Shown here piece by piece: positions 1 to 33,413 of a DNA stretch of 33,413 nt; within the stretch, counting starts at the first letter, position 1, and every line of letters begins with the position of its first letter. The DNA is taken from the NCBI GenBank assembly GCA_039000685.1, contig JAWBNW010000003.1, positions 1-33,413 of the forward strand. The letters run 5' to 3'. Origin of the DNA: Candidatus Aenigmatarchaeota archaeon (GTDB lineage Archaea; Aenigmatarchaeota; Aenigmatarchaeia; CG10238-14; SCSR01). The position numbers and the translations under genes are program-made. The notes under the pieces were generated by a model, which was given only the letters and a program-made list of their open reading frames with translations, had not been told where the DNA came from and did not search any database.

Positions 1-1166
1 CCGTAAGCGTTTAAAGCAGAGCTTAAGAGCTGCTTGTTATTGCTAAGGCTAAGGTACTCTAAAGTTTTATTCAAGTCTTTAAAAGTCTTAAAAGCTGAGT
101 CTGCTAAGCTTTGGTCTTCAACCCAGGCTTTAGCAAAGCTTACCCAAGTTGAATTACCATTCTGCTGAGGATAATTTTTAATAAAACTATCAGCCTGCTC
201 TTTGCTTAAGCCAGCCTCTTTATAAGGCTTCCTCTCTTGCTCAGGCTTATTGATGAGTTCATTCCAAGCAAGAGTTCCCAATAAAATTCCGGCTGCTCCT
301 CCAACCAAACCATACAACCATCTCTTCCTCCTACTCTTTTTATTCTTCTCTTCTGCATCTAAACTTTCACCATAGGCTCTTAAGGCAGGCATCAACATCA
401 TGCTCGCAGCTACAGGAGCAAGATTATTGAAATCTTTTAAAGCAGGCGCATTGTGGTTTAAAGAACTTTGCAGAGCATAAGCTACAGTAGGTAAAAAACA
501 AAAGGCCGCAAACGAGCTTCCATACAAAATCTTCTTATTTCTCTTTTTCCTCCCCACTTCGTCAAATCCTTTTTCAAACTCTCTGCTCAGTTTAACATCT
601 TGCCTAGCAAGCTCTTTAACTGCAATTTCCTTAGCTTTAAGAGCAACATCTTTATAAACAGCTTTAATTTCGTCAGCAAACTCAGAAAAAAGCTTTCTTT
701 CGCCTTTAGCAGAATAAATCCTGAAAACATTAGCAAGCTGGTTTGCAAGCATGAGAGCAGCTTCTTCCTTAGCTCTTTCCCACTCGTTTTCAAACAAGGC
801 TCTCATCGGATGAACTGATTCCAGTTTTTTCTCTAGAAAGTCAGCTGTTCTGAAAAGATAGCTCTCATCGTAAGACTTAGCAGAATAAAAAGCTCTTTCC
901 ATTTCTTCAGCTTTAGCAAGATCTTCAAACTGAAGCTTTCCAACCAAATCAGCAAGCTCTTTACTTGCTTTGAAATAATCTCCTATTACTGTAACAGAAG
1001 GCTTTCCAGAAGAGTCAAAGCTTATCGCTAAGTTGTCAGTTGTTATAGCTATGTTCTTGGAAGCAAGCTCTTCCAATCTAACTTTTGGAGAGAAAAGCTG
1101 CTTGGCAAAAATATTAAACTTTCCTTTTCCAAGACCCTTGCCCAAGCTTTGAAGGCTTAAAGCCAT
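1..1166 (-). CDS. Hypothetical membrane-anchored protein, >388 aa, 3' end beyond window (missing from ORF track)
   Basis: ATG at 1166 (MALSLQSLGKGLGKGKFNIFAKQ...). The frame reads open to the window edge (...LLSSALNAYG). Two basic-patch plus hydrophobic segments: RKKRNKKILYGSSFAAFCFLPTVAYAL and SRRKRWLYGLVGGAAGILLGTLAW. Confidence 0.85.
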   Translation of the reverse strand, partial: MALSLQSLGKGLGKGKFNIFAKQLFSPKVRLEELASKNIAITTDNLAISFDSSGKPSVTVIGDYFKASKELADLVGKLQFEDLAKAEEMERAFYSAKSYDESYLFRTADFLEKKLESVHPMRALFENEWERAKEEAALMLANQLANVFRIYSAKGERKLFSEFADEIKAVYKDVALKAKEIAVKELARQDVKLSREFEKGFDEVGRKKRNKKILYGSSFAAFCFLPTVAYALQSSLNHNAPALKDFNNLAPVAASMMLMPALRAYGESLDAEEKNKKSRRKRWLYGLVGGAAGILLGTLAWNELINKPEQERKPYKEAGLSKEQADSFIKNYPQQNGNSTWVSFAKAWVEDQSLADSAFKTFKDLNKTLEYLSLSNNKQLLSSALNAY

Positions 1167-1211
1167 CTATGTCACTATTTATAAGTGGCAATTTCTACTA
1201 TATAAAGATTT

Positions 1212-2471
1212 CTATTCTAACAACCACTTCCACAAAGGCTTACAAACTATCTTTTTATTCCCAAGCTTAATCTCATCTTCATAATCCCATGTTATCACAA
1301 GCAAATTTTTGCACTTCAGCTCATCACTTGCTTTTATTAAGGCTTTAATTTCCCTTTTCTCAATTTCATCTTTAGCTGAAGCATAAGTCGCTTGAATTAA
1401 CTGTTTAACTTTCAAACCTTCTTTCAAAACGAAATCCACTTCATTTTTTTGTTGATCTTTCCAGTAAAAGATTTCCACAAGCTTTCCCAGTTCTTTTTTC
1501 TTCAATTCGATGAAAACAAGGTTTTCAAGCTTTCTACCGATGTTATCTTCTACAAGTCCAACATCATTAACATAAACTTTTGGTATTGTAAGTAAAGATT
1601 TTTTTAAAGAAAAGCTGAACTTTCTCAAGCAAAAAGAGAAGAAAACTTCTTCAAGATATGAAAAGTATTGGTAAAGAGTTTTAATGCTCGCTTCTATCCT
1701 TCCTTTGAGTTGGTTAAAAATTCTGTTTAAAGAAAACTCTTTAGCAAAAGATTGTAAAACTGAATACAAAAGAAATCTTGCAACTTCGACATTTTCTATT
1801 CTATACCTTTCAACCAAATCTTTATAGAGCACAACATCAATATATTCTCTTGAAAAAGTTTTGTTGTCTATTTTTTTCAAGACAACTTGCGGGAAACCTC
1901 CTGTTGTCAAATATTTTTTGAGTAAGTTTTTAATTTTTCCCTCTTCTATACTTGAATACAATTTTTTTTGTTCAATTCCTTCTGTTTTCAAAAATTCTTT
2001 AAAACCGAAAGGAAAGACAACAACATCCAAGCTTCTTCCCCTCAATTGGGTTGCTATTTCTTTTGACAAAAGTTTCGAAGAAGATCCTGTGAGGAAAACA
2101 AAATATTTTTTCTTCTCTATTAAGCTGTAAACGAAAGATTGCCACCTCTCAAGGTTTTGAATTTCATCCAAGAAAATGTATTCAGGCTCTTTTCCATAAA
2201 CTTCTACATGCTTTTGTACACATTTGACCAAATCTTCTCTCTTCAGAGATTTAATTTCATCATCTTCAAAGTTTATGAAAAGATAATCTTCATCATCTAG
2301 ATTAAACTTCTTTATCAGACTGTAGAGAAAGAATGTTTTGCCAGATCTTCTCGGTCCTATCACAGAAAAACCAAATTCTTTTGTTGGATTTACAGAAATT
2401 AACCTTTCCACTATTTCTTGCTTTTTTATGCTTTCTTTTTTGTCTACAAAATACTTTTCCATATATTCCAT
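1212..2471 (-). CDS. AAA+ ATPase, AAA_14 + wHTH + DUF4143 family
   Basis: Walker A GPRRSGKT, Walker B IFLDEIQ, LTGSSSKLLSKEIATQLRGR, GGFP, EVDFV and C-terminal PLWKWLL. The start is more likely ATG 2471 or 2462 than 2531, given the TATA-like box at 2487-2494. Confidence 0.9.
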   Translation of the reverse strand: MEYMEKYFVDKKESIKKQEIVERLISVNPTKEFGFSVIGPRRSGKTFFLYSLIKKFNLDDEDYLFINFEDDEIKSLKREDLVKCVQKHVEVYGKEPEYIFLDEIQNLERWQSFVYSLIEKKKYFVFLTGSSSKLLSKEIATQLRGRSLDVVVFPFGFKEFLKTEGIEQKKLYSSIEEGKIKNLLKKYLTTGGFPQVVLKKIDNKTFSREYIDVVLYKDLVERYRIENVEVARFLLYSVLQSFAKEFSLNRIFNQLKGRIEASIKTLYQYFSYLEEVFFSFCLRKFSFSLKKSLLTIPKVYVNDVGLVEDNIGRKLENLVFIELKKKELGKLVEIFYWKDQQKNEVDFVLKEGLKVKQLIQATYASAKDEIEKREIKALIKASDELKCKNLLVITWDYEDEIKLGNKKIVCKPLWKWLLE

Positions 2472-2519
2472 TAGGGATAAACTTTTATTTAAATTTTTAG
2501 TCATTAGGGATAAACTTTT
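2469..2519 (-). promoter_or_regulatory. 18-bp direct repeat flanking a TATA-like box (putative operator)
   Basis: CATTAGGGATAAACTTTT at 2469-2486 and 2502-2519, with ATTTAAAT at 2487-2494 between them. Confidence 0.6.
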
Positions 2520-2579
2520 TAACCTTTTCATGTAGCGCTTATGTAACCAATAAAAGAAGGATCTTAATGAATAAAATGT

Positions 2580-3848
2580 TCAAAAAGGATTCAAAAGTAG
2601 CCACTTCCACAAAGGCTCACAAACTATTTTTCTTCCCCCAAATTTTATCTCATCTTCATAGTCCCAAGTTATCATCAACAAATTTTTACACTTAAGCTCT
2701 TCACTTGCTTTTATCAAAGCCTTTATTTCCCTCTTTTCAACTTCATCTCTACCAGAAGCATAAGTAACTTGAATTAATTGCTTTATTTTCAATCCTTCCT
2801 TCAACACAAAATCAACTTCCCCACTCACAACATCGAAATAATAAATTTCACAGTTTCCAAACCTTCTTTTAAGTTCTAGAAAAACAACATTTTCCATCAA
2901 CCTCCCCCAATCTGTAGAAAACCTTGGGGAAAAGAATTTTATCAAACCATTATCGATAACATAAACTTTCTTCTGTGTTTTTATGGTTTCTTTTAATTTC
3001 CTTTCAAACTTTTCAACAGAAAAAATCAAGAAAACGTCTTCCAGCATTTTCACAAACTCTATCACAGTATTTTTTGAAATTTTAATTCCTGAAGATGTTA
3101 ATAAGTTTTGCAGTTTTGAATAAGTATAGTAAGAAGAAAAATTTGAAACCAAAACCTTTGTCAAGAATTCGAGTGTCTTAATTTTTTTCACTTTGAACCT
3201 TTCAACTATGTCCTTGTAAAAAACACCATCTTTTATCGAAATTAGTAAATCTTGATAAAGTTGTGGCTTGAGAACAGGTTCTGGAAAACCACCATTTTCA
3301 ATATATTCGTTCAGCATTTTAAGCAAAATTCCTCTTTCAGCATAAATTGAGAACTTATTTTCTTCAAATTTCTTAGCTCTAAGAAACTCCTTGAAAGAGA
3401 AAGGAAAAACAAAAACACTTACAGCCCTTCCCCTCAATTGAGTAGCAATTTCTTTGCTCAAAAGTTTTGAAGAAGATCCTGTGAGAAAAATTCTGTAGCC
3501 TTTATCATAAAGCTCCCTCACACCAATTGGCCAATCTTTCACAACTTGTATTTCATCCAAAAACAAATTTTTTGGTTTTTCTCCATAAAGTTCTTGATAT
3601 GCAACAATCATATCATTGAAATTTTTGGCAGAAACACCAATTAAACTTCCTCTTTCAAAATTTATGAAAAGACAATCTTTCTTACCGATTTCTTTAATTT
3701 TTTGATAAATCAAGTATGTTTTGCCACTTCTCCTAGGCCCAACTATTGTTATAAGATTGTGTTCCGGAATTTCTATTTCTCTTTTCACTAATTCTGGAAG
3801 TTCGGATTTTTCGAATTCTGCTATAGCCGCTTTGAATTCCTCTTTCAT
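2580..3848 (-). CDS. AAA+ ATPase, AAA_14 + wHTH + DUF4143 family (paralog 2)
   Basis: GPRRSGKT, LFLDEIQ, LTGSSSKLLSKEIATQLRGR, GGFPE, EVDFV, PLWKWLL. ATG 3848 lies about 24 nt downstream of a TATA box. Confidence 0.9.
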   Translation of the reverse strand: MKEEFKAAIAEFEKSELPELVKREIEIPEHNLITIVGPRRSGKTYLIYQKIKEIGKKDCLFINFERGSLIGVSAKNFNDMIVAYQELYGEKPKNLFLDEIQVVKDWPIGVRELYDKGYRIFLTGSSSKLLSKEIATQLRGRAVSVFVFPFSFKEFLRAKKFEENKFSIYAERGILLKMLNEYIENGGFPEPVLKPQLYQDLLISIKDGVFYKDIVERFKVKKIKTLEFLTKVLVSNFSSYYTYSKLQNLLTSSGIKISKNTVIEFVKMLEDVFLIFSVEKFERKLKETIKTQKKVYVIDNGLIKFFSPRFSTDWGRLMENVVFLELKRRFGNCEIYYFDVVSGEVDFVLKEGLKIKQLIQVTYASGRDEVEKREIKALIKASEELKCKNLLMITWDYEDEIKFGGRKIVCEPLWKWLLLNPF

Positions 3849-3862
3849 AATGTATAGTATAG

Positions 3863-3888
3863 TGAACAAATATTTAAATTTTTGTTCA
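3863..3888 (-). promoter_or_regulatory. Inverted repeat flanking TATA box (putative operator)
   Basis: TGAACAAA-TATTTAAATT-TTTGTTCA. Confidence 0.55.
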
Positions 3889-3913
3889 GTACTCTTTTAT
3901 GAAAGTTGATTAA

Positions 3914-3978
3914 ATTCTAACAGCCACTTCCACAAAGGCTTACAAACTTTTCCATATATTCCATTAGGGATAAACTTT
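3914..3978 (-). pseudogene. Collapsed copy of the 1212-2471 ATPase gene (5' end fused to 3' end)
   Basis: 3914-3948 matches 1214-1248 with one mismatch. 3946-3978 matches 2453-2485 exactly. The two parts share ACT at the junction. Confidence 0.85.
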
Positions 3979-4000
3979 AAAAAAACAAAATCCATGCTTT

Positions 4001-4062
4001 TAAGCAACTTCCACAGCTTACACAATTTTCTTATTCTTTAACTTTGCTTCAATCAAAGCTTT
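4001..4062 (-). pseudogene. Degenerate remnant of a DUF4143 ATPase C-terminus
   Basis: Translates as KALIEAKLKNKKIV / KLWKLL with a frameshift, compared with KALIKAS...KLGNKKIVCKPLWKWLL in the intact genes. Confidence 0.55.
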
Positions 4063-4112
4063 AGGCTCAAGCCTTGCAAGCCAAACTAATCTCCACTATA
4101 TATAAAATATTT

Positions 4113-4532
4113 CTATTCTCTGTTTTTATTGTAACTACTTCTACCTGTTGAAAAAAGAAAGTTCAAAAGCTTCTTCACCACAAAACCTGTGATTAAAGCA
4201 CCGGCAACTGCTGCAGAAAGCTTGTAGGGCTCGGGTGCAAGATTGAAAGCATCTATTCCTGCCTTCAAACCAAAAAACACGGGAGCAACATAACCCAAAG
4301 CTTTAACCAATCTAGAAGGTTTGTAGTAAGGCTTAAGCTCGCCTTCCTCGTAAGAAATTCCGAGCTCACCAAGTTGGCGAACATTTGCACCAACGGCTGC
4401 GCTTTTCTTCCTATTTTTGAGATTGTATTTCCCTCTTCCAAAAAGTTCTATTTCTTCATTAACTGGATATCTTGCATTTCCAACTATGCTGCCACCTTCT
4501 ACTCCAACACTTGCCTCAAGATTCTCTCACAT
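4113..4532 (-). pseudogene. Small membrane protein gene with a nonsense codon at codon 2
   Basis: ATG(4532)-TGA-GAG-AAT..., then an open frame to TAG 4113 (ENLEASVGVEGGSIVGNARYP...LVKALGYVAPVFFGLKAG...). TTTAAA lies about 26 nt upstream of the ATG. There are two C-terminal hydrophobic helices. Confidence 0.65.
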
Positions 4533-4689
4533 AATTTTAAGGCGGGAAGTTAAAGATTTAAACCTTAGACTCAATTCACAGTTAATTTCTTTGCTGTTTT
4601 CCTAAGCCCAGAGATTAATTGACTATAAAAGTATTTAAAGATTAGTTAATTTCAAAACTTAATAGAAATAAAAAAACTAAATCAATTTC

Positions 4690-5169
4690 ATGAAACCAGA
4701 AAAAGATGCTTACGGCCAAGAAATATGGGCTTACTTTAAAGGAAAGGAAAGTTTCGAGATCGTAGAAAGAGATGACGGATATTTTGATGTATCCAGCGGC
4801 GCTAAATCGTATTTCTCTGAGTATAAAAATTGGCCAGCACATGAAAAGAAAGTCATGAAGTTTGTAAAAGGTAAAGTTTTGGATGTCGGGTGTGGTGCTG
4901 GCAGGCATACTATTTATCTCCAGAAGAAAGGTTTTGATGTTGTTGGAATTGACAACTCACCACTTGCTATAAAAATTTGTAGATTGAGAGGTTTGAAAAA
5001 AGCCAAAATTATGTCGATAACTGAAGTTGGTAAATTCAAACCAAATTTTTTTGACACGAGAATTATGATGGGGAATAATTTTGGGTTATTTGGTAGCTTT
5101 AAAAGGGCAAAGTTTCTCTTGAAAATCAAAGGAAACGGTATGAAAGTGTTAATTCTTCTAGTAAGATAG
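4690..5169 (+). pseudogene. Class I SAM-dependent methyltransferase, C-terminally truncated
   Basis: Motif [20 protein letters not shown] and [10 protein letters not shown]. The family-like sequence seems to stop near KRAKFLLK (~5125), so the Rossmann fold appears incomplete. Confidence 0.7.
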
Positions 5170-5369
5170 AATTTAATTTCACTATCTTTAAACAGGCTTT
5201 CGAATACTTGGAAATAAAATCAAACAGAGAACTTTCTTCTTTAATAGCTGCTTGATTCATTCCTGCTTCGGCCATTCAACTCACTTTTTCTTTCTTTTTC
5301 AGAATACCAACTCACTAACAGACTCACATACTTCGGCATTCTTTCCAAGACATCTCTATCCATAATGAA

Positions 5370-5539
5370 TCACTCTGTTGGTTTCCTAGTTTCTTCAGGT
5401 AAGTAAGACAATTTGGCAAGAACTTTCACTAACAATGCCCTAACTGTATCTGACCTTGCAGGATCTCTTCTGTTTTAGCTTTCTCTAGAGCCTGAAATAC
5501 TTCTTCTGGCAAGCATATTGATATCGTTTTAACTTTCAT
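5370..5539 (-). pseudogene. Ribbon-helix-helix (CopG-like) regulator, frameshifted
   Basis: MKVKTISICLPEEVFQALEKAK, then in a shifted frame RRDPARSDTVRALLVKVLAKLSYLPEETRKPTE*. This matches the RHH beta-strand/helix A/helix B pattern. Confidence 0.6.
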
Positions 5540-5606
5540 GAGTTCTACTGGTAAAATGTTAGTTTTAAATAATACTGTCAGGTATAACAACAATTGTTGA
5601 TAGTTT

Positions 5607-6020
5607 ATGCAACATCAAGAGATAGTAGAAGCAATACAAGTAGCTAGTAGGAATTGGAAATTATTGGAAAGACTCAACCAGAGTCGATATAATGTCACTA
5701 GAATAGCCAAAGAATTGAAGAAAGACAAATCAGTTGTTTCTAGAGATAAGGAACTGCGAAGACAGAGGCTTAGTTCAATCTATTTTTGGATCTGGAAAGG
5801 ATGGTGAAAGGTTAAATTTACAGAGCTAACAACAAAGGGTAAAAAAGTGATTGAAGCTATAAACCAAGTTAGCGATATAAGGGAAATCAAAAATTTGAAC
5901 TTACTGAGTTATATACTAACAGTAGAAGTTAAATCATCGAAAGATACAAAGCTATCTGAGAGTGAATTTAGAGAAAATATCCAGGAGAAATTAAAGAATA
6001 GACCAAAGAGAATTACTTAA
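5607..6020 (+). pseudogene. Winged-helix (MarR/ArsR-like) regulator with two frameshifts
   Basis: NVTRIAKELKKDKSVVSR, EDRGLVQSIFGSGKDGER and FTELTTKGKKVIEAINQ lie in successive frames, ending at TAA 6020. Confidence 0.65.
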
Positions 6021-6215
6021 TTTGATAGATTATTTTTCAGTTAGTTTAATAGTTTGTTTGGACGCATAACCATCAGATTATTACATAAATTGTTTATTTT
6101 ACCATTAATGTGCACAAAATAACAAAACATTTGGCAGATTATCTAAATAACAAGTTTATATGTTATATTTAAATCTTTTATCATATTAATTTCATTATAA
6201 TTTCATTAGGAGTAA

Positions 6216-7649
6216 GTGATCCTAATGAAATATGCAAAAAAAGAGATTTCGAATTGGTATGATGAAGTACTAGAGCGTGCTGATATTTTAGATAATAGAT
6301 ATCCTCTCAAAGGATGTTATGTGTGGAGGCCTTATGGTTGGCAGATTATGAAGAATATAATGAAGATATGGGACAATGCTCTAGTAAATTCTGGACACCA
6401 AGAAGCACGATTCCCCTTACTTATTCCAGAATCACTTTTTGGCAAAGAATCAAAACATCTACGCGGCTTTGAAGAGCAAGTTTATTGGGTTACTCGTGCA
6501 GGAAGAAGGGAACTAGATGAAAAATTAATCATTAGACCTACTTCGGAAACAGCAATATATCCCATGTATTCGTTGTGGATAAGATCTCATAAGGATTTAC
6601 CTCTGAGAATTTATCAAAACAGCAATGTAATGCGTTATGAATCCAAATCAACACGACCATTAATTAGAGACAGAGAAATATTCCCCTGGTTCGAAGCTCA
6701 TACTGCACATGCCACACTAGAAGATGCAGAAGAACAAATAAAGACAGAAATTAAAGTTTTAAAAGAAATTTTTAATAAATTGTCTCTGCCGTATTTAATT
6801 TTAAATAAGCCAAAATGGGAGTTATTTCCTGGAGCCATTTCGGCCATAGAGTTTTATTCTATTCTTCCAAACGGAGTTTTATTAGAAAATGGCAGTGTTA
6901 ATAATTTAGGTCAGGCATTTTCAAAGGTTTACGATATAAAATTCAGGAAACAAAATGATTCTTATGAATATGTGTGGCAAACTTGCACAGGTAATGGTGA
7001 AAGATTACTTGCAGCTGTTATACTAATCCATGGTGATGATTATGGTCTTGTTTTACCACCATCTATTGCACCAATCCATTCTGTAATTGTCCCTATACCC
7101 AAAAAAGGAAAACTCTTAAAAATAAAAGAGTTCTCTGAAGAGATTAACGAAAAATTAAATAGAATGCAAATAACTTCTTATTTAGATGTACGCAAAGAAA
7201 TAACACCTGGAGAAAAATTTTATGATTGGGATTTAAAAGGGGTTCCAACTAGAGTTGAAATTGGTGAGAAAGAAATTGAAAATGATGGACTAACAGTTTA
7301 TAGGAGGGATATACGTAAAAGAGTATTTATTCATTCTAATGAGATTAACAAATTTTTCTCCTCAGTTTTTGATGACATATCTAATTCTATGATGGCTAAG
7401 GCTATCAATAACACTGAATCACTTATAAAAATACTTTATAATTATGATGAATTAAGAAGAATGCTATCTGAAGGATATGTCGCAAAAATAAGTTTTTGCG
7501 GATCCAAAGAATGTAGTGATAAAATAAAGGATGATTTTGCAGCTGATGTTGTTGGTTTACTTTATGAAAACATTAGCATGGAAAAAGAAAATTGTATTGT
7601 GTGTGGCAAATCTTCTATAGGTCAAGCTATAGTTGGTAAAACATTCTGA
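6216..7649 (+). CDS. Divergent archaeal/eukaryal-type prolyl-tRNA synthetase paralog
   Basis: RPTSET, motif 2 RYESKSTRPLIRDRE, motif 3 QTCTGNGER, HGDD, anticodon domain LKGVPTRVEIG and Zn-ligand Cys pairs. Pocket motifs are non-canonical. AGGAG precedes GTG 6216; ATG 6225 is an alternative start. Confidence 0.9.
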   Translation: MILMKYAKKEISNWYDEVLERADILDNRYPLKGCYVWRPYGWQIMKNIMKIWDNALVNSGHQEARFPLLIPESLFGKESKHLRGFEEQVYWVTRAGRRELDEKLIIRPTSETAIYPMYSLWIRSHKDLPLRIYQNSNVMRYESKSTRPLIRDREIFPWFEAHTAHATLEDAEEQIKTEIKVLKEIFNKLSLPYLILNKPKWELFPGAISAIEFYSILPNGVLLENGSVNNLGQAFSKVYDIKFRKQNDSYEYVWQTCTGNGERLLAAVILIHGDDYGLVLPPSIAPIHSVIVPIPKKGKLLKIKEFSEEINEKLNRMQITSYLDVRKEITPGEKFYDWDLKGVPTRVEIGEKEIENDGLTVYRRDIRKRVFIHSNEINKFFSSVFDDISNSMMAKAINNTESLIKILYNYDELRRMLSEGYVAKISFCGSKECSDKIKDDFAADVVGLLYENISMEKENCIVCGKSSIGQAIVGKTF

Positions 7650-8665
7650 CTAATTTTTTGATATTTTTTCCGTTCAATTTTATGCGACCATATACATCTA
7701 CGCTTTGAATTTTTCATTATGTTAAAAAATTCTCTCATATTGTTCTTTATTTGTTTTAAACTACCTTTTCTAAGTAACACAAGTATGTTAATAGGGTTGT
7801 TGTCTGGAATCGGAAAAAAGCATTTTTTAAGTTTTCCGTCATGTGTTATTCTTAAAGCAAAAATACCATCTTGGCATGGGTAATTTGAACATTTTTTACA
7901 AAATTCAGCATAATAAATTCCATTTTTCGGATCTAAAAATAAAACTTTTGTACCATCTTGAAGAACGTATTTATCCATAGGAATGCCAATACCACCCAAA
8001 TGTTTTTCTAGCGTTATATTTTTTGCATATTTTTTAAATAACTTCTTAATTTTACTAAGTGGTATATATTCCTTCTGCCAAAATTCGAAGTTTGATAAAT
8101 TGTTTAACTCCATTATCTTAGCTGTAGCTCCAAGTTTTCCTATAAACCTAATCAGCCTTGGAAATTCTGATTTATTTGTGTTCATTGCTACGACATTTAT
8201 AATCATAGGCAATTTATATTTTTTACATGCATAAAGTCCTCTAATAACTTTTTCTAATCCATCAACACCTAACATATTTATAAATACTTTTTTATTTAGG
8301 GTATTTAGACTTACTGTAATAGAATCTAACCCAGCTTCTTTAAGGTCTTTTGCATATTTTTCAAGTAATATACCATTTGTTCCAAGATTAAGATTTTTAA
8401 TCCCATTAATTTTTCGGACCGATTTTACTATTTCTATTATATCGTCTCTTAAAAGAGGTTCTCCACCCGAAATTTTTATATGCTTAAAACCAACCCCCAC
8501 TCCAATTTTAACCAATTTTTTAATTTCATTAGGGGTCATGAAATTAGAGATATTATTAAAAAAATCTTCGCCACCAAGTGTGCAATAACTACATCTTGCA
8601 TTACAATATGGAGTTACTAAGACTCGTAGATGTGGAATTAAATTATGAGTTTTTCTAAGATACAT
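7622..8665 (-). CDS. MoaA-like radical SAM enzyme with twitch-type auxiliary cluster domain, function unknown
   Basis: CNARCSYC (CxxxCxxC), SGGEPLLR, TNG and C-terminal FCKKCSNYPC...LRITHDGKLKKC. GGAGG RBS upstream. No terminal GG. Confidence 0.85.
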   Translation of the reverse strand: MYLRKTHNLIPHLRVLVTPYCNARCSYCTLGGEDFFNNISNFMTPNEIKKLVKIGVGVGFKHIKISGGEPLLRDDIIEIVKSVRKINGIKNLNLGTNGILLEKYAKDLKEAGLDSITVSLNTLNKKVFINMLGVDGLEKVIRGLYACKKYKLPMIINVVAMNTNKSEFPRLIRFIGKLGATAKIMELNNLSNFEFWQKEYIPLSKIKKLFKKYAKNITLEKHLGGIGIPMDKYVLQDGTKVLFLDPKNGIYYAEFCKKCSNYPCQDGIFALRITHDGKLKKCFFPIPDNNPINILVLLRKGSLKQIKNNMREFFNIMKNSKRRCIWSHKIERKKYQKISQNVLPTIA

Positions 8666-8726
8666 TCACTAGAACCTCCTTTTTTACTTTATAAATTATA
8701 AAAGATTTAAATCTGTTAAATTATAA

Positions 8727-9746
8727 ATGCTAATTATGATTAAAAAAAGATTAGCATCATATTTTGCAATAATAATTATTTTTGCAATAATTTTATTATT
8801 TATTACTTATTTTTTAGGTCCTAAATTACTATATTTGCCATCAGGAAAAATAAGAGTTGGTTATATAAAACATGCTGCTGAACTTCCTCTTTATGTTGCA
8901 TTGGAAAATGGTTATTTTGAAAAACAGAATTTAAAAGTTGAACTAATTCCTCTTGGATATAAAGAAGAAATGGACGCTTTAATAAGAGGGGATATTGATA
9001 TTATTCCTGCAACAAGTTTAACATTACCATTTGGTGTAGAAAGTGAAAGTCCAGAGTTGCTTAAACTCCACACATTTGGTGGGGTAATAGATGATGATAA
9101 AGAAATAGTAGAAGCTATTGTAGTTTTAAACGAATCTTCAATTTATTCTTTAAATGATTTAAAGAATAAAAAAATAGGTGTGACAAGTGGTGGAGTTGAC
9201 TTATTTGTTGTGAAGACTGTTCTTACTAAAGTTGGTTTAAAACCAGAAGAAAATAACATACAAATACTTCAAATGGATAGGAAACTGTTATTAATGTCAT
9301 TAGCTTCTAGACAGGTGGATGCAATTTATGTGACCCAACCAGATTTAGCTTCTATAGTTCATACAGTAAACAGCAGATATGTTGTCATCAATCCCAGGGC
9401 AAAATATATTTTAAACCCATTTTGGTCAGGTGCGGGAGTAGTAACAAGTAAATATTTAATTAAAAACTCTGAAACTTTTAAAAAATATCTAGTAGCAATA
9501 GATGAAGCAATAGAGTATTCTAGACTAAATCCCATTGAATCTAAAAAACTCTTAGTAAAATATACACCTGTAAACGAGAGCATAGCATTAGATGTTGGTA
9601 TTTATTTCAAAGTAAAATCAAATGAATCCATTAATCTTACTGCAGTCCAACAAATTGCAGATACTTATGTGGAGGTTGGGATATTGAAAAAAAATATCAA
9701 TGTTACAAACCTTTATTTATCTCCAGAATATGTAAAAGCACTTTGA
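8727..9746 (+). CDS. NitT/TauT (SsuA/THI5-like) ABC transporter substrate-binding protein
   Basis: N-terminal TM anchor, IRVGY, LPLYVALENGYFEKQNLKVEL, DLKNKKIGV. Confidence 0.85.
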   Translation: MLIMIKKRLASYFAIIIIFAIILLFITYFLGPKLLYLPSGKIRVGYIKHAAELPLYVALENGYFEKQNLKVELIPLGYKEEMDALIRGDIDIIPATSLTLPFGVESESPELLKLHTFGGVIDDDKEIVEAIVVLNESSIYSLNDLKNKKIGVTSGGVDLFVVKTVLTKVGLKPEENNIQILQMDRKLLLMSLASRQVDAIYVTQPDLASIVHTVNSRYVVINPRAKYILNPFWSGAGVVTSKYLIKNSETFKKYLVAIDEAIEYSRLNPIESKKLLVKYTPVNESIALDVGIYFKVKSNESINLTAVQQIADTYVEVGILKKNINVTNLYLSPEYVKAL

Positions 9747-9752
9747 GTAATT

Positions 9753-10511
9753 ATGATATATATAGATATTGTTCATTTATATAAAAGCTATGAGACTAAT
9801 GATGAGAAGATAATTATATATAAAAATTTTAACTTTAAAATTAGAGAAAAAATTATTGCATTTTTTGGACCTAATGGATGTGGTAAAACAACATTACTTA
9901 ATATTATCTGTGGTATAGTAAAACCCGATTCGGGCAAAATAAAGTTCAATATTGATGGTTTTTCTCAAGATAAAATAGGGTACGTGTTTCAAAGTACTGA
10001 GAATTTTTTATTTCCATGGATGTCAAACTTTGACAATATTACATTTCCTCTTAAGCTTAAAAATATTGATAAAAATGAAAGGGCAAACAAACTTCAAACA
10101 TTAATTAATCAACTAGATATAGTAAATATACCTTTAAATGCGTATCCCTATCAACTTAGTGGTGGGCAACAACAAATAATTGCTATTTTAAGAGCATTGA
10201 TAAGCGACCCAAATATTTTATTATTAGATGAGCCATTTTCCAATTTAGACTACTTAACTAAACTTAAAGTTAAATTTAACTTACTTAAAATACTAAAGAA
10301 TAGAAATATAGTTACTATTTTTGTTTCTCATACAATAGAAGAAGCAATATTCTTGGCTGATAGAATCGTCATTTTAAGTCAGAAACCGACGAAAATTCTA
10401 GAAACTCTGAAAGTTCCTTTTAAAAAGAGAAATATAGATACGATCCATTCAGAAAAATCCTCAAAGTTAAAAGAAAGAGTACTAAGACATTATAAAAATT
10501 ATTGGGTGTGA
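9753..10511 (+). CDS. NitT/TauT ABC transporter ATP-binding protein
   Basis: GPNGCGKTT, LSGGQQQ, LLLDEPFSNLD, VSHTIEEAIFLADRI. Confidence 0.92.
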   Translation: MIYIDIVHLYKSYETNDEKIIIYKNFNFKIREKIIAFFGPNGCGKTTLLNIICGIVKPDSGKIKFNIDGFSQDKIGYVFQSTENFLFPWMSNFDNITFPLKLKNIDKNERANKLQTLINQLDIVNIPLNAYPYQLSGGQQQIIAILRALISDPNILLLDEPFSNLDYLTKLKVKFNLLKILKNRNIVTIFVSHTIEEAIFLADRIVILSQKPTKILETLKVPFKKRNIDTIHSEKSSKLKERVLRHYKNYWV

Positions 10512-10517
10512 TATAAA

Positions 10518-11261
10518 ATGAAAAAGTTTACTTTTGTTGGACCACTTATAGTATTACTAATTTGGTGGATTATAACTTATATTCCTTTGATTAAATCAAT
10601 TTTACTTCCACCTCCACATACTGTAATTTTATCATTGTTTACACAACTATTCATTTCAAAGGAGTTATTGTATCCTTTATTTGAGACTCTATCTCTTTGG
10701 CTAACAGCATTCATTGTTGGTACTGTTGGTGGTATTTCTAGCGGGATGGTTATGGGATACTCTGATAAAATTTATTCATTTTTTGAAGTAATCATAGATT
10801 TTTTTAGATCTCTCCCCTCACTCTTGTTGATTCCAATAGCCATAATATTTTTCGGTATAGGGAATACATCAGCATTTCTTGTTACAACATGGTCTGGATT
10901 TTTTTATATTTTTATCAATACAATTTATGGAGTGAAATATGCTAGGAAAAGCTACATCTTTATTACAAAAATATTAAACATTGAGAAATTAAAAACATTC
11001 ACAGAAGTTATTTTGCCAGCTTCTGCTCCATACATAATTGCTGGTTTGCGTATAAGCTTAAGCATAACTTTAATAGTAGCAGTTGGATCAGAAATGATTC
11101 TCGGAAGAGGTGGTCTTGGCGGGAAAGTTTATGATGCATTTTTGATATATAACACAACTGAAATCTATGTGATAATCCTTATTGTTGGAACATTAGGCTA
11201 CATATCTAATAAACTTTTGGTACTTCTAGAAAATAGAGTTATTCACTGGAAAGGAGAATAA
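10518..11261 (+). CDS. NitT/TauT ABC transporter permease
   Basis: LLPPPHTV, FFRSLPSLLLIP, VILPASAPYIIAGLRI and about 6 TM segments (TauC/SsuC pattern). Confidence 0.9.
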   Translation: MKKFTFVGPLIVLLIWWIITYIPLIKSILLPPPHTVILSLFTQLFISKELLYPLFETLSLWLTAFIVGTVGGISSGMVMGYSDKIYSFFEVIIDFFRSLPSLLLIPIAIIFFGIGNTSAFLVTTWSGFFYIFINTIYGVKYARKSYIFITKILNIEKLKTFTEVILPASAPYIIAGLRISLSITLIVAVGSEMILGRGGLGGKVYDAFLIYNTTEIYVIILIVGTLGYISNKLLVLLENRVIHWKGE

Positions 11262-11309
11262 TAAATATTAAATTAATTTTTATAGTAATGTTAAAAATCG
11301 TACAGAAAA

Positions 11310-12767
11310 TTAGTATTGTTTTGCCATATATACTAAAAAATTTGCCTTTTTACCACATACTACACATTCTCCTTTTGGAGATTTTTCTTTTTCAAATAAC
11401 GTCCCTCTAATTGTTCCACCATTTGTTTTTACCTTTATATGATTTGCACATTCTTCATTACCACACCAATTAGTTTTTACTAACCCACCTTTTTCTTCAA
11501 GAATTTTCTTTAACTCTTTAAAATCTTTTGCTTCTGATAAATTCTCTTTAAGAAAGTTTTCAGCTTTTTTAACTAGAGAATTTTGCAAATTTTCAAGTAA
11601 TTTTTTAACAGAAGATATGAGTTGTTTTTCCTTACAAGATTTTTTTGTTCTGGTATCTCTTCTCACTAGAACCACTTGCTTACTTTTCAAATCAGCTGGT
11701 CCTATTTCAATTCTTAGTGGTACCCCTTTTAATTCCCAGTAATTATACTTGTATCCAGGAGTATATTCAGACCTTTCGTCTACTATGACTCTAATTTCAT
11801 TTTTTTCCAAAAGTTTTGAAATTTCTCTTGCCCTTTTCAAAACTCTGTTTTTTTCACTCTTTTTGTAGTATATTGGAATTATTACAACTTGATATGGTGC
11901 GATTTTTGGAGGAAGGATTAGTCCTTTATCATCTCCGTGGATAGCTATTAAAGCACCAAAAATTCTCCAAATAGCGGGTCCGTAGCAAGTTTGCCAAACA
12001 TACTTTTCTTTCTTATCTTTATCTATAAATTTTATGTTAAAAACTTTAGAAAAATTTTGTCCAAGTAAATGGGTCGAAGGCAATTGAATAACTTTTCCAT
12101 CTGGCATTATAGTATCTGCTGCATAAGTATGAATAGCACCTTTAAATTTATCATGTTCAGGTCTTTTAAAAAACATAAAAGGAATTGCAAACTGTTTATG
12201 CATTACTTCTTCAGTAATTTTCATATCCTCTTTTACTTGTTTTTCTGCCTCCTTCTTTGTAGCGAATACATTATGAGCTTCAATCCAATAAAATTCCCTA
12301 CCTCTAATAAATGGTCTGGTATAACTTTCATATCTCCAAACCTGACAACTTTGATATGTTTTAAGTGGTAAATCTCTCCAACTCCTGATCCATAAAGAAA
12401 ACATACTATACATCGCAGTTTCTGAAGTTGGTCTTAAAGCTAATCTTTCTTCTAGTTTTTTGTGTTCAGCACCACATTCTGTAATCCAAAAGACATCTAC
12501 CGAGAATTCAGCGTGTTCTCTCTCTTTTTTTAGAAAAGATTCTGGAATTACAGAAGGGAATAAAACTGGCTCGTGGCCTCTTTTCTCAAGTTCTTTTTCA
12601 AATAGCTCATACATTATCTTCATTACCCTAACAGACCAAGGCATATGAACAAGAAACCCCTTGACATTGTATCTTATATCTGCCAATTCAGCTTTTTGAA
12701 CTACCTGCGTATACCATTCTGAAAAATTTTCTAATTTTTTAATTGTTAATCCTTCTTGTTCAGCCAT
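11310..12767 (-). CDS. proS: Proline--tRNA ligase, canonical archaeal type
   Basis: RPTSET, WRYESYTRPFIRGREFYWIEAH, DKFKGA, QLPSTHLLGQNF, QTCYG, WELKGVPLRIEIG, Zn cysteines and C-terminal Tyr. Confidence 0.95.
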   Translation of the reverse strand: MAEQEGLTIKKLENFSEWYTQVVQKAELADIRYNVKGFLVHMPWSVRVMKIMYELFEKELEKRGHEPVLFPSVIPESFLKKEREHAEFSVDVFWITECGAEHKKLEERLALRPTSETAMYSMFSLWIRSWRDLPLKTYQSCQVWRYESYTRPFIRGREFYWIEAHNVFATKKEAEKQVKEDMKITEEVMHKQFAIPFMFFKRPEHDKFKGAIHTYAADTIMPDGKVIQLPSTHLLGQNFSKVFNIKFIDKDKKEKYVWQTCYGPAIWRIFGALIAIHGDDKGLILPPKIAPYQVVIIPIYYKKSEKNRVLKRAREISKLLEKNEIRVIVDERSEYTPGYKYNYWELKGVPLRIEIGPADLKSKQVVLVRRDTRTKKSCKEKQLISSVKKLLENLQNSLVKKAENFLKENLSEAKDFKELKKILEEKGGLVKTNWCGNEECANHIKVKTNGGTIRGTLFEKEKSPKGECVVCGKKANFLVYMAKQY

Positions 12768-12914
12768 TCAATAACACCATAAAATCTTTTATAAAATCTA
12801 TATAAATAAAGCTAGCCAAAATAAGTAATTTGGATTAGATGCATGGAACTCGTTCACAATTTCATTCATATTAATATTATGTTTATTTAAATAAATTAAT
12901 TTTTTACTATTTTT

Positions 12915-13250
12915 TCATTTTATAATTCTTAAATTCAATAACTTGATGATTTTTAAAAGTACATCTTTATTCAATACTCTTTCGTTCCATTTGAGAAAAA
13001 CAAGTTTCACTTCTTTATTCAAAGTTTCTCCTTTAAAATTCCACCATTTCTTGTGTAGCTCTTTAGCATAATCCAAATAGGCAACTCTTTGAATGCTCGT
13101 AATGCCATACTTATCTAGAATTCTCTTAACTCTCTTTATCAACCTATCTTGAGACTTAAGAGAATTCTTATCCATGTACTTCTTCAATTGTTCGTAAGTT
13201 ACGTTAATTTTCTGCATACCAAACAACTCCCTGAGCGAATTACATTTCAA
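12915..13250 (-). CDS. Putative SIRV2-fold (Adnaviria-type) capsid-protein-like helical protein
   Basis: VKRILDKYGITSIQRVAYLDYAKEL...GETLNKEV...NKDVL resembles the rudivirus coat protein core as recalled from memory. Start uncertain (TTG 13250 or ATG 13217). Confidence 0.5.
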   Translation of the reverse strand: MKCNSLRELFGMQKINVTYEQLKKYMDKNSLKSQDRLIKRVKRILDKYGITSIQRVAYLDYAKELHKKWWNFKGETLNKEVKLVFLKWNERVLNKDVLLKIIKLLNLRIIK

Positions 13251-13274
13251 CTTTAGTTAAACTATACTTCATGC

Positions 13275-13907
13275 CTAATCTTCCTTAAACAGATCCTCCA
13301 TGTTCTTCTCTTTAGCTAGTTCAACAAACTCTTTCTTTACTTTTGGATCTTTCTCTGCCAGTCTTTTCAACAGTTCGAATACAAAATCCTCATACTTCCT
13401 TCTATTATCTTCAAGTTTCATCATAGTTTCTATATCCAAAGGAGAGCCACACTTCTTACAAAACTGAGAAGTTGGGTCATTAATGTTTTGACATCTAAGA
13501 CATTTCTTTAGCTTCAAAACAGTTTCTTTCTTATCTTCTTCTTTAGCCAAACCATGTATCTGTAGTAAAGCATTATCAACATTCCTACCTGACAGATGAA
13601 CATAAACAGAAGCCATCTTAGAAGATTGTACCCAACCAAACAGTTCTTTCATCTGTGCTTCTGTAAGTTTGCTAGCCAATACGGTAGCTCCAGCATGTCC
13701 AAAACTATGTGGGTCAATTCTTTTCTTTATCCCAACTTTAATAGCGAGGTCCTTAAGCATTTTTAGAGTAGAATGATAACCAAGTTTGTTAAATCTATTT
13801 CTGGTTCCTATGGATATCCATAAAGAAGAATCAGAGTTATCTTTCAAAGGATGATTGCTCAGCCAATTCATTAGTATGGGAGGAGAAGCAATTACTCTTA
13901 CTCTTCT
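13275..13907 (-). pseudogene. Tyrosine recombinase/integrase C-terminal fragment with zinc ribbon
   Basis: RRVRVIAS...WLSNHP, PHSFGH (HxxR Arg replaced by Gly), GWVQSSKMASVYVHL with the catalytic Tyr, and CLRC/CKKC. The N-terminal half is absent. Confidence 0.85.
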
Positions 13908-14278
13908 ATAGATAAATCGAGCTCATTTTCTTCAACTTTGACCAAGTAGTCAACTCCAAATCTCACACGCTTTTCCCCATCGCCCACAACCAAAAATTTC
14001 GCATCCTTGTAAATTTCAACACTCACAGGCTCTCTATTCTGCAAAGGAATTAAAGCTTTATGATAATTCCTTCCTTCTTTCCATATTTCTTCTGATGTCA
14101 AGATTTCAGCTATTTTTTCACACAGCTCCCAGTCTGTATGACAGTATCTTTTCATCAGCCACTGCAAAAATTCTTCTTGTGAGATTTCATTTTTCTGAAG
14201 TTTGTGGAATTGGTCAAGCAAGCAATAAACTTCCCTACAGCTCTTTAATTCCCTTTTCAAATACTCCAACATTTTCAT
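13898..14278 (-). CDS. Hypothetical protein
   Basis: Open frame with host-like codons. ATG 14278 lies about 25 nt downstream of TAAATATATATTTA, which favours it over TTG 14356. Confidence 0.65.
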   Translation of the reverse strand: MKMLEYLKRELKSCREVYCLLDQFHKLQKNEISQEEFLQWLMKRYCHTDWELCEKIAEILTSEEIWKEGRNYHKALIPLQNREPVSVEIYKDAKFLVVGDGEKRVRFGVDYLVKVEENELDLSIEE

Positions 14279-14376
14279 CAATTGTTTTGAAGAAAAAAGC
14301 CTAAATATATATTTAGAACTCAAGGAGTGGTGAATTTCGATTTTATTCAAGATCAATCAACCACTCCCACAAAGGC

Positions 14377-15174
14377 TTACGAAAGAACAAAACTATTTTT
14401 TATACCTAATTTCACTTCTTTTGCTCTTTCCCACAAGCTTCTCATGTAGCTGTCTAACATGTTAACAAAAGAAGGATCTTTCGACCAAATTGAATGGAAG
14501 TTCAACTTCTCACCATTTTCCAATCTAACCATAGCCTCTTTTCCATCAACAACAACTATGCGAGGATGCAAGCCAAGTTCAACAATTCTCAGTTTAATCC
14601 CACCCTTCAAGTACCACTTTACTTTTTCCATGTTTTCAAAACCATTTGTTACCATGAGACGAACTTTTATTCCCCTTTCTTTACAATCAAGCAAAGCTTC
14701 CCTGTAGCTTGAAGAATAAGGCAAATTCTTCGTGAAATCGTAAACATATCTCCTAGCTTTTTTGAACATCTGCACAAGCTTGTCAAGAATTTCCATATAT
14801 TTTTCAGTCTTCTGAACCCAAACTCCTTCGGCAAATTCTTCATCCACTTCTATCGGTCTTAACAACCTGCTGATCAAAAAAGCTTTCTGCTTCAATTCTT
14901 TGAACTCTTCCTCCTTAGCTTCAAGCAAACTCTTGATGACAAATTGTGGCGTTACTGCTTTAAAAAGCTTAGGCCTTTCTTCAGAAATTTCCACAAGCTG
15001 CTTCTCCATTAAGCTTTCAAGCGTCACATAAATTTTTGATTGGGGCACGCAAGCTTGCTTACTTATTTCGCTAGCTTTAGTCGGACCAAGCAGGCTTAGC
15101 GTCACGTAAGCTTTCGATTCATATTCAGTCAAACCAAACTTTTGCAAAGTCTTGATTATTTCTTCCTTCTCCAC
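14377..15174 (-). CDS. TrmB family transcriptional regulator
   Basis: GLTEYESKAYVTL, ASEISKQACVPQSKIYVTLESL and a C-terminal PLD-like domain with HPRIVVVDG. Confidence 0.9.
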   Translation of the reverse strand: MEKEEIIKTLQKFGLTEYESKAYVTLSLLGPTKASEISKQACVPQSKIYVTLESLMEKQLVEISEERPKLFKAVTPQFVIKSLLEAKEEEFKELKQKAFLISRLLRPIEVDEEFAEGVWVQKTEKYMEILDKLVQMFKKARRYVYDFTKNLPYSSSYREALLDCKERGIKVRLMVTNGFENMEKVKWYLKGGIKLRIVELGLHPRIVVVDGKEAMVRLENGEKLNFHSIWSKDPSFVNMLDSYMRSLWERAKEVKLGIKNSFVLS

Positions 15175-15242
15175 AATTTTCTCTTTTCTATTTGGTATTA
15201 AATTTTCTTTCTTATCAAGTGAGTGGTTGCAAGCTCGATTTT

Positions 15243-15259
15243 CACCACTCTGAGTGGTG
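15243..15259. promoter_or_regulatory. Perfect palindrome, putative TrmB operator
   Basis: CACCACTC-T-GAGTGGTG between divergent genes, with related half-sites at 15221, 14325 and 14360. Confidence 0.6.
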
Positions 15260-15296
15260 GCTAAATTTCATTAAGCCCTGGTGGTATCTTAAAAGC

Positions 15297-15443
15297 ATGG
15301 AAAAAGCACTGAAAAAAGTGGAAGAAGGGCTTAGAGAGTGTGGTTTGGAAGAGAAAGAAGTGAAAGCCTTGATGAACTTCTTGAAGAATTACCTTGAATT
15401 AAAGAAAAATGAAAGATGTAAGCCTGAATTTGAAAAGAAATGA
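15297..15443 (+). CDS. Small hypothetical protein (48 aa)
   Basis: MEKALKKVEEGLRECGLEEKEVKALMNFL..., charged and helical, resembling the LxxxGLxExE opening of TrmB wHTH domains. Confidence 0.5.
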   Translation: MEKALKKVEEGLRECGLEEKEVKALMNFLKNYLELKKNERCKPEFEKK

Positions 15444-15496
15444 ATTCTTAAAATTTTGGTAAAAAATTTAAACTAGCTTGTGAAATTCTTAAAGAG

Positions 15497-16312
15497 ATGG
15501 AGAAAGCTGATATATACAATACTTTGAAGCAACTTGGCTTGGGTGAATATGAAGCAAGGGCTTACACAGATCTTGTTCTGCTAGGGCCTTCTCCTGCAAA
15601 CGAACTCAGCAGAGTTGCCAATATACCAAAGTCAAAAATTTATGATGTTCTTGAGAGCTTGATGTCCAAACAAATGGTTGAAGTTTTTGAAGAAAAACCC
15701 AAGCTTTTCAGAGCAATCGATCCAAGCATCGCGATCAAAAGCTTGATAGATGAAAAAGATCAAGAATTCAAAACAATAAAAGAAAAAGCAAATGCCTTAA
15801 TTTCTCAGCTTAAAATTTTTGGAAAAAAAGAAGAAATAGCAGAAGGAATTTGGGAACAAAATGGAGAAAAGGCAACAGAAGCCTTGAACAAGCTTGCTGA
15901 GATGTTTGAAAGAGCAAACAAATACACGATCAGCATCACGCGCGATTTTTCCCTTTCTTCAATTTTAAGAGAAGCTATAAAGTCTTGTTTGAGAAGAAAA
16001 GTCAAAGTCATGATGATATGCATGGGGATAACAAAAGAAAATTTTTACGGAGCAAAGTGGTGCTTAGAACAAAAAATTCCCATCAAAATTTTTGAAGCAA
16101 AAATTCATCCTCGCATCCTTGTGGTTGATGGGAAAGAAGTTGCGATAAGGCTTGACAGCAACCCAGAAGCAAGAAGGTTCAGGTTCAGGACGATTTGGTC
16201 AAATGATCCTTCTTTTGTTGCTGTCATGGACAACTACATGAAAAATCTCTGGAAGATGGCAAAGCCAGTTGATCTAAAAAATTTTAACTCTCCCAGTAGG
16301 TTACAAATTTAA
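15497..16312 (+). CDS. TrmB family transcriptional regulator (paralog)
   Basis: GLGEYEARAY, IPKSKIYDVLESL, HPRILVVDG. Collinear with 14377-15174. Confidence 0.9.
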   Translation: MEKADIYNTLKQLGLGEYEARAYTDLVLLGPSPANELSRVANIPKSKIYDVLESLMSKQMVEVFEEKPKLFRAIDPSIAIKSLIDEKDQEFKTIKEKANALISQLKIFGKKEEIAEGIWEQNGEKATEALNKLAEMFERANKYTISITRDFSLSSILREAIKSCLRRKVKVMMICMGITKENFYGAKWCLEQKIPIKIFEAKIHPRILVVDGKEVAIRLDSNPEARRFRFRTIWSNDPSFVAVMDNYMKNLWKMAKPVDLKNFNSPSRLQI

Positions 16313-16383
16313 AAATAGTTTTTCAATTCAGTTTTTTATAAAAAGGTTTAAGTATGTCTATTATAATAAATTATAATGAGAAA

Positions 16384-16596
16384 ATGGCAGAAACATTTAA
16401 GGCAAAAGTGAGAAGTGTTGGAACATCTCTAGGTATTTTGATACCAAAAGAAATAGCAGAGAAGGAAAAAGTTAAAGAAGGTGAAATCATTCAAGTTAGC
16501 ATAGTGAAACCAAATTTGAAAGAAGTTATGAAGCTTTTTGGTACCGCAAAAGACGCTTCGAAATTTGAAAGGGACCACAAGGATAGGGAATTTTAA
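16384..16596 (+). CDS. AbrB/MazE-type antitoxin (VapB-like)
   Basis: KVRSVGTSLGILIPKEIA AbrB motif, with a TAATG overlap to the PIN gene. Confidence 0.85.
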   Translation: MAETFKAKVRSVGTSLGILIPKEIAEKEKVKEGEIIQVSIVKPNLKEVMKLFGTAKDASKFERDHKDREF

Positions 16597-16976
16597 TGTT
16601 ATTTGATACTTTTGCCTGGATTGAATTTTTCAAAGGGAGCGAATCTGGAAAAAAGGCAGCTGAAATAATCTTCAAAGAAAAATGTTTCACATCTGTTATC
16701 TCTTTAAGCGAGTTGGTTGAATGGTGTTTTAAAAACAATTTGGAAGACAAAATAGAAGAATATTTAAAAGGTATAGAAAAAGCATCAATAATTCTGGAAG
16801 TTAAGAAAGAAATTGCATTGTTGGCGGGGAAGATTAATAATGAAAGAAAGAAGAAAATTAAAGGCTGGGGTATGATTGATTCTATAATTTTAGCAACAGC
16901 TATATTTGCCGGAGTCAAAATATTGACAGGAGATATTCATTTTAAAGATTTAGAAAATGTAGAATTTTTGCAATAA
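16596..16976 (+). CDS. vapC: PIN-domain toxin (VapC family)
   Basis: FDTFAWIEF, SLSEL, DSIILATA, LTGDIHF. Confidence 0.9.
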   Translation: MLFDTFAWIEFFKGSESGKKAAEIIFKEKCFTSVISLSELVEWCFKNNLEDKIEEYLKGIEKASIILEVKKEIALLAGKINNERKKKIKGWGMIDSIILATAIFAGVKILTGDIHFKDLENVEFLQ

Positions 16977-16994
16977 GATGTTTAGATTTGTCAA

Positions 16995-17080
16995 TGCCCC
17001 CACTGGGATTCGAACCCAGACCCAGAGCTTTTCACTAAGAACCGCAAGCTCCCGTCCTATCCAGGTTAGACGATGGGGGC
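16995..17080 (-). tRNA. tRNA-Arg(GCG) with 12-nt intron at 37/38
   Basis: Acceptor GCCCCCA/TGGGGGC, D-loop GGA with A20, anticodon arm GGAGC-TTGCGG[TTCTTAGTGAAA]A-GCTCT, T arm CTGGG-TTCGAAT-CCCAG. Intron at 17030-17041. CCA is not encoded. Confidence 0.92.
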
Positions 17081-17123
17081 AATCTATAAAAATATTTCTC
17101 ACCAATTAATTTAATCTGATAAC

Positions 17124-17285
17124 ATGTTCAAATGCTCAACTTGCAAGGTCAACATCTTGGCAAAAGAAAATTTTGTTAGGTTTAGTTGTCCTGCCTGTGG
17201 AAGAACTGAAATAGTTCGCTGCAAAACTTGCAAGGCTCTGAGCAATAAATATGTTTGTGAAAGCTGTGGCTTCGTGGGGCCTTGA
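17124..17285 (+). CDS. Zn-ribbon RNA-binding protein (DUF1610-like), 53 aa, missing from ORF track
   Basis: MFKCSTCKVNILAKENFVRFSCPACGRTEIVRCKTCKALSNKYVCESCGFVGP*. Four CxxC motifs and the usual position upstream of EF-1beta. Confidence 0.9.
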   Translation: MFKCSTCKVNILAKENFVRFSCPACGRTEIVRCKTCKALSNKYVCESCGFVGP

Positions 17286-17287
17286 AT

Positions 17288-17545
17288 ATGGCAGAAGTGA
17301 TAGTCGGCTTGAAGATTTTACCAAAAACAGTAGAAGTTGATCTCGACAAACTTGAGAAAAAGATAAGAGAAGCTATTTCTCCTGAGAAGCTCCAAAGAGA
17401 ACCTATAGCTTTTGGTTTGGTTGCTATTCATGCTGTCAAGCTCGTGCCAGATGCTGAAGGCCAAATAGACGAGCTTGAGAGAAAGCTGAAAGCGATAGAA
17501 GAAGTTGGGGAAGTTGAAATTACAGGAATAACAAGAAGCTTATAG
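17288..17545 (+). CDS. ef1b: Translation elongation factor 1-beta
   Basis: KILPKTVEVDLDKL, EPIAFGLVA, IEEVGEVEI. Confidence 0.93.
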   Translation: MAEVIVGLKILPKTVEVDLDKLEKKIREAISPEKLQREPIAFGLVAIHAVKLVPDAEGQIDELERKLKAIEEVGEVEITGITRSL

Positions 17546-17577
17546 ATTTTTATTCTCGCTTCCAAATAGATTTTAGT

Positions 17578-17814
17578 ATGGTTAGAATGATTCCTAAGAT
17601 TTACAAGAGGAAAAGATGGAAAATAGCTTTACTCTGGGTTTTGTCTTCTCTCTTCTTGCTCTTTGGCTCAATGATAGCAGGCCAGCTTCAAGTAAGCTAT
17701 GGAACGAATGAAGTAGCTCTTTGGATTGCCTTCTTCTTGGCTTTGATTTTCTTCTTGCTTGCAGGCTTGCTCTGGATTGCAATAGCAGTAGCTCTGAGAC
17801 AATACGAAGAATAA
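17578..17814 (+). CDS. Small two-TM membrane protein
   Basis: Basic N-terminus followed by two long hydrophobic helices. Confidence 0.7.
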   Translation: MVRMIPKIYKRKRWKIALLWVLSSLFLLFGSMIAGQLQVSYGTNEVALWIAFFLALIFFLLAGLLWIAIAVALRQYEE

Positions 17815-17847
17815 GCTTTTAATACTTTTCTGTCTATAACCAATATA

Positions 17848-18849
17848 ATGGCTGAAATAAAGATAAAAATACCAAAGATTCCGAAAGTTGATATCTGGCG
17901 AGTCTTAACAATTGTTTTTGCTACGATAATTTTGGCTCAACTGTTCGGCTTCTTCAATTTAACAGGTCTTTTTGCTTTGCCTTCTCCTTCAGGCCAACAA
18001 GTCGGTGAAAAAGTCATAAACTACATAAACCAGAATTTGGTTCAGCCTGGAACAAGCGCAAGCTTGGTTTCCGTGAACGATAAAGGAAGCTTTTATGAAG
18101 TTGTAACAAGCTACCAAGGCAATAGAATTTCTGTTTATGCTTCAAAGGACGGGAGCTATCTTTTCTTGCAAGGCTTTGATATGAGTCAACAGCTTCCAAG
18201 ACAAGAAGCTGAAGAAGAGCAACCACAACAACAAGTTCCAAAAACAGATAGACCAGAGGCAAGGGTTTTTGTGATGAGCTACTGTCCCTACGGTTTGCAA
18301 TTCTTGAAAGCTTACATCCCAGTAATCGAGCTTCTTGGCAATAAAGCTGATCTATATGTCAATTTTGTTGATTACATCATGCATGGAGAGAAAGAGATGA
18401 TAGAAAACACGAGAATGTACTGCATACAGAAAGAACAGAAAGACAAGTTTACAGCTTACTTGAGATGTTTTGTCCAAAGCGGAGATGCTGAAAAATGCGT
18501 CTCAGAAGCCAAGATAGATAAGACAAAGCTCGATGCTTGCATGGAGACTACAGATGAACGATTCAATCTCTCTAAATCGTTCAAGGAGAGCGGGGCAACT
18601 TATCCACCATACCCCCTTGATTCAAGTCTTAATGATAGATATGATGTGAGAGGCTCACCAACTTTTGTTGTGAATGGTGTGACGGTAAGCGTGAACAGAG
18701 CTGCAGAATCGATCAAGCAAGCAATATGTTCAGCTTTCAAAACTCCGCCAGCCGAGTGTTCTCAAAAACTCAGCTCAACAACAGAATCTCCTGGCATCGG
18801 AGCAATAGGTTCAGGAAGCGGTGCGAGCTCTTCTGGTGGTTGTGCTTAG
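17848..18849 (+). CDS. Membrane-anchored thioredoxin-fold (DsbA/DsbC-like) protein
   Basis: TM anchor, DsbC-like YASKDGSYLF, FVMSYCPYG and the cis-Pro loop GSPTFVVNG. Confidence 0.75.
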   Translation: MAEIKIKIPKIPKVDIWRVLTIVFATIILAQLFGFFNLTGLFALPSPSGQQVGEKVINYINQNLVQPGTSASLVSVNDKGSFYEVVTSYQGNRISVYASKDGSYLFLQGFDMSQQLPRQEAEEEQPQQQVPKTDRPEARVFVMSYCPYGLQFLKAYIPVIELLGNKADLYVNFVDYIMHGEKEMIENTRMYCIQKEQKDKFTAYLRCFVQSGDAEKCVSEAKIDKTKLDACMETTDERFNLSKSFKESGATYPPYPLDSSLNDRYDVRGSPTFVVNGVTVSVNRAAESIKQAICSAFKTPPAECSQKLSSTTESPGIGAIGSGSGASSSGGCA

Positions 18850-19412
18850 AAAAGGCCACCAACAAAAAGCTTATGTCTATCTTTTTCTTCCAACTCGCTT
18901 ATTATTCTTCTGACTATCATCTTCTTCGGATCAGGCAGCATCTCAACCCTTTCCTGCAAGTCTTGAAAACTCTTGAAAGGCTCAGCTTTCCTCTTGGAAA
19001 GAATCTCCCACAGATGCTTCTTCCCAATTCCTGGCAAAAGCTCTAAGGTGTGGGAGCGTGTGGTCAAGGGCATAGCCTTGTTGAAAAAATTTACAAACCT
19101 GGCTTCATTGCTTGTCACCAAATTCTGAATCACGTTCTCAAGCTCACTCTTGGCAAAATTCGTGAGATCGGAATATTTTATTCTCCCCCTTATGTACTTG
19201 ACGACATCCCACTTCCCCTCACCAATATAAACTCTATCTCCAGTCTTAACTGTTTTCCCTTCCTTTATCACAATCTCAAGCAAAGTGAAAAGTCTGTCGC
19301 CAACAGCTTGAGCTACAGGCTCAGCTTTCCTATCTCCAGGCTTGCCGTGTGGGAAGAAATCCAGTATTATTGCAAAATCATCTTTCACCATTTTCATCAC
19401 CCAAGAAATCAA
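18846..19412 (-). CDS. DUF655 OB-fold/HhH RNA-binding protein
   Basis: ILDFFPHG, FTLLE, LELLPGIGKK. Conserved position after rpo4. Confidence 0.9.
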   Translation of the reverse strand: MISWVMKMVKDDFAIILDFFPHGKPGDRKAEPVAQAVGDRLFTLLEIVIKEGKTVKTGDRVYIGEGKWDVVKYIRGRIKYSDLTNFAKSELENVIQNLVTSNEARFVNFFNKAMPLTTRSHTLELLPGIGKKHLWEILSKRKAEPFKSFQDLQERVEMLPDPKKMIVRRIISELEEKDRHKLFVGGLF

Positions 19413-19735
19413 ACGATTTTCTTCACGATTTCAAGGATTTTTTCAATCTCTTCTTGAGTGAATGCTGCATATTCTTTATGAAGAATGGCTCTAAGATCGT
19501 CTTTATCTTCAGGTAAAAAATTAGCGATAGCAACAATCTGCTTTTCTCTCAATCTTTCAATCGATCTAAGCTCTTCAACGAGCTTCCTTATCTTCTCAGG
19601 TTCCACTTTAACAAACTTTCTGAGCAAGGCCAAAGTCATCTTTTGCTCATACTTCAGTTCACCTTCCTTCTCTCTGCTCTCCAAAATCTCTTTTGCTTCA
19701 ACGTCGGGAATCTCCCTTTCTGATATCACGTTCAC
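19409..19735 (-). CDS. rpo4: RNA polymerase subunit Rpo4 (F)
   Basis: ELKYEQK, IANFLPEDKDDLRAIL. Synteny with rpl21e. Confidence 0.9.
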   Translation of the reverse strand: MNVISEREIPDVEAKEILESREKEGELKYEQKMTLALLRKFVKVEPEKIRKLVEELRSIERLREKQIVAIANFLPEDKDDLRAILHKEYAAFTQEEIEKILEIVKKIV

Positions 19736-20016
19736 TTCATCACCTTCAGATGCTCAGGTCTCGAAATAAGCCTTTTCACCTTATTTCCATCTGTTATCTC
19801 AACAATATAACTTTTTCCCCTCTTGCCTATTATCTCTCCTACCCTACCTTTATACCTGGAATGAGGCATGCCTTTTTGGGAAGAAGGCTCTTGCTCTATC
19901 ACCACTTTTTGACCTATATTAAACTCTTGCAAAAACTTTGTTATGACAGGCCTGTAGCCCGGTTTTTGCCTTAAGGCTTGTCTTGTCTTTGTCCTAAAGC
20001 CGCGAGACTTTTTCAT
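19732..20016 (-). CDS. rpl21e: 50S ribosomal protein eL21
   Basis: SRGFRTKTR, GMPHSRYKGRVG, RPEHLK. Confidence 0.96.
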   Translation of the reverse strand: MKKSRGFRTKTRQALRQKPGYRPVITKFLQEFNIGQKVVIEQEPSSQKGMPHSRYKGRVGEIIGKRGKSYIVEITDGNKVKRLISRPEHLKVMK

Positions 20017-20020
20017 CTTC

Positions 20021-21295
20021 TCACCTATGAATTTTTATGACATCTAACTTTATTTTTTTTGGTTTATTAGATATTAATTCTGATATGTTTGGGTTTGTCC
20101 TGCCTTCATCACCAGAAATAAGCTCTTTTATATATAAGCCAGATTGGGCTCTAATCTTGAACAGACACTTTTTCTTGCCCAAAATTTTCCAGGAAATCTT
20201 TTTTACAATTCTTTTTCTGGCTTTATCAGCTCTTCTGTGAATCACCCTTAAGGGAGTTTTTTGCAAAATTGCTTGGCCTTCAAGCTTCTTCAATTCTTTC
20301 AATTTCTTCTTGTCAATTTCTTCTTCAAACTCAACTTCAGCAAGATAAGTCTTATCAGACTTTTCACTCTTGAGCTTGACCACAAAACTTTTGTCAACAA
20401 GCTTCAAGAGCTTAACTTTGACTTTTTTCGATTTGTTTATTTCTTTTTCCATTTTTCTCAAATCAATCTTTCTTTTTACCGGTTTCACAAGCTCGGTCAC
20501 AAAAGGTCTGTAATCTAAGCATCTCGCATCTATATCTTCGCGACCAGAAGCATGGAAAGCAGATTTTTTTGCTTTTGTAGCTTTGAGCAAAGGCTTTTCA
20601 ATTATTTCTTGAACAGAAGTGGGATAAAGCTTTCCGCTACCTTTGCATTCCATGCAGCCTTTGCCTTTGCACTTTGAACAAACCCATTTTGATTGCGGTA
20701 TGTTTCTAACAAGCTTCTTGTACTTTCCATAAACAAACAAGCTTCTTATCTCTTTCTTGATCTTGCCTGTCTTCAAGTTGACTATTATTGTGACATCAGG
20801 ACTTTCAAGAGAAAAATTCTTGCCAGTTAGCTTTTCAACTCTCTTGCCAAGTTCTCTATTTAGCTCAGACTTAATCGGTTCGACAAACTCTATCCCAATT
20901 TTTTCATACAGCTTCTCTTCTTCATTCATCATTTCGTCGGTTGGTATAGAACCAATCAGAAAGCTTCTGAACTCTATCCCCCTAAGCTCTTTCACAATTC
21001 TCTTAGCAATTTCATCTATTTCTTCAAGAAAAAAATTTTGACAAATTTTGCATTTCTCAGGCTTTCTTGCTTCGAGCTTGATGTTCCTGAATTTTATTCC
21101 ATGAAAATTGCTTGCATCAACTTCAATTTTTTCTCCAGAATCAAGCAAGAAAGCAACAAAAAGCCTCAAGATTTTACCCCTTTCCTTGTTAGAAAAACCA
21201 CTGAGCAATTCTGAACAAATTCTACCCAAACAAGAATCACAAATATAGCCTCCTTTGAGAGCTTCTATTATCTTTTCTTCTAGCTTCATATTCAT
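20021..21295 (-). CDS. pus10: tRNA pseudouridine(54/55) synthase Pus10
   Basis: CDSCLGR, YKKLVRNIPQ, FHASGREDID, QKTPLRV, GLYIKELISGDEGRT. Confidence 0.95.
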   Translation of the reverse strand: MNMKLEEKIIEALKGGYICDSCLGRICSELLSGFSNKERGKILRLFVAFLLDSGEKIEVDASNFHGIKFRNIKLEARKPEKCKICQNFFLEEIDEIAKRIVKELRGIEFRSFLIGSIPTDEMMNEEEKLYEKIGIEFVEPIKSELNRELGKRVEKLTGKNFSLESPDVTIIVNLKTGKIKKEIRSLFVYGKYKKLVRNIPQSKWVCSKCKGKGCMECKGSGKLYPTSVQEIIEKPLLKATKAKKSAFHASGREDIDARCLDYRPFVTELVKPVKRKIDLRKMEKEINKSKKVKVKLLKLVDKSFVVKLKSEKSDKTYLAEVEFEEEIDKKKLKELKKLEGQAILQKTPLRVIHRRADKARKRIVKKISWKILGKKKCLFKIRAQSGLYIKELISGDEGRTNPNISELISNKPKKIKLDVIKIHR

Positions 21296-21332
21296 CCTCT
21301 TTTCCAGAATTGAGATTTTTAATTAATAAATT

Positions 21333-21389
21333 CTATTCCCAGCAACAACCTTTCTTTCTTTTCAAAAGATTTTTCAATTTCTCTATCAT
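21333..21389 (-). CDS. Candidate 18-aa Cys-Cys micropeptide
   Basis: MIEKLKNLLKRKKGCCWE*, starting 2 nt after the upstream stop codon. Confidence 0.35.
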   Translation of the reverse strand: MIEKLKNLLKRKKGCCWE

Positions 21390-21391
21390 AT

Positions 21392-21910
21392 CTATTCCTT
21401 GCAACAGTCCACGATTTTCTGGACTATAGCACCAAGCTTGGAGAATACACTACTCTCTTTGTCATGAACATTCAACTGCTCATCTCCAACCTTCTTTATA
21501 TCTCCAATCTTCACAACATTCAAGTTTATCCCCCAGAAAAGTGAATAAAGTTGATAAGCTTTGGAGAAAAGTTCTTCTGCTTCTTTTTTGTTTCCTTTGT
21601 TTAGTTCTTTTGTTCCAACTTCAATCAACCTCATGCAAGCTGCCAGCAAATGCTTCGAGATACACCAAGTTTCACCTTCAGTTTTCTTCACAAGTTTTCT
21701 CATCAATTCCTTTCTCATCTCTCTTATCTCATTCAACAAATCAAAATATTTTGTTTTTTTGGTTTTTGCGCCAGTGAAGAAAAAATGTTCCTCCAAGCTC
21801 ACGAGATTCATCACAGCCACGCTAAGATCTTCATCAGAAGATAGATCAATTTTTCCCTCTTGAGCTACCTTTTTCACCTTTTCCAACAATTTTTTTATCT
21901 TCTCTTCCAC
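21392..21910 (-). CDS. Conserved-looking helical hypothetical protein with WCxxKH and terminal CCxE
   Basis: GTG start, EDLSVAVMNLVSLEEH, WCISKHLL, VDCCKE. Confidence 0.8.
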   Translation of the reverse strand: MEEKIKKLLEKVKKVAQEGKIDLSSDEDLSVAVMNLVSLEEHFFFTGAKTKKTKYFDLLNEIREMRKELMRKLVKKTEGETWCISKHLLAACMRLIEVGTKELNKGNKKEAEELFSKAYQLYSLFWGINLNVVKIGDIKKVGDEQLNVHDKESSVFSKLGAIVQKIVDCCKE

Positions 21911-21911
21911 A

Positions 21912-22418
21912 TCAACACCTTGTTATCAAATAGAAAATTAAGCTCATTATTAATAAAAATATCAAAGGTATTACAACTTTTTGGAATGGGAACAAGGCCT
22001 TGCCTTTATTCCTTTTCTTCATTTCTTCATTAACAACCAAGCTAAACTGAAAGGCAATAGTGCCTGCGATAATTCCAATCAAAAGCTTGTCTATTCCAAA
22101 AAGCTTGCTGCAAGAGGGGTAACCTATTGCTTTCATCCAATAGAGAGATAGAAGTGAAGTAGAATAAATAATCGAGATTACCAAAAGTTTCATGAATTTA
22201 AACTTGAACTTCTTTTCTAACCAGTTTGCAAGCCAAACAGAAGTCGAAAGCAGCAAGCCACCTATCCAAATTCCTGTTATGCTATCATCTATACCCAACC
22301 ATCTAGAGAGCTCAAGACCACCAGCAACAGCTATCACACAAACAGGGCAGGTTGCCATAGCTTCAGAACAAACCATCAATAAAAAAATAATTGTGAAGGA
22401 AAACAGTTTAAATTTCAT
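21912..22418 (-). CDS. Multi-TM membrane protein with CPVC motif
   Basis: Signal-like N-terminus, ATCPVC, GIDD..TGIWIGG and about 4 further TM segments. ATGA overlap with the upstream gene. Confidence 0.8.
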   Translation of the reverse strand: MKFKLFSFTIIFLLMVCSEAMATCPVCVIAVAGGLELSRWLGIDDSITGIWIGGLLLSTSVWLANWLEKKFKFKFMKLLVISIIYSTSLLSLYWMKAIGYPSCSKLFGIDKLLIGIIAGTIAFQFSLVVNEEMKKRNKGKALFPFQKVVIPLIFLLIMSLIFYLITRC

Positions 22419-22846
22419 GCTTTCACTCCTGTGCAATTTTCATAAAATTCTTTCAGCTCTTCTTTTCCCATCTCACCCACATAAGTTTTATTGTCTTTCA
22501 AACAAAGCTTCACAGGCACCATAAACCCCGTCTCATTCGGGATGTTTGAATTTTTATGGTAGATCAAATAGTCAGAGTATTGGTTTATGATATCTTTACA
22601 AGCATCACTGTTTCCATCGATCATGTAAAATTCTTCGGTAAGATTCAAGGCTTTGATTTTTGAAAGTTCTGATTTACAGTGAGGGCAGCCAAGAGAATAG
22701 ACAAAAAGCATGCTGAAGCCTTCCAAGCTCTTACCACAATCATTCCTGTAATCTTTTGGAACAAAGAAGAAATAGCTAATGGCAGCGATTGCCAAGACTA
22801 TCACAACCGGAACTAAAACCCAACGTTTAATTTTCATCTTCATCAC
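22415..22846 (-). CDS. Membrane-anchored thioredoxin/glutaredoxin-like protein
   Basis: N-terminal TM, YSLGCPHC and the cis-Pro-like FMVP. Confidence 0.8.
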   Translation of the reverse strand: MMKMKIKRWVLVPVVIVLAIAAISYFFFVPKDYRNDCGKSLEGFSMLFVYSLGCPHCKSELSKIKALNLTEEFYMIDGNSDACKDIINQYSDYLIYHKNSNIPNETGFMVPVKLCLKDNKTYVGEMGKEELKEFYENCTGVKA

Positions 22847-22876
22847 TAAGTATTATTGATTTTTAAAGAATTAAGA

Positions 22877-23470
22877 TTATAAACCTTTTCTATCCAGTTC
22901 ATTGTGGCAGATTATTATGACATGGGACGCAAGGTAAGTCAGCTTCCCAACAGAAATCCTTTCAGCACCAATTCTGTCCAAAAATCTTTCAGTGTTTTTT
23001 GGCAAGCCTTTGTGGTCTCCTAAGACAAAGCAAACATTTCTCTCGAATTCAAATTCTCTTATGTCTCTTCCTTCAGGATGAAGATAGATAAGCTGAGTTT
23101 CCTTAGCCTTTTCTCTCACAAGCTCCTCAAAACTTCTCTTACTAATTTTTATTCCATCACCAACTCTTCTCTCTTCATTTTTCTCCAAATTTAATCCCAG
23201 CTTCACAGCTTTGTTTATCCAAGCTCCTATATTTCTTTCATCTGGAGTAACGCGTTTTAAGTCTTCTCCAAAGAAACTTATAAGCTTTGGTGGTTTGGTA
23301 GGGCCTTCTAAAACAGCGTGAAAACAAACATCTTTTCTTATAGCTTCTGAAATGAAAAAAGCATTGGAGATGCAGCGACAAACCAAATCAATTCTTCCAG
23401 AGCCGGCTAAATCATTCAAATTGAAAGGCGTGGTGAAGGCTTTGGATGCTTTGAGAATAAACTCCCTCAT
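22877..23470 (-). CDS. trmY: tRNA (pseudouridine54-N1)-methyltransferase
   Basis: DLAGSGRIDLVCRC, PDER, FVLGDHKGL, HNELDR. Confidence 0.95.
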   Translation of the reverse strand: MREFILKASKAFTTPFNLNDLAGSGRIDLVCRCISNAFFISEAIRKDVCFHAVLEGPTKPPKLISFFGEDLKRVTPDERNIGAWINKAVKLGLNLEKNEERRVGDGIKISKRSFEELVREKAKETQLIYLHPEGRDIREFEFERNVCFVLGDHKGLPKNTERFLDRIGAERISVGKLTYLASHVIIICHNELDRKGL

Positions 23471-24795
23471 AGCCTGAGCCCAAATTGTTTCATCAGCTTT
23501 CCCAAAGCCCCTCTCTCAAGGCCAGCCTTACCACCGAGCATTTTCATGAGCTTCTTCATCTGTTCGTATTGTTGCAAAAGCTCTCTAACTTCACTTTCTT
23601 GTCTTCCGCTCCCCTTAGCAATTCTCCTTATTCTAGAAGCATTTATTATTTCTGGATTTTCCCTTTCTTCTTTTGTCATGGATTGGATTATATGCTTGTA
23701 GTGTTTCATCTTCTCTTCTTGTTTTTCCAAAACATCTTCAGGAACTTTCATCCCCAAGCCGGGAATCATACTAACAACTTTACCAAGAGGACCCATCTTG
23801 CCCATAGCTTCTATCTGTTCCATAAAATCTTGCAAAGTGAATTTTCCTTCAACAATTTTCTCAACTTTCTCGGGCTTTATCTCGGCTTCTTTAGCTTTTT
23901 CGAGCAAAGTTTGCAAGTCACCCAGACCTAACAAACGAGAAACAAACCTCTGAGGATCATAAACTTCAAAATCTTCTACATGCTCACCAGTACCCAAAAA
24001 TTTGACTTTTGCTTTTGTCGCCGAGCAAGCTGCTAGAGCACCACCAGCCTTAGCAGTCCCATCCATTTTGGTTATGAAAACCCCTGTTATCCCAACAAGC
24101 TTGTGGAATTCTTCAGATTGCTTCTTTGCAACTTTTCCTAAATCGGCAGGTATTGTTAACAAAACTTCGTCCGGCTTTATAATTTCTCCCAATTTTTTAA
24201 GCTCATCAGCAAGCTCTTTGTCCAAAGCATTTCTTCCAGCAGTGTCAAAAATTATCACATCATATTTTTCAAATTTCTTCATCCCTTCTAAAGCAGTTTC
24301 ATAAGGATTTTTATTAGGGTGAATATAAACAGGAACTTTTATTTGATCACCAAGCTGCTTCAATTGCTCGGGTGCAGCTGGCCTGTGATAATCTAAAGCA
24401 ACCAAAGCTGGCCTAAGGCCTTGTTTCTGGAAATAGCGTGCAAGTTTTGCTATTGAAGTTGTTTTACCCGAGCCGTATAAGCCAACAAACATTATCTTTT
24501 TCTTTCCTACCAAGCTGACAGACTTTTCACCAAGCAGCTTAACAAGCTCATCGTAAATTGTTTTCAAAACATGCTCACGCAAAGTCAAGCCAGCAGGAAT
24601 TTTCTCTTCCAAGCATTTTTTTCTTATGTTTTTAATTAGCTCTTCGGTGAGCTCAATGCTAACATCGGCTTGCAATAAAGTTATTTTTAAATCTTGTAGC
24701 AATTCTTCTACTGCTTTCTTATCTATAGATGTAGAAGAAACCAAATTTTTTATAATGTTGGCCAAACCTTTACTTAAACTTTCAAACATAATCAT
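23467..24795 (-). CDS. srp54: Signal recognition particle protein SRP54
   Basis: GLYGSGKTTS, DTAGR, TKMDGTAKAGG and M-domain RRIAKGSG. Confidence 0.97.
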   Translation of the reverse strand: MIMFESLSKGLANIIKNLVSSTSIDKKAVEELLQDLKITLLQADVSIELTEELIKNIRKKCLEEKIPAGLTLREHVLKTIYDELVKLLGEKSVSLVGKKKIMFVGLYGSGKTTSIAKLARYFQKQGLRPALVALDYHRPAAPEQLKQLGDQIKVPVYIHPNKNPYETALEGMKKFEKYDVIIFDTAGRNALDKELADELKKLGEIIKPDEVLLTIPADLGKVAKKQSEEFHKLVGITGVFITKMDGTAKAGGALAACSATKAKVKFLGTGEHVEDFEVYDPQRFVSRLLGLGDLQTLLEKAKEAEIKPEKVEKIVEGKFTLQDFMEQIEAMGKMGPLGKVVSMIPGLGMKVPEDVLEKQEEKMKHYKHIIQSMTKEERENPEIINASRIRRIAKGSGRQESEVRELLQQYEQMKKLMKMLGGKAGLERGALGKLMKQFGLRL

Positions 24796-24824
24796 AATTT
24801 GGAGTATATTATTTAAAGTTTAAT

Positions 24825-25505
24825 TTGGAGAGAATTTTTATGGAATTAGAAAAATCAATTTTAAAATTAATCGATCACGGAGCAATGAACTTGGTAGAGT
24901 TAATATCAGATTTAAATGGAGAAGATCCATTTGTGGTAGGAAATTATATATTGATAAGATTGGGAAAAAGGGCACATGTGGAGGAGTGGTTAGACACACT
25001 TTATAAGGGAAAAATTAAAGAAAACATTTTTAAAAAATATTTAGAAATAACAAAACTAACTCTTGGAATGAAGAAAATGGGGGCTCTAGAAATTGCAAGT
25101 TTTAATGAACACCCAGAATTATCTCCCCACACAACATTCTTGTATAAAGATTATGAACAATTACTTGAAAGATTGAAAGAAGAAAACAAAAGAAAAAAGG
25201 CAATTAGTGAAAGCGTGGTGAATATCGCAAGAAGATTTGTCGATGAAATAAAGAATAGGTGTGAAATAAAAGAGAGTTTTATAAGAGGCTCTTTCTCCAA
25301 TTCTAAACCATTCATTTATTATGGAGATGAAAACAAGTTGAAAGCACTCTCAGACATAGATATAGACATTCGAATCGACCCAATAGGAAAAAATCCTTTA
25401 ACAAGAGACATAGAAAGAAAAATTTTTTCTCAGTATGAAGTTGTTATAAATCCTGTATTCAACAAAAAAGAAGAACTGCCCCCATATTTTATCAGGATAT
25501 CTTAA
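24825..25505 (+). CDS. Hypothetical protein with C-terminal minimal nucleotidyltransferase domain
   Basis: FIRGSFS...SDIDIDI matches the Pol-beta-type GS...DxD motif. Start uncertain (TTG 24825 or ATG 24840). Confidence 0.65.
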   Translation: MERIFMELEKSILKLIDHGAMNLVELISDLNGEDPFVVGNYILIRLGKRAHVEEWLDTLYKGKIKENIFKKYLEITKLTLGMKKMGALEIASFNEHPELSPHTTFLYKDYEQLLERLKEENKRKKAISESVVNIARRFVDEIKNRCEIKESFIRGSFSNSKPFIYYGDENKLKALSDIDIDIRIDPIGKNPLTRDIERKIFSQYEVVINPVFNKKEELPPYFIRIS

Positions 25506-26492
25506 TCATTCGATTATTCTTTCGACAAATTTTTCTGGGGTGAAAATCTCAATTTCTTTATATTCTTGTCCACAGCTCAAAAACAATATCGGTTTTTTAA
25601 GCTCATGAGTAACGGATAAAACTGCTCCCCCCTTTTCATTCACATCAACTTTTGTGAAAATCACTGCATCAATTCCAACTTCATTGAAAAGTCTTGCTTG
25701 TATCACAGCATCATTTCCTGTCAAAGAATCCACAACCAAAACTTTCAAATCAGGCTTAGCAACTTTTACAATTTTGTTCATCTGCTCCATTAAATTTTTA
25801 TTGGTATGAGCTCTGCCGGCGGTATCGATCAAAACAAAATCTATACCATTGGCTTTAGCATGAGCAATTGCATCAAATGCAACAGCAGCAGGATCTGCCC
25901 CATACTTATGCTTAATTACCCTTATTCCAAGCTTCTTAGCATGTTCTTCAAGTTGCTCAATAGAAGCAGCTCTGAAAGTGTCAGAAGCTGCGAACACACA
26001 ACTATAGCCGCCATCAACAAGCCATTTACCAAGCTTTGCTAGTGAGCTTGTTTTTCCACTGCCATTAAAACCCAAAAATAAAATCACAAAAGGCTTTTTG
26101 TTTTCAACCATTTTCTTTAGGTCAATTTCTGGTATAGAGAGAATATCAAGCAAGCTTTGTCTCAAAGCTTCAACAACAACTTCTTTTTCTTTGCCTCTTT
26201 TTATAGGCTTTCCAACAAGACTTTTCTTCAAATCTTCTTTTATTTTCTCAGCAACTTCATAGGCTACATCAGCTTCTATCAAATCTGTTGCAAGTTCATT
26301 TAAGATTGGTTCAACATCCTCTTCACTCAACTGTTTTTCTGCAATGGCTTTAACAACTTTTTCTTTAATCTTTTTGAAAATTTTTTCAGGCTTTTTTTCT
26401 TCAACTTCTTTCGGCTTTTCTTCCTTTTTTTCAATTTTTTCAGAAATAGACTTTATAGCTTTTTTCAGTTTATTCTTCAAAATTTCAAACAT
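25506..26492 (-). CDS. ftsY: SRP receptor FtsY
   Basis: GFNGSGKTSS, DTFRAA, DTAGR, TKVDVNEKGG. Confidence 0.96.
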   Translation of the reverse strand: MFEILKNKLKKAIKSISEKIEKKEEKPKEVEEKKPEKIFKKIKEKVVKAIAEKQLSEEDVEPILNELATDLIEADVAYEVAEKIKEDLKKSLVGKPIKRGKEKEVVVEALRQSLLDILSIPEIDLKKMVENKKPFVILFLGFNGSGKTSSLAKLGKWLVDGGYSCVFAASDTFRAASIEQLEEHAKKLGIRVIKHKYGADPAAVAFDAIAHAKANGIDFVLIDTAGRAHTNKNLMEQMNKIVKVAKPDLKVLVVDSLTGNDAVIQARLFNEVGIDAVIFTKVDVNEKGGAVLSVTHELKKPILFLSCGQEYKEIEIFTPEKFVERIIE

Positions 26493-26909
26493 TCAACCAG
26501 CCTTTCTTTCTTCCATCATTTTCCTTATTTCTTCTCCCAATTCTTTCAGTCCAGAAGAAAACTGGTTTATAGCAGCTTCTATGTTTGCTATTGATTGTGA
26601 AAGCTCTTCTTTCCTCTTTTGCAAGATTTGTTTTCCCTCTTCTAAGCTTTTTTCGATTGCAACATTTGCTCCAACCTCAACTATTATTTTATCCTTTTCA
26701 ACTATTTTGCAAGGAATGTATGTTTGCGAGCCAAGTGAGAAAAGAACATCATCACCTTTATTCTTCAACTCTTCTATCCCATTTATACTTTCTTCTATTT
26801 CCATCAAACTCTTGATCAAAGCCTCTCTCTGCTTGAGCAGGCTTTCTATCTTAGCCTCTATTAGTCTATGAATCATTATCTTTTCTTGCAATTCTCTTTC
26901 ATCATCCAT
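26493..26909 (-). CDS. pfdA: Prefoldin subunit alpha
   Basis: Coiled coils flanking IIVEVGANVAIEK. Synteny with ftsY. Confidence 0.93.
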   Translation of the reverse strand: MDDERELQEKIMIHRLIEAKIESLLKQREALIKSLMEIEESINGIEELKNKGDDVLFSLGSQTYIPCKIVEKDKIIVEVGANVAIEKSLEEGKQILQKRKEELSQSIANIEAAINQFSSGLKELGEEIRKMMEERKAG

Positions 26910-26950
26910 AACATCACAATTTAATTTGAGCTATTGACTTAATAAATAAT

Positions 26951-27427
26951 ATGAAGATAAAACTGTTAATCTTTTCATTACTTTTCATGTTTTTATTGTT
27001 TGCTCTTTCCATGGCTTCAAATCCTGGCACTGTAACGATTGCCCTAAATGCAACAAAAGTTTGGTGGAATGATAGCGTGAAAGCAAGTGGAATTGCCAAA
27101 TATTCAAACGGAACAGGAATAAGCGGTACTGTTAATTTAACTGTTGATGGCATTAGCCATTCTTGTCCTTCCACGGATGTTAATGGCAATTGGAATTGTA
27201 CATTCAACGCTCCACTAAAAATTGGTTCCTTTCTTGTAACAGTCACGGTCACGAATGCCACAGACCACCAATTCCAGAATTCCACTTTTTTGTCAGTTTC
27301 TCCTCACTATGGTAAAACACCCATAGGCTCAATCACAAGAGTTGTTTATGAATTACCTGTGTTGATTCAAGACTTGAATGGTGAAATAAAGACTGTCTTA
27401 GCAAGGATAATTGTTTGGAAAGGCTAA
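26951..27427 (+). CDS. Secreted beta-rich (Ig-like) hypothetical protein
   Basis: Signal peptide, TDVNGNWNCTF and multiple N-x-S/T sequons. Confidence 0.7.
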   Translation: MKIKLLIFSLLFMFLLFALSMASNPGTVTIALNATKVWWNDSVKASGIAKYSNGTGISGTVNLTVDGISHSCPSTDVNGNWNCTFNAPLKIGSFLVTVTVTNATDHQFQNSTFLSVSPHYGKTPIGSITRVVYELPVLIQDLNGEIKTVLARIIVWKG

Positions 27428-27487
27428 TTTTTACTTGCTTAGTAAGTTCAAAATTTATATTAAAGCTTTTTCTTCAACTTCTAAAAC

Positions 27488-28216
27488 ATGCCGATAATAA
27501 CAGTTTTCACTTTTGAAAATTTGCCAAATGTTAGAGAAGTAATTAAGATTTTGGACAAGAAGAGAAATGGAAGCAATTGGCTCACAGCAAAAGAAAGCAA
27601 GTATAGCAAAGGAGAAGTTTTCTTGCAGTATTGGTACTATGAAGATGTGGAAACAGCTTTAAAACAAGCTATGAGTGAAGAGGATGTTTATGAAATAGTC
27701 TCTTTTTTAAAAAATAATGGAAAGCAAAAAGTTTTGAAAAGAACTTATTGCTTCATAAACCTTTTGTTCAAGACTTTAGAAATTTACCGAGGTCCAGATC
27801 AAAAAACTCAAGAAATAGTTTCTTTTCTTGAAAGCTTATTAAATGTTAAATTCAAACCAATAACCCTCAACTCAAAACAACTTCAAGAAATTTATTTAAA
27901 TCACGCAACAGAACTTAAACAAGCTATGTTCAAACATGTTGATGGTTTGGTTTACGAAATTCTTAAAGCAGATTCTCTGGAAAAGAATGAGAAATATGTA
28001 GAATGTTTACAAAAATATCCAGAAAATTTGAGGGTGATATCTTTCAGGCCAAGAATAAAGTTCTTAAATGAGAACAATCGCTATCAGGTCACGATAAATG
28101 GAGATAAGGGGACGATAAGGCTTTCAAGCAATGAAGCTTTTAGGTGGAGACCTAGATTTGAAATAAGACAATTGATTTTTATCTTAGCCAATAGATCAGA
28201 CTTAATATTTCCTTAA
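27488..28216 (+). CDS. Hypothetical protein
   Basis: 242-aa ORF with TTTATATT upstream. No motif recognised. Confidence 0.75.
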   Translation: MPIITVFTFENLPNVREVIKILDKKRNGSNWLTAKESKYSKGEVFLQYWYYEDVETALKQAMSEEDVYEIVSFLKNNGKQKVLKRTYCFINLLFKTLEIYRGPDQKTQEIVSFLESLLNVKFKPITLNSKQLQEIYLNHATELKQAMFKHVDGLVYEILKADSLEKNEKYVECLQKYPENLRVISFRPRIKFLNENNRYQVTINGDKGTIRLSSNEAFRWRPRFEIRQLIFILANRSDLIFP

Positions 28217-28242
28217 ATATTTTTAAAAAATATGATATTTGT

Positions 28243-28953
28243 ATGACTAACACTCCCATCTCCATAATAATACCAGTCTATAATGAAGAAAAAGTTCTAG
28301 AAAAAAATTCAGAAAAAATAATAGAATACATGGAAAGAAGACACAAAAGATATGAAATAATTTTATGTGACAATGGTTCAACAGATTCAACATATGAAAA
28401 AGGAAAAAATCTTTCAAAAAAATTCAAGAGAATTAAATTTATTCAAATAGGAAAAAGAGGTGTAGGTCTAGCTTTAAAAGAGATGATAAGAAAATCTAAA
28501 TTTGAAAATATAATTTTTTTACCTATTGATATGTCATTTGATTTAAAATTCATCAAAGATGCACTTCCATTGTTAAAAAAATATGACCTGGTGATAGGCT
28601 CAAAATCTTTCAAAAAAAGTATTGTCAGAAGACCCATCACAAGAAAAATATTTTCGCTCTTCTTCAACTCTCTTGTTAACATTTTCTTTGGTTTAGGAAT
28701 TAGTGATACACAATCTGTTAAGGCTTTCAGAAAATCTAAAATTAAAAAATTGTCAGAAGAAATAGAATCCGAGGATCTTTTCTTTGATGTGGAACTTCTC
28801 ATAAAATCTAAAAAAGCTGGATTAAAGATTATAGAAATTCCAGTAATTTGCAACGATATGAGAAAGACACACTATAATATTTTAATTGACTCGGCTAGAG
28901 CATTCTTCAAATTGTTAGATTTCTGGTTTAAGACAAAGTTCATGCAGTATTAA
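28243..28953 (+). CDS. GT2 glycosyltransferase (polyprenol-phosphate sugar synthase-like)
   Basis: SIIIPVYNEE, CDNGSTDST, DTQSVKAFR, FDVELL. Confidence 0.9.
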   Translation: MTNTPISIIIPVYNEEKVLEKNSEKIIEYMERRHKRYEIILCDNGSTDSTYEKGKNLSKKFKRIKFIQIGKRGVGLALKEMIRKSKFENIIFLPIDMSFDLKFIKDALPLLKKYDLVIGSKSFKKSIVRRPITRKIFSLFFNSLVNIFFGLGISDTQSVKAFRKSKIKKLSEEIESEDLFFDVELLIKSKKAGLKIIEIPVICNDMRKTHYNILIDSARAFFKLLDFWFKTKFMQY

Positions 28954-30339
28954 GTACAATTGGCAACAAGTGAAAAAGAGATACAAAAAGAGCCAGAATT
29001 GTGATGTAGGGATAATATTCTTTATTTAAATTTGAGGATAAATTGTAAGATGTGAAAACACTCATTGCTAATATGGCTGGACTAAAAAGATTATAGTCTA
29101 GCTTGGCACCAAAATCAGGATTCCATAGTACTATGAATACGAATCCTAGCAAACAACAGATCAAGAAAAACAGACTCAATTTATCCTTTTTAAGGTCTCC
29201 CCAATTATCAATGAGAAGGGCTACCCATAAAATACTTCCTACAGGAAACATGAAGAGCAAGAGGTTTAGCTTATCCATTAAATGTTGTGATGAAAAAAAT
29301 GTGTAATTTTCATAAACAGTATTTATATTGAATAAGGGAACGAACATCGTACCATCACCACCACCAAAAGCATCACCATAAATTGGTCCATAGGTCTTGT
29401 TTTGGTTTGGTAGATATGCAAAGAACCAAAAAAATAATAAAAGGCAAGATAAGACCTAAAACAATCTTCAAGGATTCTTTTGAAAAAAGAGATCCAAAGA
29501 ACTTAACAATAGGGTGTTTAAGATATTTATTGGATTTCAATACCGGTAGAAAGAATAATGAAGGAGCTAGGATTATTGTTGATAAATGTAGTAAAGAAGC
29601 TATAGAAAAAAATAGAGCGGGTAAGATGATATCACACCTGTTTCTCAAGTAAAGCGTTGAGAATAAAAAATAGAGTAGAATTCCGGCCAGTTGTTGAGAA
29701 TGAACATCATGATCACCAAAAAATAGGAATACAATACCTTGTGTCATTATAAAAGCGAAAAAAAATCAACTTTTTGATGTTTTCTTTATACAAATTATCT
29801 GAAAGCACAAATAAGAAAAAGACAAAGATAAAACCAGAAATATTCGATACAAAAGCTATGAATGACCAGGAGTTCATAAAACCCTTAAACAAATTAAAAA
29901 GAAGATAATTGAAAAAAGTGGAAAGTGGATTACTATTTATGAACATGAGATCCTTCTCAAGCATCATCTCAAAAACCCCGGTAGCCCCGATTGGTTTCTT
30001 TGTTTGAAATTTAAAGAATACGATAAAAAACAAAGTTGAAATGATTAAGAATAAAACAAATTTAGACAATAATTTTTTGGGAAATTTTATTTTTTTAAGT
30101 TGATTGAAAACAAATGTATTAACTTTTGGTACAGCGAGGAAAAGTATCAAAACAAAGAAAAATAATCTTAATTGAAAATTTTCAAATTGGTATGATTGAA
30201 TTGACCACAGATCAATATCGCTAAAAAATGTCTTTAAATCTACTATAAAGTGATTTGTAATTATTGGGAAAATATTAAGCATAGAAAATAGGATAATGTA
30301 TGCGGCAACAAAATCTACAACTATACTAGATTTTTTCAT
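28940..30339 (-). pseudogene. Multi-TM (GT-C-like) membrane protein split by two +1 homopolymer frameshifts
   Basis: Three ORF fragments join into about 465 aa if one T is removed from T8 (29758-29765) and one from T7 (29428-29434). Confidence 0.75.
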
Positions 30340-32452
30340 GTAAACCCCTCAAAATAATAAATATCAAACAAAAAATTCCAATTAAGCTCAAGAAAGCTCC
30401 AACAATATCTGCTATGGTATTTCCATAATAAAGTTTCACTCGATTTTCTTTTGGAAATACCATCATTAGGTTTGGTGAGATCAAATAAATTTTTTCTGCT
30501 CCAATTACCTTCCAATTTGGAAAATATGGAACTTTAATTATAAGCGGCTTTCCGATACAATTTGTTTCAATTACTACTTCTTCCTCTTTCAAGTTATCAG
30601 TAATATTACAATCTTGTTCAATAACTTTTGATTCTTTCATCGCTTCATACATATTCCTAAAAACCAATTTATCTCCCGGAACCTTTATAGATTTATTTAA
30701 AACAACTATTCTGAAATAACCAAAATCAATTTTATCTGGATTGGAAACGAACACCAAAGGAATATTTATAGAATCAGAGCTAAACCACTCGTAAGATAAA
30801 GATTTCCAATCATCTGTTAAAACAAGAACTGGTTCATTTTTGGATAGCTCAACATACTTTGAATCTTCATTCAATAAATAAAATTCAAACCCATGAACAC
30901 TCTTAAGAAATCTGTAATTTCTACTCTTTTTTATCTCCTCTTTTACTTTCTCAGATGAAACTAAATAATATTTTACATTGAATAATCTAAGATGCTCTTC
31001 CCCAGAAGTTAAATTAAAATCAGGATATTTGATGGGAAATCCTGGCCACCATGTAGTTTCTGCAATTTCTTTCTGTATATAATAATAGAATGGGAATGTA
31101 AGCGAGGATTCTAGCAGCAGCCCTTCCATGACGCTCTTGTTTGTGAAAACAGGCGACACTTCAAAAACTCTTGGAGAGCCATATTTATCATAAACAGCAG
31201 AATATTCAATTATAATTCTTCCAGACTCATTCAGCTTTTTGATCTCATCCAAAACATTTTTGAATTCACTCCAAGTCGATTTTCCTTCGAGCCCCTCATA
31301 ATTCCATTTTATCCAAGATGGTATGTATGAAACATTTTTTATTAACCAAATTAAAACAATCAAAAGTACTATTAGTGGTATAAATTTTTTGAACTTTAAT
31401 GAAATTTTTTCTAAACCATCGGCTGCTAAAAGGAGTGGAAAGAAATACAAGAATGGCGCAAATCTTATGTAGAGCAAATTTAAGAATTTATTGGCAAAAA
31501 AGAACAAAAGAAAGGCAATAACAATTGTAAAACAAATGTAAAAAATTTTCATATCTTTATTCTTTATACCAATTAACATAGACAACAATGCCAAAAGATA
31601 GAAAACTGTGTAATGTTTTACGAACGCTACATTGATATCAACTTGACTCAACAATTCCTTTGGGGCAGCCGAATAATTGTATTTTAAAATAAAAGGCAAT
31701 AACCAAAAAGCCACTAAAAGAAATGATAAACCTCCAACACCAATCAAATATCTTAAACCCCCCAATTTTTTGGTTAAGATGAAGAAAGAGGATGCTAAAA
31801 ACATTAAGATAGAAGTATACGCATGAGTCAAGACGATTAAAGTTAAGACAAATACATTTAAAATAAAATATTTCTTAGTTTTAACCCCCCTGTAAAGAAG
31901 ACCAAAAAACAAGACCATTAAAGAAAAACTTATACTGTAAGAAATTTCTCCCGCAAGAGTGCTTGGTATGTTTCCTCCATAATAAGAATTCGTCTCAAGA
32001 AAAAGAAACATGAGGCTGAATACAGCTGCTATTACAGGCGTTGGGAATTTAAATTCTATCAATTTCATTGACCAATAAGTTGTGAATGGTAATAGAAAGA
32101 TTCCAAGGACACTTATTAGCTTGAATGAAATTTCGAGAGGTATCAAATAACTTAATATAGACATAGCTAAGTATGGTAATACAAAATAGAACTGAAACAT
32201 TGGTAAACCGCCGAGCCAATGAGGATACCATCCAATTAATTTTCCATGTGGTATGAGATAATTTTTAAGATAGTGTGAGAGTGTAAAGTGGGAGACCATG
32301 TCCCCACCAGAAACTGATGTTTTCAAAAGCAAAAGTTCTGGTTTGAAGTAATAAAGAAGAAAAAAGAATATGGAAATAAGCAAAGAAATATCGATAATTC
32401 TTTCAGAATTATTCTTGAAAAATTTTCTATCTATCTTTCTAACCATTTTCAT
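30326..32452 (-). CDS. Membrane protein, PTPS-related/YfhO-like (GT-C fold)
   Basis: GGDMVSH, WYPHWLGGLPMFQFY, many TM segments and C-terminal YFPNWKV. Confidence 0.8.
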   Translation of the reverse strand: MKMVRKIDRKFFKNNSERIIDISLLISIFFFLLYYFKPELLLLKTSVSGGDMVSHFTLSHYLKNYLIPHGKLIGWYPHWLGGLPMFQFYFVLPYLAMSILSYLIPLEISFKLISVLGIFLLPFTTYWSMKLIEFKFPTPVIAAVFSLMFLFLETNSYYGGNIPSTLAGEISYSISFSLMVLFFGLLYRGVKTKKYFILNVFVLTLIVLTHAYTSILMFLASSFFILTKKLGGLRYLIGVGGLSFLLVAFWLLPFILKYNYSAAPKELLSQVDINVAFVKHYTVFYLLALLSMLIGIKNKDMKIFYICFTIVIAFLLFFFANKFLNLLYIRFAPFLYFFPLLLAADGLEKISLKFKKFIPLIVLLIVLIWLIKNVSYIPSWIKWNYEGLEGKSTWSEFKNVLDEIKKLNESGRIIIEYSAVYDKYGSPRVFEVSPVFTNKSVMEGLLLESSLTFPFYYYIQKEIAETTWWPGFPIKYPDFNLTSGEEHLRLFNVKYYLVSSEKVKEEIKKSRNYRFLKSVHGFEFYLLNEDSKYVELSKNEPVLVLTDDWKSLSYEWFSSDSINIPLVFVSNPDKIDFGYFRIVVLNKSIKVPGDKLVFRNMYEAMKESKVIEQDCNITDNLKEEEVVIETNCIGKPLIIKVPYFPNWKVIGAEKIYLISPNLMMVFPKENRVKLYYGNTIADIVGAFLSLIGIFCLIFIILRGLHEKI

Positions 32453-32494
32453 TGAATATTTTTTATTATTTTAAAACTAAGTATTTCAGATTAA

Positions 32495-33413
32495 TTATAT
32501 TTTCATCACTACCCTTTTCCTTCCAATCACACCTCTCTTTCTTGTAAAAATTTTTAAAAGGCCAATATCTTCTAAATGATTCAAGAAATCTCTAAATCTC
32601 CTGTCACTTACAGGAAAATCAATTCTTTTACAGTAAATTTTATAAAGTTCGTCTGTGAAAATCTTCTTCTTTTCTTCAACAACTTGAAGTATAATTTTTT
32701 CATCCAGATTGAGCTTTTCTTTCAAAATTTCCGGCTTTATTGGCCTCACACTCATTAGAATAGCCTTAACATGAAAAATTTCAACTTTTTTTGACCCAAT
32801 CTTTTCAGCCTGTCTTCCAGCTTTAAGCAGACAATCTAATCCAATTCTAACATCTCCTCCATTTTGCACAGCATGGTTTGCTGTCAGCAAAACAACAGCA
32901 CTTTCAAAAGCAGAAAAAGCTAGCTTTGCCCTTTCTTCAAGTATATCTCTCATCTCAAGAAGAGAATAAGGTTTAAACTCCACTTCTTCTACATTTAAAC
33001 TACTTTTTACTCTTGGATCTACATTAACAAAAACAAAGGGATCATTTGAGATAAAAACCAAACCAACCGGAATTTTCACATATTGATTTAATCTTAACAA
33101 ATCATAAAGTGCACTTTTATCATGAAAAACGAGCTGATCAACTTCATCTAAGCAAATTATTAACCCTTTATCAAGCTTGTTGCAAATTTCTATTGCTCTT
33201 TCCAAAATTTCATCTTTACTCATTCCTCTCCTTTGAACAAAACTACCAAGCTCCAAAGAAATCTTACTCAAGATTGCAACAATTGTCTTATAATCCCAGC
33301 AATTTATATAAACTGTTTTTATTCCAGAATAATTTTCAAACTCACGAAAAACAAATTTTGCCGAAGCCGTCTTGCCTGTGCCCGGTGGTCCAAATATGAA
33401 AGTGTTTTGGGGA
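32495..33413 (-). CDS. cdc6: Cdc6/Orc1 replication initiator (5' end outside window)
   Basis: The frame stays open to the edge, giving GPPGTGKT and YINC upstream of the listed start, then LDEVDQL, FKPYS, GDVR and a C-terminal wHTH. Confidence 0.92.
   Translation of the reverse strand, partial: PQNTFIFGPPGTGKTASAKFVFREFENYSGIKTVYINCWDYKTIVAILSKISLELGSFVQRRGMSKDEILERAIEICNKLDKGLIICLDEVDQLVFHDKSALYDLLRLNQYVKIPVGLVFISNDPFVFVNVDPRVKSSLNVEEVEFKPYSLLEMRDILEERAKLAFSAFESAVVLLTANHAVQNGGDVRIGLDCLLKAGRQAEKIGSKKVEIFHVKAILMSVRPIKPEILKEKLNLDEKIILQVVEEKKKIFTDELYKIYCKRIDFPVSDRRFRDFLNHLEDIGLLKIFTRKRGVIGRKRVVMKI

Follow-up and report, generated by a model that had tools for sequence, protein, structure and literature searches.

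Two prolyl-tRNA synthetases (ProRS), a MoaA-like radical SAM enzyme and a three-gene ABC importer occupy positions 6216–12767 of a contig from a Candidatus Aenigmatarchaeota archaeon (assembly GCA_039000685.1, contig JAWBNW010000003.1, positions 1–33,413; herein the window, the whole stretch of 33,413 nucleotides that was analyzed). Their proximity raises the question of whether they form one biochemical system or are independent modules on a shared piece of DNA. The original prediction was that an imported small molecule is modified by the radical SAM enzyme and then activated by one of the ProRS paralogs. We find that six genes working as one new system is not supported, and we hypothesize instead that a decayed integrative island, which has lost its mobility, supplies spare ProRS isozymes together with an importer and an orphan radical SAM enzyme (a reading to which, taken as a whole, we assign a probability of roughly 0.55).

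A foreign island with intact cargo and decayed neighbors

All six genes lie within a foreign insertion of ~9.3 kb (window about 4567–13906). Two genomes of the same genus (G002, contig C8, and G004, contig C39) lack the island at the syntenic position, where their sequence passes from the equivalent of window base 4566 through ~33 bases to that of window base 13907. Its features are listed below, with strand in parentheses.

4567–13906 (no strand): horizontally acquired island; empty site in G002 and G004, low GC and GC3, bridged junctions
4681–5169 (+): truncated SAM-dependent methyltransferase remnant; the match to the Methyltransf_25/11 profiles is confined to their N-terminal part, and the frame stops early
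5604–6020 (+): winged-helix regulator pseudogene; three frames read jointly as one HTH regulator
6104–6127 (+): 24-nt motif 5' of the ProRS_A gene, common to intergenic DNA of same-genus genomes
6216–7649 (+): ProRS_A, proline-tRNA ligase, 477 aa; TIGR00408, 486 bits (cut-off 437)
7622–8665 (−): MoaA-like radical SAM enzyme, 347 aa, with an inserted fourth cysteine; Radical_SAM, 1.5e-29
8666–8726 (no strand): intergenic region of 61 bp, from which the radical SAM gene and the importer operon diverge, from ORF coordinates
8727–9746 (+): NMT1/SsuA-like substrate-binding protein with a hydrophobic N-terminus read as a membrane anchor; NMT1, 4.3e-19
9753–10511 (+): ABC transporter ATPase; ABC_tran, 3.4e-32
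10518–11261 (+): ABC transporter permease; BPD_transp_1, 1.8e-22
11310–12767 (−): ProRS_B, 485 aa, full length with all three domains; TIGR00408, 523 bits
12915–13250 (−): 111-aa ORF without a Pfam or PHROG match
13275–13871 (−): C-terminal half of a tyrosine recombinase, fused to a zinc ribbon; Phage_integrase, phrog_216

The earlier description of the island as AT-rich holds: GC is 0.27–0.32 across the region versus 0.35–0.43 to its right (1-kb windows), and GC3 of the six cargo genes is 0.16–0.23, compared with a genome mean of 0.316 over 305 ORFs of at least 240 aa, among which they rank 1, 4, 8, 9, 15 and 19 from the bottom. Among the relatives searched, the island is seen in this genome only. 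Such a deviating composition, in a metagenome-assembled genome of 57 contigs (83.5% complete), could be read as a binning or assembly artefact that joined an island or contig from another organism to this genome; however, the flanks on both sides align at 86–96% identity with the same contigs in genomes of its genus, and both junctions are spanned by contigs of a separate (Logan) assembly of source run X1. These contigs match 4122–5500, 6714–11319 and 11338–14125 with zero differing letters, at a depth over the island (7.3–7.9) similar to that of the flanks, although they derive from the same data set as the genome and are hence not an independent sample. The island is foreign DNA, its gene arrangement is not an assembly artefact, and we give the artefact explanation almost no credence.

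The anticipated contrast between intact cargo and a broken regulator and integrase was also borne out and extends to the methyltransferase: the six ORFs are uninterrupted, and the 6.5 kb of cargo contain no frameshift or truncation, whereas three other island genes do. The regulator is divided into stop-to-stop frames at 5604–5807, 5719–5829 and 5808–6020 (the first with weak HTH_38/MarR_2 matches in a profile search), and the integrase ORF covers only positions 81–169 of 172 in Phage_integrase (Pfam) and 151–238 of 301 in phrog_216 (PHROG). Destruction of the integrase means that the insertion is not entirely new; the survival of intact cargo among decayed neighbors, together with the presence of two surplus ProRS genes, hints at selection on the set. 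Upstream of the cargo, window positions 6087–6146 match three contigs of other genomes (G006:C2, G007:C65 and G007:C117) at 80–84%, and the 24-nt motif within them has one copy in its own genome. The 111-aa ORF has no homolog adjoining proS in the sister genera. The island contains no tRNA gene and the interval 4000–15000 has no Rfam match; the window has a single tRNA gene, for tRNA-Ala(UGC) (16994–17081), which lies in host DNA conserved in relatives.

Two surplus prolyl-tRNA synthetases

Three ProRS genes in this genome exceed the TIGR00408 cut-off (642, 523 and 486 bits), and the highest-scoring of these is the native copy, located on contig C1, which makes the two in the island surplus. 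This complement is exceptional: exactly one ProRS match was found in 39 of 40 relatives and none in the other, and a search of 371 genomes of the phylum with ProRS_B yielded a match in 343, with three matches only in the present genome and two in five others. The island enzymes are 39% identical over 464 residues and both surpass the equivalog cut-off, in agreement with the prediction of two full-length, very different ProRSs. They fall in different parts of the ProRS tree (FastTree, read without support values), both apart from the native copy.

ProRS_A has the full three-domain architecture (tRNA-synt_2b, HGTP_anticodon and ProRS-C_1) and shares at most 50% identity with every one of its 120 best matches. 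Its nearest structures are 1NJ1 and 1NJ8, and it aligns over its full length with the former, the ProRS of M. thermautotrophicus (E 7e-125). Of 94 columns with conservation of 90% or more across 116 archaeal ProRS sequences, it departs at 8, a comparison with a reference drawn from ProRS_A's own match list and thus biased in its favor. By these sequence comparisons ProRS_A is a canonical archaeal/eukaryote-type ProRS of distant origin and, as part of the best explanation, probably a deep-branching archaeal-type enzyme nearest to those of methanogens.

ProRS_B, in contrast, shares 70–75% identity with the single ProRS that each of six genomes from sister genera encodes (G138, G018, G024, G016, G014 and G023), which marks it as a xenolog of the ProRS that these genera of the same family use for housekeeping. 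DNA homology in this region is limited to 11307–12768, ending at the ends of the coding sequence. Most of the 11 loci that carry ProRS_B-type genes elsewhere have a flanking gene in common with the locus of the native proS, and no other island gene adjoins these genes in the 11 genomes (~1.5 kb of flank each). ProRS types are patchy even inside genera: identity to ProRS_B is 73% in G018 versus 52–54% in its congeners G103, G106 and G107, and 75% in G138 versus 52–54% in the four congeners with a listed identity (G139, G140, G141 and G143). ProRS exchange seems to be common in the family.

An orphan radical SAM enzyme and a three-gene importer

The radical SAM enzyme most resembles MoaA, both in its best NCBIfam match (193.7 bits, cut-off 231) and in its nearest solved structure (S. 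aureus MoaA 1tv7, E 5.4e-47); PDB 8wm2 ("Fe-S radical SAM") matches its N-terminal core only (E 1e-21). It retains the CX3CX2C motif, the three auxiliary-cluster cysteines and the equivalents of Arg17 and Arg268. These matches are what recommend the most ordinary account of the gene, a true MoaA for the molybdenum cofactor amid housekeeping genes. However, the enzyme falls below all three MoaA equivalog cut-offs (183–194 bits against 231–325), has lost the equivalent of Arg266, a residue reported as essential in MoaA (residue roles in PMC9026282), and carries a 9-residue insert with a fourth cysteine within the motif C..C.NYPCQD, which is invariant in its clade. That clade, in which it pairs with P0002, is separate from MoaA in the tree, and neither MoaC, MoaE nor MoeA (MoeA_N) was found in the genome (83.5% complete). 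A molybdenum-cofactor role is therefore highly improbable, and the prediction of a MoaA-like enzyme outside that pathway stands; by likeness to MoaA, a nucleotide would be the first guess for its substrate.

Relatives of the enzyme typically reside in a gene cluster of their own. Over 18 loci, this cluster includes a B12-radical SAM enzyme (14 loci), a LysRS paralog (8), a PHP phosphoesterase (8), an RmlD-like reductase (8), an Ogg-like HhH-GPD protein (7) and S66 peptidases (7), with an APH-like kinase added in one locus. The LysRS paralog, itself a surplus class II synthetase, accompanies the clade in 8 of the 12 loci of at least 7 kb and coexists with a true LysRS in G371 and G373; from this clustering, a functional tie of the radical SAM family to aminoacyl chemistry is plausible. 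The S66 peptidases share their family with MccF, which confers immunity to microcin C, and their sole NCBIfam match, to the model for muramoyltetrapeptide carboxypeptidase, reaches 140 bits where the cut-off is 378. None of the clade's usual partners is present in the island or anywhere in the genome (83.5% complete). Conversely, neither a ProRS nor a homolog of the binding protein or the permease lies beside radical SAM relatives at 80 genome loci or at 87 further loci (L099–L185).

The importer resembles the NitT/TauT family (TauABC, SsuABC, ThiY-type and SaoXPA) in combining an NMT1/SsuA-like binding protein, a BPD_transp_1 permease and an ATPase. In contrast to TauABC, SsuABC and SaoXPA, its binding protein scores far below every specific equivalog cut-off (SsuA_fam 94.8 against 163.5, SaoX 33 against 300, TauA 25.5 against 304) and belongs to a rare subfamily (12 clusters at 50–60% identity). 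The order of binding protein, ATPase and permease repeats in distant relatives without the other island genes. The 61-bp region at 8666–8726 may hold a promoter shared with the radical SAM gene.

One pathway or a mosaic of modules

The proposed route from import through radical modification to activation by a ProRS paralog is not supported: both ProRSs are canonical, the island has neither a tRNA nor an Rfam match, and the six genes are organized into four transcription units of alternating orientation. The co-occurrence of homologs that it anticipated was found at none of the loci examined, including ~170 loci of radical SAM relatives. Its statement that no system of this composition has been described does agree with our search of the literature on this theme and of family libraries. 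We hypothesize that the cargo comprises three independent modules and is a mosaic rather than one pathway. One would be the pair of foreign, canonical ProRSs, each most likely charging tRNA-Pro with proline, that serve as sequence-divergent spare isozymes beside the native enzyme and may be kept as a redundant, divergent target, for instance against a ProRS-directed inhibitor or stress; target-duplication resistance through these copies is possible. The importer would be a second, self-contained module, and the radical SAM enzyme a third, an orphan of an unnamed MoaA-like clade parted from its normal gene partners. Because ProRS replacement is frequent in the family, the island may be such a replacement in progress, caught midway.

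Full independence of the modules is not supported by all of the data. Under pure accretion, two unrelated ProRS genes, both of them surplus, are unlikely to lie within 6.5 kb by coincidence, the very low GC3 common to the six genes means that they may have lived together in one donor genome, and the 28-base overlap between the 3' ends of the ProRS_A and radical SAM genes suggests long adjacency. The regular clustering of the radical SAM clade with a LysRS paralog favors a looser link. A rival reading is a cassette for an aminoacyl-nucleotide antibiotic or its immunity, in which a purine nucleotide would be the substrate of the MoaA-like enzyme, one ProRS would attach proline to the product or make a prolyl-adenylate that is diverted, yielding a prolyl-AMP mimic, the other ProRS would be an insensitive self-immunity copy, and the importer would bring a precursor. 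The shared GC3 and gene overlap would fit, as would the clade's conserved cluster with a B12-radical SAM enzyme, S66 peptidases and a LysRS additional to the true one; natural prolyl-AMP mimics such as phosmidosine are known (PMC11229370, PMC6429109), and albomycin offers the precedent of a nucleotide-acting radical SAM enzyme with a resistant SerRS (PMC12691670, PMC9437257). Against it, the clade's partner genes are missing from the island and the genome (83.5% complete), both ProRSs are canonical and ProRS_B is of the type that sister genera use for housekeeping, the transporter relies on a binding protein and is an importer rather than an exporter, and a ProRS never lies beside the clade in the loci examined. 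A MccF-like role for S66 peptidases so far below the carboxypeptidase cut-off would likewise be an analogy. We regard this cassette as improbable.

An account with no function at all, in which the cargo arrived too recently to have decayed and the additional ProRS copies bring no benefit before their loss, accommodates the restriction of the island to one genome, a composition without drift towards the host and the apparent frequency of ProRS exchange. Intact cargo beside three frameshifted or truncated genes and an already destroyed integrase speak against such neutral passengers, and we consider them unlikely, if a less strained proposition than the cassette. Genetic-code expansion, with a proline analog made by the radical SAM enzyme and loaded by a dedicated ProRS onto a special tRNA, has a formal likeness to PylS/PylB/tRNA-Pyl and ProRSx/tRNA-ProA (PMC9437257). 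However, the island lacks a tRNA gene, the only tRNA of the window lies in conserved host DNA, no Rfam match occurs at 4000–15000, both ProRSs retain the conserved columns of their family and MoaA-like enzymes are not amino-acid mutases; there is next to no chance that this explanation is correct.

Comparison with known systems delimits what the island shares with each. With MoaA (GTP 3',8-cyclase), the radical SAM enzyme shares its CX3CX2C motif, auxiliary cysteines and two arginines, and differs in its scores, the lost Arg266, the NYPCQD insert, its separate clade and a genome in which no molybdenum-cofactor pathway was found. PylS/PylB and EpmA/EpmB similarly pair a class II synthetase-type enzyme with an adjacent radical SAM enzyme; PylB and EpmB, however, come from other radical SAM families and are amino-acid mutases, the Pyl system depends on a dedicated tRNA and EpmA is devoid of an anticodon domain, whereas the island has no tRNA and both of its ProRSs are complete. 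The albomycin cluster combines an extra class II synthetase (a resistant SerRS) with AbmM, a radical SAM enzyme that has an auxiliary cluster and is reported to act on a nucleotide (PMC12691670, PMC9437257), but its many further biosynthetic genes are all absent here. Streptomyces ProRSx is also a surplus ProRS, described as a bacterial-type duplicate co-evolved with a dedicated tRNA-ProA (PMC9437257); a dedicated tRNA of this kind was looked for and not found in our case. Auxiliary and resistant synthetases include IleRS2 (mupirocin), SerRS2 (albomycin), the AgnB2 LeuRS (agrocin 84) and ProRS2 of Bacillus thuringiensis, the last being an archaeal/eukaryote-type second copy reported as more tolerant to halofuginone and stresses (PMC11229370, PMC9437257). 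The island departs from these in carrying two surplus copies of different origin in a very small archaeal genome, one of them simply the housekeeping type of sister genera, and any resistance here is putative; nonetheless, it shares with them extra, divergent, full-length copies of an essential enzyme that were acquired horizontally and reside beside the native one.

Limits and content of the island

Comparison of the window's first 20 kb with eight other genomes of the genus delimits the island: contigs from two of them (G002:C8 and G004:C39) match up to window position 4566 and then, about 33 bases further on, match again from position 13907. Because these flank matches are nearly contiguous in both relatives, we take ~4567-13906 to be a 9.3-kb insertion. 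The six intact genes that the original prediction had placed at 6216-12767 are all uninterrupted ORFs there and form four units of alternating orientation, accompanied by three broken genes.

Genes of the island
6216-7649 (+): ProRS_A, proline-tRNA ligase, 477 aa, uninterrupted ORF
7622-8665 (-): radical SAM protein, 347 aa, uninterrupted ORF
8727-9746 (+): binding protein of the importer, uninterrupted ORF
9753-10511 (+): ABC ATPase of the importer, uninterrupted ORF
10518-11261 (+): permease of the importer, uninterrupted ORF
11310-12767 (-): ProRS_B, proline-tRNA ligase, 485 aa, uninterrupted ORF
4681-5169: truncated methyltransferase, decayed gene inside the island
5604-6020: winged-helix regulator split over three frames, decayed gene inside the island
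13275-13871: recombinase ORF, integrase profile matched in its C-terminal half only

The ProRS_A and radical SAM genes are convergent, with a 28-base overlap of their 3' ends (7622-7649); the radical SAM gene and the importer operon are divergent, 61 bp apart, and the latter in turn converges with the ProRS_B gene. In alignment, the C-terminal tail of the radical SAM protein reaches past the end of its closest homolog (P0002).

The island is foreign by composition. The six cargo genes have a GC3 of 0.16-0.23, whereas the genome averages 0.316 (SD 0.062; 305 ORFs of at least 240 aa), and among these 305 ORFs they rank 1, 4, 8, 9, 15 and 19 from the bottom. These values, the three-frame split of the regulator and the integrase match confined to a C-terminal half agree with the predicted AT-rich island with broken regulator and integrase genes, and a site that is empty in syntenic relatives, foreign composition and an integrase (a fragment) at one end together mark an integrative island. 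Clear direct repeats, sought at the junctions as att sites, were not found, and the window holds no second copy, even partial, of the 3' end of its tRNA-Ala gene. The latter, tRNA-Ala(UGC) at 16994-17081 (-), is the only tRNA that ARAGORN calls in the window and lies 3 kb outside the island; at 88 nt it is longer than standard, with 77-87% identity across the genus.

An assembly artefact was ruled out by Logan contigs of sequencing run X1, which cover 4122-5500, 6714-11319 and 11338-14125 with zero differing letters and whose depth over the island (7.3-7.9) is similar to that of the flanks. X1 is the only listed run containing the island stretch and may be the source sample, so that it serves as a check on the assembly and not as an independent sample. 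No X1 contig connects 4566 to 13907, as an island-free variant in the sample would; a long joint from 3710 to 10901 was treated as a repeat artefact because its shorter side comprises just 21 letters. No RNA data set is listed as containing the island, and the single metatranscriptome of the same study contains nothing on it, neither of which carries information about expression. Viral and plasmid origins were set aside as well: viral-contig scans with ProRS_A and ProRS_B gave no confirmed relative, and 72,556 plasmid records, searched by tblastn with ProRS_A and the radical SAM enzyme, yielded ordinary moaA and proS genes only (at most 37% identity).

The insertion point lies directly beside a tandem of AAA_14/DUF4143 ATPase paralogs (1212-2531 and 2580-3869 (-)) followed by the remnant of a third (window 1212-4310 overall); these paralogs share repeat blocks of 83-100% identity and have further copies on several other contigs as well as in relatives. 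On its right side, the island is closely followed by two divergent TrmB-family regulator paralogs, 47% identical (14377-15174 (-) and 15497-16312 (+)), and the DNA carrying both (14377-16312) is conserved in relatives. A stretch of 60 bases (6087-6146), 70-130 bases upstream of ProRS_A, matches intergenic DNA of genomes G006 and G007 at 80-84%, contains a 24-base core (6104-6127) and is found twice in locus L212 and once in the present genome; it could have a regulatory role in the host or be a scar of recombination. The genome, which comprises 677 kb in 57 contigs (completeness estimate 83.5%), also has runs of very low-GC3 ORFs elsewhere (C54:16500-27600, C12:17200-25000 and C3:7800-9600) that may be further islands; they include radical SAM-like genes (C54:24295-25116 and C3:8734-9501) and a B12-radical SAM-like gene (C54:16502-17566).

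Identity and origin of the three ProRS copies

Both island ProRSs pass the archaeal/eukaryote-type ProRS equivalog TIGR00408 (proS_fam_I; cut-off 437 bits), with 486.4 bits for ProRS_A and 523.2 for ProRS_B, as does a native copy on contig C1 (642.3). Each island protein comprises a class II core, an HGTP anticodon-binding domain and a C-terminal ProRS-C_1 zinc domain (Pfam), and the cysteines of the last are invariant across the alignment of the three copies. That the island encodes two full-length and very different ProRSs was correctly predicted: with all three domains present in each, they share 39% identity and fall in separate parts of the ProRS tree, and the native copy has 52% identity with ProRS_B and 40% with ProRS_A. 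Over 94 columns conserved at 90% or more in 116 archaeal ProRS sequences (RPTSET and W.E.H included), ProRS_A deviates in 8, ProRS_B in 15 and the native copy in 17, a comparison that favours ProRS_A since the reference set was taken from its own hit list; the deviating columns of ProRS_B are those of the housekeeping type of sister genera. The C-terminal residue, a tyrosine in 91% of the reference set, in ProRS_B and in the native copy, is phenylalanine in ProRS_A; we take this tyrosine to have a role in the active site. Nothing in either island sequence suggests an altered substrate or lost tRNA binding.

The native ProRS is nearly identical to those of same-genus genomes, and its presence on C1 makes both island copies surplus. 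A single ProRS match was obtained in 39 of 40 relatives drawn from the genus, family and order, and none in the remaining one. When 371 genomes of the phylum were searched with ProRS_B, 343 had a match, and three matches were found in the present genome only; the five genomes with two may contain split genes. The observation from which the original prediction set out is thus confirmed and sharpened, in that the island is bounded and the genome encodes a third ProRS.

ProRS_B is 70-75% identical to the sole ProRS of six genomes of the same family but other genera (G138, G018, G024, G016, G014 and G023). DNA similarity to these sister-genus genes spans 11307-12768 and no further, and no other island gene lies beside them within flanks of about 1.5 kb. 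At the majority of the 11 loci inspected, the ProRS_B-type gene has a flanking gene in common with the native proS locus, which indicates that the ProRS_B type is there the housekeeping gene at its normal place. Identity to ProRS_B is 73% in G018 versus 52-54% in its congeners G103, G106 and G107, and 75% in G138 versus 52-54% in those congeners with a listed identity (G139, G140, G141 and G143); a similar split occurs in genus g6 and between G119/G123/G127 and G120-G122. Two ProRS types, ~52% identical to one another, alternate as the sole ProRS between congeneric species. As the types are patchy within genera, ProRS replacement seems recurrent in the family, and from these sequence comparisons it would seem that an essential synthetase has repeatedly been exchanged in place.

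ProRS_A is without close relative: the best of its 5,871 matches reach 41-50% identity, and those with a name are ordinary ProRSs of archaea. Its nearest solved structures are the ProRSs of M. thermautotrophicus (1NJ1; E 7e-125, end-to-end alignment) and M. jannaschii (1NJ8). In a FastTree phylogeny, midpoint-rooted and read without support values, the native copy groups with its own genus, ProRS_B falls among unnamed metagenome fragments adjoining the clade that contains the host lineage, and ProRS_A is distant, among other archaeal groups.

A MoaA-like clade, its conserved neighbours and the importer

The radical SAM protein had been described as MoaA-like, and its best family match is indeed MoaA, yet it scores below every MoaA equivalog cut-off (193.7 bits against 231 for NF001199, 188.7 against 325.25 for TIGR02668 and 182.7 against 284.05 for TIGR02666) and below that of Mob_synth_C (22.7 against 37.4). 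Its relatives form two groups, about thirty clusters (323-347 aa, 35-48% identity, E 1e-55 to 1e-99) and, from E 1e-46 on, canonical MoaA of about 295-310 aa. In ESM Atlas, the enzyme matches unnamed radical SAM clusters and MoaA only, and in the phylum 8 of 371 genomes, the present one included, have matches at E <=1e-20, with identity of at most 36%. A quick IQ-TREE analysis (SH-aLRT support only) pairs the protein with P0002 (support 100), and the two together form the sister group of most of the clade (support 87-91).

The clade retains the CX3CX2C motif of MoaA (C21, C25 and C28) and its auxiliary cysteines (C256, C259 and C282), all six of which are shared without exception by 28 sequences, canonical MoaA among them, together with the equivalents of Arg17 (R14) and Arg268 (R272) of S. 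aureus MoaA. The position of Arg266, in contrast, is Asn in the HMMER alignment or Ala/Ser in the MAFFT alignment and never Arg in the clade, and the clade carries an insert of 9 residues, absent from MoaA and with an invariant Y262-P263-C264-x-D266, after the second and before the third auxiliary cysteine. In the available text of PMC9026282, R17, R266 and R268 are described as strictly conserved and essential at the GTP site of MoaA, and the fourth (open) iron site of the auxiliary cluster as binding guanine N1. We infer from the sequence that C264 may be a fourth ligand of this cluster; a fourth cysteine beside it would alter substrate binding. Searches for MoaC (PF01967), MoaE (PF02391) and MoeA_N (PF03453) gave no match in the 83.5% complete genome, and each matched 11 of 14 control genomes. 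Given the residue differences and the missing MoaC, MoaE and MoeA_N, we do not file the protein as MoaA, an identity that the sub-threshold scores, the lost Arg266 equivalent and the missing partners all speak against; the tested residue difference sets the clade apart from MoaA.

At least 18 loci of the clade were collected. Metagenomes contributed 14 of those listed and species-representative genomes 4, and clustering of the neighbouring ORFs reveals a recurrent set of partners.

Neighbours of the clade in the 18 listed loci
B12-binding radical SAM enzyme: 14 of 18
RmlD-like reductase: 8 of 18
Class II synthetase-like protein, 313-486 aa: 8 of 18
PHP phosphoesterase: 8 of 18
Ogg-like HhH-GPD protein: 7 of 18
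Peptidase_S66 proteins: 7 of 18, with two copies in two loci

Of the 12 listed loci that span at least 7 kb, 8 encode the synthetase-like protein. It scores best against LysRS, with 165-282 bits far under the cut-off of 428-468, and half of its copies are without the N-terminal domain; in genomes G371 and G373 this LysRS paralog is encoded besides a true LysRS (473 and 535 bits). The one NCBIfam match of the S66 proteins is to muramoyltetrapeptide carboxypeptidase (140 bits against a cut-off of 378). The microcin C immunity enzyme MccF also belongs to the S66 peptidases, an assignment by family only. A HemK-family methyltransferase is also among the neighbours and forms a fusion with the radical SAM enzyme in locus L116, and locus L010 has a YbaK-type tRNA_edit protein. 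Occurrences of the cluster include L110:7673-18577 and loci L009, L107, L111, L115, L116, L118 and L119. L110 has an APH-like kinase and a TrmB/PLD regulator in addition; the latter and the TrmB paralogs right of the island are probably a coincidence. Family models and the literature, supplementary files aside, provided no name for the cluster. In the present genome the clade's partner genes are absent by tblastn with all representatives, which gave weak matches to unrelated radical SAM genes and housekeeping synthetases. For new chemistry, the cluster around the inserted-cysteine clade offers the better lead, and as a conserved and apparently unnamed cluster it is a candidate for expression and assay.

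The importer is of the NitT/TauT type and binding-protein-dependent, comprising an NMT1/SsuA-fold binding protein with a hydrophobic N-terminal anchor, a BPD_transp_1 permease and an ABC ATPase in one operon. The subfamily of the binding protein is small (12 clusters with 50-60% identity, of which one is named from a Methanofastidiosum metagenome-assembled genome) and rare in the phylum (10 of 371 genomes, identity of at most 35%), and its best PDB sequence match is an unnamed binding protein at E 6e-6 only. The order binding protein-ATPase-permease recurs in distant relatives, and their short flanks contain no ProRS or radical SAM gene. The SAO family names in NCBIfam reportedly come from a preprint on selenoprotein-linked transport; this ligand lead was dropped because the scores were far below the SAO cut-offs.

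A probable mosaic island and its alternatives

The simplest account that fits all of the evidence is that the island would be a decayed integrative element with mosaic cargo: ProRS_B would be an ordinary ProRS acquired from a sister lineage, ProRS_A an ordinary ProRS acquired from a distant one, the importer a self-contained operon, and the radical SAM gene a stray from a clade whose other members appear to work with seven or eight further genes. The original prediction had instead proposed that an imported molecule is modified by the radical SAM enzyme and activated by the ProRS paralog, or that one ProRS is a resistance copy. When the co-occurrence that it anticipated was sought, 80 + 87 radical SAM loci contained no window-like ProRS, binding protein or permease, and the pathway interpretation finds no support, as the ProRSs are canonical, the pairing of ProRS and radical SAM genes is not recurrent in these loci and the partner genes are absent from the genome; one ProRS may nevertheless be a resistance copy. 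Its suggestion of genetic-code expansion fares no better and was rejected: ARAGORN and Rfam found no dedicated tRNA gene in the island, Rfam (E-value mode) giving no match over 4000-15000. With introns allowed, ARAGORN made noisy calls, none inside the island; a 'tRNA-Pyl(CTA)' with a 33-nt intron (C1:71753-71858) and a 'tRNA-Leu' with a 535-nt intron (C10) are probably false. The portion seen of a paper on tRNA deacylases in biosynthesis (PMC13149037) includes no ProRS or MoaA-like case.

A further alternative is that the inserted-cysteine clade is an undescribed aminoacyl-nucleotide pathway family of uncultured candidate-phyla archaea and bacteria, in which a nucleotide-modifying radical SAM enzyme and a surplus class II synthetase would make an aminoacyl-adenylate mimic. 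The usual version would employ the LysRS paralog, with S66 (MccF-family) peptidases as immunity, and the island would be a minimal proline version, one ProRS giving the prolyl moiety, the other acting as an insensitive spare and the importer supplying a nucleoside precursor. Two surplus ProRS genes of different origins within 6.5 kb, the very low GC3 common to all six genes, the 3' overlap of the ProRS_A and radical SAM genes and, by analogy, the clade's regular association with a surplus class II synthetase and S66 peptidases keep this idea alive, but no ProRS stands beside the radical SAM relatives in those 80 + 87 loci, and we consider it very unlikely. Nor does the island contain, besides its transporter and ProRSs, any biosynthetic gene beyond the radical SAM gene, as a synthetase-inhibitor cluster might.

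We therefore return to the mosaic element, and from their sequences we are committed to the view that both island ProRS proteins would charge tRNA-Pro. We further hold that they are probably kept as divergent spare isozymes, because the cargo is intact beside three broken island genes and because the ProRS type switches frequently in the family; both observations fit a recurring advantage of changing or duplicating the ProRS target. Natural ProRS-directed compounds named in the available parts of two papers comprise febrifugine, cispentacin and the prolyl-AMP-like phosmidosine (PMC11229370, PMC6429109), and the first of these sources, as far as available, attributes higher inhibitor and stress tolerance to a second, E-type ProRS of Bacillus thuringiensis (PMC11229370).

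If this reading is true, the island would be a clear archaeal case of an essential translation enzyme as mobile cargo. As the resident ProRS type varies even between congeneric species, synthetase replacement may be ongoing and island-borne, which would affect both the reliability of synthetase trees in such lineages and the question of whether inhibitors aimed at synthetases are active in these communities. That a mobile island carries auxiliary synthetase copies is of a known kind; what is unusual here is the host, whose genome is of one of the smallest cellular kinds, and the copy number, with three ProRS genes of which a single island carries two.

Follow-up and report, generated by a model that had tools for sequence, protein, structure and literature searches.

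The window analysed here, a 33,413-nucleotide stretch of a Candidatus Aenigmatarchaeota genome (GCA_039000685.1, contig JAWBNW010000003.1), carries two prolyl-tRNA synthetase (ProRS) genes, designated ProRS_X and ProRS_B, on a low-GC island that also holds a radical SAM gene, an ABC importer operon and several short reading frames (Table 1). The island bounds were read from two genomes of the same genus, in which contigs G002:C8 and G004:C39 join window position 4566 to position 13907 with about 32–34 nt between them; in the junction alignment the island replaces about 34 nt of the relatives. Its GC content was 0.305 compared to 0.357 for the genome, and a value this low was reached in 1 of 313 equally sized windows. 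Between the island ends, neither direct nor inverted att-like repeats of at least 10 nt were found, and the product encoded at the right edge weakly resembles Xer-type tyrosine recombinases in their C-terminal catalytic part. At the left edge, the methyltransferase frame is probably truncated, judging from its length, and the stretch of short broken frames that follows it, for which no family match was found, may be decayed.

Table 1. Features of the island and of the ProRS_X gene (window coordinates; residues refer to the 477-residue open frame)
Feature	Position	Strand	Details
Low-GC island, 9.3 kb, with both extra ProRS genes	4567..13906	.	missing from two same-genus genomes
Short class I methyltransferase ORF, 159 aa	4690..5169	+	Pfam Methyltransf_25, residues 63-143
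Short broken ORFs only	5170..6020	.	split HTH-like frame 5607-5807 + 5847-6020; 54-aa ORF 5429-5593 (-)
ProRS_X, EN-subfamily archaeal/eukaryal-type prolyl-tRNA synthetase, full length	6216..7649	+	ORF from GTG 6216
RPTSET TxE loop, predicted to bind the amino group of the amino acid	6534..6551	+	residues 107-112
Motif 2 and its loop, RYESKSTRPLIRDREIFPWFEAHTAH	6633..6710	+	residues 140-165
ELFPGA	6819..6836	+	residues 202-207; E202 is an EN-type marker
LLENGSVNNLGQ, EN-type form of the Q-x-G-T-x-H-N-L-G-Q strand	6879..6914	+	residues 222-233
QTCTGNGER, strand before motif 3 and motif 3 arginine R263	6978..7004	+	residues 255-263
Anticodon-binding domain	7083..7355	+	residues 290-380; PF03129, E 3.6e-13
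C-terminal ProRS zinc-binding domain, terminal Phe477	7443..7646	+	PF09180, E 8.6e-12
MoaA-like radical SAM protein	7622..8665	-	PF04055
ABC importer operon: SsuA/NMT1-type binding protein, ATPase, permease	8727..11261	+	
ProRS_B, QH-type ProRS (QTCYG, ..KQY)	11310..12767	-	TIGR00408, 523.2 bits
198-aa ORF, right island edge	13275..13871	-	NF040815, E 2.3e-6, profile positions 185-260 of 263

The open frame of ProRS_X encodes 477 amino acids, and since the database copy has 474 residues, the ATG at 6225 is likely its true start; an AGGAG sequence lies upstream of this ATG at 6208–6212. The product matched TIGR00408 (proS_fam_I) at 486.4 bits, above the cut-off of 437, over profile positions 5–474 of 475, and its class II core (PF00587, residues 90–269) contains the TxE loop and the arginines of motifs 2 and 3. 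Within the RPTSET loop, all 121 other alignment rows have the same residues as ProRS_X at R107, P108, T109 and E111, and motif 3 R263 does not vary across 121 other rows either; the motif 2 arginines and glutamate (R140, E142, R151 and R153) are kept, and R140, E142, T146, R151, E160 and H162 are invariant. The anticodon-binding domain keeps the residues that are invariant in the EN alignment, and the four cysteines of the zinc domain (C428, C433, C460 and C463) are invariant. An AF2 model reached a pLDDT of 85.3 and a pTM of 0.85, with low pLDDT in the motif 2 loop (residues 138–155), and in a fold-level comparison by Foldseek the best match was 1NJ1, with TM scores of 0.91/0.94 over 469 columns. 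The residues of the pocket were mapped by means of the Plasmodium falciparum (PfProRS) contacts quoted in PMC7312540, where T359 and E361 are given as hydrogen-bonding to halofuginone, and by motif alignment.

A first-pass annotation of the window had compared the two ProRSs with each other and described the 6216–7649 product as a ProRS paralog with a rewired amino-acid pocket but retained adenylation machinery, anticodon domain and zinc cysteines. As a description this is accurate: the product is a full-length archaeal-type ProRS, the two proteins are 39% identical (BLASTP, 464 columns, E 2e-116), every substitution listed is present, and RPTSET, the motif 2 and motif 3 arginines, the PF03129 anticodon-binding domain and the four zinc cysteines are all retained. 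From ProRS_B to ProRS_X, the strand VIQLPSTHLLGQ becomes LLENGSVNNLGQ, WQTCYG becomes WQTCTG, EHDKFKGA becomes KWELFPGA, and the terminal ..KQY becomes ..KTF. The same annotation took the changes as pointing to an altered substrate or to inhibitor resistance; that they mark an altered substrate peculiar to ProRS_X was not supported by a wider comparison. In an alignment of 164 rows (ProRS_X and 163 others), 48 of the 163 other ProRSs combine Q224E, T227S, H229N and D202E, and Y258T is found in 18 of them.

These 163 rows divided into 48 of what we term here the EN-type and 115 of the QH-type, with no mixed row. In the EN-type, the set K198, E202, E224, S227, N229 and E353 replaces the R, D, Q, T, H and D of the QH-type, and ProRS_X carries all six EN states. 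E224, S227 and N229 were each found in 48 of 48 EN rows and E202 in 45 of 48, against Q224 in 115, T227 in 102 and H229 in 115 of the 115 QH rows. Other features of the ProRS_X pocket also recur: L203, the usual state of the ENY group, in 29 of the 163 other rows, T258 in 18, and CTGNG in 16, of which 8 are loci with the only ProRS match of their genome. A scan of genome contigs yielded at least 80 archaeal ProRS loci, with 5 of EN-type among the matches listed. The EN signature was absent from 1NJ1, 1NJ8 and 3IAL, the three of 25 solved-structure matches compared residue by residue, and no description of EN-type ProRS was found in the literature by a search that was not aimed at the E224/N229 variant as such.

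The weight of this subfamily lies in the genomes that have nothing else. An ENT-type or EMN-type enzyme is the only ProRS, as read from DNA with one E-type match each, in 17 genomes (G026, G029, G034, G038, G235, G174, G172, G041, G042, G043, G045, G013, G082, G228, G234, G199 and G049), and none of 18 genomes, these 17 and G000, had a P-type (bacterial-type) ProRS above the cut-off. Four DPANN genomes have the 12-residue strand LLENGSVNNLGQ itself, unchanged, in their sole ProRS. The substitutions are thus common in sole housekeeping ProRSs, the very finding that the first-pass annotation had named as evidence against its reading, and by this comparison with sole enzymes elsewhere the neo-functionalisation signal of ProRS_X disappears. 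Since the EN-type is the only ProRS of many DPANN archaea, its pocket may be regarded as an alternative mode of proline binding rather than as a sign of a new substrate, and the sole-copy status of enzymes sharing this pocket suggests that ProRS_X, too, would be active and specific for proline.

It is therefore most improbable that the substrate of ProRS_X is a proline analogue or some other small amino acid, perhaps one supplied by synthesis or import through the products of neighbouring genes. Such a specificity would be consistent with two private changes near the active site (Y477F, and M139 beside R140) and with the adjoining MoaA-like radical SAM gene and importer. However, all pocket strands match those of sole housekeeping ProRSs. 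The radical SAM gene lies on the opposite strand, convergent with ProRS_X with a 28-nt overlap of the 3′ ends, and is not co-transcribed with it; its product scored 183–194 bits with MoaA models, all under their cut-offs, its best non-self homolog is 48% identical, and a homolog search returned MoaA-like relatives only and gave no functional lead. No other locus pairs a ProRS with these genes, as tblastn of the island proteins against all fetched loci revealed no conserved ProRS–radical SAM–ABC arrangement. Nor does the island supply a dedicated tRNA: ARAGORN and Rfam detected none on it, and the only tRNA of the window, tRNA-Ala(UGC) at 16994–17081, lies outside.

The genome (677 kb in 57 contigs, 83.5% complete, contamination 1.02%) has three ProRS genes, not the two visible in the window: one on contig C1 in addition to the two on the island. 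The C1 enzyme is 96% identical to the ProRS of the same-genus genome G002, indicating that it is the vertical, native copy. ProRS_B, the comparator of the first-pass annotation, is foreign to this genus as well; it shares 73% identity with the sole ProRS of G018, a genome from another genus of the same family, and falls in one starred clade with it. Of 301 genomes sampled from the phylum, this one alone had three ProRS matches. Among the 300 others, 293 had at most one match and six had two; in five of the six the weak best E-values would fit fragments of one gene, and one may hold two ProRS genes. Within family f1 alone, sole ProRSs of three types were found. We infer that ProRS has been replaced repeatedly across the phylum and that the three-copy state represents one stage of such a replacement.

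Placing C1 and C23, the contig with the island, in one cell rests on binning, and the genome is a bin of 57 fragments, so we considered that the island or the whole of C23 might be foreign to the organism carrying the C1 ProRS. This artefact is extremely unlikely. Separately assembled Logan contigs of run X1 span both island junctions with no mismatches and at an even depth of 7 to 8, though X1, as the only run containing the island, may be the source of the window assembly, and this support is then not independent. Among RNA runs none was found to contain the island, and the one metatranscriptome of the same study covered almost none of it. In addition, the island flanks are 86–96% identical to same-genus genomes; the single-copy markers are not duplicated in the bin, SRP54, FtsY, Pus10, RpoF and prefoldin being found on C23 only; and in G002 a single contig carries both the syntenic region and the vertical ProRS, separated by about 35 kb.

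As the first-pass annotation had stated, ProRS_X does not look like a decaying gene. Its catalytic, anticodon-binding and zinc modules are kept, no frameshift or stop was found in it, and of 54 columns with a conservation of at least 93% it departs from the common residue in 1 (median 1, maximum 4). The lone deviation, E339D, is a conservative change in the anticodon-binding domain, common to five sole ENT ProRSs. Private residues numbered 9 in 205 columns, within the range of 3 to 18 observed in the 15 rows, ProRS_X included, that have no neighbour above 60% identity. M139, which stands next to the motif 2 arginine R140, is private to ProRS_X, and so, alone among the changes named in the first-pass annotation, is the terminal Phe477: no other row of the alignment has Phe at its end, 152 of the 163 have Tyr there, and H, Q or A closes several ENY rows. 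Outside the alignment, Phe occurred in 2 of 80 QH-type ProRS loci of other archaea among the matches listed. According to PMC12152171, most E-type ProRSs have a C-terminal Tyr by which the active site is stabilised.

ProRS_X is an orphan, a singleton in 50% clustering whose best non-self match is 49% identical; the ENY group holds its highest-identity matches (47–50%). An LG+G4 tree placed it inside an EN clade (SH-aLRT 97, 26 rows), and in a site-heterogeneous tree its long branch was left unresolved, with the EN rows not forming a single clade; its branch length was 0.64 to 0.89. From this orphan status and long branch, ProRS_X may have evolved faster after transfer. The same long branch, the loss of the conserved terminal Tyr, the decayed neighbours on the island and the single-copy habit of the phylum could also be expected of a redundant recent arrival under relaxed selection, still intact-looking but on its way out. 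Given that the reading frame is undamaged, that the one deviation in the core is conservative and shared with sole copies, and that the private-residue count falls inside the range of sole ProRSs, we regard this as highly improbable.

A rather unlikely alternative, though one with more in its favour, is that ProRS_X, and perhaps ProRS_B, is kept by selection as a spare isozyme that charges tRNAPro with proline and tolerates something that harms the native QH-type enzyme, such as a natural proline-site inhibitor or the heat or redox stress of its hot-spring habitat. The two island ProRS genes have stayed intact in a genome of very small size, amid neighbours that look truncated or broken. They are divergent extra copies beside a native one and lie on foreign DNA, and three copies were seen in just this one of the 301 genomes. 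At the positions of PfProRS T478 and H480, two of the five residues listed in PMC7312540 as hydrogen-bonding to halofuginone, the EN-type has Ser and Asn, and ProRS isozymes of Bacillus thuringiensis that differ in tolerance to halofuginone and stress are reported to coexist (PMC11229370). On the other hand, no inhibitor gene cluster was identified among the island neighbours, the radical SAM gene and the ABC importer are not known to be connected with ProRS inhibitors, ProRS_X has no close relative that would allow a selection test, and the data are accounted for just as well by a neutral passenger of recent arrival.

Taken together, ProRS_X is probably a working EN-type ProRS xenolog, borne on an island with a second foreign ProRS, whose pocket represents an alternative way of binding proline. 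As a presumed class IIa dimer, it would form prolyl-adenylate from proline and ATP, and the prolyl moiety would then be passed to tRNAPro recognised via the anticodon-binding domain. Its gene would have arrived by horizontal transfer on the 9.3-kb island, in the company of the QH-type ProRS_B, the MoaA-like radical SAM gene and the ABC importer, and the native ProRS persists on another contig. A bolder extension, which we think unlikely, is that the EN-type is a second design of the proline site lacking the Thr and His contacts used by febrifugine-class inhibitors, that the patchwork of ProRS types reflects repeated inhibitor-driven sweeps, and that the island is a mobile cassette, for ProRS replacement or for resistance, observed at a stage when the native gene has yet to be lost.

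These results carry a caution for annotation: pocket differences between paralogs of one window need a comparison with sole copies before they are read as neo-functionalisation. The clean two-state division of the ProRS active site into EN and QH is relevant to the design and interpretation of inhibitors directed at the proline site. Repeated ProRS swapping in this archaeal phylum is of interest in itself, and a 0.68-Mb genome with three types of ProRS, of which two share an island with sharp boundaries, provides a natural setting in which to study the replacement of an essential synthetase.

Several known systems have more than one copy of a synthetase. In Bacillus thuringiensis, ProRS1 and ProRS2 are described as structurally different isozymes that both charge the host tRNAPro, the second tolerating halofuginone and stress better (PMC11229370); that pair consists of a P-type and an E-type enzyme, is bacterial and is characterised by experiment, whereas the three copies described here are archaeal, all of E-type, and known from their genes. 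Resistant second copies are also cited in PMC9437257, namely IleRS2 for mupirocin and SerRS2 for albomycin. As in those cases, ProRS_X is a divergent, horizontally acquired second synthetase beside a native one, but in its case neither an inhibitor nor a producer cluster nor a phenotype is known. The Streptomyces ProRSx, as presented in PMC9437257, is an extra ProRS beside the housekeeping copy and has its own tRNAProA bearing an alanine anticodon. Unlike it, ProRS_X has no tRNA gene on its island and keeps the invariant residues of the anticodon domain; a neo-functionalised paralog of the ProRSx kind was rejected, there being no dedicated tRNA and the active-site changes occurring also in sole ProRSs.

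The closest solved sequences to ProRS_X are the methanogen enzymes 1NJ1 (Methanothermobacter thermautotrophicus, E 7e-125) and 1NJ8 (Methanocaldococcus jannaschii, E 4.5e-123), which share with it the three-domain architecture, a motif 2 loop without indel, W-(D/E)-x-F-P-G and Q-T-C-x-G. The methanogen enzymes are nevertheless of QH-type, with QIGTVHNLGQ, QTCYG and a terminal Tyr in place of the E224, S227, N229, T258 and terminal Phe of ProRS_X. Sole EN-type ProRSs of DPANN archaea (for instance those of G026, G034, G038, G045 and G174) are only 41–46% identical overall to ProRS_X, and the ENT members differ from it in having RPTGEPA instead of RPTSETA, a terminal Tyr instead of Phe, and the status of an only copy instead of one of three, but they share with it the six EN markers, LLENGSVNNLGQ, CTGNG and D339.

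ProRS_X, the prolyl-tRNA synthetase studied here, is encoded by an uninterrupted frame translated into 477 aa; the database copy (474 aa) begins at an ATG three codons downstream of position 6216. Three Pfam domains of the archaeal/eukaryal-type ProRS were found in it, and its score of 486.4 bits passes the curated NCBIfam cut-off of 437 for proline--tRNA ligase. An AlphaFold2 model, built on an input alignment of 28 sequences with the same pocket type (EN-type: E224/S227/N229 in ProRS_X numbering), had a mean pLDDT of 85.3 with low confidence in the motif 2 loop only, and superposed at the level of the fold on the ProRS of M. thermautotrophicus (TM 0.91/0.94). All ProRS family features tested were found save the terminal Tyr, and ProRS_X is a member of this family.

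By comparing ProRS_X with ProRS_B, the second ProRS of the window (39% identity), the first-pass annotation had listed a series of pocket substitutions and read them as a sign of altered substrate or inhibitor resistance rather than decay. Each listed substitution is present in the alignment with ProRS_B, and all features called retained are present in our alignments. E224 and N229 occur in 39 of the 120 best database matches to ProRS_X. In an alignment of 164 rows, composed of the best database matches, the ProRSs of relatives and EN-type loci of named genomes, the 163 rows other than ProRS_X were divided into 48 EN-type and 115 QH-type rows with no intermediate. The former carry E224, S227 and N229, mostly also with K198, E202 and E353, versus Q224 and H229, mostly also with T227, R198, D202 and D353, in the latter; ProRS_X has the EN state at all six positions. 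The string CTGNG, with Y258T, was found in 16 other rows (T258 in 18 of 163). L203, as in ELFPGA, was found in 29/163 rows and is what one EN subgroup usually has. Four ProRSs besides ProRS_X match the 12-residue strand LLENGSVNNLGQ at every position. Literature searches not aimed at the residue pair brought up no account of the EN/QH split, nor of DPANN genomes with several ProRS genes.

EN-type ProRSs were read from the DNA of 17 genomes, 11 in the T258 subgroup (G026, G029, G034, G038, G235, G174, G172, G041, G042, G043 and G045) and six in the LEMGS.NNLGQ subgroup (G013, G082, G228, G234, G199 and G049); four of the EN-type genomes share the order of the window's organism, and two share its family. 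Exactly one E-type ProRS match was found in each of the 17. As E-type searches could miss a bacterial-type enzyme, these genomes and the host genome were also searched with a P-type ProRS model, and none of the 18 had a P-type ProRS above the cut-off, the best matches being the E-type genes themselves (≤99 bits). As the sole ProRS of their cells, these 17 EN-type enzymes would have to charge tRNAPro with proline; Q→E, H→N, T→S, D→E, K→L and Y→T are therefore common changes among sole housekeeping ProRSs. The earlier observation is thus real, and the proposed meaning, an altered substrate, is not supported. Of the changes thought to be specific to this paralog, the terminal Y477F alone is private among the 164 rows.

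The view that ProRS_X has not decayed held. At 54 columns conserved in ≥93% of the 164 rows it departs once, by E339D (median 1, maximum 4), and six other rows also have D339, five of them being sole EN-type ProRSs. Over 205 moderately conserved columns, ProRS_X has 9 residues found in ≤1 other row; the same count ranged from 3 to 18 in the 15 rows, ProRS_X included, whose nearest neighbour is ≤60% identical. Its private changes include M139 beside the motif 2 arginine as well as Y477F. Replacement of Tyr by Phe leaves the ring and the terminal carboxylate in place; a terminal Phe was also found in other archaea, at two ProRS loci of the QH type, and the C-terminal residue is H, Q or A in several members of one EN subgroup. 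The C-terminal Tyr is described as conserved in most E-type ProRSs and as stabilising the active site (PMC12152171).

The host of the window is a DPANN-type archaeon (bin of 677 kb in 57 contigs, completeness 83.5%, contamination 1.02%), and the window is one of these contigs, C23, over its full 33,413 bases. A search of this genome found a third ProRS on contig C1, which outscores the other two (642 bits) and has textbook motifs (QMGTSHNLGQ, QTSWG and terminal ..SY). The ProRS of a same-genus genome is 96% identical to it, so this is the vertically inherited copy. ProRS_B, which had served as the normal comparator, is 73% identical to a ProRS that is the sole copy in a genome of the same family but a different genus; it groups with the clade of that sole ProRS with starred support, and so is itself an import. 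Among 40 relatives from the genus, family and order, 39 had exactly one ProRS match and one had none; in a further sample of 300 genomes of the phylum, two matches were found in 6 and three in 0. Within family f1 (loci L001-L037, L127 and L137), sole ProRSs are of three sequence types (QTSWG, QTCYG and the EN-type LEMGS.NNLGQ), indicating repeated replacement of the essential ProRS in this lineage, and the three-copy genome may be an intermediate in such a replacement. The main rival reading is that ProRS_X would be kept as a selected spare isozyme, of which Bacillus thuringiensis ProRS1/ProRS2 are a recorded case (PMC11229370).

ProRS_X and ProRS_B lie on an island of 9,340 bases (window 4567-13906). 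Two same-genus genomes align with both of its flanks at 86-96% nucleotide identity, and both join 4566 to 13907 with ~34 unrelated bases between. The GC content of the island, 0.305 vs 0.357 for the genome, is the lowest among 313 windows of that size. Terminal repeats were looked for at its ends and not found, and no tRNA gene was found on it. Independently assembled contigs of the single public run that contains the island span both junctions with 0 mismatches at an even depth of 7 to 8; since this run may be the source of the window, they back the assembly and are not independent evidence of the organism elsewhere. SRP54, FtsY, Pus10, RpoF and prefoldin occur within the bin on the window's contig, C23, only, and in one same-genus genome a single contig carries the vertical ProRS and, ~35 kb away, the syntenic region.

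Features of the island, its surroundings and other contigs of the host genome
Feature	Position	Strand	Remarks
Tandem AAA_14/DUF4143 ATPase paralogs (two)	1212-3869		47% identical; more copies, or pieces of them, on contigs C47, C48 and C3
Short methyltransferase ORF			First in island order
Broken small frames			~850 bases, between methyltransferase ORF and ProRS_X
60-base segment	6087-6146		Just upstream of ProRS_X; 80-84% identity at unrelated sites in same-genus genomes G006 and G007; no second copy in host genome
ProRS_X	6216-7649	+	
MoaA-like radical SAM gene	7622-8665		Convergent with ProRS_X
SsuA-type ABC importer operon			Between radical SAM gene and ProRS_B
ProRS_B	11310-12767	-	
111-aa ORF			Between ProRS_B and 198-aa ORF
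198-aa ORF			Last in island order; weakly similar (E 2.3e-6) to Xer-type recombinases at their catalytic end
TrmB-family regulator pair	14377-16312		Divergent; 47% mutual identity; conserved in same-genus genomes
tRNA-Ala(UGC)	16994-17081		88 nt, above standard tRNA length; may hold intron or long variable region
Radical SAM gene at vertical ProRS	L001 (contig C1), 2974-3918	divergent	Adjoins ProRS and overlaps its 5' end
tRNA of undefined type (ARAGORN)	C56:1638-1733		Outside window; 96 nt, four-base anticodon gggc; probably intron-bearing tRNA-Pro(GGG)

The radical SAM protein of the island falls under all MoaA cut-offs and is an orphan, its nearest non-self match being 48% identical. A radical SAM fragment also adjoins the sole ProRS of a Woesearchaeota genome (L038), and ProRS with radical SAM is possibly a recurrent neighbourhood. 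At eight Methanobrevibacter loci (L053, L073, L078, L082, L088, L091, L102 and L104), ProRS lies ~1.5-2.5 kb from an ABC ATPase/permease pair with 26-36% identity to the pair on the island. The ARAGORN run behind the C56 call gave 16 tRNAs in all, including tRNA-Pro(CGG) and tRNA-Pro(UGG).

Regarding the origin of ProRS_X, its nearest non-self match among the 8,000 best word-sharing candidates of 5.8 billion clustered proteins is 49% identical, and it is a singleton at 50% clustering; by sequence comparison it is an orphan. An LG+G4 tree placed it within an EN clade (SH-aLRT 97), and under a site-heterogeneous model it was an unresolved long branch (0.89), with the EN rows not forming one clade. 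We name no donor.

ProRS_X would most likely work as an ordinary EN-type prolyl-tRNA synthetase. T109/E111 of the TxE loop, together with R140, would bind the amino acid and the alpha-phosphate. The pocket would be lined, as in sole-copy relatives, by the E224/S227/N229 and C257/T258/G259 strands; tRNAPro would be read by the anticodon-binding domain, and the zinc domain, terminal residue included, would pack on the catalytic core. Five residues of PfProRS are described as hydrogen-bonding halofuginone (PMC7312540), and by motif alignment they correspond to T109, E111, R140, S227 and N229. Since S227 and N229 are among these positions, EN-type enzymes may differ in their sensitivity to proline-site ligands.

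The genomic setting of ProRS_X is the moderately interesting part of the finding, and the enzyme itself belongs to a known family. It is unlike ProRSx, which is described as coming with its own tRNA (PMC9437257), and it resembles resistance-type second synthetases solely in being an acquired extra copy.
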